Source: Auanema rhodensis (lineage: Eukaryota; Animalia; Nematoda). From it: a stretch of 64,000 bases of DNA. The stretch spans positions 7,874,001-7,938,000 of the forward strand of contig OZ059897.1 of assembly GCA_964057225.1 (NCBI GenBank). Reading direction: 5' to 3'. Made by a program: the position numbers and the translations under genes. This document shows positions 1 to 64,000 of this stretch, piece by piece. How positions within the stretch are numbered: the stretch's first letter is position 1; each line of letters opens with the position of its first letter. The notes under the pieces were generated by a model. That model was not told the DNA's origin. It searched no databases and saw only the letters and a list, made by a program, of their open reading frames with translations.

Positions 1-118
1 TCTCTTTTTGCTTCAACACCTTCTGAATCTGGATAAAGTACATTTTTGATATTTTCAAAGTGTGGACCCAATGACTTGTAGTTCGAACTTGATGTGCAAA
101 GATATAACGAGAGCGTCA

Positions 119-191
119 GCCCGCGTGGCCTAATGGATAAGGCGTCTGACTTCTAATCAGAAGATTGTCGGTTCGATCCCGGCCGTGGGCT
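119..191 (+). tRNA. tRNA-Arg-TCT: tRNA-Arg, anticodon TCT, intronless (representative first copy; repeats every 194 bp)
   Basis: Folded by hand: acceptor GCCCGCG/CGTGGGC (one G-U), D-arm GCCT-AATGGATA-AGGC, anticodon arm TCTGA-CT[TCT]AA-TCAGA (anticodon 152-154), 5-nt variable loop, T-arm GTCGG-TTCGATC-CCGGC. Length is 73 nt, discriminator is T, and CCA is not encoded (eukaryotic). Confidence 0.96.
126..180 (+). promoter_or_regulatory. Internal Pol III type-2 promoter: A box TGGCCTAATGG (126-136) and B box GGTTCGATCCC (170-180), in every unit
   Basis: Both match the standard eukaryotic A and B box consensus. Confidence 0.9.
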
Positions 192-198
192 TCATCTC

Positions 199-203
199 TT
201 TTT
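199..203 (+). terminator. Pol III terminator T5 (representative; T7 in some units)
   Basis: TTTTT starts 8 nt after the discriminator base in nearly every unit. Confidence 0.85.
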
Positions 204-2834
204 GCTTCAACACCTTTTGAATGTGGATAAAGTACATTTCTGATATTTTCAAAGTGTGGACCCAATGACTTGTAGTTCGAACTTGATGTGCCAAGATATA
301 ACGAGAACGTCAGCCCGCGTGGCCTAATGGATAAGGCGTCTGACTTCTAATCAGAAGATTGTCGGTTCGATCCCGGCCGTGGGCTTTATCTCTTTTTGCT
401 TCAACACCTTTTGAATCTGGATAAAGTACATTTCTGATATTTTCAAAGTGTGGACCCAATGACTTGTAGTTCGAACTTGATGTGCCAAGATATAACGAGA
501 GCGTCAGCCCGCGTGGCCTAATGGATAAGGCGTCTGACTTCTAATCAGAAGATTGTCGGTTCGATCCCGGCCGTGGGCTTCATCTCTTTTTGCTTCAACA
601 CATTCTGAATCTGGATAAAGTACATTTTTGATATTTTCAAAGTGTGGACCCAATGACTTGTAGTTCGAACTTGATGTGCCAAGATATAACGAGAGCGTCA
701 GCCCGCGTGGCCTAATGGATAAGGCGTCTGACTTCTAATCAGAAGATTGTCGGTTCGATCCCGGCCGTGGGCTTCATCTCTTTTTGCTTCAACACCTTCT
801 GAATCTGGATAAAGTACATTTTTGATATTTTCAAAGTGTGGACCCAATGACTTGTAGTTCGAACTTGATGTGCCAAGATATAACGAGAGCGTCAGCCCGC
901 GTGGCCTAATGGATAAGGCGTCTGACTTCTAATCAGAAGATTGTCGGTTCGATCCCGGCCGTGGGCTTCATCTCTTTTTGCTTCAACACCTTTTGAATGT
1001 GGATAAAGTACATTTCTGATATTTTCAAAGTGTGGACCCAATGACTTGTAGTTCGAACTTGATGTGCCAAGATATATCGAGAGTGTCAGCCCGCCTGGCC
1101 TAATGGATAAGGCGTCTGACTTCTAATCAGAAGATTGTCGCTTCGATCCCGGCCGTGGGCTTCATCTCTTTTTGCTTCAACACCTTTTGAATCTGGATAA
1201 AGTACATTTCTGATATTTTCAAAGTGTGGACCCAATGACTTGTAGTTCGAACTTGATGTGCCAAGATATATCGAGAGTGTCAGCCCGCGTGGCCTAATGG
1301 ATAAGGCGTCTGACTTCTAATCAGAAGATTGTCGCTTCGATCCCGGCCGTGGGCTTCATCTCATTTTGCTTCAACACCTTCTGAATCTGGATAAAGTACA
1401 TTTCTGATATTTTCAAAGTGTGGACCCAATGACTTGTAGTTCGAACTTGATGTGCCAAGATATATCGAGAGTGTCAGCCCGCCTGGCCTAATGGATAAGG
1501 CGTCTGACTTCTAATCAGAAGATTGTCGCTTCGATCCCGGCCGTGGGCTTCATCTCTTTTTGCTTCAACACCTTTTGAATCTGGATAAAGTACATTTCTG
1601 ATATTTTCAAAGTGTGGACCCAATGACTTGTAGTTCGAACTTGATGTGCCAAGATATAACGAGAGCGTCAGCCCGCGTGGCCTAATGGATAAGGCGTATG
1701 ACTTCTAATCAGAAGATTGTCGGTTCGATCCCGGCCGTGGGCTTCATCTCTTTTTGCTTCAACACCTTCTGATTCTGGATAAAGTACATTTCTGATATTT
1801 TCAAAGTATGGACCCAATGACTTGTAGTTCGAACTTGATGTGCCAAGATATAACGAGAGCGTCAGCCCGCGTGGCCTAATGGATAAGGCGTCTGACTTCT
1901 AATCAGAAGATTGTCGGTTCGATCCCGGCCGTGGGCTTCATCTCTTTTTGCTTCAACACCTTCTGAATCTGGATAAAGTACATTTTTGATATTTTCAAAG
2001 TCGGGACCCAATGACTTGTAGTTCGAACTTGATGTGCCAAGATATAAAGAGAGCGTCAGCCCGCGTGGCCTAATGGATAAGGCGTCTGACTTCTAATCAG
2101 AAGATTGTCGGTTCGATCCCGGCCGTGGGCTTTATCTCTTTTTGCTTCAACACCTTTTGAATCTGGATAAAGTACATTTCTGATACTTTCAAAGTGTGGA
2201 CCCAATGACTTGTAGTTCGAACTTGATGTGCCAAGATATAACGAGAGCGTCAGCCCGCGTGGCCTAATGGATAAGGCGTCTGACTTCTAATCAGAAGATT
2301 GTCGGTTCGATCCCGGCCGTGGGCTTCATCTCTTTTTGCTTCAACACCTATTGAATGTGGATAAAGTACATTTCTGATATTTTCAAAGTGTGGACCCAAT
2401 GACTTGTAGTTCGAACTTGATGTGCCAAGATATAACGAGAGCGTCAGCCCGCGTGGCCTAATGGATAAGGCGTCTGACTTCTAATCAGAAGATTGTCGCT
2501 TCGATCCCGGCCGTGGGCTTCATCTCTTTTTGCTTCAACACCTTCTGAATCTGGATAAAGTACATTTTTGATATTTTCAAAGTGTGGATCCAATGACTTG
2601 TAGTTCGAACTTGATGTGCAAAGATATAACGAGAGCGTCAGCCCGCGTGGCCTAATGGATAAGGCGTCTGACTTCTAATCAGAAGATTGTCGGTTCGATC
2701 CCGGCCGTGGGCTTCATCTCTTTTTGCTTCAACACCTTTTGAATGTGGATAAAGTACATTTCTGATATTTTCAAAGTGTGGACCCAATGACTTGTAGTTC
2801 GAACTTGATGTGCCAAGATATAACGAGAACGTCA

Positions 2835-2907
2835 GCCCGCGTGGCCTAATGGATAAGGCGTCTGACTTCTAATCAGAAGATTGTCGGTTCGATCTCGGAC
2901 GTGGGCT
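2835..2907 (+). pseudogene. Variant tRNA-Arg copy with damaged T-stem/B box (GATCTCGGAC instead of GATCCCGGCC)
   Basis: Linked C61T and C65A changes. The same variant occurs in copies starting at 4969, 5939, 7685 and 9819. Confidence 0.55.
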
Positions 2908-5900
2908 TCATCTCATTTTGCTTCAACACCTTCTGAATCTGGATAAAGTACATTTCTGATATTTTCAAAGTGTGGACCCAATGACTTGTAGTTCGAACTT
3001 GATGTGCCAAGATATAAAGAGAGCGTCAGCCCGCGTGGCCTAATGGATAAGGCGTCTGACTTCTAATCAGAAGATTGTCGGTTCGATCCCGGCCGTGGGC
3101 TTCATCTCTTTTTGCTTCAACACCTTCTGATTCTGGATAAAGTACATTTCTGATATTTTCAAAGTATGGACCCAATGACTTGTAGTTCGAACTTGATGTG
3201 CCAAGATATAACGAGAGCGTCAGCCCGCGTGGCCTAATGGATAAGGCGTCTGACTTCTAATCAGAAGATTGTCGGTTCGATCCCGGCCGTGGGCTTCATC
3301 TCTTTTTGCTTCAACACCTTTTGAATCTGGATAAAGTACATTTCTGATATTTTCAAAGTATGGACCCAATGACTTGTAGTTCGAACTTGATGTGCCAAGA
3401 TATAACGAGAGCGTCAGCCCGCGTGGCCTAATGGATAAGGCGTCTGACTTCTAATCAGAAGATTGTCGGTTCGATCCCGGCCGTGGGCTTCATCTCTTTT
3501 TGCTTCAACACCTTTTGAATCTGGATAAAGTACATTTCTGATATTTTCAAAGTGTGGACCCAATGACTTGTAGTTCGAACTTGATGTGCCAAGATATAAC
3601 GAGAGCGTCAGCCCGCGTGGCCTAATGGATAAGGCGTCTGACTTCTAATCAGAAGATTGTCGGTTCGATCCCGGCCGTGGGCTTCATCTCTTTTTGCTTC
3701 AACACCTTTTGAATCTGGATAAAGTACATTTCTGATATTTTCAAAGTGTGGACCCAATGACTTGTAGTTCGAACTTGATGTGCCAAGATATAAAGAGAGC
3801 GTCAGCCCGCGTGGCCTAATGGATAAGGCGTCTGACTTCTAATCAGAAGATTGTCGGTTCGATCCCGGCCGTGGGCTTCATCTCTTTTTGCTTCAACACC
3901 TTCTGATTCTGGATAAAGTACATTTCTGATATTTTCAAAGTATGGACCCAATGACTTGTAGTTCGAACTTGATGTGCCAAGATATAACGAGAGCGTCAGC
4001 CCGCGTGGCCTAATGGATAAGGCGTCTGACTTCTAATCAGAAGATTGTCGGTTCGATCCCGGCCGTGGGCTTCATCTCTTTTTGCTTCAACACCTTCTGA
4101 ATCTGGATAAAGTACATTTTTGATATTTTCAAAGTCGGGACCCAATGACTTGTAGTTCGAACTTGATGTGCCAAGATATAAAGAGAGCGTCAGCCCGCGT
4201 GGCCTAATGGATAAGGCGTCTGACTTCTAATCAGAAGATTGTCGGTTCGATCCCGGCCGTGGGCTTTATCTCTTTTTGCTTCAACACCTTTTGAATCTGG
4301 ATAAAGTACATTTCTGATACTTTCAAAGTGTGGACCCAATGACTTGTAGTTCGAACTTGATGTGCCAAGATATAACGAGAGCGTCAGCCCGCGTGGCCTA
4401 ATGGATAAGGCGTCTGACTTCTAATCAGAAGATTGTCGGTTCGATCCCGGCCGTGGGCTTCATCTCTTTTTGCTTCAACACCTTTTGAATGTGGATAAAG
4501 TACATTTCTGATATTTTCAAAGTGTGGACCCAATGACTTGTAGTTCGAACTTGATGTGCCAAGATATAACGAGAGCGTCAGCCCGCGTGGCCTAATGGAT
4601 AAGGCGTCTGACTTCTAATCAGAAGATTGTCGCTTCGATCCCGGCCGTGGGCTTCATCTCTTTTTGCTTCAACACCTTCTGAATCTGGATAAAGTACATT
4701 TTTGATATTTTCAAAGTGTGGATCCAATGACTTGTAGTTCGAACTTGATGTGCAAAGATATAACGAGAGCGTCAGCCCGCGTGGCCTAATGGATAAGGCG
4801 TCTGACTTCTAATCAGAAGATTGTCGGTTCGATCCCGGCCGTGGGCTTCATCTCTTTTTGCTTCAACACCTTTTGAATGTGGATAAAGTACATTTCTGAT
4901 ATTTTCAAAGTGTGGACCCAATGACTTGTAGTTCGAACTTGATGTGCCAAGATATAACGAGAACGTCAGCCCGCGTGGCCTAATGGATAAGGCGTCTGAC
5001 TTCTAATCAGAAGATTGTCGGTTCGATCTCGGACGTGGGCTTCATCTCATTTTGCTTCAACACCTTCTGAATCTGGATAAAGTACATTTCTGATATTTTC
5101 AAAGTGTGGACCCAATGACTTGTAGTTCGAACTTGATGTGCCAAGATATAAAGAGAGCGTCAGCCCGCGTGGCCTAATGGATAAGGCGTCTGACTTCTAA
5201 TCAGAAGATTGTCGGTTCGATCCCGGCCGTGGGCTTCATCTCTTTTTGCTTCAACACCTTCTGATTCTGGATAAAGTACATTTCTGATATTTTCAAAGTA
5301 TGGACCCAATGACTTGTAGTTCGAACTTGATGTGCCAAGATATAACGAGAGCGTCAGCCCGCGTGGCCTAATGGATAAGGCGTCTGACTTCTAATCAGAA
5401 GATTGTCGGTTCGATCCCGGCCGTGGGCTTCATCTCTTTTTGCTTCAACACCTTTTGAATCTGGATAAAGTACATTTCTGATATTTTCAAAGTATGGACC
5501 CAATGACTTGTAGTTCGAACTTGATGTGCCAAGACATAACGAGAGCGTCAGCCCGCGTGGCCTAATGGATAAGGCGTCTGACTTCTAATCAGAAGATTGT
5601 CGGTTCGATCCCGGCCGTGGGCTTCATCTCTTTTTGCTTCAACACCTTTTGAATCTGGATAAAGTACATTTCTGATATTTTCAAAGTATGGACCCAATGA
5701 CTTGTAGTTCGAACTTGATGTGCCAAGATATAACGAGAGCGTCAGCCCGCGTGGCCTAATTGATAAGGCGTCTGACTTCTAATCAGAAGATTGTCGGTTC
5801 GATCCCGGCCGTGGGCTTCATCTCTTTTTGCTTCAACACCTTTTGAATGTGGATAAAGTACATTTCTGATATTTTCAAAGTGTGGACCCAATGACTTGTA

Positions 5901-8900
5901 GTTCGAACTTGATGTGCCAAGATATAACGAGAACGTCAGCCCGCGTGGCCTAATGGATAAGGCGTCTGACTTCTAATCAGAAGATTGTCGGTTCGATCTC
6001 GGACGTGGGCTTCATCTCATTTTGCTTCAACACCTTCTGAATCTGGATAAAGTACATTTCTGATATTTTCAAAGTGTGGACCCAATGACTTGTAGTTCGA
6101 ACTTGATGTGCCAAGATATAAAGAGAGCGTCAGCCCGCGTGGCCTAATGGATAAGGCGTCTGACTTCTAATCAGAAGATTGTCGGTTCGATCCCGGCCGT
6201 GGGCTTCATCTCTTTTTGCTTCAACACCTTCTGATTCTGGATAAAGTACATTTCTGATATTTTCAAAGTATGGACCCAATGACTTGTAGTTCGAACTTGA
6301 TGTGCCAAGATATAACGAGAGCGTCAGCCCGCGTGGCCTAATGGATAAGGCGTCTGACTTCTAATCAGAAGATTGTCGGTTCGATCCCGGCCGTGGGCTT
6401 CATCTCTTTTTGCTTCAACACCTTTTGAATCTGGATAAAGTACATTTCTGATATTTTCAAAGTATGGACCCAATGACTTGTAGTTCGAACTTGATGTGCC
6501 AAGATATAACGAGAGCGTCAGCCCGCGTGGCCTAATGGATAAGGCGTCTGACTTCTAATCAGAAGATTGTCGGTTCGATCCCGGCCGTGGGCTTCATCTC
6601 TTTTTGCTTCAACACCTTTTGAATCTGGATAAAGTACATTTCTGATATTTTCAAAGTATGGACCCAATGACTTGTAGTTCGAACTTGATGTGCCAAGATA
6701 TAACGAGAGCGTCAGCCCGCGTGGCCTAATTGATAAGGCGTCTGACTTCTAATCAGAAGATTGTCGGTTCGATCCCGGCCGTGGGCTTTATCTCTTTTTG
6801 CTTCAACACCTTTTGAATCTGGATAAAGTACATTTCTGATATTTTCAAAGTGTGGACCCAATGACTTGTAGTTCGAACTTGATGTGCCAAGATATAACGA
6901 GAGCGTCAGCCCGCGTGGCCTAATGAATAAGGCGTCTGACTTCTAATCAGAAGATTGTCGGTTCGATCCCGGCCGTGGGCTTTATCTCTTTTTGCTTCAA
7001 CACCTTTTGAATCTGGATAAAGTACATTTCTGATATTTTCAAAGTATGGACCCAATGACTTGTAGTTCGAACTTGATGTGCCAAGATATAACGAGAGCGT
7101 CAGCCCGCGTGGCCTAATGGATAAGGCGTCTGACTTCTAATCAGAAGATTGTCGGTTCGATCCCGGCCGTGGGCTTCATCTCTTTTTGCTTCAACACCTT
7201 CTGAATCTGGATAAAGTACATTTTTGATATTTTCAAAGTGTGGACCCAATGACTTGTAGTTCGAACTTGATGTGCCAAGATATAACGAGAGCGTCAGCCC
7301 GCGTGGCCTAATGGATAAGGCGTCTGACTTCTAATCAGAAGATTGTCGGTTCGATCCCGGCCGTGGGCTTCATCTCTTTTTGCTTCAACACCTTCTGAAT
7401 CTGGATAAAGTACATTTTTGATATTTTCAAAGTCGGGACCCAATGAGTTGTAGTTCGAACTTGATGTGCCAAGATATAAAGAGAGCGTCAGCCCGCGTGG
7501 CCTAATGGATAAGGCGTCTGACTTCTAATCAGAAGATTGGCGGTTCGATCCCGGCCGTGGGCTTTATCTCTTTTTGCTTCAACACCTTTTGAATCTGGAT
7601 AAAGTACATTTCTGATATTTTCAAAGTGTGGACCCAATGACTTGTAGTTCGAACTTGATGTGCCAAGATATAACGAGAACGTCAGCCCGCGTGGCCTAAT
7701 GGATAAGGCGTCTGACTTCTAATCAGAAGATTGTCGGTTCGATCTCGGACGTGGGCTTCATCTCTTTTTGCTTCAACACCTTCTGAATCTGGATAAAGTA
7801 CATTTTTGATATTTTCAAAGTCGGGACCCAATGACTTGTAGTTCGAACTTGATGTGCCAAGATATAACGAGAGCGTCAGCCCGCGTGGCCTAATGGATAA
7901 GGCGTCTGACTTCTAATCAGAAGATTGTCGGTTCGATCCCGGCCGTGGGCTTTATCTCTTTTTGCTTCAACACCTTTTGAATCTGGATAAAGTACATTTC
8001 TGATATTTTCAAAGTGTGGACCCAATGACTTGTAGTTCGAACTTGATGTGCCAAGATATAACGAGAGCGTCAGCCCGCGTGGCCTAATGGATAAGGCGTC
8101 TGACTTCTAATCAGAAGATTGTCGGTTCGATCCCGGCCGTGGGCTTTATCTCTTTTTGCTTCAACACCTTTTGAATCTGGATAAAGTACATTTCTGATAT
8201 TTTCAAAGTCGGGACCCAATGACTTGTAGTTCGAACTTGATGTGCCAAGATATAAAGAGAGCGTCAGCCCGCGTGGCCTAATGGATAAGGCGTCTGACTT
8301 CTAATCAGAAGATTGTCGGTTCGATCCCGGCCGTGGGCTTTATCTCTTTTTGCTTCAACACCTTTTGAATCTGGATAAAGTACATTTCTGATATTTTCAA
8401 AGTGTGGACCCAATGACTTGTAGTTCGAACTTGATGTGCCAAGATATAACGAGAGCGTCAGCCCGCGTGGCCTAATGGATAAGGCGTCTGACTTCTAATC
8501 AGAAGATTGTCGGTTCGATCCCGGCCGTGGGCTTTATCTCTTTTTGCTTCAACACCTTTTGAATCTGGATAAAGTACATTTCTGATATTTTCAAAGTGTG
8601 GACCCAATGACTTGTAGTTCCAACTTGATGTGCCAAGATATAACGAGAGCGTCAGCCCGCGTGGCCTAATGGATAAGGCGTCTGACTTCTAATCAGAAGA
8701 TTGTCGGTTCGATCCCGGCCGTGGGCTTTATCTCTTTTTGCTTCAACACCTTTTGAATCTGGATAAAGTACATTTCTGATATTTTCAAAGTGTGGACCCA
8801 ATGACTTGTAGTTCGAACTTGATGTGCCAAGATATAACGAGAGCGTCAGCCCGCGTGGCCTAATGGATAAGGCGTCTGACTTCTAATCAGAAGATTGTCG

Positions 8901-11900
8901 GTTCGATCCCGGCCGTGGGCTTCATCTCTTTTTGCTTCAACATCTTTTGAATCTGGATAAAGTACATTTCTGATATTTTCAAAGTGTGGACCCAATGACT
9001 TGTAGTTCGAACTTGATGTGCCAAGATATAACGAGAGCGTCAGCCCGCGTGGCCTAATGGATAAGGCGTCTGACTTCTAATCAGAAGATTGTCGGTTCGA
9101 TCCCGGCCGTGGGCTTTATCTCTTTTTGCTTCAACACCTTTTGAATCTGGATAAAGTACATTTCTGATATTTTCAAAGTGTGGACCCAATGACTTGTAGT
9201 TCGAACTTGATGTGCCAAGATATAACGAGAGCGTCAGCCCGCGTGGCCTAATGGATAAGGCGTCTGACTTCTAATCAGAAGATTGTCGGTTCGATCCCGG
9301 CCGTGGGCTTTATCTATTTTTGCTTCAACACCTTTTGAATCTGGATAAAGTACATTTCTGATATTTTCAAAGTGTGGACCCAATGACTTGTAGTTCGAAC
9401 TTGATGTGCCAAGATATAACGAGAGCGTCAGCCCGCGTGGCCTAATGGATAAGGCGTCTGACTTCTAATCAGAAGATTGTCGGTTCGATCCCGGCCGTGG
9501 GCTTTATCTCTTTTTGCTTCAACACCTTTTGAATCTGGATAAAGTACATTTCTGATATTTTCAAAGTGTGGACCCAATGACTTGTAGTTCGAACTTGATG
9601 TGCCAAGATATAACGAGAGCGTCAGCCCGCGTGGCCTAATGGATAAGGCGTCTGACTTCTAATCAGAAGATTGTCGGTTCGATCCCGGCCGTGGGCTTTA
9701 TCTCTTTTTGCTTCAACACCTTTTGAATCTGGATAAAGTACATTTCTGATATTTTCAAAGTGTGGACCCAATGACTTGTAGTTCGAACTTGATGTGCCAA
9801 GATATAACGAGAACGTCAGCCCGCGTGGCCTAATGGATAAGGCGTCTGACTTCTAATCAGAAGATTGTCGGTTCGATCTCGGACGTGGGCTTCATCTCAT
9901 TTTGCTTCAACACCTTCTGAATCTGGATAAAGTACATTTCTGATATTTTCAAAGTGTGGACCCAATGACTTGTAGTTCGAACTTGATGTGCCAAGATATA
10001 ACGAGAGCGTCAGCCCGCGTGGCCTAATGGATAAGGCGTCTGACTTCTAATCAGAAGATTGTCGGTTCGATCCCGGCCGTGGGCTTCATCTCTTTTTGCT
10101 TCAACATCTTTTGAATCTGGATAAAGTACATTTCTGATATTTTCAAAGTGTGGACCCAATGACTTGTAGTTCGAACTTGATGTGCCAAGATATAACGAGA
10201 GCGTCAGCCCGCGTGGCCTAATGGATAAGGCGTCTGACTTCTAATCAGAAGATTGTCGGTTCGATCCCGGCCGTGGGCTTCATCTCTTTTTGCTTCAACA
10301 CATTTTGAATCTGGATAAAGTACATTTCTGATATTTTCAAAGTGTGGACCCAATGACTTGTAGTTCGAACTTGATGTGCCAAGATATAACGAGAGCGTCA
10401 GCCCGCGTGGCCTAATGGATAAGGGGTCTGACTTCTAATCAGAAGATTGTCGGTTCGATCCCGGCCGTGGGCTTCATCTCTTTTTGCTTCAACATCTTTT
10501 CAATCTGGATAAAGTACATTTCTGATATTTTCAAAGTATGGACCCAATGACTTGTAGTTCGAACTTGATGTGCCAAGATATAACGAGAGCGTCAGCCCGC
10601 GTGGCCTAATGGATAAGGCGTCTGACTTCTAATCAGAAGATTGTCGGTTCGATCCCGGCCGTGGGCTTCATCTCTTTTTGCTTCAACACATTTTGAATCT
10701 GGATAAAGTACATTTCTGATATTTTCAAAGTGTGGACCCAATGACTTGTAGTTCGAACTTGATGTGCCAAGATATAACGAGAGCGTCAGCCCGCGTGGCC
10801 TAATGGATAAGGCGTCTGACTTCTAATCAGAAGATTGTCGGTTCGATCCCGGCCGTGGGCTTCATCTCTTTTTGCTTCAACATCTTTTGAATCTGGATAA
10901 AGTACATTTCTGATATTTTCAAAGTGTGGACCCAATGACTTGTAGTTCGAACTTGATGTGCCAAGATATAACGAGAGCGTCAGCCCGCGTGGCCTAATGG
11001 ATAAGGCGTCTGACTTCTAATCAGAAGATTGTCGGTTCGATCCCGGCCGTGGGCTTCATCTCTTTTTGCTTCAACACATTTTGAATCTGGATAAAGTACA
11101 TTTCTGATATTTTCAAAGTGTGGACCCAATGACTTGTAGTTCGAACTTGATGTGCCAAGATATAACGAGAGCGTCAGCCCGCGTGGCCTAATGGATAAGG
11201 GGTCTGACTTCTAATCAGAAGATTGTCGGTTCGATCCCGGCCGTGGGCTTCATCTCTTTTTGCTTCAACACCTTTTGAATCTGGATAAAGTACATTTCTG
11301 ATATTTTCAAAGTGTGGACCCAATGACTTGTAGTTCGAACTTGATGTGCCAAGATATAACGAGAGCGTCAGCCCGCGTGGCCTAATGGATAAGGCGTCTG
11401 ACTTCTAATCAGAAGATTGTCGGTTCGATCCCGGCCGTGGGCTTCATCTCTTTTTGCTTCAACACCTTTTGAATCTGGATAAAGTACATTTCTGATATTT
11501 TCAAAGTGTGGACCCAATGACTTGTAGTTCGAACTTGATGTGCCAAGATATAACGAGAGCGTCAGCCCGCGTGGCCTAATGGATAAGGCGTCTGACTTCT
11601 AATCAGAAGATTGTAGGTTAGATCCCGGCCGTGGGCTTCATCTCTTTTTGCTTCAACACCTTTTGAATCTGGATAAAGTACATTTCTGATATTTTCAAAG
11701 TGTGGACCCAATGACTTGTAGTTCGAACTTGATGTGCCAAGATATAACGAGAGCGTCAGCCCGCGTGGCCTAATGGATAAGGCGTCTGACTTCTAATCAG
11801 AAGATTGTCGGTTCGATCCCGGCCGTGGGCTTCATCTCTTTTTGCTTCAACACCTTTTGAATCTGGATAAAGTACATTTCTGATATTTTCAAAGTGTGGA

Positions 11901-14900
11901 CCCAATGACTTGTAGTTCGAACTTGATGTGCCAAGATATAACGAGAGCGTCAGCCCGCGTGGCCTAATGGATAAGGCGTCTGACTTCTAATCAGAAGATT
12001 GTCGGTTCGATCCCGGCCGTGGGCTTCATCTCTTTTTGCTTCAACACCTTTTGAATCTGGATAAAGTACATTTCTGATATTTTCAAAGTATGGACCCAAT
12101 GACTTGTAGTTCGAACTTGATGTGCCAAGATATAACGAGAGCGTCAGCCCGCGTGGCCTAATGGATAAGGCGTCTGACTTCTAATCAGAAGATTGTCGGT
12201 TCGATCCCGGCCGTGGGCTTCATCTCTTTTTGCTTCAACACCTTTTGAATCTGGATAAAGTACATTTCTGATATTTTCAAAGTATGGACCCAATGACTTG
12301 TAGTTCGAACTTGATGTGCCAAGATATAACGAGAGCGTCAGCCCGCGTGGCCTAATGGATAAGGCGTCTGACTTCTAATCAGAAGATTGTCGGTTCGATC
12401 CCGGCCGTGGGCTTCATCTCTTTTTGCTTCAACACCTTCTGAATCTGGATAAAGTACATTTTTGATATTTTCAAAGTGTGGACCCAATGACTTGTAGTTC
12501 GAACTTGATGTGCCAAGATATAACGAGAGCATCAGCCCGCTTGGCCTAATGGATAAGGCGTCTGACTTCTAATCAGAAGATTGTCGGTTCGATCCCGGCC
12601 GTGGGCTTCATCTCTTTTTGCTTCAACACCTTTTGAATGTGGATAAATTACATTTCTGATATTTTCAAAGTGTGGACCCAATGACTTGTAGTTCGAACTT
12701 GATGTGCCAAGATATAACGAGAACGTCAGCCCGCGTGGCCTAATGGATAAGGCGTCTGACTTCTAATCAGAAGATTGTCGGTTCGATCCCGGCCGTGGGC
12801 TTCATCTCTTTTTGCTTCAACACCTTTTGAATCTGGATAAAGTACATTTCTGATATTTTCAAAGTATGGACCCAATGACTTGTAGTTCGAACTTGATGTG
12901 CCAAGATATAACGAGAGCGTCAGCCCGCGTGGCCTAATGGATAAGGCGTCTGACTTCTAATCAGAAGATTGTCGGTTCGATCCCGGCCGTGGGCTTCATC
13001 TCTTTTTGCTTCAACACCTTCTGAGTCTGGATAAAGTACATTTTTGATATTTTCAAAGTGTGGACCCAATGACTTGTAGTTCGAACTTGATGTGCCAAGA
13101 TATAACGAGAGCGTCAGCCCGCGTGGCCTAATGGATAAGGCGTCTGACTTCTAATCAGAAGATTGTCGGTTCGATCCCGGCCGTGGGCTTCATCTCTTTT
13201 TGCTTCAACACCTTTTGAATCTGGATAAAGTACATTTCTGATATTTTCAAAGTGTGGACCCAATGACTTGTAGTTCGAACTTGATGTGCCAAGATATGAA
13301 GAGAGCGTCAGCCCGCGTGGCCTAATGGATAAGGCGTCTGACTTCTAATCAGAAGATTGTCGGTTCGATCCCGGCCGTGGGCTTCATCTCTTTTTGCTTC
13401 AACACCTTTTGAATCTGGATAAAGTACATTTCTGATATTTTCAAAGTGTGGACCCAATGACTTGTAGTTCGAACTTGATGTGCCAAGATATGAAGAGAGC
13501 GTCAGCCCGCGTGGCCTAATGGATAAGGCGTCTGACTTCTAATCAGAAGATTGTCGGTTCGATCCCGGCCGTGGGCTTCATCTCTTTTTGCTTCAACACC
13601 TTTTGAATCTGGATAAAGTACATTTCTGATATTTTCAAAGTGTGGACCCAATGACTTGTAGATCGAACTTGATGTGCCAAGATATAAAGAGAGCGTCAGC
13701 CCGCGTGGCCTAATGGATAAGGCGTCTGACTTCTAATCAGAAGATTGTCGGTTCGATCCCGGCCGTGGGCTTCATCTCTTTTTTCTTCAACACCTTTTGA
13801 ATGTGGATAAAGTACATTTCTGATATTTTCAAAGTGTGGACCCAATGACTTGTAGTTCGAACTTGATGTGCCAAGATATAAAGAGAGCGTCAGCCCGCGT
13901 GGCCTAATGGATAATTCGTCTGACTTCTAATCAGAAGATTGTCGGTTCGATCCCGGCCGTGGGCTTCATCTCTTTTTTCTTCAACACCTTTTGAATGTGG
14001 ATAAAGTACATTTCTGATATTTTCAAAGTATGGACCCAATGACTTGTAGTTCGAAATTGATGTGCCAAGATATAAAGAGAGCGTCAGCCCGCGTGGCCTA
14101 ATGGATAAGGCGTCTGACTTCTAATCAGAAGATTGTCGGTTCGATCCCGGCCGTGGGCTTCATCTCTTTTTTCTTCAACACCTTTTGAATGTGGATAAAG
14201 AACATTTCTGATATTTTCAAAGTATGGACCCAATGACTTGTAGTTCGAAATTGATGTGCCAAGATATAAAGAGAGCGTCAGCCCGCGTGGCCTAATGGAT
14301 AATTCGTCTGACTTCTAATCAGAAGATTGTCGGTTCGATCCCGGCCGTGGGCTTCATCTCTTTTTGCTTCAACACCTTTTGAATCTGGATAAAGTACATT
14401 TCTGATATTTTCAAAGTGTGGACCCAATGACTTGTAGATCGAACTTGATGTGCCAAGATATAAAGAGAGCGTCAGCCCGCGTGGCCTAATGGATAAGGCG
14501 TCTGACTTCTAATCAGAAGATTGTCGGTTCGATCCCGGCCGTGGGCTTCATCTCTTTTTGCTTCAACACCTTTTGAATCTGGATAAAGTACATTTCTGAT
14601 ATTTTCAAAGTATGGACCCAATGACTTGTAGTTCGAACTTGATGTGCCAAGATATAAAGAGAGCGTCAGCCCGCGTGGCCTAATGGATAAGGCGTCTGAC
14701 TTCTAATCAGAAGATTGTCGGTTCCATCCCGGCCGTGGGCTTCATCTCTTTTTTCTTCAACACCTTTTGAATGTGGATAAAGTACATTTCTGATATTTTC
14801 AAAGTGTTGACCCAATGACTTGTAGTTCGAACTTGATGTGCCAAGATATAACGAGAGCGTCAGCCCGCGTGGCCTAATGGATAAGGCGTCTGACTTCTAA

Positions 14901-16802
14901 TCAGAAGATTGTCGGTTCGATCCCGGCCGTGGGCTTCATCTCTTTTTTCTTCAACACCTTTTGAATGTGGATAAAGTACATTTCTGATATTTTCAAAGTG
15001 TGGACCCAATGACTTGTAGTTCGAACTTGATGTGCCAAGATATAAAGAGAGCGTCAGCCCGCGTGGCCTAATGGATAATTCGTCTGACTTCTAATCAGAA
15101 GATTGTCGGTTCGATCCCGGCCGTGGGCTTCATCTCTTTTTGCTTCAACACCTTTTGAATCTGGATAAAGTACATTTCTGATATTTTCAAAGTGTGGACC
15201 CAATGACTTGTAGATCGAACTTGATGTGCCAAGATATAAAGAGAGCGTCAGCCCGCGTGGCCTAATGGATAAGGCGTCTGACTTCTAATCAGAAGATTGT
15301 CGGTTCGATCCCGGCCGTGGGCTTCATCTCTTTTTGCTTCAACACCTTTTGAATCTGGATAAAGTACATTTCTGATATTTTCAAAGTATGGACCCAATGA
15401 CTTGTAGTTCGAACTTGATGTGCCAAGATATAAAGAGAGCGTCAGCCCGCGTGGCCTAATGGATAAGGCGTCTGACTTCTAATCAGAAGATTGTCGGTTC
15501 GATCCCGGCCGTGGGCTTCATCTCTTTTTTCTTCAACACCTTTTGAATGTGGATAAAGTACATTTCTGATATTTTCAAAGTGTTGACCCAATGACTTGTA
15601 GTTCGAACTTGATGTGCCAAGATATAACGAGAGCGTCAGCCCGCGTGGCCTAATGGATAAGGCGTCTGACTTCTAATCAGAAGATTGTCGGTTCGATCCC
15701 GGCCGTGGGCTTCATCTCTTTTTTCTTCAACACCTTTTGAATGTGGATAAAGTACATTTCTGATATTTTCAAAGTGTGGACCCAATGACTTGTAGTTCGA
15801 ACTTGATGTGCCAAGATATAAAGAGAGCGTCAGCCCGCGTGGCCTAATGGATAAGGCGTCTGACTTCTAATCAGAAGATTGTCGGTTCGATCCCGGCCGT
15901 GGGCTTCATCTCTTTTTGCTTCAACACCTTCTGAATCTGGATAAAGTACATTTCTGATATTTTCAAAGTATGAACCCAATGACTTGTAGTTCGAACTTGA
16001 TGTGCCAAGATATAACGAGAGCGTCAGCCCGCGTGGCCTATTGGATAAGGCGTCTGACTTCTAATCAGAAGATTGTCGGTTCGATCTCGGCCGTGGGCTT
16101 CATCTCTTTTTGCTTCAACACCATCTGAATCTGGATAAAGTACATTTTTGATATTTTCAAAGTCGGGACCCAATGACTTGTAGTTCGAACTTGATGTGCC
16201 AAGATATAACGAGAGCGTCAGCCCGCGTGGCCTAATGGATAAGGCGTCTGACTTCTAATCAGAAGATTGTCGGTTCGATCCCGGCCGTGGGCTTCATCTC
16301 TTTTTGCTTCAACACCTTTTGAATCTGGATAAAGTACATTTCTGATATTTTCAAAGTATGGACCCAATGACTTGTAGTTCGAAATTGATGTGCCAAGATA
16401 TAACGAGAGCGTCAGCCCGCGTGCCCTAATGGATAAGGTGTCTGACTTCTAATCAGAAGATTGTCGGTTCGATCCCGGCCGTGGGCTTCATCTCTTTTTG
16501 CTTCAACACCTTTTGAATCTGGATAAAGTACATTTTTGATATTTTCAAAGTATGGACCCAATGACTTGTAGTTCGAAATTGATGTGCCAAGATATAACGA
16601 GAGCGTCAGCCCGCGTGGCCTAATGGATAAGGCGTCTGACTTCTAATCAGAAGATTGTCGGTTCGATCCCGGCCGTGGGCTTCATCTCTTTTTTCTTCAA
16701 CACCTTTTGAATCTGGATAAAGTACATTTTTGATATTTTCAAAGTCGGGACCCAATGACTTGTAGTTCGAACTTGATGTGCCAAGATATAACGAGAGCGT
16801 CA

Positions 16803-16875
16803 GCCCGTGTGACCTAATGGATAAGGCGTCTGACTTCTAATCAGAAGATTGTCGGTTCGATCCCGGCCGTGGGCT
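16803..16875 (+). pseudogene. Variant tRNA-Arg copy GCCCGTGTGACC (C6T + G10A), first of many
   Basis: G10A breaks the G10-C25 D-stem pair and the A box, and C6T adds a second adjacent G-U in the acceptor stem. The variant recurs from 16.8 kb to about 60 kb. Confidence 0.55.
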
Positions 16876-19800
16876 TCATCTCTTTTTGCTTCAACACCTT
16901 TTGAATCTGGATAAAGTACTTTTCTGATATTTTCAAATTGTGGACCCAATGACTTGTAGTTCGAACTTGATGTGCCAAGATATTAGGAGAGCGTCAGCCC
17001 GCGTGGCCTAATGGATAAGGCGTCTGACTTCTAATCAGAAGATTGTCGGTTCGATCCCGGCCGTGGGCTTCATCTCTTTTTGCTTCAACACCTTTTGAAT
17101 CTGGATAAAGTACATTTCTGATATTTTCAAATTGTGGACCCAATGACTTGTAGTTCGAACTTGATGTGCCAAGATATTAGGAGAGCGTCAGCCCGCGTGG
17201 CCTAATGGATAAGGCGTCTGACTTCTAATCAGAAGATTGTCGGTTCGATCCCGGCCGTGGGCTTCATCTCTTTTTGCTTCAACACCTTTTGAATCTGGAT
17301 AAAGTACATTTTTGATATTTTCAAAGTATGGACCCAATGACTTGTAGTTCGAAATTGATGTGCCAAGATATAACGAGAGCGTCAGCCCGCGTGGCCTAAT
17401 GGATAAGGCGTCTGACTTCTAATCAGAAGATTGTCGGTTCGATCCCGGCCGTGGGCTTCATCTCTTTTTTCTTCAACACCTTTTGAATCTGGATAAAGTA
17501 CATTTTTGATATTTTCAAAGTCGGGACCCAATGACTTGTAGTTCGAACTTGATGTGCCAAGATATAACGAGAGCGTCAGCCCGTGTGACCTAATGGATAA
17601 GGCGTCTGACTTCTAATCAGAAGATTGTCGGTTCGATCCCGGCCGTGGGCTTCATCTCTTTTTGCTTCAACACCTTTTGAATCTGGATAAAGTACTTTTC
17701 TGATATTTTCAAATTGTGGACCCAATGACTTGTAGTTCGAACTTGATGTGCCAAGATATTAGGAGAGCGTCAGCCCGCGTGGCCTAATGGATAAGGCGTC
17801 TGACTTCTAATCAGAAGATTGTCGGTTCGATCCCGGCCGTGGGCTTCATCTCTTTTTGCTTCAACACCTTTTGAATCTGGATAAAGTACATTTCTGATAT
17901 TTTCAAATTGTGGACCCAATGACTTGTAGTTCGAACTTGATGTGCCAAGATATTAGGAGAGCGTCAGCCCGCGTGGCCTAATGGATAAGGCGTCTGACTT
18001 CTAATCAGAAGATTGTCGGTTCGATCCCGGCCGTGGGCTTCATCTCTTTTTGCTTCAACACCTTTTGAATCTGGATAAAGTACATTTTTGATATTTTCAA
18101 AGTATGGACCCAATGACTTGTAGTTCGAAATTGATGTGCCAAGATATAACGAGAGCGTCAGCCCGCGTGGCCTAATGGATAAGGCGTCTGACTTCTAATC
18201 AGAAGATTGTCGGTTCGATCCCGGCCGTGGGCTTCATCTCTTTTTTCTTCAACACCTTTTGAATCTGGATAAAGTACATTTTTGATATTTTCAAAGTCGG
18301 GACCCAATGACTTGTAGTTCGAACTTGATGTGCCAAGATATAACGAGAGCGTCAGCCCGTGTGACCTAATGGATAAGGCGTCTGACTTCTAATCAGAAGA
18401 TTGTCGGTTCGATCCCGGCCGTGGGCTTCATCTCTTTTTGCTTCAACACCTTTTGAATCTGGATAAAGTACTTTTCTGATATTTTCAAATTGTGGACCCA
18501 ATGACTTGTAGTTCGAACTTGATGTGCCAAGATATTAGGAGAGCGTCAGCCCGCGTGGCCTAATGGATAAGGCGTCTGACTTCTAATCAGAAGATTGTCG
18601 GTTCGATCCCGGCCGTGGGCTTCATCTCTTTTTGCTTCAACACCTTTTGAATCTGGATAAAGTACTTTTCTGATATTTTCAAAGTCGGGACCCAATGACT
18701 TGTAGTTCGAACTTGATGTGCCAAGATATAACGAGAGCGTCAGCCCGTGTGACCTAATGGATAAGGCGTCTGACTTCTAATCAGAAGATTGTCGGTTCGA
18801 TCCCGGCCGTGGGCTTCATCTCTTTTTGCTTCAACACCTTTTGAATCTGGATAAAGTACTTTTCTGATATTTTCAAATTGTGGACCCAATGACTTGTAGT
18901 TCGAACTTGATGTGCCAAGATATTAGGAGAGCGTCAGCCCGCGTGGCCTAATGGATAAGGCGTCTGACTTCTAATCAGAAGATTGTCGGTTCGATCCCGG
19001 CCGTGGGCTTCATCTCTTTTTGCTTCAACACCTTTTGAATCTGGATAAAGTACATTTTTGATATTTTCAAACTCGGGACCCAATGACTTGTAGTTCGAAC
19101 TTGATGTGCCAAGATATAAAGAGAGCGTCAGCCCGCGTGGCCTAATGGATAAGGCGTCTGACTTCTAATCAGAAGATTGTCGGTTCGATCCCGGCCGTGG
19201 GCTTCATCTCTTTTTGCTTCAACACCTTTTGAATCTGGATAAAGTACTTTTCTGATATTTTCAAAGTCGGGACCCAATGACTTGTAGTTCGAACTTGATG
19301 TGCCAAGATATAACGAGAGCGTCAGCCCGTGTGACCTAATGGATAAGGCGTCTGACTTCTAATCAGAAGATTGTCGGTTCGATCCCGGCCGTGGGCTTCA
19401 TCTCTTTTTGCTTCAACACCTTTTGAATCTGGATAAAGTACTTTTCTGATATTTTCAAATTGTGGACCCAATGACTTGTAGTTCGAACTTGATGTGCCAA
19501 GATATTAGGAGAGCGTCAGCCCGCGTGGCCTAATGGATAAGGCGTCTGACTTCTAATCAGAAGATTGTCGGTTCGATCCCGGCCGTGGGCTTCATCTCTT
19601 TTTGCTTCAACACCTTTTGAATCTGGATAAAGTACATTTCTGATATTTTCAAATTGTGGACCCAATGACTTGTAGTTCGAACTTGATGTGCCAAGATATT
19701 AGGAGAGCGTCAGCCCGCGTGGCCTAATGGATAAGGCGTCTGACTTCTAATCAGAAGATTGTCGGTTCGATCCCGGCCGTGGGCTTCATCTCTTTTTGCT

Positions 19801-22800
19801 TCAACACCTTTTGAATCTGGATAAAGTACATTTTTGATATTTTCAAACTCGGGACCCAATGACTTGTAGTTCGAACTTGATGTGCCAAGATATAAAGAGA
19901 GCGTCAGCCCGCGTGGCCTAATGGATAAGGCGTCTGACTTCTAATCAGAAGATTGTCGGTTCGATCCCGGCCGTGGGCTTCATCTCTTTTTGCTTCAACA
20001 CCTTTTGAATCTGGATAAAGTACATTTCTGATATTTTCAAAGTGTGGACCCAATGACTTGTAGTTCGAACTTGATGTGCCAAGATATTAGGAGAGCGTCA
20101 GCCCGCGTGGCCTAATGGATAAGGCGTCTGACTTCTAATCAGAAGATTGTCGGTTCGATCCCGGCCGTGGGCTTCATCTCTTTTTGCTTCAACACCTTTT
20201 GAATCTGGATAAAGTACATTTTTGATATTTTCAAACTCGGGACCCAATGACTTGTAGTTCGAACTTGATGTGCCAAGATATAAAGAGAGCGTCAGCCCGT
20301 GTGACCTAATGGATAAGGCGTCTGACTTCTAATCAGAAGATTGTCGGTTCGATCCCGGCCGTGGGCTTCATCTCTTTTTGCTTCAACACCTTTTGAATCT
20401 GGATAAAGTACATTTCTGATATTTTCAAAGTGTGGACCCAATGACTTGTAGTTCGAACTTGATGTGCCAAGATATAACGAGAGCGTCAGCCCGCGTGGCC
20501 TAATGGATAAGGCGTCTGACTTCTAATCAGAAGATTGTCGGTTCGATCCCGGCCGTGGGCTTCATCTCTTTTTGCTTCAACACCTTTTGAATCTGGATAA
20601 AGTACATTTTTGATATTTTCAAACTCGGGACCCAATGACTTGTAGTTCGAACTTGATGTGCCAAGATATAACGAGAGCGTCAGCCCGTGTGACCTAATGG
20701 ATAAGGCGTCTGACTTCTAATCAGAAGATTGTCGGTTCGATCCCGGCCGTGGGCTTCATCTCTTTTTGCTTCAACACCTTTTGAATCTGGATAAAGTACA
20801 TTTCTGATATTTTCAAACTCGGGACCCAATGACTTGTAGTTCGAACTTGATGTGCCAAGATATAAAGAGAGCGTCAGCCCGCGTGGCCTAATGGATAAGG
20901 CGTCTGACTTCTAATCAGAAGATTGTCGGTTCGATCCCGGCCGTGGGCTTCATCTCTGTTTGCTTCAACACCTTTTGAATCTGGATAAAGTACTTTTCTG
21001 ATATTTTCAAAGTCGGGACCCAATGACTTGTAGTTCGAACTTGATGTGCCAAGATATAACGAGAGCGTCAGCCCGTGTGACCTAATGGATAAGGCGTCTG
21101 ACTTCTAATCAGAAGATTGTCGGTTCGATCCCGGCCGTGGGCTTCATCTCTTTTTGCTTCAACACCTTTTGAATCTGGATAAAGTACTTTTCTGATATTT
21201 TCAAATTGTGGACCCAATGACTTGTAGTTCGAACTTGATGTGCCAAGATATTAGGAGAGCGTCAGCCCGCGTGGCCTAATGGATAAGGCGTCTGACTTCT
21301 AATCAGAAGATTGTCGGTTCGATCCCGGCCGTGGGCTTCATCTCTTTTTGCTTCAACACCTTTTGAATCTGGATAAAGTACATTTCTGATATTTTCAAAT
21401 TGTGGACCCAATGACTTGTAGTTCGAACTTGATGTGCCAAGATATTAGGAGAGCGTCAGCCCGCGTGGCCTAATGGATAAGGCGTCTGACTTCTAATCAG
21501 AAGATTGTCGGTTCGATCCCGGCCGTGGGCTTCATCTCTTTTTGCTTCAACACCTTTTGAATCTGGATAAAGTACATTTTTGATATTTTCAAACTCGGGA
21601 CCCAATGACTTGTAGTTCGAACTTGATGTGCCAAGATATAAAGAGAGCGTCAGCCCGCGTGGCCTAATGGATAAGGCGTCTGACTTCTAATCAGAAGATT
21701 GTCGGTTCGATCCCGGCCGTGGGCTTCATCTCTTTTTGCTTCAACACCTTTTGAATCTGAATAAAGTACATTTCTGATATTTTCAAATTGTGGACCCAAT
21801 GACTTGTAGTTCGAACTTGATGTGCCAAGATATTAGGAGAGCGTCAGCCCGCGTGGCCTAATGGATAAGGCGTCTGACTTCTAATCAGAAGATTGTCGGT
21901 TCGATCCCGGCCGTGGGCTTCATCTCTTTTTGCTTCAACACCTTTTGAATCTGGATAAAGTACTTTTCTAATATTTTCAAATTGTGGACCCAATGACTTG
22001 TAGTTCGAACTTGATGTGCCAAGATATTAGGAGAGCGTCAGCCCGCGTGGCCTAATGGATAAGGCGTCTGACTTCTAATCAGAAGATTGTCGGTTCGATC
22101 CCGGCCGTGGGCTTCATCTCTTTTTGCTTCAACACCTTTTGAATCTGGATAAAGTACATTTCTGATATTTTCAAATTGTGGACCCAATGACTTGTAGTTC
22201 GAACTTGATGTGCCAAGATATAACGAGAGCGTCAGCCCGCGTGGCCTAATGGATAAGGCGTCTGACTTCTAATCAGAAGATTGTCGGTTCGATCCCGGCC
22301 GTGGGCTTCATCTCTTTTTGCTTCAACACCTTTTGAATCTGGATAAAGTACATTTCTGATATTTTCAAATTGTGGACCCAATGACTTGTAGTTCGAACTT
22401 GATGTGCCAAGATATAACGAGAGCGTCAGCCCGCGTGGCCTAATGGATAAGGCGTCTGACTTCTAATCAGAAGATTGTCGGTTCGATCCCGGCCGTGGGC
22501 TTCATCTCTTTTTGCTTCAACACCTTTTGAATCTGGATAAAGTACATTTCTGATATTTTCAAATTGTGGACCCAATGACTTGTAGTTCGAACTTGATGTG
22601 CCAAGATATTAGGAGAGCGTCAGCCCGCGTGGCCTAATGGATAAGGCGTCTGACTTCTAATCAGAAGATTGTCGGTTCGATCCCGGCCGTGGGCTTCATC
22701 TCTTTTTGCTTCAACACCTTTTGAATCTGGATAAAGTACATTTCTGATATTTTCAAAGTGTGGACCCAATGACTTGTAGTTCGAACTTGATGTGCCAAGA

Positions 22801-25800
22801 TATAACGAGAGCGTCAGCCCGCGTGGCCTAATGGATAAGGCGTCTGACTTCTAATCAGAAGATTGTCGGTTCGATCCCGGCCGTGGGCTTCATCTCTTTT
22901 TGCTTCAACACCTTTTGAATCTGGATAAAGTACATTTCTGATATTTTCAAAGTATGGACCCAATGACTTGTAGTTCGAAATTGATGTGCCAAGATATAAC
23001 GAGAGCGTCAGCCCGCGTGCCCTAATGGATAAGGCGTCTGACTTCTAATCAGAAGATTGTCGGTTCGATCCCGGCCGTGGGCTTCATCTCTTTTTGCTTC
23101 AACACCTTTTGAATCTGGATAAAGTACTTTTCTGATATTTTCAAATTGTGGACCCAATGACTTGTAGTTCGAACTTGATGTGCCAAGATATTAGAAGAGC
23201 GTCAGCCCGCGTGGCCTAATGGATAAGGCGTCTGACTTCTAATCAGAAGATTGTCGGTTCGATCCCGGCCGTGGGCTTCATCTCTTTTTGCTTCAACACC
23301 TTTTGAATCTGGATAAAGTACATTTTTGATATTTTCAAACTCGGGACCCAATGACTTGTAGTTCGAACTTGATGTGCCAAGATATAAAGAGAGCGTCAGC
23401 CCGCGTGGCCTAATGGATAAGGCGTCTGACTTCTAATCAGAAGATTGTCGGTTCGATCCCGGCCGTGGGCTTCATCTCTTTTTGCTTCAACACCTTTTGA
23501 ATCTGGATAAAGTACATTTTTGATATTTTCAAAGTCGGGACCCAATGACTTGTAGTTCGAACTTGATGTGCCAAGATATAACGAGAGCGTCAGCCCGCGT
23601 GGCCTAATGGATAAGGCGTCTGACTTCTAATCAGAAGATTGTCGGTTCGATCCCGGCCGTGGGCTTCATCTCTTTTTTCTTCAACACCTTTTGAATCTGG
23701 ATAAAGTACATTTTTGATATTTTCAAAGTCGGGACCCAATGACTTGTAGTTCGAACTTGATGTGCCAAGATATAACGAGAGCGTCAGCCCGCGTGGCCTA
23801 ATGGATAAGGCGTCTGACTTCTAATCAGAAGATTGTCGGTTCGATCCCGGCCGTGGGCTTCATCTCTTTTTGCTTCAACACCTTTTGAATCTGGATAAAG
23901 TACTTTTCTGATATTTTCAAATTGTGGACCCAATGACTTGTAGTTCGAACTTGATGTGCCAAGATATTAGGAGAGCGTCAGCCCGCGTGGCCTAATGGAT
24001 AAGGCGTCTGACTTCTAATCAGAAGATTGTCGGTTCGATCCCGGCCGTGGGCTTCATCTCTTTTTGCTTCAACACCTTTTGAATCTGGATAAAGTACTTT
24101 TCTGATATTTTCAAAGTCGGGACCCAATGACTTGTAGTTCGAACTTGATGTGCCAAGATATAACGAGAGCGTCAGCCCGTGTGACCTAATGGATAAGGCG
24201 TCTGACTTCTAATCAGAAGATTGTCGGTTCGATCCCGGCCGTGGGCTTCATCTCTTTTTGCTTCAACACCTTTTGAATCTGGATAAAGTACTTTTCTGAT
24301 ATTTTCAAACTCGGGACCCAATGACTTGTAGTTCGAACTTGATGTGCCAAGATATTAGGAGAGCGTCAGCCCGCGTGGCCTAATGGATAAGGCGTCTGAC
24401 TTCTAATCAGAAGATTGTCGGTTCGATCCCGGCCGTGGGCTTCATCTCTTTTTGCTTCAACACCTTTTGAATCTGGATAAAGTACATTTCTGATATTTTC
24501 AAATTGTGGACCCAATGACTTGTAGTTCGAACTTGATGTGCCAAGATATTAGGAGAGCGTCAGCCCGCGTGGCCTAATGGATAAGGCGTCTGACTTCTAA
24601 TCAGAAGATTGTCGGTTCGATCCCGGCCGTGGGCTTCATCTCTTTTTGCTTCAACACCTTTTGAATCTGGATAAAGTACATTTTTGATATTTTCAAACTC
24701 GGGACCCAATGACTTGTAGTTCGAACTTGATGTGCCAAGATATAAAGAGAGCGTCAGCCCGCGTGGCCTAATGGATAAGGCGTCTGACTTCTAATCAGAA
24801 GATTGTCGGTTCGATCCCGGCCGTGGGCTTCATCTCTTTTTGCTTCAACACCTTTTGAATCTGGATAAAGTACATTTTTGATATTTTCAAATTGTGGACC
24901 CAATGACTTGTAGTTCGAACTTGATGTGCCAAGATATAACGAGAGCGTCAGCCCGCGTGGCCTAATGGATAAGGCGTCTGACTTCTAATCAGAAGATTGT
25001 CGGTTCGATCCCGGCCGTGGGCTTCATCTCTTTTTGCTTCAACACCTTTTGAATCTGGATAAAGTACATTTTTGATATTTTCAAAGTGTGGACCCAATGA
25101 CTTGTAGTTCGAACTTGATGTGCCAAGATATAAAGAGAGCGTCAGCCCGCGTGGCCTAATGGATAAGGCGTCTGACTTCTAATCAGAAGATTGTCGGTTC
25201 GATCCCGGCCGTGGGCTTCATCTCTTTTTGCTTCAACACCTTTTGAATCTGGATAAAGTACATTTCTGATATTTTCAAATTGTGGACCCAATGACTTGTA
25301 GTTCGAACTTGATATGCCAAGATATTAGGAGAGCGTCAGCCCGCGTGGCCTAATGGATAAGGCGTCTGACTTCTAATCAGAAGATTGTCGGTTCGATCCC
25401 GGCCGTGGGCTTCATCTCTTTTTGCTTCAACACCTTTTGAATCTGGATAAAGTACATTTTTGATATTTTCAAACTCGGGACCCAATGACTTGTAGTTCGA
25501 ACTTGATGTGCCAAGATATAAAGAGAGCGTCAGCCCGCGTGGCCTAATGGATAAGGCGTCTGACTTCTAATCAGAAGATTGTCGGTTCGATCCCGGCCGT
25601 GGGCTTCATCTCTTTTTGCTTCAACACCTTTTGAATCTGGATAAAGTACATTTCTGATATTTTCAAAGTCGGGACCCAATGACTTGTAGTTCGAACTTGA
25701 TGTGCCAAGATATTAGGAGAGCGTCAGCCCGCGTGGCCTAATGGATAAGGCGTCTGACTTCTAATCAGAAGATTGTCGGTTCGATCCCGGCCGTGGGCTT

Positions 25801-28800
25801 CATCTCTTTTTGCTTCAACACCTTTTGAATCTGGATAAAGTACATTTCTGATATTTTCAAAGTGTGGACCCAATGACTTGTAGTTCGAACTTGATGTGCC
25901 AAGATATAACGAGAGCGTCAGCCCGCGTGGCCTAATGGATAAGGCGTCTGACTTCTAATCAGAAGATTGTCGGTTCGATCCCGGCCGTGGGCTTCATCTC
26001 TTTTTTCTTCAACACCTTTTGAATCTGGATAAAGTACATTTTTGATATTTTCAAAGTGTGGACCCAATGACTTGTAGTTCGAACTTGATATGCCAAGATA
26101 TAACGAGAGCGTCAGCCCGTGTGGCCTAATGGATAAGGCGTCTGACTTCTAATCAGAAGATTGTCGGTTCGATCCCGGCCGTGGGCTTCATCTCTTTTTG
26201 CTTCAACACCTTTTGAATCTGGATAAAGTACATTTCTGATATTTTCAAAGTGTGGACCCAATGACTTGTAGTTCGAACTTGATGTGCCAAGATATAACGA
26301 GAGCGTCAGCCCGCGTGGCCTAATGGATAAGGCGTCTGACTTCTAATCAGAAGATTGTCGGTTCGATCCCGGCCGTGGGCTTCATCTCTTTTTTCTTCAA
26401 CACCTTTTGAATCTGGATAAAGTACATTTCTGATATTTTCAAAGTCGGGACCCAATGACTTGTAGTTCGAACTTGATGTGCCAAGATATTAGGAGAGCGT
26501 CAGCCCGTGTGACCTAATGGATAAGGCGTCTGACTTCTAATCAGAAGATTGTCGGTTCGATCCCGGCCGTGGGCTTCATCTCTTTTTGCTTCAACACCTT
26601 TTGAATCTGGATAAAGTACATTTCTGATATTTTCAAAGTGTGGACCCAATGACTTGTAGTTCGAACTTGATGTGCCAAGATATTAGGAGAGCGTCAGCCC
26701 GCGTGGCCTAATGGATAAGGCGTCTGACTTCTAATCAGAAGATTGTCGGTTCGATCCCGGCCGTGGGCTTCATCTCTTTTTGCTTCAACACCTTTTGAAT
26801 CTGGATAAAGTACATTTCTGATATTTTCAAAGTGTGGACCCAATGACTTGTAGTTCGAACTTGATGTGCCAAGATATTAGGAGAGCGTCAGCCCGCGTGG
26901 CCTAATGGATAAGGCGTCTGACTTCTAATCAGAAGATTGTCGGTTCGATCCCGGCCGTGGGCTTCATCTCTTTTTGCTTCAACACCTTTTGAATCTGGAT
27001 AAAGTACATTTCTGATATTTTCAAAGTGTGGACCCAATGACTTGTAGTTCGAACTTGATGTGCCAAGATATAAAGAGAGCGTCAGCCCGCGTGGCCTAAT
27101 GGATAAGGCGTCTGACTTCTAATCAGAAGATTGTCGGTTCGATCCCGGCCGTGGGCTTCATCTCTTTTTGCTTCAACACCTTTTGAATCTGGATAAAGTA
27201 CATTTCTGATATTTTCAAATTGTGGACCCAATGACTTGTAGTTCGAACTTGATGTGCCAAGATATAACGAGAGCGTCAGCCCGTGTGACCTAATGGATAA
27301 GGCGTCTGACTTCTAATCAGAAGATTGTCGGTTCGATCCCGGCCGTGGGCTTCATCTCTTTTTGCTTCAACACCTTTTGAATCTGGATAAAGTACTTTTC
27401 TGATATTTTCAAACTCGGGACCCAATGACTTGTAGTTCGAACTTGATGTGCCAAGATATTAGGAGAGCGTCAGCCCGCGTGGCCTAATGGATAAGGCGTC
27501 TGACTTCTAATCAGAAGATTGTCGGTTCGATCCCGGCCGTGGGCTTCATCTCTTTTTGCTTCAACACCTTTTGAATCTGGATAAAGTACATTTCTGATAT
27601 TTTCAAAGTCGGGACCCAATGACTTGTAGTTCGAACTTGATGTGCCAAGATATAACGAGAGCGTCAGCCCGCGTGGCCTAATGGATAAGGCGTCTGACTT
27701 CTAATCAGAAGATTGTCGGTTCGATCCCGGCCGTGGGCTTCATCTCTTTTTGCTTCAACACCTTTTGAATCTGGATAAAGTACATTTCTGATATTTTCAA
27801 AGTGTGGACCCAATGACTTGTAGTTCGAACTTGATGTGCCAAGATATAACGAGAGCGTCAGCCCGCGTGGCCTAATGGATAAGGCGTCTGACTTCTAATC
27901 AGAAGATTGTCGGTTCGATCCCGGCCGTGGGCTTCATCTCTTTTTGCTTCAACACCTTTTGAATCTGGATAAAGTACATTTCTGATATTTTCAAAGTGTG
28001 GACCCAATGACTTGTAGTTCGAACTTGATGTGCCAAGATATAACGAGAGCGTCAGCCCGCGTGGCCTAATGGATAAGGCGTCTGACTTCTAATCAGAAGA
28101 TTGTCGGTTCGATCCCGGCCGTGGGCTTCATCTCTTTTTGCTTCAACACCTTTTGAATCTGGATAAAGTACATTTCTGATATTTTCAAAGTGTGGACCCA
28201 ATGACTTGTAGTTCGAACTTGATGTGCCAAGATATAACGAGAGCGTCAGCCCGCGTGGCCTAATGGATAAGGCGTCTGACTTCTAATCAGAAGATTGTCG
28301 GTTCGATCCCGGCCGTGGGCTTCATCTCTTTTTGCTTCAACACCTTTTGAATCTGGATAAAGTACATTTCTGATATTTTCAAAGTGTGGACCCAATGACT
28401 TGTAGTTCGAACTTGATGTGCCAAGATATAACGTGAGCGTCAGCCCGCGGGGCCTAATGGATAAGGCGTCTGACTTCTAATCAGAAGATTGTCGGTTCGA
28501 TCCCGGCCGTGGGCTTCATCTCTTTTTGCTTCAACACCTTTTGAATCTGGATAAAGTACATTTTTGATATTTTCAAATTGTGGACCCAATGACTTGTAGT
28601 TCGAACTTGATGTGCCAAGATATTAGGAGAGCGTCAGCCCGCGTGGCCTAATGGATAAGGCGTCTGACTTCTAATCAGAAGATTGTCGGTTCGATCCCGG
28701 CCGTGGGCTTCATCTCTTTTTGCTTCAACACCTTTTGAATCTGGATAAAGTACATTTTTGATATTTTCAAACTCGGGACCCAATGACTTGTAGTTCGAAC

Positions 28801-31740
28801 TTGATGTGCCAAGATATAAAGAGAGCGTCAGCCCGCGTGGCCTAATGGATAAGGCGTCTGACTTCTAATCAGAAGATTGTCGGTTCGATCCCGGCCGTGG
28901 GCTTCATCTCTTTTTGCTTCAACACCTTTTGAATCTGGATAAAGTACATTTTTGATATTTTCAAAGTCGGGACCCAATGACTTGTAGTTCGAACTTGATG
29001 TGCCAAGATATAAAGAGAGCGTCAGCCCGCGTGGCCTAATGGATAAGGCGTCTGACTTCTAATCAGAAGATTGTCGGTTCGATCCCGGCCGTGGGCTTCA
29101 TCTCTTTTTGCTTCAACACCTTTTGAATCTGGATAAAGTACATTTTTGATATTTTCAAATTGTGGACCCAATGACTTGTAGTTCGAACTTGATGTGCCAA
29201 GATATAACGAGAGCGTCAGCCCGCGTGGCCTAATGGATAAGGCGTCTGACTTCTAATCAGAAGATTGTCGGTTCGATCCCGGCCGTGGGCTTCATCTCTT
29301 TTTGCTTCAACACCTTTTGAATCTGGATAAAGTACATTTTTGATATTTTCAAAGTGTGGACCCAATGACTTGTAGTTCGAACTTGATGTGCCAAGATATA
29401 AAGAGAGCGTCAGCCCGCGTGGCCTAATGGATAAGGCGTCTGACTTCTAATCAGAAGATTGTCGGTTCGATCCCGGCCGTGGGCTTCATCTCTTTTTGCT
29501 TCAACACCTTTTGAATCTGGATAAAGTACATTTCTGATATTTTCAAATTGTGGACCCAATGACTTGTAGTTCGAACTTGATATGCCAAGATATTAGGAGA
29601 GCGTCAGCCCGCGTGGCCTAATGGATAAGGCGTCTGACTTCTAATCAGAAGATTGTCGGTTCGATCCCGGCCGTGGGCTTCATCTCTTTTTGCTTCAACA
29701 CCTTTTGAATCTGGATAAAGTACATTTTTGATATTTTCAAACTCGGGACCCAATGACTTGTAGTTCGAACTTGATGTGCCAAGATATAAAGAGAGCGTCA
29801 GCCCGCGTGGCCTAATGGATAAGGCGTCTGACTTCTAATCAGAAGATTGTCGGTTCGATCCCGGCCGTGGGCTTCATCTCTTTTTGCTTCAACACCTTTT
29901 GAATCTGGATAAAGTACATTTCTGATATTTTCAAAGTCGGGACCCAATGACTTGTAGTTCGAACTTGATGTGCCAAGATATTAGGAGAGCGTCAGCCCGC
30001 GTGGCCTAATGGATAAGGCGTCTGACTTCTAATCAGAAGATTGTCGGTTCGATCCCGGCCGTGGGCTTCATCTCTTTTTGCTTCAACACCTTTTGAATCT
30101 GGATAAAGTACATTTCTGATATTTTCAAAGTGTGGACCCAATGACTTGTAGTTCGAACTTGATGTGCCAAGATATAACGAGAGCGTCAGCCCGCGTGGCC
30201 TAATGGATAAGGCGTCTGACTTCTAATCAGAAGATTGTCGGTTCGATCCCGGCCGTGGGCTTCATCTCTTTTTTCTTCAACACCTTTTGAATCTGGATAA
30301 AGTACATTTTTGATATTTTCAAAGTGTGGACCCAATGACTTGTAGTTCGAACTTGATATGCCAAGATATAACGAGAGCGTCAGCCCGTGTGGCCTAATGG
30401 ATAAGGCGTCTGACTTCTAATCAGAAGATTGTCGGTTCGATCCCGGCCGTGGGCTTCATCTCTTTTTGCTTCAACACCTTTTGAATCTGGATAAAGTACA
30501 TTTCTGATATTTTCAAAGTGTGGACCCAATGACTTGTAGTTCGAACTTGATGTGCCAAGATATAACGAGAGCGTCAGCCCGCGTGGCCTAATGGATAAGG
30601 CGTCTGACTTCTAATCAGAAGATTGTCGGTTCGATCCCGGCCGTGGGCTTCATCTCTTTTTTCTTCAACACCTTTTGAATCTGGATAAAGTACATTTCTG
30701 ATATTTTCAAAGTCGGGACCCAATGACTTGTAGTTCGAACTTGATGTGCCAAGATATTAGGAGAGCGTCAGCCCGTGTGACCTAATGGATAAGGCGTCTG
30801 ACTTCTAATCAGAAGATTGTCGGTTCGATCCCGGCCGTGGGTTTCATCTCTTTTTGCTTCAACACCTTTTGAATCTGGATAAAGTACATTTCTGATATTT
30901 TCAAAGTGTGGACCCAATGACTTGTAGTTCGAACTTGATGTGCCAAGATATTAGGAGAGCGTCAGCCCGCGTGGCCTAATGGATAAGGCGTCTGACTTCT
31001 AATCAGAAGATTGTCGGTTCGATCCCGGCCGTGGGCTTCATCTCTTTTTGCTTCAACACCTTTTGAATCTGGATAAAGTACATTTCTGATATTTTCAAAG
31101 TGTGGACCCAATGACTTGTAGTTCGAACTTGATGTGCCAAGATATTAGGAGAGCGTCAGCCCGCGTGGCCTAATGGATAAGGCGTCTGACTTCTAATCAG
31201 AAGATTGTCGGTTCGATCCCGGCCGTGGGCTTCATCTCTTTTTGCTTCAACACCTTTTGAATCTGGATAAAGTACATTTCTGATATTTTCAAAGTGTGGA
31301 CCCAATGACTTGTAGTTCGAACTTGATGTGCCAAGATATAAAGAGAGCGTCAGCCCGCGTGGCCTAATGGATAAGGCGTCTGACTTCTAATCAGAAGATT
31401 GTCGGTTCGATCCCGGCCGTGGGCTTCATCTCTTTTTGCTTCAACACCTTTTGAATCTGGATAAAGTACATTTCTGATATTTTCAAATTGTGGACCCAAT
31501 GACTTGTAGTTCGAACTTGATGTGCCAAGATATAACGAGAGCGTCAGCCCGTGTGACCTAATGGATAAGGCGTCTGACTTCTAATCAGAAGATTGTCGGT
31601 TCGATCCCGGCCGTGGGCTTCATCTCTTTTTGCTTCAACACCTTTTGAATCTGGATAAAGTACTTTTCTGATATTTTCAAACTCGGGACCCAATGACTTG
31701 TAGTTCGAACTTGATGTGCCAAGATATTAGGAGAGCGTCA

Positions 31741-31813
31741 GCCCGCGTGGCCTAATGGATAAGGCGTCTGACTTCTAATCAGAAGATTGTCGGTTCGATC
31801 CCGGCCGTGGGCT
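31741..31813 (+). tRNA. tRNA-Arg-TCT: tRNA-Arg(TCT), last copy before the insertion
   Basis: Consensus sequence with an intact terminator. Confidence 0.95.
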
Positions 31814-31879
31814 TCATCTCTTTTTGCTTCAACACCTTTTGAATCTGGATAAAGTACATTTCTGATATTTTCAAAGTCG

Positions 31880-31883
31880 GGAC
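31880..31883. repeat. Target-site duplication GGAC (left)
   Basis: The empty site is TCAAAGTC-G-GGAC-CCAATG and GGAC flanks both ends of the element. The array phase shift across the insertion is 12075 = 12071 + 4. Confidence 0.85.
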
Positions 31884-32249
31884 CGTTCCATTATGCTCCT
31901 ACGTATATTGAACAGACCATTGTAGTCTGCTCAACTACGCGTATAGTATTCCATAAGTGTAGCGGTATGGAAACAGAGCATAAGGATTACATAAGATAAG
32001 GAAATATATAGGTTTATTATACACAATACAATATCATTACAATACATTAACACAAGGATAAAGTAAACTACATTTACAAGACAAAGACTAATATATAAGA
32101 TTAACTAAGTTAGATGCAAACCGTCCATGGGCTTGCAAAGGGGCGAACTCCCGAATAGGGGCATGAGGGAAGGCGGTGCCATTCCTCATTCCTCTAGTCG
32201 GTCTGGCTCTAACCCTGCAGTTACATATATAGAGTCTCCGAATGGAACG
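31884..32249 (-). repeat. 3' LTR, 366 bp, 9-bp terminal inverted repeat CGTTCCATT...AATGGAACG
   Basis: Direct repeat of 43589-43954; no differences found on base-by-base reading. Confidence 0.97.
32013..32018 (-). promoter_or_regulatory. Candidate polyadenylation signal AATAAA in the 3' LTR
   Basis: TTTATT on the + strand, about 130 nt before the LTR end in element orientation. Confidence 0.55.
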
Positions 32250-32251
32250 TG

Positions 32252-32260
32252 CCCTTTTTC
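32252..32260 (-). other. Polypurine tract GAAAAAGGG
   Basis: Purine run on the element strand, 2 nt upstream of the 3' LTR; rather short. Confidence 0.7.
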
Positions 32261-32953
32261 AAAGATTGTCGCGACCTCGCGATATTTTAAACAAAAATTT
32301 GGGCTTATATGTAACTGAGTTTTAGAGTTCAATTGTTTTAGCTTCACAATAACTATAGTATGATAGAGTTTTAGTTAGTATACAAACAAAATTACAATAA
32401 TTTATAAGAAGGGTTCAATATAATATGAAGGGACGATGAATTAGAATATTATTAATTTCATAAATTAATTATCTTAATATTCAAGCATTTCCTAATAGAG
32501 ATTGTAGAATAAAGGGGCTAGTAATGAATGGGAATATGTTATTATTTTGACTAATGGTCTCAAGAAGTACTCATTTCTAAATTGAACCGAGATTATGATT
32601 TAATAATGTGTCTCCATATGTCTCCCAGAGTGAATCCTTGATTACTAATGGAGACTACCACTTAAGATGAAATTGTGGTTGATACGCCTACCAGTGTTCA
32701 TCTCATCTTATTTGGAGAGGCACATGGAGCTCGGATGGTTGTCAAAATGTCCTCTAGTCCGCATAGGATTACGGTAACTTGGAACCATTAGTCATAACAT
32801 CTCCTCGTTTAGAATTTGCCTTATTTTTCCTTTCTCAATCTCTATTAAATGCTATTTTTATTTTGAATGTTATTTAGCATTAATTTTTTTTTTTTTTTTT
32901 AATTCATCGTTATTTTGTTACAATAATTTAAATAACGTAGCATTATCTTGTTG

Positions 32954-35900
32954 TTATTCTTCTTCATTCCTCGGAAGCCATATTTCGTCTTCATTTTCAT
33001 CTTCTGGCTCTGTATCTATGCTATCCTTGTTGTTCCTGTTGATCACTTCTATTATTTCGATGTCGCTATCTTCTTCTGCTTGACTTTCTCGAAACCTTGC
33101 GCGAGTGTTGTAAGAGATGTTTTGTGAAGCAGGAGAGAAGATTTTCAAGTTATCTTTGTGGATATCTTGTAGTTTTCCTGATGAATTTCTGATTTGAACT
33201 TTTGATCCTTCTACGTTGATGACTTCGCATGGTCCATCATAGCTTTTCCGAAGCTTTTGGCCGATTTGGTGTGATTTTATAGTCGTCATCACCATGTCGC
33301 CCGGTTGAATGTCTCTATGGTGTGCTCTTTGCGTTCTATCTTTCTTCTTTTTCGCATTTTCTTGATTTTTAGCTATGCGGTTCTTTATTATTTCGTCTCT
33401 CTTGTCCATATCTGGTCTTCTTTGGAGTAATTCTTCAGAAATTTCTTGAATTTTGGTGATCGTTTCTGGTAATTCAGCGTCCATTGACATTCTGCATTCT
33501 TTACCGAATAATGCAATGTATGGCGCAATCCCTGTAGTCGCGTGCTGAATATTGTTAATAGCAAAAGTGATTTTTGGTAATACAGTATCCCAGTCACTAA
33601 GGTCCTCTTTTAAGTAGTGGGTTAATCCTTCTTCGAGGGTTCGGTGAAGTCTTTCCACTTGTCCATTTGAGTTCTTTTGGTGTGGTAGTGTTGGTTCATG
33701 TTTGATTCCAAGTTTAGTACACATTTCTTCGAACTTTTTAGATACAAAGTTTGAACCTCTATCGGTGATCAAGCGATGGGGTGGTCCAAAAATGTAAACG
33801 AAATGTCTTAGAAATCGATCAATTGTGATTTCCGTTGTTATTTGTGGTACAGCAATTGTTGTTGACCATTTTGTAAATGCGTCTTGCATGGTAATGACGT
33901 AGGTACAGTTTCTTTTTGAAGGGGGAAATGGTCCCATTACGTCCATGTGGACTCGTTCAAATGGCTTGCTTGGTATCTCAAAATGACCTATTGGTTGTAC
34001 CGTCATGGAATGTGGATCTTTTTTTCTTTGAGCACATTTAATGCAGTTCTTGATGAATATAGTAATGTCGTTCTGCATATTTGTCCAATAGAATCTTCTT
34101 AGAATTGCTTCTTTTGTTTTAATAATTCCTTGATGTGCTGCAATTGTAGGATCCTCATGAAAAACTTTGATTATTTCCTCAATTATGGGGTGTTCTTGTG
34201 GTATTACGATAGCGGGTTGTGGCTTTTTGTCTGTTGGTTTTGTATAGAGCAAGTCATTTATGACACAATATCTGTCATTAGCTGTCATGTTCTTTTGTGC
34301 TCTATATTCAATCTCCGCTATCGTCCGTTTAATCCAAGGGGTGCTTAGTTGAATTTCCTTTATTGTTGGTGTATTTATGGCGTTAATGTGAATTTCTTCC
34401 ATTTTCTTCTTCTTTGTTTCCGGCTTAGCATCGTTAGCTTCTTCACCTATATATCGAGATAGAGCATCGCATACTTTATTTAATTGGCCTGCGCGATATT
34501 TTATTTCAATATCATATTCTTGGATGACCAGCTGGAACTTCGCAAGACGACCAAATAAGTCTCTGCGTGTCATTAAGCTGGTAAGAGGTCGATGGTCCGT
34601 AATACATATAGTATGAGTTCCAAGAATGTATGTACGGAATTGATTTAATGCATATACAAGGCCTAATGCTTCTATCTCGATTGGTGCGTAGTTACGTTCG
34701 GCTTTAACTAGTTTTCTGCTTGCAAATGCGATAGGGTGTAGATTTTTCAGAGGTTGTTTTGGATCTTCCGGTTGTAATAATACAGCACCTATGGCGATGT
34801 TACTACCGTCGCTTTCAACTATAAACAAGCGGTCCGATTTAGGTGGGCTTAAAACGGGTGCCTGTATTAAACTTCTTTTAAGGAGGTCTAAAGCTTCTTG
34901 ATGTTTGTTTTCCCATTTGAATTCAGTATCTGCCTTTGTCAGATCGTATAAAGGGCTTGCGATACGTGCAAAATCTTTCATGAATTTGCGAAAGAATCCA
35001 ACCATTCCCAAGAATGCTCGTACACCTGTTGCATTCTTTGGTGCCGGATAATCTTGTATGGCGGCGACTTTTTGAGGGTCAGGTTTTATACCTTGACGTC
35101 CTACAATAAGTCCTAGAAATTTCACTTCTGGTTGAGCAAAAGCGCATTTCTTAAGCTTTATCTTCATTCCCAATTCTTCTACTGCTTGCAGTAAATCATC
35201 GATATCTTTGAGATGTTGTTCTCTTGTATCAGATATAACTAATAGATCGTCCAAATAAACAAATAGTTTACAAGAACATTTACTTTGCAAATACCTTACT
35301 GCTGTTTGAAAGGTATGAGGGGCTCCACAAAGGCCCATCGGCATCCGTTTGTACTGGTATGTGCCGGATGTGGTCGTAAATGCTGTTAGTGGTCGATCTG
35401 ATTTTCTCAAGGATATTTGAAAAAATCCTGACACTAAATCGAAGTTTGAGAAAAATTGGGCGCCTGCTGCCAAATCAACTATGTCAGAAATGCTTGGAAT
35501 GACATAAGTTTGCTTGCGTGTGACATTATTTAAAGCTCGAAAATCTGTCACAAACCTATACGTGTCATCTTTCTTCTTAACTAGTACTACAGGGCTATTA
35601 AATAGAGATGTAGAAGGCTCTATTATGCCTTGCTCAAGCATTTCTTTGACTTGTTTTTCAATTTCTTCCTGTTTTCCTAAGGGAATACGTGTTATTCTCG
35701 GCTTTGGCATATCCATATCTGTTCTCAATGGTATGGTATGCTCTATAGGACCTTTAAATAAGCCTATTTTCCTGTCCTCGTTAAGAAATGCCTCACGATG
35801 GCTTTCAATTATTTTTGTAAGCTCATGTTTTTCTTCTTTCGTGAGATCAGCATTCTCTAGATCAAGATCTTTTATGAAGTCTCTTGGAAAATATGGTAGT

Positions 35901-38900
35901 TTACTCTCCCAATCGGCCTCTGGCGGAACATATGGTAGAATTGGCTTATGCTTAAAGGGTTCACAAGCCGGAATTTCTCCAATTATTGCCTGTCCGATGA
36001 CTGAATTAGCTTCCATAGCTATTGTTTCATCGGTATTGTTACGGAACATAACATATACTCCACTGGTATCACGAAACGCAGTTGGATATAATGATTTTAA
36101 TGCGCTTCCACTATCCCCTAAGACAACCACTTCGTTAGATTCTAGTGGTTTATCTGTCTTTATTGGGATAGGTGCCTCTTCATCAGGCTTTAATGTTTTT
36201 GTTCTTAAATTAATGATATTCACAGTTATCTCCGTATGCTTAATAGATTCGTTTCCTATTAATGGGATGGCATTGTTTCCAATCTCCAACCTCTTCTTGG
36301 ATGGTTTAAGGCTGACGTCGATGTTTTCGCTGTCAAGCGCTTTCATGAAATCTAGTCCAATTAAAGCGGGAGCAGGACAGTCATGATCGTTTGAGACCAA
36401 AAAGGTGTGTTCGATCTCGTAACCGGCAATTTCAATTACAAGATTTATCTTTCCATAAAATGTGAAAGTGGACTTGTTGGCTGCCATCGCTACTAAATGT
36501 CTCTTCTTGACATTTTCGGCCATGTTCAGATATTTGAGGGTGGAGAGCCTAACATATGACACTGATGAGCCTGAATCCCATAAAGCTAAAATCAGTTTAT
36601 CTTCAACTGATATATATATTAATGGTAACTTTGTTTCCGCTGATACAATAGAAGCAACAAATGGTATTGCGATTGGAATAAATGTTACTAAAGCAGGATA
36701 GTATTGCTTCATGATGTTATCTGGCATCTGTTGGTCTGGGCGGCTTACAAGTTCCAATGTTTCTTCATAGCTTGGGGGCTCATTATCTATTTCGTGGACA
36801 TGCATTACGGTTAGTGGAGTGGCTCTGAAGAACCAAAATTTAGCAACAACGAAAAGAATTATTAATACTGCGGCAATCGTAACCATTGATCCTATGAAGA
36901 TGAGTGTTCTCTCAATTGATCCTATTAGAAATTGCTTTACGCTAGTCCAGGCGGAAGTTGTGAACTCAGCTGCTTTAGAGATATAGTCACTGCCCTTTTT
37001 CAAAAGATTAAAGGCGGACGTAATTTTTGGATCGTTGTGAATAGTATGTAAAACATGGTTCTGTCGTATGGATGCTAAACTTGCTCCATATGCAATAGCT
37101 GTTGACATTGAGTAAACTCTCAATGATAAATTGGTGTATAAGTTAGCGCCTGTGAACTTTAAAGGTGTTAATTGGTGGTATTGCGCTTTATCAAAGAGTG
37201 ATATTGGTTTTACTTCAACCGATCCATTTATATTTATCCATTCTCCATTTTGATAGTATACATCTGTGGGTACATGTTCGCAATCTATCTCTTTTCCATG
37301 TGTTAATAAGTCTCTTGATCCTGGAGCAGCAAAATATAATCTCTCATCTTCTGTTATTACTGGTGTTTCCAAATAGCATGTATCATTGATCTTATGATTA
37401 TGATAAACAGCTTTAGGTTGAAGAGGTAGGCATATATGAACATGAACTATATCGCTGCCTACGAAACGGGCTGCAATATCCTCTCTTCCTAAAATAGTCC
37501 TCATTGCTATTGTAGGTTCTATGTGTAAAATAGAACGCCATAGCTCGAGGTATCTATTTTGAATCTCACATATGGATTCATAAGATTCCATGAAATGTTT
37601 CTGTAGCTCTTCTTGTATGAGTGTTGTTGTATATTGTAGATGATCTTGAGCTATTCTGCGAGATACGTTGAGGTTGAATTGTATTTCGTTGTTCACTTTT
37701 GACGCTGTATACGTTGCCTGAGCCTGAATTTCTCTGGTTTCTACGGGTGGAGATGATGTTCTTTGTTTCCTTAAGATTCGTGACGCCGTGTCAGTGACTG
37801 TTGCTAATGTTGTTGGCGAGAGAGTCGTAGTTATCGCGGCTGTTGTCGTCTCAACTGTGGTTGTCGTCGGAATCCGAGTCGTATGGCTTTTAGTTGTCTC
37901 CTGAACTAGTGAAGCGGGTTTGTCCGTTGTTGTCGTTAATGACAGTCTTCTAGTCAGATAAGGCGGTGTTTCAATATCCTCTAACAGTGGTAAAAATGTT
38001 TTTATAAGTAGCTGGCGTGTATCTGCGCTTGGGTTTTGAATGCGAGGGTGGGGCCCTATCGATATACCGTAGTTAGAATCTTTATCTCGATATAATTTGT
38101 TGGTATCTGGCACATTGATTGTTAATTGTCGGAACTTTTCATCATCTACGGCTGCTGCTGTTTTATTTGGCCTTATTACTCGCAATGTCATCAAGTTATG
38201 GTATAAGTAAAGAGTGTTTCTAAGTACTATACGCTCATCAGCATTGTCAGTTGTTAGAGTTGGTCGGATCGGCGGCATGTTCACAAAGGATTTTAAAACC
38301 TCTTGCCTTGATGGTACCGACAGATTGTTTTCAAATATTACCGGTGTATAAGCTAACTCCATCGCTATGCTTTCGGCTCTTTCACGGTAGGATCCGTCTT
38401 TTTCTAGCAGTTTTTCGTCAAATTCGTGTGCTGTTAATCTGTCACCTATCTGTTCTAATAATTGTTGTGAGGTTAAATACCGTATAGCGCCGCGAGTGGT
38501 TGCTGCCAGTTCCTTTTGCGCAAGAAAATAAAGTATTGCTTCCTCAGGGTCGTGTATTTCGTATGTTTGAAGGAAACGTTGTATGGATTTATCAGATACG
38601 GGACTTCTTAAGAAGAAATAAAACTTCTCGGGATGTGCTGAAACCCAGTCAATAATTGAATATGAAGGGTTGACAGCTCGTCTGGCCTTTATAAGCGGTA
38701 TTATCTGATAAATACCAGGATTACTCATCACCGGTCGTAAGAAAGGATAAGGACAAATATTTAATATTAAAGTTTCAAAATCTTCCTGTTTTTGTATCCA
38801 CTCCTTGTTTAATTCAACCGTGCATTCCGCAATTGCTCTTTTATCTCTTTTCGCCGGAAGTTTCTTATATTCTCTCTCTATTAAAACATGGATATTGGTG

Positions 38901-41659
38901 TCATTTGGGTACTGTGGTAAGAGAATGTAATTGCCAGTTGTGGTGTGGAAGATTGGCTGTTTAAAACAAGAAGATATTTGCTTCGGTATCTCTTTTTGAT
39001 CGATTACAAGGGCTGATTGAGTGGTTGGTAACAGAATAATGCCGTCTCCAATTATCACATCATATTCACTCATGTCGATATAGTTGCATCGATATTCATA
39101 AGGCTGTTTCTCCCATATGATGATTGAGGTATCTGATGCACATTCTCCATGATGCGCTAAGCATCCTTCAGTATTTAGTATTAAATTGGAGATTATAGTT
39201 TCATCTGGCATCCGTGTCATAACCCCTCTTTCGATAACCAATCTGGCTTTCTCTTCACATAGTTCATTATTAAAAGATCGGCCTGGCGAGAAGGAAGGCT
39301 CGTCAGTTGCATATGTTATGCTGTCGATCTTCTTTAATTCACTCCAATTCCATCTTCTATCTCTCACTGCCAGTCTGCATTCTGCAGCTGGTATCTTTTC
39401 AATTCTCGCTATCGTTGTATTGGTATCTCTAAGGAACAAAAGGTCTCTGATACACATTTTATGAATTTCTTTGGAGCATCTCCATGCATCCCATTCATGT
39501 GCCGTTTGATTCCTTGTATAAAGATGAACTTTTGTTCGTAAGATATGCTTTATTGGTGGTAATAAGCATTTTCGGAGAGATGGGGGACGGAGAAGGGCTC
39601 CTCCAGTAGCTTTAGTACATAGCTGGTATGCTTCAGCTGTTGTAACCAGTGATAAGATTACTGATAAAGCTACGGCTAAAGTCAAAGGAGATATCAGAGT
39701 CAAATTATTGACTCTTGAGCCTCTACCTCTGCCTCTATTGTTGTTATTTCCCCTAAAGGTACTGTTATTTCTCTGTCTATTATTGCTCATTTCTTGATTT
39801 TGTGATGCATTATGGCTTCTTTGATACCCATTTTGATTTTGATTCTGATAATTTCGACCGCGGTCACCAAAATTGCGGTTCCTAGCAAATGGGTTTTGGA
39901 AATTCCAGCCTTTTTGATTTTTTGAAAATTTATGATAATTTTGATTGTTTTGAAAGTTTGGATGATAATTGTTATAATTATTATAATTTTGATAATTTTT
40001 ATTATTAAAAGATTGATAACCTCTTGCCATACCTCTCCCACCATTGTTTCTGCGCGGGGGGAAAGTTCTTTCAATTGCGTTAACCAATAGCGCCTGAGGG
40101 TCTGCTACTTGGTTTGCAATTGATTCCTCCCAGCGAGCACTATCAACAGCCTCAGCAAAAGTTTTGGGTTTTGCTCGAATTACCCCTGGGCGTATCGTAT
40201 TTTTCAAGCCTCTCAAAAATGTGGACCTCAGAATGTGATCTTTATGAGTATCACTATTAGAGAAAGCATTTAAGCTGAGGTTTCTTAACGTTTGTGCAAA
40301 ACCATCAATTGATAAATCGCCTTGAGTGCTGTTTTGAAGTGTGATAAGGGCAGGGTCTTGATTGTATTCGGGACACAGCTTGGATGTTAACTCTTCTATT
40401 AGGGTAACCCAAGGTCCAGCAGTTCTGACCTTGTCAGGTAGCTCTAAATAAGCTTCCTCTGCTCTATCATTTTTCAATAGTAATGGTAAAATAGTTAGTC
40501 TTTCGGGCATCACTAAGCCTAAGGCGTTAGAAAAGGTATTAAACTTTGCCACGAAATCTCTAAAGTTACGACTTCCGTCGTATATGGGGCAATAAGGTGA
40601 GCTTAATGCGTGCGCAATGGTAGATTTACCAGCTCCCGGAAGACGTGGTGTCTCCGTCATGGTTGGTATATCCTCAGGGTATGTGCGAGATGACGTAATC
40701 CCTTTACTGCCTGAGCTTCTCGCCGTTAAATTCTTACCTCCCTTTTTCGAGTTACCAGATGTTGGATAACTAATGGTAGGGGCGGCTGAGGAGAACCGCT
40801 TCCCTGGGAGTTTGATAATTCGACTCGTTGCCTGAGGCGTCGAATGTATTGATACGCTTGAGCTGGGTATAGCGCTATCTGACTTATTAAGGGTTGGGTT
40901 GGAGGATACGTGAAGAGAGTTATCAACTTGTTCTGTTGTTACCTCCCCTGGAGACAAATTCAAAACTTTTATTAAGCGAGCTGTTAAAGATTTCTTACTT
41001 TTGAACTTATCAGTAGTTAGTGATAAGGGCAAAACTTCGGTAATTTCCTGATTTGGTTCTACGGGATTATTAGAGGTTGAGCGCCTACGCGGTGTATTAG
41101 TTTTTCTTTTATTAATTTTTTTAGAATCAAGCTTTTTCGAATCAAGCTTATCAGTGATAACTGATAAGGGTGATTTGCGAATAGTGAGAGATGAGGTTTT
41201 ATTAAGTTGTGAGTTTTCTATCGGAGTGGAAAATGCCTGCGGTGTTAGAGTTAGTTCAAAAGAAGATGCAAGATCGTTATCAGTATTAACTGATAAAGTT
41301 GATAAGTTTAGGTGGGGAGTGGCTGGTGAAGTATTAGAGGTTATTTGTTTTGGTTTTTGAATTTTTTGAATCTTTTTATTACTTTTAAAAGAGTGTACCT
41401 TTGGAGTTGAAGCTGAAGTTTGAATATTGTAGTCCTGAATATAGAAATCAGGGTCCTCCTCGGTGTTGTCCGGAGGTGAATACGTGCCTTCTCGAGGAAT
41501 GAAGGTTTTCTCGACTTTGGGTTTTACCTCTTGTTCAGGCTCTTCAATCTGAACACTGAGGAGTCGAGTGCGGCTTCTGGTTCGACTGGCGACTGCGATG
41601 TCGTCACTGGACTCAGAAGGGTATAGAGCAGGGACGGCCGAAGAGTATCTTCGTGCCAC
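32954..41659 (-). CDS. gag-env-pol: Gag-Env-Pol single polyprotein (2901 codons; true start uncertain: 41659 is GTG, first in-frame ATG is at 40660)
   Basis: Uninterrupted ORF containing capsid-like Gag, signal peptide, Cys-rich gB-like ectodomain, TM, protease DSG, RT YLDD, RNase H, and integrase HHCC + DD(35)E. Confidence 0.95.
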   Translation of the reverse strand: MARRYSSAVPALYPSESSDDIAVASRTRSRTRLLSVQIEEPEQEVKPKVEKTFIPREGTYSPPDNTEEDPDFYIQDYNIQTSASTPKVHSFKSNKKIQKIQKPKQITSNTSPATPHLNLSTLSVNTDNDLASSFELTLTPQAFSTPIENSQLNKTSSLTIRKSPLSVITDKLDSKKLDSKKINKRKTNTPRRRSTSNNPVEPNQEITEVLPLSLTTDKFKSKKSLTARLIKVLNLSPGEVTTEQVDNSLHVSSNPTLNKSDSAIPSSSVSIHSTPQATSRIIKLPGKRFSSAAPTISYPTSGNSKKGGKNLTARSSGSKGITSSRTYPEDIPTMTETPRLPGAGKSTIAHALSSPYCPIYDGSRNFRDFVAKFNTFSNALGLVMPERLTILPLLLKNDRAEEAYLELPDKVRTAGPWVTLIEELTSKLCPEYNQDPALITLQNSTQGDLSIDGFAQTLRNLSLNAFSNSDTHKDHILRSTFLRGLKNTIRPGVIRAKPKTFAEAVDSARWEESIANQVADPQALLVNAIERTFPPRRNNGGRGMARGYQSFNNKNYQNYNNYNNYHPNFQNNQNYHKFSKNQKGWNFQNPFARNRNFGDRGRNYQNQNQNGYQRSHNASQNQEMSNNRQRNNSTFRGNNNNRGRGRGSRVNNLTLISPLTLAVALSVILSLVTTAEAYQLCTKATGGALLRPPSLRKCLLPPIKHILRTKVHLYTRNQTAHEWDAWRCSKEIHKMCIRDLLFLRDTNTTIARIEKIPAAECRLAVRDRRWNWSELKKIDSITYATDEPSFSPGRSFNNELCEEKARLVIERGVMTRMPDETIISNLILNTEGCLAHHGECASDTSIIIWEKQPYEYRCNYIDMSEYDVIIGDGIILLPTTQSALVIDQKEIPKQISSCFKQPIFHTTTGNYILLPQYPNDTNIHVLIEREYKKLPAKRDKRAIAECTVELNKEWIQKQEDFETLILNICPYPFLRPVMSNPGIYQIIPLIKARRAVNPSYSIIDWVSAHPEKFYFFLRSPVSDKSIQRFLQTYEIHDPEEAILYFLAQKELAATTRGAIRYLTSQQLLEQIGDRLTAHEFDEKLLEKDGSYRERAESIAMELAYTPVIFENNLSVPSRQEVLKSFVNMPPIRPTLTTDNADERIVLRNTLYLYHNLMTLRVIRPNKTAAAVDDEKFRQLTINVPDTNKLYRDKDSNYGISIGPHPRIQNPSADTRQLLIKTFLPLLEDIETPPYLTRRLSLTTTTDKPASLVQETTKSHTTRIPTTTTVETTTAAITTTLSPTTLATVTDTASRILRKQRTSSPPVETREIQAQATYTASKVNNEIQFNLNVSRRIAQDHLQYTTTLIQEELQKHFMESYESICEIQNRYLELWRSILHIEPTIAMRTILGREDIAARFVGSDIVHVHICLPLQPKAVYHNHKINDTCYLETPVITEDERLYFAAPGSRDLLTHGKEIDCEHVPTDVYYQNGEWININGSVEVKPISLFDKAQYHQLTPLKFTGANLYTNLSLRVYSMSTAIAYGASLASIRQNHVLHTIHNDPKITSAFNLLKKGSDYISKAAEFTTSAWTSVKQFLIGSIERTLIFIGSMVTIAAVLIILFVVAKFWFFRATPLTVMHVHEIDNEPPSYEETLELVSRPDQQMPDNIMKQYYPALVTFIPIAIPFVASIVSAETKLPLIYISVEDKLILALWDSGSSVSYVRLSTLKYLNMAENVKKRHLVAMAANKSTFTFYGKINLVIEIAGYEIEHTFLVSNDHDCPAPALIGLDFMKALDSENIDVSLKPSKKRLEIGNNAIPLIGNESIKHTEITVNIINLRTKTLKPDEEAPIPIKTDKPLESNEVVVLGDSGSALKSLYPTAFRDTSGVYVMFRNNTDETIAMEANSVIGQAIIGEIPACEPFKHKPILPYVPPEADWESKLPYFPRDFIKDLDLENADLTKEEKHELTKIIESHREAFLNEDRKIGLFKGPIEHTIPLRTDMDMPKPRITRIPLGKQEEIEKQVKEMLEQGIIEPSTSLFNSPVVLVKKKDDTYRFVTDFRALNNVTRKQTYVIPSISDIVDLAAGAQFFSNFDLVSGFFQISLRKSDRPLTAFTTTSGTYQYKRMPMGLCGAPHTFQTAVRYLQSKCSCKLFVYLDDLLVISDTREQHLKDIDDLLQAVEELGMKIKLKKCAFAQPEVKFLGLIVGRQGIKPDPQKVAAIQDYPAPKNATGVRAFLGMVGFFRKFMKDFARIASPLYDLTKADTEFKWENKHQEALDLLKRSLIQAPVLSPPKSDRLFIVESDGSNIAIGAVLLQPEDPKQPLKNLHPIAFASRKLVKAERNYAPIEIEALGLVYALNQFRTYILGTHTICITDHRPLTSLMTRRDLFGRLAKFQLVIQEYDIEIKYRAGQLNKVCDALSRYIGEEANDAKPETKKKKMEEIHINAINTPTIKEIQLSTPWIKRTIAEIEYRAQKNMTANDRYCVINDLLYTKPTDKKPQPAIVIPQEHPIIEEIIKVFHEDPTIAAHQGIIKTKEAILRRFYWTNMQNDITIFIKNCIKCAQRKKDPHSMTVQPIGHFEIPSKPFERVHMDVMGPFPPSKRNCTYVITMQDAFTKWSTTIAVPQITTEITIDRFLRHFVYIFGPPHRLITDRGSNFVSKKFEEMCTKLGIKHEPTLPHQKNSNGQVERLHRTLEEGLTHYLKEDLSDWDTVLPKITFAINNIQHATTGIAPYIALFGKECRMSMDAELPETITKIQEISEELLQRRPDMDKRDEIIKNRIAKNQENAKKKKDRTQRAHHRDIQPGDMVMTTIKSHQIGQKLRKSYDGPCEVINVEGSKVQIRNSSGKLQDIHKDNLKIFSPASQNISYNTRARFRESQAEEDSDIEIIEVINRNNKDSIDTEPEDENEDEIWLPRNEEE
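33140..34160 (-). other. Integrase domain (approximate limits)
   Basis: HHCC (H2501...CIKC2542). Catalytic D2573 (HMDVMGP), D2633 (TDRGSNF) and E2669 (NGQVER), with 35 residues between the second D and E. C-terminal GPY/F-like module (GDMV...YDGPCEV) followed by an acidic tail; no chromodomain seen. Confidence 0.93.
34450..34830 (-). other. RNase H domain (approximate limits)
   Basis: ESDGSNIAIGAVL (D2284), ERNYAPIEIEALG, TDHRPL, NKVCDALSR. Confidence 0.92.
35080..35700 (-). other. Reverse transcriptase domain (approximate limits)
   Basis: SPVVLVKKKDDTYRFVTDFRALN, FDLVSGFFQI, RMPMGLCGAP, YLDD (35246-35257), VKFLG: Ty3/gypsy-type RT. Confidence 0.96.
36290..36622 (-). other. Aspartic protease domain (approximate limits)
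   Basis: LALWDSGSSVSY (D1695 at 36575-36577) and the downstream LIGLDFM motif. Confidence 0.9.
36827..39703 (-). other. env: Envelope glycoprotein, herpesvirus gB / class III fusogen-like, embedded between Gag and protease (aa 653-1611)
   Basis: Signal-like segment aa 653-677 ending AEA|YQLC, Cys-rich ectodomain with N-x-S/T sequons, furin site RDKR (38837-38848) and TM aa 1585-1606. CEIQNRYLELW..IEPTIAMRTILGREDIAARFVGSDIVHVHIC..CY..PV parallels the gB motif CELQN.EL.LW..NP.AIAS..GR.VSARMLGDVMAVSTC..CYSRP (recalled from HSV-1 gB). Confidence 0.85.
39704..40660 (-). other. gag: Gag: capsid-like region plus N/Q/RG-rich nucleocapsid substitute
   Basis: PIYDGSRNFRDFVAKF...QGDLSIDGFAQTLRNL...FLRGLK...PKTFAEAVDSAR is typical of Ty3/gypsy capsid. 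No CCHC knuckle follows it. Confidence 0.8.
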
Positions 41660-42071
41660 TTTGGAATCACTCTTGGTTCGGAAAAACCGCGAGTGTTTCG
41701 TTATATGGGGGATGTTGACGTTGAATGAGTGACAAGAAATTCGGGTCGGTTATAGGAAAAGTAAGAAACGTTTGAAGATTGAGACGTGGCGTCTTTCGCC
41801 GAGAATCGTTATTAGATGAGAAAGAGTTTTAAAATCTTGGCCTGAGATCTGGCTCCGCCTATCTACCGTATTCTCTTTTCTTTATTCTATTTCACAGATG
41901 TTCATCAATTATAAATTTTTTTGGTCTTCGCTCTTTCTAGCCTCAATCTTAATACTTTACTCTAATTGAATTCTTGAAAGTATGAGAGAGATTTTCAGTC
42001 GTTTTATGTCCCCTTTTTATGCATAAGAATCTTTATATTTGTAGAGCTGAAAAAAAAAAATAAATCAAAGA

Positions 42072-42605
42072 ATGGCTTATGAAGGTCTATCGGGAATGAC
42101 TTTTGTCTTGAGGAAGCTGTACGCTGACCTCGTCTTGTATGATCAAGACGAAGTGTTAGCTTATAGGCCGCACCCAGACATAATTAAGATGGTTGGTTAA
42201 AACAAAGAAACATGTTATCTTAATAAGAATTTTTAGTTTATTGAGGATTTAAAGATGCATTATCTGGGAAGGGGATTAGTAAACTTCTCCCTAATGCAGG
42301 AAATAGCGGATGAGGTTGCAGCTATCCGGCGATGGTGCCTCACCGACTTGTGCGCGCATTGGTATGAAAACCCAAATCTGGTCGCATCCCCTTGGAATTG
42401 GTATGAGCATAAGTCTCATGATTTTTATGATTATATGTCTAAAATTTTGTTTAAAATTTATTTATTTTATGAACAGTCTCCTATGGGCTTATTGCTAAGG
42501 ACCTCTGCGGATTCGGTGTATTCGCAGTATTTAGAGCCTAGCGATGAGCCCATCTCACAGCCTATAGAATTTGTGAGACAGTTGCATTTTAAATGGGGCT
42601 TTTAA
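42072..42605 (+). CDS. Putative spliced antisense accessory gene, 162 aa, unknown function (exons 42072-42191 and 42237-42605)
   Basis: A 40-codon ATG-initiated exon, then a 45-nt AT-rich GT...TTTTTAG intron that removes an in-frame TAA, joining in frame to the 116-aa ORF. AATAAA lies at 42622-42627 and TTTTCAG upstream at 41992-41998. Confidence 0.6.
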
Positions 42606-43575
42606 CAATTGTTTCATATATAATAAATACTTAATTTCACTCATTTGTTCTCTCTCTCTTTTTTTTTTTTTTCCATAACACAAACTTTGGTCGAGCTTAT
42701 TAATAAAGAAGGAGTGCGTGCGCCTTGGGAAAATGGCTCATGTGCACGTTATTATTAAAAGCCGTGGGCGATTCTTTTTCGGAATGATTTTGGCATGCTA
42801 ATGAGATTCCGAGAATATTTAAAAAGATTGCTCATTTTACTAATGGACTGAGACCAAAGCTCGTTTATAAAACGCAATTTTTTTCTTTAAACCATTCTAC
42901 TAATTTATAGAATATTACAATATGAATACTACGGTAGGTGTGTGGGAATATCTTATGATGTTAGCAACAAAAATGAGCTGAGGAAGGTGACACATTCTAC
43001 GGAGAAGAAAACATCCGTAGCCCATGTGCTTTCGCCAAAATGACCTGACAGGCAATAAAATTTGTGCCAGGATTTTTCGGACTAGTGTGGTCTATTCTCA
43101 CAATCAAAAAAAAAATAAAAACCGAATAACGGCTCCCGCAAAAATATTTAGTTAGCATGCTCTTTTACGCCTGAATTTAACTTTCAAATCTCTAGTCCTG
43201 ACCACAATAAAATATTAAACTTTGTGCGCTTTCAAAATTTCATTCTAACTCCTCGTTGCCAAATAATAATGTAATCAAAATTTCGTTTGGTGAAATTGTC
43301 CCCTATTTCGATCCAAACGTCCTCAAAAAAAAATGCAAGAGAAGCGGTGCAGGATACGGTATTATAAGGGTGGACACTCAGACGGTTTTATGAGTGGGGA
43401 CAGCGGGTGAAATTTCAAAATTATGTAGTCCTAGCTCTCTAAAAGAGAGATCCCTTGTACCTGCACCTTATACAAGTTGGCGCCCTCATTATGTTGCTAA
43501 CCGTGGAGGAAGTTTTAATTTAGATATCAAAATATGGACTTTTTATGCGAGTTTTTGCGACAAAAATGAGTTCGA

Positions 43576-43588
43576 GGTGGAACCTCCA
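43576..43588 (-). other. Primer-binding site TGGAGGTTCCACC complementary to the tRNA-Gln 3' end
   Basis: Abuts the 5' LTR. The + strand GGTGGAACCTCCA equals the conserved metazoan tRNA-Gln 3' end (...GGTGGAACCT + CCA). Confidence 0.88.
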
Positions 43589-43954
43589 CGTTCCATTATG
43601 CTCCTACGTATATTGAACAGACCATTGTAGTCTGCTCAACTACGCGTATAGTATTCCATAAGTGTAGCGGTATGGAAACAGAGCATAAGGATTACATAAG
43701 ATAAGGAAATATATAGGTTTATTATACACAATACAATATCATTACAATACATTAACACAAGGATAAAGTAAACTACATTTACAAGACAAAGACTAATATA
43801 TAAGATTAACTAAGTTAGATGCAAACCGTCCATGGGCTTGCAAAGGGGCGAACTCCCGAATAGGGGCATGAGGGAAGGCGGTGCCATTCCTCATTCCTCT
43901 AGTCGGTCTGGCTCTAACCCTGCAGTTACATATATAGAGTCTCCGAATGGAACG
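43589..43954 (-). repeat. 5' LTR, 366 bp
   Basis: Identical to 31884-32249 and followed directly by the PBS in element orientation. Confidence 0.97.
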
Positions 43955-43958
43955 GGAC
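43955..43958. repeat. Target-site duplication GGAC (right)
   Basis: Matches 31880-31883. Confidence 0.85.
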
Positions 43959-44009
43959 CCAATGACTTGTAGTTCGAACTTGATGTGCCAAGATATAACG
44001 AGAGCGTCA

Positions 44010-44082
44010 GCCCGCGTGGCCTAATGGATAAGGCGTCTGACTTCTAATCAGAAGATTGTCGGTTCGATCCCGGCCGTGGGCT
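44010..44082 (+). tRNA. tRNA-Arg-TCT: tRNA-Arg(TCT), first copy after the insertion
   Basis: Consensus sequence; its 5' end is 56 bp from the last base of the element's 5' LTR. Confidence 0.95.
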
Positions 44083-47000
44083 TCATCTCTTTTTGCTTCA
44101 ACACCTTTTGAATCTGGATAAAGTACATTTCTGATATTTTCAAAGTGTGGACCCAATGACTTGTAGTTCGAACTTGATGTGCCAAGATATAACGAGAGCG
44201 TCAGCCCGCGTGGCCTAATGGATAAGGCGTCTGACTTCTAATCAGAAGATTGTCGGTTCGATCCCGGCCGTGGGCTTCATCTCTTTTTGCTTCAACACCT
44301 TTTGAATCTGGATAAAGTACATTTCTGATATTTTCAAAGTGTGGACCCAATGACTTGTAGTTCGAACTTGATGTGCCAAGATATAACGAGAGCGTCAGCC
44401 CGCGTGGCCTAATGGATAAGGCGTCTGACTTCTAATCAGAAGATTGTCGGTTCGATCCCGGCCGTGGGCTTCATCTCTTTTTGCTTCAACACCTTTTGAA
44501 TCTGGATAAAGTACATTTCTGATATTTTCAAAGTGTGGACCCAATGACTTGTAGTTCGAACTTGATGTGCCAAGATATAACGAGAGCGTCAGCCCGCGTG
44601 GCCTAATGGATAAGGCGTCTGACTTCTAATCAGAAGATTGTCGGTTCGATCCCGGCCGTGGGCTTCATCTCTTTTTGCTTCAACACCTTTTGAATCTGGA
44701 TAAAGTACATTTCTGATATTTTCAAAGTGTGGACCCAATGACTTGTAGTTCGAACTTGATGTGCCAAGATATAACGTGAGCGTCAGCCCGCGGGGCCTAA
44801 TGGATAAGGCGTCTGACTTCTAATCAGAAGATTGTCGGTTCGATCCCGGCCGTGGGCTTCATCTCTTTTTGCTTCAACACCTTTTGAATCTGGATAAAGT
44901 ACATTTTTGATATTTTCAAATTGTGGACCCAATGACTTGTAGTTCGAACTTGATGTGCCAAGATATTAGGAGAGCGTCAGCCCGCGTGGCCTAATGGATA
45001 AGGCGTCTGACTTCTAATCAGAAGATTGTCGGTTCGATCCCGGCCGTGGGCTTCATCTCTTTTTGCTTCAACACCTTTTGAATCTGGATAAAGTACATTT
45101 TTGATATTTTCAAACTCGGGACCCAATGACTTGTAGTTCGAACTTGATGTGCCAAGATATAAAGAGAGCGTCAGCCCGCGTGGCCTAATGGATAAGGCGT
45201 CTGACTTCTAATCAGAAGATTGTCGGTTCGATCCCGGCCGTGGGCTTCATCTCTTTTTGCTTCAACACCTTTTGAATCTGGATAAAGTACATTTTTGATA
45301 TTTTCAAAGTCGGGACCCAATGACTTGTAGTTCGAACTTGATGTGCCAAGATATAAAGAGAGCGTCAGCCCGCGTGGCCTAATGGATAAGGCGTCTGACT
45401 TCTAATCAGAAGATTGTCGGTTCGATCCCGGCCGTGGGCTTCATCTCTTTTTGCTTCAACACCTTTTGAATCTGGATAAAGTACATTTCTGATATTTTCA
45501 AATTGTGGACCCAATGACTTGTAGTTCGAACTTGATGTGCCAAGATATAACGAGAGCGTCAGCCCGCGTGGCCTAATGGATAAGGCGTCTGACTTCTAAT
45601 CAGAAGATTGTCGGTTCGATCCCGGCCGTGGGCTTCATCTCTTTTTGCTTCAACACCTTTTGAATCTGGATAAAGTACATTTCTGATATTTTCAAATTGT
45701 GGACCCAATGACTTGTAGTTCGAACTTGATGTGCCAAGATATTAGGAGAGCGTCAGCCCGCGTGGCCTAATGGATAAGGCGTCTGACTTCTAATCAGAAG
45801 ATTGTCGGTTCGATCCCGGCCGTGGGCTTCATCTCTTTTTGCTTCAACACCTTTTGAATCTGGATAAAGTACATTTCTGATATTTTCAAAGTGTGGACCC
45901 AATGACTTGTAGTTCGAACTTGATGTGCCAAGATATAACGAGAGCGTCAGCCCGCGTGGCCTAATGGATAAGGCGTCTGACTTCTAATCAGAGGATTGTC
46001 GGTTCGATCCCGGCCGTGGGCTTCATCTCTTTTTGCTTCAACACCTTTTGAATCTGGATAAAGTACATTTCTGATATTTTCAAAGTGTGGACCCAATGAC
46101 TTGTAGTTCGAACTTGATGTGCCAAGATATAACGTGAGCGTCAGCCCGCGTGGCCTAATGGATAAGGCGTCTGACTTCTAATCAGAAGATTGTCGGTTCG
46201 ATCCCGGCCGTGGGCTTCATCTCTTTTTGCTTCAACACCTTTTGAATCTGGATAAAGTACATTTCTGATATTTTCAAAGTGTGGACCCAATGACTTGTAG
46301 TTCGAACTTGATGTGCCAAGATATAACGAGAGCGTCAGCCCGCGTGGCCTAATGGATAAGGCGTCTGACTTCTAATCAGAAGATTGTCGGTTCGATCCCG
46401 GCCGTGGGCTTCATCTCTTTTTTCTTCAACACCTTTTGAATCTGGATAAAGTACATTTTTGATATTTTCAAAGTCGGGACCCAATGACTTGTAGTTCGAA
46501 CTTGATGTGCCAAGATATAACGAGAGCGTCAGCCCGTGTGACCTAATGGATAAGGCGTCTGACTTCTAATCAGAAGATTGTCGGTTCGATCCCGGCCGTG
46601 GGCTTCATCTCTTTTTGCTTCAACACCTTTTGAATCTGGATAAAGTACTTTTCTGATATTTTCAAATTGTGGACCCAATGACTTGTAGTTCGAACTTGAT
46701 GTGCCAAGATATTAGGAGAGCGTCAGCCCGCGTGGCCTAATGGATAAGGCGTCTGACTTCTAATCAGAAGATTGTCGGTTCGATCCCGGCCGTGGGCTTC
46801 ATCTCTTTTTGCTTCAACACCTTTTGAATCTGGATAAAGTACATTTCTGATATTTTCAAATTGTGGACCCAATGACTTGTAGTTCGAACTTGATGTGCCA
46901 AGATATTAGGAGAGCGTCAGCCCGCGTGGCCTAATGGATAAGGCGTCTGACTTCTAATCAGAAGATTGTCGGTTCGATCCCGGCCGTGGGCTTCATCTCT

Positions 47001-50000
47001 TTTTGCTTCAACACCTTTTGAATCTGGATAAAGTACATTTCTGATATTTTCAAACTCGGGACCCAATGACTTGTAGTTCGAACTTGATGTGCCAAGATAT
47101 AAAGAGAGCGTCAGCCCGCGTGGCCTAATGGATAAGGCGTCTGACTTCTAATCAGAAGATTGTCGGTTCGATCCCGGCCGTGGGCTTCATCTCTTTTTGC
47201 TTCAACACCTTTTGAATCTGGATAAAGTACATTTCTGATATTTTCAAATTGTGGACCCAATGACTTGTAGTTCGAACTTGATGTGCCAAGATATAACGAG
47301 AGCGTCAGCCCGCGTGGCCTAATGGATAAGGCGTCTGACTTCTAATCAGAAGATTGTCGGTTCGATCCCGGCCGTGGGCTTCATCTCTTTTTGCTTCAAC
47401 ACCTTTTGAATCTGGATAAAGTACATTTTTGATATTTTCAAACTCGGGACCCAATGACTTGTAGTTCGAACTTGATGTGCCAAGATATAAAGAGAGCGTC
47501 AGCCCGCGTGGCCTAATGGATAAGGCGTCTGACTTCTAATCAGAAGATTGTCGGTTCGATCCCGGCCGTGGGCTTCATCTCTTTTTGCTTCAACACCTTT
47601 TGAATCTGGATAAAGTACATTTTTGATATTTTCAAAGTCGGGACCCAATGACTTGTAGTTCGAACTTGATGTGCCAAGATATAACGAGAGCGTCAGCCCG
47701 CGTGGCCTAATGGATAAGGCGTCTGACTTCTAATCAGAAGATTGTCGGTTCGATCCCGGCCGTGGGCTTCATCTCTTTTTGCTTCAACACCTTTTGAATC
47801 TGGATAAAGTACATTTCTGATATTTTCAAAGTGTGGACCCAATGACTTGTAGTTCGAACTTGATGTGCCAAGATATAACGAGAGCGTCAGCCCGCGTGGC
47901 CTAATGGATAAGGCGTCTGACTTCTAATCAGAAGATTGTCGGTTCGATCCCGGCCGTGGGCTTCATCTCTTTTTGCTTCAACACCTTTTGAATCTGGATA
48001 AAGTACATTTCTGATATTTTCAAAGTGTGGACCCAATGACTTGTAGTTCGAACTTGATGTGCCAAGATATAACGAGAGCGTCAGCCCGCGTGGCCTAATG
48101 GATAAGGCGTCTGACTTCTAATCAGAAGATTGTCGGTTCGATCCCGGCCGTGGGCTTCATCTCTTTTTGCTTCAACACCTTTTGAATCTGGATAAAGTAC
48201 ATTTCTGATATTTTCAAAGTGTGGACCCAATGACTTGTAGTTCGAACTTGATGTGCCAAGATATAACGAGAGCGTCAGCCCGCGTGGCCTAATGGATAAG
48301 GCGTCTGACTTCTAATCAGAAGATTGTCGGTTCGATCCCGGCCGTGGGCTTCATCTCTTTTTGCTTCAACACCTTTTGAATCTGGATAAAGTACATTTCT
48401 GATATTTTCAAAGTGTGGACCCAATGACTTGTAGTTCGAACTTGATGTGCCAAGATATAACGTGAGCGTCAGCCCGCGGGGCCTAATGGATAAGGCGTCT
48501 GACTTCTAATCAGAAGATTGTCGGTTCGATCCCGGCCGTGGGCTTCATCTCTTTTTGCTTCAACACCTTTTGAATCTGGATAAAGTACATTTTTGATATT
48601 TTCAAATTGTGGACCCAATGACTTGTAGTTCGAACTTGATGTGCCAAGATATTAGGAGAGCGTCAGCCCGCGTGGCCTAATGGATAAGGCGTCTGACTTC
48701 TAATCAGAAGATTGTCGGTTCGATCCCGGCCGTGGGCTTCATCTCTTTTTGCTTCAACACCTTTTGAATCTGGATAAAGTACATTTTTGATATTTTCAAA
48801 CTCGGGACCCAATGACTTGTAGTTCGAACTTGATGTGCCAAGATATAAAGAGAGCGTCAGCCCGCGTGGCCTAATGGATAAGGCGTCTGACTTCTAATCA
48901 GAAGATTGTCGGTTCGATCCCGGCCGTGGGCTTCATCTCTTTTTGCTTCAACACCTTTTGAATCTGGATAAAGTACATTTTTGATATTTTCAAAGTCGGG
49001 ACCCAATGACTTGTAGTTCGAACTTGATGTGCCAAGATATAAAGAGAGCGTCAGCCCGCGTGGCCTAATGGATAAGGCGTCTGACTTCTAATCAGAAGAT
49101 TGTCGGTTCGATCCCGGCCGTGGGCTTCATCTCTTTTTGCTTCAACACCTTTTGAATCTGGATAAAGTACATTTTTGATATTTTCAAACTCGGGACCCAA
49201 TGACTTGTAGTTCGAACTTGATGTGCCAAGATATTAGGAGAGCGTCAGCCCGCGTGGCCTAATGGATAAGGCGTCTGACTTCTAATCAGAAGATTGTCGG
49301 TTCGATCCCGGCCGTGGGCTTCATCTCTTTTTGCTTCAACACCTTTTGAATCTGGATAAAGTACATTTTTGATATTTTCAAACTCGGGACCCAATGACTT
49401 GTAGTTCGAACTTGATGTGCCAAGATATAAAGAGAGCGTCAGCCCGCGTGGCCTAATGGATAAGGCGTCTGACTTCTAATCAGAAGATTGTCGGTTCGAT
49501 CCCGGCCGTGGGCTTCATCTCTTTTTGCTTCAACACCTTTTGAATCTGGATAAAGTACATTTTTGATATTTTCAAAGTCGGGACCCAATGACTTGTAGTT
49601 CGAACTTGATGTGCCAAGATATAACGAGAGCGTCAGCCCGCGTGGCCTAATGGATAAGGCGTCTGACTTCTAATCAGAAGATTGTCGGTTCGATCCCAGC
49701 CGTGGGCTTCATCTCTTTTTGCTTCAACACCTTTTGAATCTGGATAAAGTACATTTCTGATATTTTCAAATTGTGGACCCAATGACTTGTAGTTCGAACT
49801 TGATGTGCCAAGATATTAGGAGAGCGTCAGCCCGCGTGGCCTAATGGATAAGGCGTCTGACTTCTAATCAGAAGATTGTCGGTTCGATCCCGGCCGTGGG
49901 CTTCATCTCTTTTTTCTTCAACACCTTTTGAATCTGGATAAAGTACATTTTTGATATTTTCAAAGTCGGGACCCAATGACTTGTAGTTCGAACTTGATGT

Positions 50001-53000
50001 GCCAAGATATAACGAGAGCGTCAGCCCGTGTGACCTAATGGATAAGGCGTCTGACTTCTAATCAGAAGATTGTCGGTTCGATCCCGGCCGTGGGCTTCAT
50101 CTCTTTTTGCTTCAACACCTTTTGAATCTGGATAAAGTACATTTCTGATATTTTCAAATTGTGGACCCAATGACTTGTTGTTCGAACTTGATGTGCCAAG
50201 ATATAACGAGAGCGTCAGCCCGCGTGGCCTAATGGATAAGGCGTCTGACTTCTAATCAGAAGATTGTCGGTTCGATCCCGGCCGTGGGCTTCATCTCTTT
50301 TTGCTTCAACACCTTTTGAATCTGGATAAAGTACATTTCTGATATTTTCAAATTGTGGACCCAATGACTTGTAGTTCGAACTTGATGTGCCAAGATATTA
50401 GGAGAGCGTCAGCCCGCGTGGCCTAATGGATAAGGCGTCTGACTTCTAATCAGAAGATTGTCGGTTCGATCCCGGCCGTGGGCTTCATCTCTTTTTGCTT
50501 CAACACCTTTTGAATCTGGATAAAGTACATTTTTGATATTTTCAAACTCGGGACCCAATGACTTGTAGTTCGAACTTGATGTGCCAAGATATAAAGAGAG
50601 CGTCAGCCCGCGTGGCCTAATGGATAAGGCGTCTGACTTCTAATCAGAAGATTGTCGGTTCGATCCCGGCCGTGGGCTTCATCTCTTTTTGCTTCAACAC
50701 CTTTTGAATCTGGATAAAGTACATTTTTGATATTTTCAAAGTCGGGACCCAATGACTTGTAGTTCGAACTTGATGTGCCAAGATATAACGAGAGCGTCAG
50801 CCCGCGTGGCCTAATGGATAAGGCGTCTGACTTCTAATCAGAAGATTGTCGGTTCGATCCCGGCCGTGGGCTTCATCTCTTTTTGCTTCAACACCTTTTG
50901 AATCTGGATAAAGTACATTTCTGATATTTTCAAAGTGTGGACCCAATGACTTGTAGTTCGAACTTGATGTGCCAAGATATAACGTGAGCGTCCGCCCGCG
51001 TGGCCTAATGGATAAGGCGTCTGACTTCTAATCAGAAGATTGTCGGTTCGATCCCGGCCGTGGGCTTCATCTCTTTTTGCTTCAACACCTTTTGAATCTG
51101 GATAAAGTACATTTCTGATATTTTCAAATTGTGGACCCAATGACTTGTAGTTCGAACTTGATGTGCCAAGATATTAGGAGAGCGTCAGCCCGCGTGGCCT
51201 AATGGATAAGGCGTCTGACTTCTAATCAGAAGATTGTCGGTTCGATCCCGGCCGTGGGCTTCATCTCTTTTTTCTTCAACACCTTTTGAATCTGGATATA
51301 GTACATTTTTGATATTTTCAAAGTCGGGACCCAATGACTTGTAGTTCGAACTTGATGTGCCAAGATATAACGAGAGCGTCAGCCCGTGTGACCTAATGGA
51401 TAAGGCGTCTGACTTCTAATCAGAAGATTGTCGGTTCGATCCCGGCCGTGGGCTTCATCTCTTTTTGCTTCAACACCTTTTGAATCTGGATAAAGTACAT
51501 TTCTGATATTTTCAAATTGTGGACCCAATGACTTGTAGTTCGAACTTGATGTGCCAAGATATAACGAGAGCGTCAGCCCGCGTGGCCTAATGGATAAGGC
51601 GTCTGACTTCTAATCAGAAGATTGTCGGTTCGATCCCGGCCGTGGGCTTCATCTCTTTTTGCTTCAACACCTTTTGAATCTGGATAAAGTACATTTCTGA
51701 TATTTTCAAATTGTGGACCCAATGACTTGTAGTTCGAACTTGATGTGCCAAGATATTAGGAGAGCGTCAGCCCGCGTGGCCTAATGGATAAGGCGTCTGA
51801 CTTCTAATCAGAAGATTGTCGGTTCGATCCCGGCCGTGGGCTTCATCTCTTTTTGCTTCAACACCTTTTGAATCTGGATAAAGTACATTTCTGATATTTT
51901 CAAAGTGTGGACCCAATGACTTGTAGTTCGAACTTGATGTGCCAAGATATAACGAGAGCGTCAGCCCGCGTGGCCTAATGGATAAGGCGTCTGACTTCTA
52001 ATCAGAAGATTGTCGGTTCGATCCCGGCCGTGGGCTTCATCTCTTTTTGCTTCAACACCTTTTGAATCTGGATAAAGTACATTTCTGATATTTTCAAAGT
52101 GTGGACCCAATGACTTGTAGTTCGAACTTGATGTGCCAAGATATAACGTGAGCGTCAGCCCGCGTGGCCTAATGGATAAGGCGTCTGACTTCTAATCAGA
52201 AGATTGTCGGTTCGATTCCGGCCGTGGGCTTCATCTCTTTTTGCTTCAACACCTTTTGAATCTGGATAAAGTACATTTCTGATATTTTCAAAGTGTGGAC
52301 CCAATGACTTGTAGTTCGAACTTGATGTGCCAAGATATAACGAGAGCGTCAGCCCGCGTGGCCTAATGGATAAGGCGTCTGACTTCTAATCAGAAGATTG
52401 TCGGTTCGATCCCGGCCGTGGGCTTCATCTCTTTTTGCTTCAACACCTTTTGAATCTGGATAAAATACATTTCTGATATTTTCAAAGTGTGGACCCAATG
52501 ACTTGTAGTTCGAACTTGATGTGCCAAGATATTAGGAGAGCGTCAGCCCGCGTGGCCTAATGGATAAGGCGTCTGACTTCTAATCAGAAGATTGTCGGTT
52601 CGATCCCGGCCGTGGGCTTCATCTCTTTTTTCTTCAACACCTTTTGAATCTGGATAAAGTACATTTTTGATATTTTCAAAGTCGGGACCCAATGACTTGT
52701 AGTTCGAACTTGATGTGCCAAGATATAACGAGAGCGTCAGCCCGTGTGACCTAATGGATAAGGCGTCTGACTTCTAATCAGAAGATTGTCGGTTCGATCC
52801 CGGCCGTGGGCTTCATCTCTTTTTGCTTCAACACCTTTTGAATCTGGATAAAGTACATTTCTGATATTTTCAAAGTGTGGACCCAATGACTTGTAGTTCG
52901 AACTTGATGTGCCAAGATATAACGAGAGCGTCAGCCCGCGTGGCCTAATGGATAAGGCGTCTGACTTCTAATCAGAAGATTGTCGGTTCGATCCCGGCCG

Positions 53001-56000
53001 TGGGCTTCATCTCTTTTTGCTTCAACACCTTTTGAATCTGGATAAAATACATTTCTGATATTTTCAAAGTGTGGACCCAATGACTTGTAGTTCGAACTTG
53101 ATGTGCCAAGATATAACGAGAGCGTCAGCCCGCGTGGCCTAATGAATAAAGCGTCTGACTTCTAATCAGAAGATTGTCGGTTCGATCCCGGCCGTGGGCT
53201 TCATCTCTTTTTGCTTCAACACCTTTTGAATCTGGATAAAATACATTTCTGATATTTTCAAAGTGTGGACCCAATGACTTGTAGTTCGAACTTGATGTGC
53301 CAAGATATAACGAGAGCGTCAGCCCGTGTGACCTAATGGATAAGGCGTCTGACTTCTAATCAGAAGATTGTCGGTTCGATCCCGGCCGTGGGCTTCATCT
53401 CTTTTTGCTTCAACACCTTTTGAATCTGGATAAAGTACATTTCTGATATTTTCAAAGTGTGGACCCAATGACTTGTAGTTCGAACTTGATGTGCCAAGAT
53501 ATAACGAGAGCGTCAGCCCGTGTGACCTAATGGATAAGGCGTCTGACTTCTAATCAGAAGATTGTCGGTTCGATCCCGGCCGTGGGCTTCATCTCTTTTT
53601 GCTTCAACACCTTTTGAATCTGGATAAAATACATTTCTGATATTTTCAAAGTGTGGACCCAATGACTTGTAGTTCGAACTTGATGTGCCAAGATATAACG
53701 AGAGCGTCAGCCCGCGTGGCCTAATGGATAAGGCGTCTGACTTCTAATCAGAAGATTGTCGGTTCGATCCCGGCCGTGGGCTTCATCTCTTTTTGCTTCA
53801 ACACCTTTTGAATCTGGATAAAATACATTTCTGATATTTTCAAAGTGTGGACCCAATGACTTGTAGTTCGAACTTGATGTGCCAAGATATAACGAGAGCG
53901 TCAGCCCGCGTGGCCTAATGAATAAAGCGTCTGACTTCTAATCAGAAGATTGTCGGTTCGATCCCGGCCGTGGGCTTCATCTCTTTTTGCTTCAACACCT
54001 TTTGAATCTGGATAAAGTACATTTCTGATATTTTCAAAGTCGGGACCCAATGACTTGTAGTTCGAACTTGATGTGCCAAGATATAAAGAGAGCGTCAGCC
54101 CGCGTGGCCTAATGGATAAGGCGTCTGACTTCTAATCAGAAGATTGTCGGTTCGATCCCGGCCGTGGGCTTCATCTCTTTTTGCTTCAACACCTTTTGAA
54201 TCTGGATAAAGTACATTTCTGATATTTTCAAGTATGGACCCAATGACTTGTAGTTCGAACTTGATGTGCCAAGATATAACGAGAGCGTCAGCCCGCGTGG
54301 CCTAATGGATAAGGCGTCTGACTTCTAATCAGAAGATTGTCGGTTCGATCCCGGCCGTGGGCTTCATCTCTTTTTTCTTCAACACCTTTTGAATCTGGAT
54401 AAAGTACATTTTTGATATTTTCAAAGTCGGGACCCAATGACTTGTAGTTCGAACTTGATGTGCCAAGATATAACGAGAGCGTCAGCCCGTGTGACCTAAT
54501 GGATGAGGCGTCTGACTTCTAATCAGAAGATTGTCGGTTCGATCCCGGCCGTGGGCTTCATCTCTTTTTGCTTCAACACCTTTTGAATCTGGATAAAGTA
54601 CATTTCTGATATTTTCAAATTGTGGACCCAATGACTTGTAGTTCGAACTTGATGTGCCAAGATATTAGGAGAGCGTCAGCCCGCGTGGCCTAATGGATAA
54701 GGCGTCTGACTTCTAATCAGAAGATTGTCGGTTCGATCCCGGCCGTGGGCTTCATCTGTTTTTGCTTCAACACCTTTTGAATCTGGATAAAATACATTTC
54801 TGATATTTTCAAAGTGTGGACCCAATGACTTGTAGTTCGAACTTGATGTGCCAAGATATAACGAGAGCGTCAGCCCGCGTGGCCTAATGAATAAGGCGTC
54901 TGACTTCTAATCAGAAGATTGTCGGTTCGATCCCGGCCGTGGGCTTCATCTCTTTTTGCTTCAACACCTTTTGAATCTGGATAAAGTACATTTCTGATAT
55001 TTTCAAATTGTGGACCCAATGACTTGTAGTTCGAACTTGATGTGCCAAGATATAACGAGAGCGTCAGCCCGTGTGACCTAATGGATAAGGCGTCTGACTT
55101 CTAATCAGAAGATTGTCGGTTCGATCCCGGCCGTGGGCTTCATCTCTTTTTGCTTCAACACCTTTTGAATCTGGATAAAGTACATTTCTGATATTTTCAA
55201 AGTGTGGACCCAATGACTTGTAGTTCGAACTTGATGTGCCAAGATATAAAGAGAGCGTCAGCCCGCGTGGCCTAATGGATAAGGCGTCTGACTTCTAATC
55301 AGAAGATTGTCGGTTCGATCCCGGCCGTGGGCTTCATCTCTTTTTGCTTCAACACCTTTTGAATCTGGATAAAGTACATTTCTGATATTTTCAAAGTGTG
55401 GACCCAATGACTTGTAGTTCGAACTTGATGTGCCAAGATATAACGAGAGCGTCAGCCCGCGTGGCCTAATGGATAAGGCGTCTGACTTCTAATCAGAAGA
55501 TTGTCGGTTCGATCCCGGCCGTGGGCTTCATCTCTTTTTGCTTCAACACCTTTTGAATCTGGATAAAGTACATTTCTGATATTTTCAAAGTGTGGACCCA
55601 ATGACTTGTAGTTCGAACTTGATGTGCCAAGATATAACGAGAGCGTCAGCCCGCGTGGCCTAATGGATAAGGCGTCTGACTTCTAATCAGAAGATTGTCG
55701 GTTCGATCCCGGCCGTGGGCTTCATCTCTTTTTGCTTCAACACCTTTTGAATCTGGATAAAGTACATTTCTGATATTTTCAAAGTGTGGACCCAATGACT
55801 TGTAGTTCGAACTTGATGTGCCAAGATATAACGAGAGCGTCAGCCCGCGTGGCCTAATGGATAAGGCGTCTGACTTCTAATCAGAAGATTGTCGGTTCGA
55901 TCCCGGCCGTGGGCTTCATCTCTTTTTTCTTCAACACCTTTTGAATCTGGATAAAGTACATTTCTGATATTTTCAAAGTGTGGACCCAATGACTTGTAGT

Positions 56001-59000
56001 TCGAACTTGATGTGCCAAGATATAACGAGAGCGTCAGCCCGCGTGGCCTAATGGATAAGGCGTCTGACTTCTAATCAGAAGATTGTCGGTTCGATCCCGG
56101 CCGTGGGCTTCATCTCTTTTTGCTTCAACACCTTTTGAATCTGGATAAAGTACATTTCTGATATTTTCAAAGTGTGGACCCAATGACTTGTAGTTCGAAC
56201 TTGATGTGCCAAGATATAACGAGAGCGTCAGCCCGCGTGGCCTAATGGATAAGGCGTCTGACTTCTAATCAGAAGATTGTCGGTTCGATCCCGGCCGTGG
56301 GCTTCATCTCTTTTTTCTTCAACACCTTTTGAATCTGGATAAAGTACATTTCTGATATTTTCAAAGTGTGGACCCAATGACTTGTAGTTCGAACTTGATG
56401 TGCCAAGATATAACGAGAGCGTCAGCCCGCGTGGCCTAATGGATAAGGCGTCTGACTTCTAATCAGAAGATTGTCGGTTCGATCCCGGCCGTGGGCTTCA
56501 TCTCTTTTTGCTTCAACACCTTTTGAATCTGGATAAAGTACATTTCTGATATTTTCAAATTGTGGACCCAATGACTTGTAGTTCGAACTTGATGTGCCAA
56601 GATATTAGGAGAGCGTCAGCCCGCGTGGCCTAATGGATAAGGCGTCTGACTTCTAATCAGAAGATTGTCGGTTCGATCCCGGCCGTGGGCTTCATCTCTT
56701 TTTGCTTCAACACCTTTTGAATCTGAATAAAGTACATTTCTGATATTTTCAAATTGTGGACCCAATGACTTGTAGTTCGAACTTGATGTGCCAAGATATT
56801 AGGAGAGCGTCAGCCCGCGTGGCCTAATGGATAAGGCGTCTGACTTCTAATCAGAAGAATGTCGGTTCGATCCCGGCCGTGGGCTTCATCTCTTTTTGCT
56901 TCAACACCTTTTGAATCTGGATAAAGTACATTTTTGATATTTTCAAACTCGGGACCCAATGACTTGTAGTTCGAACTTGATGTGCCAAGATATAAAGAGA
57001 GCGTCAGCCCGCGTGGCCTAATGGATAAGGCGTCTGACTTCTAATCAGAAGATTGTCGGTTCGATCCCGGCCGTGGGCTTCATCTCTTTTTGCTTCAACA
57101 CCTTTTGAATCTGGATAAAGTACATTTTTGATATTTTCAAAGTCGGGACCCAATGACTTGTAGTTCGAACTTGATGTGCCAAGATATAACGAGAGCGTCA
57201 GCCCGCGTGGCCTAATGGATAAGGCGTCTGACTTCTAATCAGAAGATTGTCGGTTCGATCCCGGCCGTGGGCTTCATCTCTTTTTGCTTCAACACCTTTT
57301 GAATCTGGATAAAGTACATTTCTGATATTTTCAAAGTGTGGACCCAATGACTTGTAGTTCGAACTTGATGTGCCAAGATATAACGAGAGCGTCAGCCCGC
57401 GTGGCCTAATGGATAAGGCGTCTGACTTCTAATCAGAAGATTGTCGGTTCGATCCCGGCCGTGGGCTTCATCTCTTTTTTCTTCAACACCTTTTGAATCT
57501 GGATAAAGTACATTTCTGATATTTTCAAAGTGTGGACCCAATGACTTGTAGTTCGAACTTGATGTGCCAAGATATAACGAGAGCGTCAGCCCGCGTGGCC
57601 TAATGGATAAGGCGTCTGACTTCTAATCAGAAGATTGTCGGTTCGATCCCGGCCGTGGGCTTCATCTCTTTTTGCTTCAACACCTTTTGAATCTGGATAA
57701 AGTACATTTTTGATATTTTCAAACTCGGGACCCAATGACTTGTAGTTCGAACTTGATGTGCCAAGATATAAAGAGAGCGTCAGCCCGCGTGGCCTAATGG
57801 ATAAGGCGTCTGACTTCTAATCAGAAGATTGTCGGTGCGATCCCGGCCGTGGGCTTCATCTCTTTTTGCTTCAACACCTTTTGAATCTGGATAAAGTACA
57901 TTTCTGATATTTTCAAAGTGTGGACCCAATGACTTGTAGTTCGAACTTGATGTGCCAAGATATAACGAGAGCGTCAGCCCGCGTGGCCTAATGGATAAGG
58001 CGTCTGACTTCTAATCAGAAGATTGTCGGTTCGATCCCGGCCGTGGGCTTCATCTCTTTTTGCTTCAACACCTTTTGAATCTGGATAAAGTACATTTTTG
58101 ATATTTTCAAACTCGGGACCCAATGACTTGTAGTTCGAACTTGATGTGCCAAGATATAACGAGAGCGTCAGCCCGTGTGACCTAATGGATAAGGCGTCTG
58201 ACTTCTAATCAGAAGATTGTCGGTTCGATCCCGGCCGTGGGCTTCATCTCTTTTTGCTTCAACACCTTTTGAATCTGGATAAAGTACATTTCTGATATTT
58301 TCAAAGTGTGGACCCAATGACTTGTAGTTCGAACTTGATGTGCCAAGATATAACGAGAGCGTCAGCCCGCGTGGCCTAATGGATAAGGCGTCTGACTTCT
58401 AATCAGAAGATTGTCGGTTCGATCCCGGCCGTGGGCTTCATCTCTTTTTGCTTCAACACCTTTTGAATCTGGATAAAATACATTTCTGATATTTTCAAAG
58501 TGTGGACCCAATGACTTGTAGTTCGAACTTGATGTGCCAAGATATAACGAGAGCGTCAGCCCGCGTGGCCTAATGAATAAAGCGTCTGACTTCTAATCAG
58601 AAGATTGTCGGTTCGATCCCGGCCGTGGGCTTCATCTCTTTTTGCTTCAACACCTTTTGAATCTGGATAAAGTACATTTCTGATATTTTCAAAGTCGGGA
58701 CCCAATGACTTGTAGTTCGAACTTGATGTGCCAAGATATAAAGAGAGCGTCAGCCCGCGTGGCCTAATGGATAAGGCGTCTGACTTCTAATCAGAAGATT
58801 GTCGGTTCGATCCCGGCCGTGGGCTTCATCTCTTTTTGCTTCAACACCTTTTGAATCTGGATAAAGTACATTTCTGATATTTTCAAGTATGGACCCAATG
58901 ACTTGTAGTTCGAACTTGATGTGCCAAGATATAACGAGAGCGTCAGCCCGCGTGGCCTAATTTATAAGGCGTCTGACTTCTAATCAGAAGATTGTCGGTT

Positions 59001-62000
59001 CGATCCCGGCCGTATGCTTCATCTCTTTTTTCTTCAACACCTTTTGAATCTGGATAAAGTACATTTTTGATATTTTCAAAGTCGGGACCCAATGACTTGT
59101 AGTTCGAACTTGATGTGCCAAGATATAACGAGAGCGTCAGCCCGTGTGACCTAATGGATGAGGCGTCTGACTTCTAATCAGAAGATTGTCGGTTCGATCC
59201 CGGCCGTGGGCTTCATCTCTTTTTGCTTCAACACCTTTTGAATCTGGATAAAGTACATTTCTGATATTTTCAAATTGTGGACCCAATGACTTGTAGTTCG
59301 AACTTGATGTGCCAAGATATTAGGAGAGCGTCAGCCCGCGTGGCCTAATGGATAAGGCGTCTGACTTCTAATCAGAAGATTGTCGGTTCGATCCCGGCCG
59401 TGGGCTTCATCTGTTTTTGCTTCAACACCTTTTGAATCTGGATAAAATACATTTCTGATATTTTCAAAGTGTGGACCCAATGACTTGTAGTTCGAACTTG
59501 ATGTGCCAAGATATAACGAGAGCGTCAGCCCGTGTGACCTAATGGATAAGGCGTCTGACTTCTAATCAGAAGATTGTCGGTTCGATCCCGGCCGTGGGCT
59601 TCATCTCTTTTTGCTTCAACACCTTTTGAATCTGGATAAAGTACATTTCTGATATTTTCAAAGTGTGGACCCAATGACTTGTAGTTCGAACTTGATGTGC
59701 CAAGATATAACGAGAGCGTCAGCCCGCGTGGCCTAATGGATAAGGCGTCTGACTTCTAATCAGAAGATTGTCGGTTCGATCCCGGCCGTGGGCTTCATCT
59801 CTTTTTGCTTCAACACCTTTTGAATCTGGATAAAGTACATTTCTGATATTTTCAAAGTGTGGACCCAATGACTTGTAGTTCGAACTTGATGTGCCAAGAT
59901 ATAAAGAGAGCGTCAGCCCGCGTGGCCTAATGGATAAGGCGTCTGACTTCTAATCAGAAGATTGTCGGTTCGATCCCGGCCGTGGGCTTCATCTCTTTTT
60001 TCTTCAACACCTTTTGAATCTGGATAAAGTACATTTTTGATATTTTCAAAGTCGGGACCCAATGACTTGTAGTTCGAACTTGATGTGCCAAGATATAACG
60101 AGAGCGTCAGCCCGTGTGACCTAATGGATGAGGCGTCTGACTTCTAATCAGAAGATTGTCGGTTCGATCCCGGCCGTGGGCTTCATCTCTTTTTGCTTCA
60201 ACACCTTTTGAATCTGGATAAAGTACATTTCTGATATTTTCAAAGTGTGGACCCAATGACTTGTAGTTCGAACTTGATGTGCCAAGATATAACGAGAGCG
60301 TCAGCCCGCGTGGCCTAATGGATAAATCGTCTGACTTCTAATCAGAAGATTGTCGGTTCGATCCCGGCCGTGGGCTTCATCTCTTTTTGCTTCAACACCT
60401 TTTGAATCTGGATAAAGTACATTTCTGATATTTTCAAAGTGTGGACCCAATGACTTGTAGTTCGAACTTGATGTGCCAAGATATAACGAGAGCGTCAGCC
60501 CGCGTGGCCTAATGGATAAGGCGTCTGACTTCTAATCAGAAGATTGTCGGTTCGATCCCGGCCGTGGGCTTCATCTCTTTTTGCTTCAACACCTTTTGAA
60601 TCTGGATAAAGTACATTTCTGATATTTTCAAAGTGTGGACCCAATGACTTGTAGTTCGAACTTGATGTGCCAAGATATAACGAGAGCGTCAGCCCGCGTG
60701 GCCTAATGGATAAGGCGTCTGACTTCTAATCAGAAGATTGTCGGTTCGATCCCGGCCGTGGGCTTCATCTCTTTTTTCTTCAACACCTTTTGAATCTGGA
60801 TAAAGTACATTTCTGATATTTTCAAAGTGTGGACCCAATGACTTGTAGTTCGAACTTGATGTGCCAAGATATAACGAGAGCGTCAGCCCGCGTGGCCTAA
60901 TGGATAAGGCGTCTGACTTCTAATCAGAAGATTGTCGGTTCGATCCCGGCCGTGGGCTTCATCTCTTTTTGCTTCAACACCTTTTGAATCTGGATAAAGT
61001 ACATTTCTGATATTTTCAAAGTGTGGACCCAATGACTTGTAGTTCGAACTTGATGTGCCAAGATATAACGAGAGCGTCAGCCCGCGTGGCCTAATGGATA
61101 AGGCGTCTGACTTCTAATCAGAAGATTGTCGGTTCGATCCCGGCCGTGGGCTTCATCTCTTTTTTCTTCAACACCTTTTGAATCTGGATAAAGTACATTT
61201 CTGATATTTTCAAAGTGTGGACCCAATGACTTGTAGTTCGAACTTGATGTGCCAAGATATAACGAGAGCGTCAGCCCGCGTGGCCTAATGGATAAGGCGT
61301 CTGACTTCTAATCAGAAGATTGTCGGTTCGATCCCGGCCGTGGGCTTCATCTCTTTTTGCTTCAACACCTTTTGAATCTGGATAAAGTACATTTCTGATA
61401 TTTTCAAATTGTGGACCCAATGACTTGTAGTTCGAACTTGATGTGCCAAGATATTAGGAGAGCGTCAGCCCGCGTGGCCTAATGGATAAGGCGTCTGACT
61501 TCTAATCAGAAGATTGTCGGTTCGATCCCGGCCGTGGGCTTCATCTCTTTTTGCTTCAACACCTTTTGAATCTGGATAAAGTACATTTTTGATATTTTCA
61601 AATTGTGGACCCAATGACTTGTAGTTCGAACTTGATGTGCCAAGATATAACGAGAGCGTCAGCCCGCGTGGCCTAATGGATAAGGCGTCTGACTTCTAAT
61701 CAGAAGATTGTCGGTTCGATCCCGGCCGTGGGCTTCATCTCTTTTTGCTTCAACACCTTTTGAATCTGGATAAAGTACATTTTTGATATTTTCAAAGTCG
61801 GGACCCAATGACTTGTAGTTCGAACTTGATGTGCCAAGATATAACGAGAGCGTCAGCCCGCGTGGCCTAATGGATAAGGCGTCTGACTTCTAATCAGAAG
61901 ATTGTCGGTTCGATCCCGGCCGTGGGCTTCATCTCTTTTTGCTTCAACACCTTTTGAATCTGGATAAAGTACATTTCTGATATTTTCAAAGTGTGGACCC

Positions 62001-64000
62001 AATGACTTGTAGTTCGAACTTGATGTGCCAAGATATAACGAGAGCGTCAGCCCGCGTGGCCTAATGGATAAGGCGTCTGACTTCTAATCAGAAGATTGTC
62101 GGTTCGATCCCGGCCGTGGGCTTCATCTCTTTTTTCTTCAACACCTTTTGAATCTGGATAAAGTACATTTCTGATATTTTCAAAGTGTGGACCCAATGAC
62201 TTGTAGTTCGAACTTGATGTGCCAAGATATAACGAGAGCGTCAGCCCGCGTGGCCTAATGGATAAGGCGTCTGACTTCTAATCAGAAGATTGTCGGTTCG
62301 ATCCCGGCCGTGGGCTTCATCTCTTTTTGCTTCAACACCTTTTGAATCTGGATAAAGTACATTTCTGATATTTTCAAATTGTGGACCCAATGACTTGTAG
62401 TTCGAACTTGATGTGCCAAGATATTAGGAGAGCGTCAGCCCGCGTGGCCTAATGGATAAGGCGTCTGACTTCTAATCAGAAGATTGTCGGTTCGATCCCG
62501 GCCGTGGGCTTCATCTCTTTTTGCTTCAACACCTTTTGAATCTGGATAAAGTACATTTTTGATATTTTCAAATTGTGGACCCAATGACTTGTAGTTCGAA
62601 CTTGATGTGCCAAGATATTAGGAGAGCGTCAGCCCGCGTGGCCTAATGGATAAGGCGTCTGACTTCTAATCAGAAGATTGTCGGTTCGATCCCGGCCGTG
62701 GGCTTCATCTCTTTTTGCTTCAACACCTTTTGAATCTGGATAAAGTACATTTTTGATATTTTCAAACTCGGGACCCAATGACTTGTAGTTCGAACTTGAT
62801 GTGCCAAGATATAAAGAGAGCGTCAGCCCGCGTGGCCTAATGGATAAGGCGTCTGACTTCTAATCAGAAGATTGTCGGTTCGATCCCGGCCGTGGGCTTC
62901 ATCTCTTTTTGCTTCAACACCTTTTGAATCTGGATAAAGTACATTTTTGATATTTTCAAAGTCGGGACCCAATGACTTGTAGTTCGAACTTGATGTGCCA
63001 AGATATAACGAGAGCGTCAGCCCGCGTGGCCTAATGGATAAGGCGTCTGACTTCTAATCAGAAGATTGTCGGTTCGATCCCGGCCGTGGGCTTCATCTCT
63101 TTTTGCTTCAACACCTTTTGAATCTGGATAAAGTACATTTCTGATATTTTCAAAGTGTGGACCCAATGACTTGTAGTTCGAACTTGATGTGCCAAGATAT
63201 AACGAGAGCGTCAGCCCGCGTGGCCTAATGGATAAGGCGTCTGACTTCTAATCAGAAGATTGTCGGTTCGATCCCGGCCGTGGGCTTCATCTCTTTTTTC
63301 TTCAACACCTTTTGAATCTGGATAAAGTACATTTCTGATATTTTCAAAGTGTGGACCCAATGACTTGTAGTTCGAACTTGATGTGCCAAGATATAACGAG
63401 AGCGTCAGCCCGCGTGGCCTAATGGATAAGGCGTCTGACTTCTAATCAGAAGATTGTCGGTTCGATCCCGGCCGTGGGCTTCATCTCTTTTTGCTTCAAC
63501 ACCTTTTGAATCTGGATAAAGTACATTTTTGATATTTTCAAACTCGGGACCCAATGACTTGTAGTTCGAACTTGATGTGCCAAGATATAACGAGAGCGTC
63601 AGCCCGCGTGGCCTAATGGATAAGGCGTCTGACTTCTAATCAGAAGATTGTCGGTTCGATCCCGGCCGTGGGCTTCATCTCTTTTTGCTTCAACACCTTT
63701 TGAATCTGGATAAAGTACATTTCTGATATTTTCAAAGTGTGGACCCAATGACTTGTAGTTCGAACTTGATGTGCCAAGATATAACGAGAGCGTCAGCCCG
63801 CGTGGCCTAATGGATAAGGCGTCTGACTTCTAATCAGAAGATTGTCGGTTCGATCCCGGCCGTGGGCTTCATCTCTTTTTGCTTCAACACCTTTTGAATC
63901 TGGATAAAGTACATTTTTGATATTTTCAAAGTCGGGACCCAATGACTTGTAGTTCGAACTTGATGTGCCAAGATATAACGAGAGCGTCAGCCCGCGTGGC

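Follow-up and report, generated by a model that had tools for sequence, protein, structure and literature searches.

The window, the whole 64,000-nucleotide stretch of Auanema rhodensis DNA that we analysed, holds an intact Ty3/gypsy LTR element of 12,071 bp within a tandem tRNA-Arg array. The element is another member of the published nematode GAG-ENV-POL group, and its gene order is not new. One minus-strand frame, open from 41749 to a stop codon at 32954 (2,931 codons), runs through Gag, a signal sequence, a class III (gB-type) Env, a transmembrane helix (TM), protease (PR), reverse transcriptase (RT), RNase H (RH), and integrase (IN). Judging from the sequence, this frame is probably expressed as a single Gag-Env-Pol product that would be threaded a single time through the ER membrane, processed by host and viral proteases, and used in enveloped budding. 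For two further features, a spliced antisense gene and an Env insert with a helical part of about 300 aa that has no fold match, we found no published description in the open-access literature.

Element anatomy and coding content

The element has the two LTRs, target-site duplication, primer-binding site (PBS), and polypurine tract of Ty3/gypsy elements (Metaviridae), and its Pol runs PR-RT-RH-IN with gypsy-type RT and RNase H (PF00078, PF17917, PF17919, PF17921, and PF00665 in sequence) (Table 1). Its LTRs end in CG...CG instead of the canonical TG...CA, which is usual, not universal, and not defining; gypsy-type elements sometimes have non-canonical ends. The insertion lies in a 118-bp spacer of the array, and a single insertion there is uninformative on tRNA-gene targeting. 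An Rfam search of the element gave no match.

Table 1. Features of the element and its flanks, in window coordinates
Feature	Position	Strand	Detail
Host flank: tandem array of 194-bp units, each with one tRNA-Arg(UCU) gene	1..31883	+	164 units
3' LTR, 366 bp	31884..32249	-	identical to 5' LTR
Polypurine tract	32250..32260	-	
Integrase: HHCC, core, C-terminal region, up to stop codon	32954..34186	-	PF17921, PF00665
RNase H	34514..34915	-	PF17917/PF17919
Reverse transcriptase core, YLDD	35105..35581	-	PF00078, E 6e-32
Segment between PR and RT resembling a degenerate dUTPase	35972..36199	-	PF00692, E 0.0023, weaker than cut-off
Aspartic protease, DSG at aa 1725	36218..36652	-	PF13975, E 7e-4
Tail/linker, predicted cytosolic; contains a PPSY motif of late-domain type (36767-36778) and a Pro-containing hydrophobic stretch	36653..36844	-	
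Transmembrane (stop-transfer) helix	36845..36901	-	hydropathy 2.95
Env C-terminal half (4 Cys), with a long central helix and a crown of gB type	36902..37759	-	PF24664, PF00606, PDB gB matches
Env insert, ~360 aa: predicted helical domain of ~250-300 aa, then Thr-rich stalk and second basic site	37760..38836	-	2 Cys
Env N-terminal half, beta-rich, 10 Cys, ends in furin-type RDKR	38837..39628	-	model mostly pLDDT 80-95; 57% identity to P0001
Internal signal sequence; VN-x-L protease-type site just before; predicted signal-peptidase cut before YQLC	39629..39706	-	hydropathy 2.24
Gag from first ATG: capsid and an NC-like region that is basic, rich in Asn/Arg/Gly, and free of a zinc knuckle	39707..40660	-	PF19259
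Leader, 363 codons, stop-free, Met-free, in frame with Gag	40661..41749	-	35% Ser/Thr/Pro
Antisense gene, 162 codons, two exons	42072..42605	+	exons 42072-42191, 42237-42605
PBS, tRNA-Gln type, immediately after 5' LTR	43577..43588	-	12-mer match
5' LTR, 366 bp, termini CG...CG, 9-bp inverted ends	43589..43954	-	100% identity to 3' LTR
Target-site duplication, 4 bp, right copy (left copy 31880-31883)	43955..43958	.	flanks vs empty array units
Host flank, same 194-bp tRNA-Arg(UCU) array	43955..64000	+	103 units

The frame is the sole ORF longer than 300 aa in the window, and its Pfam matches follow the order Ty3 capsid (weak), Monjiviricetes fusion glycoprotein/herpes gB, aspartyl protease, RT, RNase H, and integrase. 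A preliminary description of this DNA had reported a stop-free Gag-Env-Pol ORF at 32954..41659; the single frame and its stop end hold, and the start does not, since 41659 is a GTG codon and the frame stays open for 30 codons further. Residue numbers here run from stop to stop and equal those of that description plus 30. The first ATG lies at 40660 (aa 364). None of 10,000 base shuffles left the leader upstream of it stop-free, and the leader has no homologue among 151 fetched proteins. The capsid match (PF19259, E 0.0038) is weaker than the cut-off, and matches of the same type occur in many env-bearing relatives. What had been called nucleocapsid is a basic stretch that lacks a zinc knuckle, and Gag as a whole has just two Cys. 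At aa 372, the sequence GAGKST resembles a P-loop (AAA_18, E 0.08), which we take as chance.

On the opposite strand lies the antisense gene, whose product is likely a small accessory protein. The 45-nt GT..AG intron of this gene (42192-42236) contains an in-frame stop, a nematode-type acceptor lies at 41998, and an AATAAA at 42622; the short intron and the TTTTCAG-type acceptor fit a nematode host. All 3 RNA-type runs (from one study; no run is recorded as RNA) show the exon joint, and the DNA run lacks it. The intron may persist because the strand packaged as genome is the other one, on which it would never be spliced. A candidate search (exon 2 as query, lengths 67 to 214), Pfam, and the fetched proteins gave no homologue of the predicted protein, and we rejected an Atlas lead whose best score (0.76) was below chance level. 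We found no paper in open-access text on an antisense gene, a late domain, or a gB insert in such elements; for a nematode LTR element, a spliced gene on the antisense strand would modestly extend the range of known accessory genes.

A gB-type Env with a helical insert

The region suspected in the preliminary description to be a fusogen is class III and gB-like by HMM (PF24664, Monjiviricetes fusion glycoprotein, E 5.7e-15; PF00606, herpes gB, E 6.4e-9), by comparison with PDB sequences (gB matches, best E 2.7e-4), and by structure search (Beihai rhabdo-like virus 3 G, E 6e-15; Nyavirus G, 8.5e-12; HSV gB, 2.4e-10). The full Env model has a pTM of 0.38 and TM-scores to gB of 0.2 to 0.3, and thus the match covers parts of the fold. 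The signal and TM placed here earlier correspond to hydrophobic stretches at aa 684-702 and aa 1617-1635, and the proposed AEA/YQ cleavage site is found as described, at 707/708. A TM is present in 35 of 37 env-to-PR linkers.

The ectodomain had been taken as about 900 Cys-rich residues. Its two gB halves are Cys-rich, with 10 and 4 Cys, but they are split by the insert of about 360 aa, which has 2. The two halves are 415 aa apart here versus a median of 48 among 82 proteins, and the longest matches to the insert are proteins of Auanema sp. JU1783. Folded alone, the insert reached a pLDDT of 70 and a pTM of 0.68; it had 0 BFVD matches at E 0.001, no Pfam family, and no usable Atlas match, which is not proof of a new fold. 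A death-domain assignment (best VIA Z 3.5 over about 63 residues) was not credible. Sixteen coding differences separate the element from one DNA run. Of the 11 that lie outside the Thr-rich stalk, 10 are synonymous; each of the 5 in the stalk alters the amino acid. Purifying selection on Env, insert included, would produce such a pattern.

Expression and membrane topology of the precursor

Element anatomy, the single frame, the class III fold, the conserved order, the signal, and the TM are observed, and we infer the following steps. Gag would be made in the cytosol, after which the internal signal (aa 684-707) would start translocation and signal peptidase would free the Env N-terminus. The TM (aa 1617-1635) would halt transfer and return the tail, PR, RT, RH, and IN to the cytosol, and a furin cut at RDKR (aa 968-971) would make the helical insert the leading part of the subunit that stays anchored in the membrane. 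The viral protease may cut at sites of the type [VI][NH]-x-[VIL], located at the borders of domains: CA/NC (aa 556), NC/signal (680), the PR end (1843), and RH/IN (2453). Gag would thereby be released from its anchor, by analogy with the flavivirus capsid, which is likewise freed. The preliminary description had left Gag tethered by the signal; this is probably not so, because a VN-x-L protease-type site lies immediately before the signal, both here and in the Auanema relative. Finally, PPSY on the Env tail, the sole PPxY of the ORF and also present in protein P0001 of Auanema sp. JU1783, may recruit Nedd4/ESCRT for budding.

The ER-threading topology proposed earlier gains support from the relatives. 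A hydrophobic segment precedes Env in 49 of 54, one strong TM follows it, and protease-type sites occur in 23 of 35 TM-to-PR linkers (shuffle mean 2.7, maximum 8 in 1,000). In 13 of 49 cases such a site also lies in the 60 aa ahead of the signal (shuffle mean 1.0); the relatives in these counts are not independent, and the motif was chosen after viewing the same sequences, so the enrichment is partly circular. The strict motif is missing from the TM-to-PR linker of this element and of P0001, which have looser candidates only. Budding motifs (PPxY or P[TS]AP) occur in 8 of 35 linkers including this one (shuffle mean 0.7), versus 1 in 11,833 ectodomain residues, and the other 27 linkers have none. 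Herpes gB needs partner glycoproteins (PMC13524379), and we count this against our preferred explanation.

It is unlikely that the continuous DNA frame is divided among separate mRNAs by splicing or trans-splicing (for example, an env-skipping Gag-Pol), with the precursor a minor product and the ratio of parts not 1:1:1. The nematode element Cer1 uses a spliced mRNA (PMC10309623), a spliced intron already exists on the other strand of this element, and the Met-free leader of 363 codons would have to be started through splicing or at a non-AUG codon. Against this, the minus strand has just two strong acceptors (TTT[TC][CT]AG), at 42047 and 35113, neither of them before the protease, and the clade-wide protease-type sites and signal/TM spacing around Env are needed by a precursor and not by separate mRNAs.

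Somewhat less probable still is an intracellular retrotransposon in which Env serves as a membrane anchor or assembly platform without fusion. An insert of about 360 aa does interrupt the ectodomain and most relatives lack a recognisable late domain, but the Cys pattern, the furin site, and both gB halves are retained, env differences are mostly synonymous, and PPSY is common to P0001.

A third hydrophobic stretch ahead of the protease (aa 1686-1704), missed in the preliminary description, could in principle be a second signal or TM that brings Pol into the ER. Its hydropathy is 2.19 to 2.39, the upper value being the highest for any second segment among the linkers compared, and it has a signal-like basic-hydrophobic-small pattern; yet it contains prolines, the corresponding values in P0001 are 1.61 to 1.94, and only 2 of 35 linkers have a second strong segment past the TM that reaches 2.0. 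Most relatives have protease-type sites at the same position, and RT and integrase could not work in the ER lumen; this reading is very improbable.

Assembly, relatives, and known systems

The element is not a misassembly. At least 87% of sampled words are present in 11 of 15 listed runs (3 studies; one run is possibly the source), and a single DNA contig from an independent study crosses the gag-env junction and differs at one letter. No env-skipping joint was listed, which carries no weight as evidence because env cover in RNA-type contigs is thin or absent; contig depth, which cannot rank regions, is higher over the 3' third in two runs. An assembly chimera or one-off capture is practically excluded: although neither the whole element nor the env-PR junction is covered by any one of the listed contigs, 35 independent proteins share the gene order, P0001 contains both junctions and is colinear across them, DNA runs from three studies contain the element, and the clade is already published.

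An Env-only word-indexed search returned nothing at E 0.01, and a HMMER-wide search gave 295 matches at E 0.001. Where env and pol lie in one protein, env precedes pol in 35 of 39 relatives and follows integrase in 4; some relatives are eukaryotic gene models and may hide introns or stops. These counts support a clade-wide gag-env-pol order, which the preliminary description had proposed to test. Nearly all named env-pol relatives come from nematodes, with those of Auanema and Caenorhabditis nearest, and all 24 organism-named relatives (from 30 matches looked up, plus P0001) are nematodes. In a quick RT tree, made with the careful search unfinished and with the published Chary & Hayashi elements themselves outside it, the element groups with gag-env-pol proteins of C. 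japonica (P0009; 58% RT identity) and C. nigoni (P0022; 56%) at an SH-aLRT of 99, and deeper forks are weak. Env was not found in viral contigs, and tblastn at E 0.01 found no env or gag at 80 metagenome loci with RT relatives (26 to 49% identity), many of them on short contigs.

The suggestion of an undescribed class does not stand, as errantiviruses of Nematoda, Bryozoa, and Platyhelminthes are already described as GAG-ENV-POL with a gB-type Env (Chary & Hayashi, eLife 2026, PMC13524379). Supplementary file 1 of that survey has 36 Nematoda rows, and its text credits GAG-ENV-POL to Sacco et al. 2022 (J Gen Virol, doi 10.1099/jgv.0.001739); ENV-POL matches are counted in both Auanema assemblies, and the element table has no Auanema element. 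Its main text does not contain the terms "antisense," "late domain," "polyprotein," "accessory," "single ORF," "splic," or "frameshift," and the survey leaves open the expression, budding, and cell entry of gB-type errantiviruses (PMC13524379). On these points the present element offers a clean specimen, intact, with identical LTRs, found in several DNA data sets and partly in RNA-type runs, and it yields predictions: a cleavage map, an Env-tail late domain, and a lineage-specific helical domain within gB. More speculatively, and with low confidence, an Auanema-type sub-lineage might use the furin-exposed helical domain of its gB, with an undescribed fold, as a built-in receptor-binding module (the role of herpes gD/gH-gL), carry its budding signal on the Env tail and not on Gag, and use the intron-bearing antisense accessory gene to regulate the element or counter host silencing.

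Among the close relatives of the element, P0001 is colinear with it in Gag-signal-Env-insert-TM-PPSY-PR-RT, with identities of 57% (Env N), 39% (insert), 53% (Env C), 53% (PR), and 80% (RT, 87 aa); P0001 and the fragments P0002-P0005, P0055, P0076, and P0098, all from Auanema sp. JU1783, are unnamed annotations and by sequence a family distinct from this element. The non-canonical nematode ERVs of Sacco et al. 2022 reportedly have a continuous gag-env-pro-pol ORF, an env resembling the G protein of Nyamiviridae, and additional small ORFs, and the Env here matches Nyavirus G by structure. With the Chary & Hayashi elements the present element shares a Ty3/gypsy Pol, env between gag and pol, and a gB-type Env; 8 of the 36 rows have a tRNA-Gln PBS, 2 of them with the same 12-mer, and several Caenorhabditis rows have LTRs of 370 to 424 bp versus 366 bp here (PMC13524379). 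Compared by eye, our 12-mer is that listed as Gln_UUG_CUG for Clat_errantivirus_4 and Ctro_errantivirus_1, the N-terminal half of Env resembles that of Clat_errantivirus_4 in Cys spacing and motifs, and Env resembles the Nematoda_C1 rows (PMC13524379). Atlas virus and nematode BEL/Pao elements (PMC9094657) are also endogenous in nematodes and have captured a viral fusogen, but theirs is a phlebovirus-like class II envelope encoded after integrase and joined to a BEL/Pao Pol, and this element has neither that envelope nor that order. By analogy only, the proposed precursor resembles flavivirus/HCV polyproteins, which likewise combine a cytosolic capsid, an internal signal, a luminal envelope, a stop-transfer segment, cytosolic enzymes, and cleavage by viral and host proteases; their proteins are unrelated, with a class II fusogen and RNA replication.

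Reading frame and gene order

The minus strand of the element, a Ty3/gypsy LTR retroelement, carries 2,931 codons without a stop (41749-32954), the sole ORF of >300 aa in the window. Residues are numbered from the first codon at 41749 (aa 1); numbers in the preliminary description are 30 lower. Pfam matches within this stop-free frame confirm the order proposed there of Gag (a weak Ty3 capsid match), Env, protease, reverse transcriptase (RT), RNase H, then integrase. The start it placed at 41659 is not a demonstrated one, as the codon there is GTG and the frame is open further upstream, to 41749; its signal and transmembrane segment (TM) are both present, and a third hydrophobic peak had been overlooked. 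The first ATG lies at 40660 (aa 364), preceded by 363 open Met-free codons, a run that none of 10,000 shuffles left equally open. The leader may form an extension of its own, non-AUG or spliced, because the pre-capsid length of relatives (21 to 83 aa in 15 of 20) resembles the element's 21 aa counted from the first ATG.

Features of the element (aa, residues of the stop-free frame; other positions, nucleotides of the window)
Feature	Position	Strand	Basis
Element, 12,071 bp	31884-43954		
Perfect 9-bp inverted termini	31884-31892, 43946-43954		
Antisense two-exon ORF, 162 codons, in the element's leader region	42072-42605	+	RNA-type joint and frame
Met-free leader	40661-41749	-	open frame
Signal	aa 684-702	-	hydrophobic peak
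Viral fusion glycoprotein PF24664	aa 1368-1511	-	Pfam, E 5.7e-15
Herpes gB PF00606	aa 1368-1511	-	Pfam, E 6.4e-9
TM	aa 1617-1635	-	hydrophobic peak
PPSY	36767-36778	-	motif
Third peak	aa 1686-1704	-	hydrophobic peak
Protease	aa 1714-1803	-	Pfam
dUTPase-like segment (degenerate), located between the protease and RT	35972-36199	-	PF00692, E 0.0023
RT	aa 2057-2215	-	Pfam
RNase H	aa 2279-2412	-	Pfam
Integrase	aa 2522-2690	-	Pfam

A HMMER-wide search gave 295 matches at E 0.001, 150 of them listed; we analyzed these 150 together with P0001, an unnamed Auanema sp. JU1783 protein colinear with the element from Gag into RT. Among these 151 (the matches listed plus P0001), 39 combine env with RT, RNase H, and integrase in a single sequence, 110 have env without pol, and 2 have no env match at the threshold used. 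Env comes first in 35 of the 39 and after integrase in 4 (same set). The preliminary description proposed testing whether gag-env-pol order defines a clade; judged from these proteins, some of which are gene models possibly concealing introns, env before pol is a feature of the clade. All 24 organism-named proteins, among 31 identified, are from nematodes, the named hosts being Auanema, Caenorhabditis, Heterorhabditis, Diploscapter, Acrobeloides, and Aphelenchus. In a quick tree built from 52 RT rows, from which P0001 was omitted because its RT is truncated, the element groups with Caenorhabditis japonica and Caenorhabditis nigoni elements (SH-aLRT 99; 58% and 56% RT identity, respectively), with deeper forks weakly supported.

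Envelope fold, with proposed topology and processing

The sequence similarity of Env to gB proteins of solved structure is weak (best E, 2.7e-4). Its structure model, built on a 62-sequence alignment (mean pLDDT 73, pTM 0.38), shows the N-half to be beta-rich and the insert helical; the other parts are a disordered stalk, a helix of 74 residues, and a beta crown. Foldseek matched the model to herpes gB (E 2.4e-10) and to mononegaviral, nyamiviral, and chuviral glycoproteins (best E, 6e-15), at low global TM-scores of 0.2 to 0.3. By its gB-type sequence matches and Foldseek on the predicted model, Env is a predicted class III fusogen; the gB-type Pfam matches and the structural matches to gB and mononegaviral glycoproteins thus bear out the proposed fusogen between Gag and protease. 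The N-half terminates in a furin-type RDKR (aa 968), downstream of which lies an insert of ∼360 aa absent from most relatives: the Env anchor spacing is 415 aa in the element, with a median of 48 and a range of 10 to 506 across 82 proteins. Long matches to the insert come from Auanema sp. JU1783 proteins and one unnamed fragment, and Caenorhabditis proteins weakly match its first ∼100 aa. Folded alone it is modeled as all-helical (pLDDT 70, pTM 0.68), with no credible match in structure searches.

With a signal and one TM, Env would be luminal and Gag and Pol cytosolic. Among the matches listed, a hydrophobic segment lies upstream of Env in 49 of the 54 proteins with enough upstream sequence, and a TM was found in 35 of 37 env-to-protease linkers; a second segment scoring ≥2.0 occurs in 2 of these 35, the element among them. 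These counts strengthen the case for threading through the ER as first proposed, a topology that is plausible and that we regard as probable.

The pattern [VI][NH]-x-[VIL] occurs at four domain borders of the element (aa 556, 680, 1843, and 2453), with 7 matches in all to a looser form; P0001 has aligned matches to three of the four and ends ahead of the fourth. Among the matches listed, it is present in 23 of 35 TM-to-protease linkers, where shuffling gave a mean of 2.7 and at most 8, and ahead of the signal in 13 of 49 relatives (shuffle mean 1.0), at a density of 34 per 3,462 residues in linkers against 8 per 11,833 in ectodomains, the pattern having been picked after viewing the data and the relatives being of common descent. 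The element's own linker has no strict form. These motifs are putative viral protease sites, and cuts there would free Gag and Pol from the membrane.

PPxY and P[TS]AP are ESCRT-recruiting late domains. The ORF has no PPxY other than PPSY, which is located 23 residues past the TM, is common to P0001, and is a candidate late-domain-type motif on the Env tail. Among the matches listed, PPxY or P[TS]AP follows the TM in 8 of 35 linkers (shuffle mean 0.7), is lacking in 27, and occurs once in ectodomains.

Insertion site, putative antisense gene, and sequencing runs

The element makes up all non-repeat DNA of the window. It is bordered by a 4-bp target duplication and flanked by two 366-bp LTRs, which end in CG...CG rather than TG...CA and are identical, suggesting recent insertion. 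A primer site abuts the 5′ LTR with zero spacer, and a purine tract precedes the 3′ LTR. RNA-type contigs have loose ends at 43570 and 43603, either side of the LTR-end/primer-site region, which suggests that this short stretch is common to other elements of the same genome. The rest of the window (1-31883 and 43955-64000) consists of 194-bp units in tandem, 164 to the left and 103 to the right, in an array that continues past both window ends, with at least 267 units, 97 to 98% alike, and several spacer variants. Each of 15 units scanned contains one tRNA-Arg(UCU) gene; a literature search by title found no nematode tRNA-Arg(UCU) array of this kind. A tRNA gene lies ∼55 bp from the element (43954-44009), head to head with the element upstream; as this is a single insertion, we draw no inference of tRNA targeting.

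In three runs of one study, presumed to be RNA, 45 nt are skipped at 42192-42236 (GT..AG on the plus strand), and a DNA-run contig across these positions is unspliced. This intron contains an in-frame stop, and its removal joins 40 codons (ATG at 42072) to 122 codons (end at 42605), an open run with a chance by composition of about 3e-5 at one place. A TTTTCAG acceptor lies at 41998 and AATAAA at 42622. Searches including Pfam and the fetched relatives gave no homologue of this putative extra gene.

Sampled element words are 87 to 99% present in 11 of 15 runs listed (3 studies; one run is possibly the source). One contig, from a DNA run of another study, covers the gag-env junction; among the pieces listed, no single one spans the env-protease junction. 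Runs under five coded organism names hold 93 to 99% of sampled words (33000-42500), which may reflect different strains, samples that were relabelled, or sharing by closely related species. In one DNA run, coding differences are synonymous in 10 of 11 cases outside the Thr-rich stalk and non-synonymous in 5 of 5 inside it; env differences in one DNA run cluster at 36794-38408 and make up roughly 25 to 45% of the depth, which suggests a second allele or copy family.

Comparison with published systems

Sacco et al. 2022 reportedly described a single continuous gag-env-pro-pol ORF with extra small ORFs. Errantiviruses of Nematoda, Bryozoa, and Platyhelminthes with a gB-type Env and the order GAG-ENV-POL are described by Chary and Hayashi (PMC13524379), who credit the nematode case to Sacco et al. 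2022; the idea of an undescribed class therefore finds no support. Cer1, which has no true env, uses an mRNA that is spliced (PMC10309623), and a preprint on Atlas capsids (bioRxiv 10.64898/2026.03.22.711591) has, in its available portion, nothing on GAG-ENV-POL order. The main text of PMC13524379 does not mention antisense, late domain, polyprotein, splicing, or frameshift, and the literature searched yielded no antisense spliced gene, helical gB insert, or tail late-domain motif. The genome table of PMC13524379 counts ENV-POL matches in both Auanema assemblies, its element table has no Auanema element among its nematode rows, and a tRNA-Gln primer is given in 8 of 36 nematode rows of its Supplementary file 1. 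The element almost certainly belongs to this nematode GAG-ENV-POL group, and its primer-site 12-mer is identical in two of the tRNA-Gln nematode rows of Chary and Hayashi (PMC13524379).

What the first reader, a model, noticed from the sequence alone, without database searches (positions are those of the whole stretch)
37280..39628. Env is a herpesvirus-gB-like class III fusion protein in a Ty3/gypsy backbone
Seen: aa 1364-1460 reproduce the gB central-helix/crown motif pattern (C-E-x-Q-N, LW, P, GR...ARxxG.D, C...CY..P...C). The N-terminal Cys cluster (WRCSK..C..C..C..GC....GEC.....IIW) fits the fusion-domain half of a class III protein. Established: gB-like envs occur in the Ascaris Tas element (BEL/Pao) and chuvirus glycoproteins are gB-related, whereas classical insect gypsy env is baculovirus F-like. 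Inference: independent env capture from a gB/chuvirus-like donor. Intact furin site and TM suggest it is still fusogenic.
Basis: partly seen in the sequence, partly recalled or inferred. Interest (0 to 1): 0.8.

Follow-up and report, generated by a model that had tools for sequence, protein, structure and literature searches.

The report
Nematode retrotransposon with herpes-gB-type envelope
This is an intact, recently inserted retrotransposon, likely of a nematode, whose envelope gene resembles herpesvirus glycoprotein B and sits between gag and pol in one reading frame; this kind of element has already been described, so it is a good new example rather than a new system.

Summary
Window 31884-43954 (minus strand) is a 12,071-bp Ty3/gypsy element with identical 366-bp LTRs, a tRNA-Gln primer site and one 2568-aa ORF in the order gag-env-PR-RT-RH-IN, inserted in a tandem tRNA-Arg array. 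The env (aa 345-1285) matches Pfam Monjiviricetes_fusion (E 5e-15) and herpes gB; its AlphaFold model matches gB structures (Foldseek E 6e-12) and its C-terminal half is predicted as a trimer (0.54, best control 0.00). The novelty claim fails: Chary and Hayashi (PMC13524379) list 36 nematode Ty3/gypsy elements, all with HSV/gB-type env, describe the GAG-ENV-POL order for nematodes, and 2 of the 36 have this same primer site. Env and pol trees agree at their supported nodes, which points to inheritance within an old lineage, not a fresh capture; no chuvirus donor is singled out. Fusion activity is untested. Extras worth noting: a 290-aa helical insert after the furin motif with no fold match, a spliced antisense ORF in the leader, 363 ATG-less codons before gag, and CG...CG LTR ends. 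New member of a known kind; interest 0.25.

The parts
43589..43954 (-). 5' LTR, 366 bp, ends CG...CG with a 9-bp terminal inverted repeat
   Evidence: 0 differences from the 3' LTR
43577..43588 (-). Primer-binding site, tRNA-Gln type, directly after the 5' LTR
   Evidence: exact complement of the 12-nt tRNA-Gln end listed for two Caenorhabditis elements in PMC13524379 supplement 1
42072..42605 (+). Candidate antisense accessory gene: 40 codons from ATG 42072, 45-nt GT..AG intron 42192-42236, 122 more codons in frame
   Evidence: joint in 3 of 3 RNA-guess runs, absent in the DNA run; frames; no homologue
40661..41749 (-). 363 stop-free codons without ATG, in frame with gag (Ser/Thr/Lys-rich)
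   Evidence: chance about 3e-9 from base composition
39713..40660 (-). gag (aa 1-316): capsid-like region and Asn/Gln/Arg-rich nucleocapsid-like tail without a zinc knuckle
   Evidence: Ty3_capsid E 0.03, weak; capsid region found in relatives
39626..39712 (-). Internal signal-peptide-like hydrophobic segment (aa 317-345)
   Evidence: hydropathy peak 2.2; kept in the Auanema relative
38837..39628 (-). env N-terminal half (aa 345-608): beta-rich fusion domain and domain II, 10 Cys, hairpin tip LLFL (aa 407-410), furin motif RDKR at 605-608
   Evidence: (pLDDT 75-98 per block for model residues 1-260)
37961..38836 (-). Helical insert (aa 609-900) inside env, lineage-specific
   Evidence: pTM 0.64; no clear fold match
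37751..37960 (-). Thr-rich mucin-like linker (aa 901-970; 36% Thr)
   Evidence: pLDDT under 50
36920..37750 (-). env C-terminal half (aa 971-1247): long central helix (aa 973-1047), beta crown, arm and membrane-proximal helices
36806..36919 (-). Transmembrane anchor (aa 1248-1285)
   Evidence: hydropathy peak 2.95
36767..36778 (-). PPSY (PPxY late-domain-like motif, aa 1295-1298) in the cytoplasmic tail
   Evidence: kept in the Auanema relative, PPxY in 3 of 36 relatives
36341..36610 (-). Aspartyl protease (DSG at aa 1362)
35105..35581 (-). Reverse transcriptase core (YLDD at aa 1802)
   Evidence: PF00078 E 5e-32
34514..34915 (-). RNase H
   Evidence: PF17917 and PF17919 E about 1e-28
33680..34186 (-). 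Integrase zinc-binding and core domains; ORF ends at 32954
   Evidence: PF17921 and PF00665 E about 1e-15
32250..32260 (-). Polypurine tract before the 3' LTR
31884..32249 (-). 3' LTR, 366 bp
1..31883 (+). Host 194-bp tandem array of tRNA-Arg(TCT) genes, left of the insertion (4-bp target duplication GGAC at 31880-31883)
43955..64000 (+). Same array, right of the insertion (target duplication 43955-43958; next tRNA gene starts at 44009)

Best explanation
This is an intact Ty3/gypsy LTR element, likely of a nematode, with gag, a gB-type class III env and pol in one reading frame, and it likely belongs to the already described GAG-ENV-POL errantiviruses, having inherited its env within that lineage. 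Shown: the anatomy, identical LTRs, domain order, env homology to gB. Predicted: the class III fold and trimer. Inferred mechanism: the polyprotein is threaded once through the ER membrane. Gag stays cytosolic; the internal hydrophobic segment (aa 317-345) acts as a signal and is cut by signal peptidase; the env ectodomain is lumenal, glycosylated, trimerises and is nicked at RDKR; the TM stops transfer, so PR-RT-RH-IN hang from env's cytoplasmic tail. Clustering of env with Gag at a budding site would bring the protease copies together and release the enzymes inside an enveloped particle, and the gB-like trimer would fuse that particle with another cell of the same animal, most likely soma to germline. 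The helical insert and mucin-like linker, which follow the furin motif, would serve as a receptor-binding or shielding module.
For: Single ORF and order. Identical LTRs, 4-bp target duplication, PBS and PPT. gB and Monjiviricetes profile hits. AlphaFold2 model, mean pLDDT 74, with beta-hairpin fusion domain, 75-residue helix and beta crown; all listed PDB Foldseek rows are herpes gB, best E 6e-12, TM by target up to 0.50. Trimer of aa 990-1247: score 0.54, best of 3 controls 0.00; mark reached by 20 of 30 solved pairs and 1 of 23 single chains (eukaryotes 17 of 29); runs share at least 31% of contacts, pLDDT at least 49; contacts run along the central helix. 53 of 58 relatives with env and pol have env first. 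Env and RT-RH trees share WIN+P0010 (100/99 and 98), P0024+P0027 and P0019+P0044+P0049. 35 of 36 relatives with env and downstream protease show at least one hydrophobic segment between them, as the topology needs. 11 of 16 variant places among copies in one DNA run are third codon positions, and 4 of the other 5 lie in the Thr-rich linker. Nearest named relative is from Auanema, 43-49% identical. PMC13524379 sections 5, 6, 14 and supplement 1.
Against: No fusion, processing or particle data. pTM of the full ectodomain model is only 0.42 and rmsd to gB is 11-27 A. The trimer pass may come from likeness to solved gB trimers and the partner's pLDDT is about 50. Deep nodes of the env tree are weak (4 of 19 starred), the pol tree is the quick one, and neither is rooted. 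A second hydrophobic stretch (aa 1320-1343) before the protease would, if it crossed the membrane, put pol in the lumen; it is proline-rich and a clearly separate second segment is seen in only about 5 of 36 relatives. An RX[KR]R motif is found in the linker of only 36 of 84 relatives. How translation starts is unresolved (363 ATG-less codons).
Confidence: 0.85

Rival explanations
1. Independent, relatively recent capture of a glycoprotein from a chuvirus or other negative-strand RNA virus by this lineage.
For: Best Pfam match is Monjiviricetes_fusion; top BFVD match is a rhabdo-like virus glycoprotein, E 3.7e-15, with chu-like proteins at ranks 11 and 15; the N-terminal profile part hits four non-herpes glycoproteins in the PDB at E 6e-5 to 2.5e-4 (recalled as rhabdovirus G). 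The title of Sacco et al. 2022, seen only in a reference list, argues for capture from an RNA virus at the root of nematode elements.
Against: Identity to all viral proteins is 8-15% against 43-57% to retroelement relatives; env follows pol at supported nodes; the same arrangement is in 53 of 58 relatives. An ancient capture is compatible with my best reading; a capture special to this element is not indicated.
Confidence: 0.07
2. The env came by swap from a nematode BEL/Pao (Tas-like) element that carries a gB-like env after integrase.
For: 7 of 7 long relatives with a C-terminal env that were scanned carry Pao peptidase A17, so both superfamilies share this env family; one BEL env (P0051) sits among gypsy envs (unstarred).
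Against: 6 of 7 BEL envs form their own clade (100/99), and the window's env is not near it.
Confidence: 0.04
3. The env is folded but not used for cell entry: the element moves inside the cell from an RNA that skips env, or env only anchors pol and Gag to membranes.
For: Herpes gB needs partner glycoproteins and the entry route of gB-type errantiviruses is stated as unknown (PMC13524379 section 9). The second putative fusion loop (aa 452-463) is only weakly hydrophobic.
Against: All conserved cysteines, signal, furin motif and TM are intact; variants among copies lean to third positions; no joint that skips env was listed in the runs laid, though contigs show presence only.
Confidence: 0.12

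Closest known systems
Nematode GAG-ENV-POL HSV/gB-type errantiviruses (Chary and Hayashi, eLife 2026, PMC13524379; earlier Sacco et al. 2022, doi 10.1099/jgv.0.001739, not read)
   Same: Ty3/gypsy pol, env before pol, gB-type ectodomain between a signal and a TM, near-identical LTRs of about 170-470 bp, tRNA-Gln PBS (8 of 36 nematode rows; 2 with this exact 12-mer), ENV-POL hits already tabulated for two Auanema assemblies.
   Different: The paper (sections and passages read) does not mention splicing or mucin-like regions (0 occurrences); this copy has a 290-aa helical insert plus Thr-rich linker, an antisense spliced ORF, CG...CG ends and a tRNA-array insertion site. Whether this exact element is among its rows was not determined.
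Auanema sp. JU1783 unnamed protein (P0001, 1666 aa)
   Same: Same gag-env-PR-RT order, signal, furin motif, helical insert, PPSY, 43% and 49% identity over the two aligned halves.
   Different: The record ends within RT; longer linker (489 against about 410 aa).
Herpesvirus gB and Monjiviricetes/chuvirus G (class III fusogens)
   Same: Central helix with the C-E-x-Q-N motif, crown, beta-hairpin fusion domain, cleavage motif in the variable region.
   Different: 8-15% identity; part of a retroelement polyprotein; large insert; no gH/gL partner encoded.
Ascaris Tas and other BEL/Pao elements with gB-like env (Tas statement in PMC9094657, passage)
   Same: Same env family, also in one polyprotein.
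   Different: Pao-type pol and env after integrase; here gypsy-type pol and env before the protease.
Drosophila gypsy/ZAM errantiviruses
   Same: Ty3/gypsy backbone with an env; model for soma-to-germline spread (PMC13524379 section 9).
   Different: F-type (class I) env as a third ORF after pol.

Membership tests
Ty3/gypsy (Metaviridae) LTR retrotransposon | Two LTRs with PBS, PPT and target-site duplication | tested here: met
   366-bp identical LTRs, 4-bp duplication
Ty3/gypsy (Metaviridae) LTR retrotransposon | pol order PR-RT-RH-IN with gypsy-type RT/RNase H | tested here: met
   PF13975, PF00078, PF17917/PF17919, PF17921, PF00665 in that order
HSV/gB-type GAG-ENV-POL errantiviruses (PMC13524379) | Order gag, env, pol with uninterrupted frames between LTRs over 99% identical | tested here: met
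HSV/gB-type GAG-ENV-POL errantiviruses (PMC13524379) | gB-type ectodomain flanked by signal and TM | tested here: met
HSV/gB-type GAG-ENV-POL errantiviruses (PMC13524379) | Placement in a nematode clade of the published POL tree | not tested
   published sequences not fetched; own tree holds unnamed relatives only; PBS and the Auanema relative agree with it
HSV/gB-type GAG-ENV-POL errantiviruses (PMC13524379) | Cysteine-bridge class (C1a, C1d, C2a or C2c in nematodes) | not testable with these tools
   the classes are defined in figures that are not held
Class III viral fusion proteins (gB, G, GP64) | Long central helix forming a trimeric coiled coil | tested here: met
   predicted only: helix aa 973-1047; trimer score 0.54 against 0.00, may reflect likeness to solved gB
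Class III viral fusion proteins (gB, G, GP64) | Elongated beta-hairpin fusion domain with hydrophobic loop tips | tested here: met
   predicted strands at model 45-63/66-77 and 120-139 with pLDDT 85-98, tip LLFL; whole-model match to gB; second loop only weakly hydrophobic
Class III viral fusion proteins (gB, G, GP64) | Beta-rich crown with conserved disulfides | tested here: met
   (C1077, C1095, C1127 in 66-71 of 68-72 rows)
Class III viral fusion proteins (gB, G, GP64) | Membrane fusion activity | not testable with these tools
   needs an assay
BEL/Pao (Belpaoviridae, Tas-like) | Pao peptidase A17 / DUF1759 domains and env after integrase | tested here: not met
   absent, present in 7 of 7 C-terminal-env relatives
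Classical insect errantiviruses | F-type env as third ORF after pol | tested here: not met

The most novel reading that the evidence does not exclude
A distinct sub-lineage of nematode errantiviruses in which the gB-type fusogen has gained its own 290-aa helical domain of undescribed fold plus a mucin-like stalk behind the furin site, a built-in receptor-binding or trigger module doing the job that gD and gH/gL do for herpes gB, and which also carries a spliced antisense accessory gene and prefers sites just upstream of tRNA genes.
Probability: 0.15. Interest if true: 0.6.

Novelty: new member of a known kind. Interest (0 to 1): 0.25.

Why it matters
The headline, a gB-like env in Ty3/gypsy, is already in print. 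The value of this copy is as a clean specimen: identical LTRs and an unbroken frame make it suitable for the open question, stated in PMC13524379, of how gB-type retroelement envs mediate entry without the herpes partner glycoproteins, and of how one gag-env-pol polyprotein is processed across the ER membrane. The insert domain is a concrete candidate for the missing receptor-binding part.

Full report
Anatomy. The window is a 194-bp tandem array in which each unit holds a tRNA-Arg(TCT) gene (266 anticodon loops, all TCT). One insertion breaks it: 31884-43954, 12,071 bp, minus strand, with two 366-bp LTRs that differ at 0 positions, a 4-bp target duplication, a primer-binding site right after the 5' LTR and a purine tract before the 3' LTR. 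It holds one ORF of 2568 aa from the first ATG (32954-40660). Pfam places protease, RT, RNase H and integrase in Ty3/gypsy order in the C-terminal half, and the env match at aa 1005-1148, before the protease. So the order is gag-env-pol in one frame. Identical LTRs and an unbroken frame indicate a recent insertion (inference).

The observation. Its residue numbers count from a GTG at 41659. The env runs from a signal-like segment (aa 317-345) to a TM (aa 1248-1285), so the quoted interval leaves out the TM. Pfam gives Monjiviricetes_fusion E 4.9e-15 (above its cut-off) and Glycoprotein_B E 5.2e-9 (below its cut-off of 43 bits). All 44 PDB sequence hits at E<=1 are herpesvirus gB chains, with the central helix and crown motif aligned residue for residue. 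A profile from 78 aligned relatives reaches gB at E 1.2e-15 and four other viral glycoproteins through its N-terminal part (I recall these as rhabdovirus G, the tool names them only 'Glycoprotein').

Structure. AlphaFold2 on the ectodomain (903 aa, alignment A1) gave mean pLDDT 74 and pTM 0.42: a confident beta-rich N-terminal half with a long hairpin tipped by LLFL, a helical middle part, a disordered Thr-rich linker, a 75-residue helix, a beta crown and C-terminal helices. Every listed PDB Foldseek row is herpes gB (best E 6e-12; TM by target 0.27-0.50; rmsd high). In the viral library the best rows mix rhabdo-like, herpes, nyami-, xinmo- and chu-like glycoproteins at 8-15% identity. Three copies of aa 990-1247 scored 0.54 against a best control of 0.00; the mark was reached by 20 of 30 solved pairs and 1 of 23 single chains (eukaryotes 17 of 29, but 1 of 7 without an older solved relative); runs agree in at least 31% of contacts and pLDDT is at least 49; the contacts follow the central helix. 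The pass may reflect likeness to solved gB trimers.

Relatives. The HMMER search found 294 proteins at E<=0.001; the best 150 were used. Among the 151 proteins held, 58 had env and at least one pol domain by a local search; 53 have env first and 5 have pol first. Of 18 long relatives scanned with Pfam, 9 have gypsy-type RNase H with env in front and 7 have Pao peptidase with env at the end. The one named relative is an Auanema protein, 43% and 49% identical over two halves, with the same signal, furin motif, insert and PPSY. Together with the primer site and a 45-nt intron this makes a nematode host likely (inference). Trees of env (22 rows; linker left out; 14 gypsy-type relatives with both env halves and full RT-RH, plus 7 BEL/Pao) and of RT-RH (15 rows, quick method) share the window+P0010, P0024+P0027 and P0019+P0044+P0049 groups; 6 of 7 BEL envs form a separate clade. 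Deep nodes are weak, there is no root and no virus in the tree, so the donor is not tested; what the trees do show is no sign of an env swap special to this element.

What is known. [quoted passage not shown] Their table has 36 nematode elements, 36 of 36 ENV_HSV; 8 have a tRNA-Gln primer site and 2 list the exact 12-mer found here. Their screen also records ENV-POL hits in two Auanema assemblies. They cite Sacco et al. 2022 for the first nematode cases; I saw only its title (not held). The Tas statement is confirmed by a passage in PMC9094657. The figures that define the cysteine classes were not available, and they may bear on how unusual the insert is.

How it likely works. Shown: domain order and intact signals. 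Predicted: class III fold and trimer. Inferred from general knowledge of polyprotein topology: Gag is made in the cytosol, the internal hydrophobic segment starts translocation and is cut after the small residues at aa 341-344, env folds in the ER lumen, the TM stops transfer and pol stays cytosolic on env's tail. 35 of 36 relatives with env and a downstream protease have a hydrophobic segment between them. A furin cut at aa 608 would leave the fusion half tied to the stalk half by disulfides; by analogy with the HSV gB pattern (recalled) C348-C1077, C365-C1031 and C1095-C1127. Budding would be helped by the PPSY motif (present in only 3 of 36 relatives as PPxY, so weak). Among copies in one DNA run, 11 of 16 variant places in the ORF are third codon positions and 4 of the other 5 are in the Thr-rich linker, a small count that fits selection on the folded env. 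Against: no functional data; a second hydrophobic stretch before the protease; furin motif in only 36 of 84 relatives' linkers.

What is left that is unusual. (1) The insert aa 609-900 folds as a helical domain (pTM 0.64 from 7 sequences) without a clear match (inconclusive). (2) An antisense 45-nt intron is skipped in 3 of 3 RNA-guess runs from one study, joining a 162-codon frame; no homologue. (3) 363 ATG-less codons precede gag. (4) LTR ends are CG...CG; four junctions share the terminal base at 43589. (5) The insertion is 54 bp upstream of a tRNA gene, but two other junctions have flanks unlike the array, so targeting is not shown.

Verdict. Observation confirmed; class III assignment supported by sequence and predicted structure; 'independent capture' not supported; the kind is published. 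New member of a known kind, interest 0.25. Most novel reading not excluded: a sub-lineage with its own receptor-binding module and antisense accessory gene, probability 0.15, interest 0.6.

Noticed in passing
window 42072-42605, + strand: A 45-nt GT..AG intron (42192-42236) on the strand opposite to the element is skipped in contigs of 3 of 3 RNA-guess runs of one study and not in the DNA run; it joins a 40-codon ATG exon in frame to 122 codons, giving a candidate 162-aa antisense accessory protein with no homologue found.
   Followed up: partly
window 41749-40661, - strand: 363 stop-free codons without ATG in frame with gag; the true start (non-AUG, or an unseen splice) is unknown. A T-rich acceptor-like site ends at 42047.
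   Followed up: partly
window 1-31883 and 43955-64000: Host tandem array of 194-bp units, each with one tRNA-Arg(TCT) gene; 266 anticodon loops counted, all TCT, units 97-98% alike. The element sits 54 bp upstream of a tRNA gene, in opposite orientation.
   Followed up: partly
window 31884, 32249, 43589, 43954: LTRs end in CG...CG with a 9-bp inverted repeat rather than the usual TG...CA (usual form recalled); 4-bp target duplication.
   Followed up: partly
window 37961-38836, - strand: Helical insert in env, shared with the Auanema protein and a few unnamed relatives; the spacer between the two env halves ranges from 24 to 529 aa among 86 relatives.
   Followed up: yes
window 36632-36703, - strand (aa 1320-1343): Second hydrophobic, proline-rich stretch just before the protease, kept in the Auanema relative; role unknown (cleavage region or membrane-binding segment).
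   Followed up: partly
P0013, P0014, P0023, P0037: Several relatives carry two (P0023 three by Pfam) protease-like domains between env and RT.
   Followed up: no
window 43589-43954, run X11: One run shows very uneven, very deep short contigs inside the LTR (peak near 43844-43875), unlike plain genomic DNA; library type not on record.
   Followed up: no
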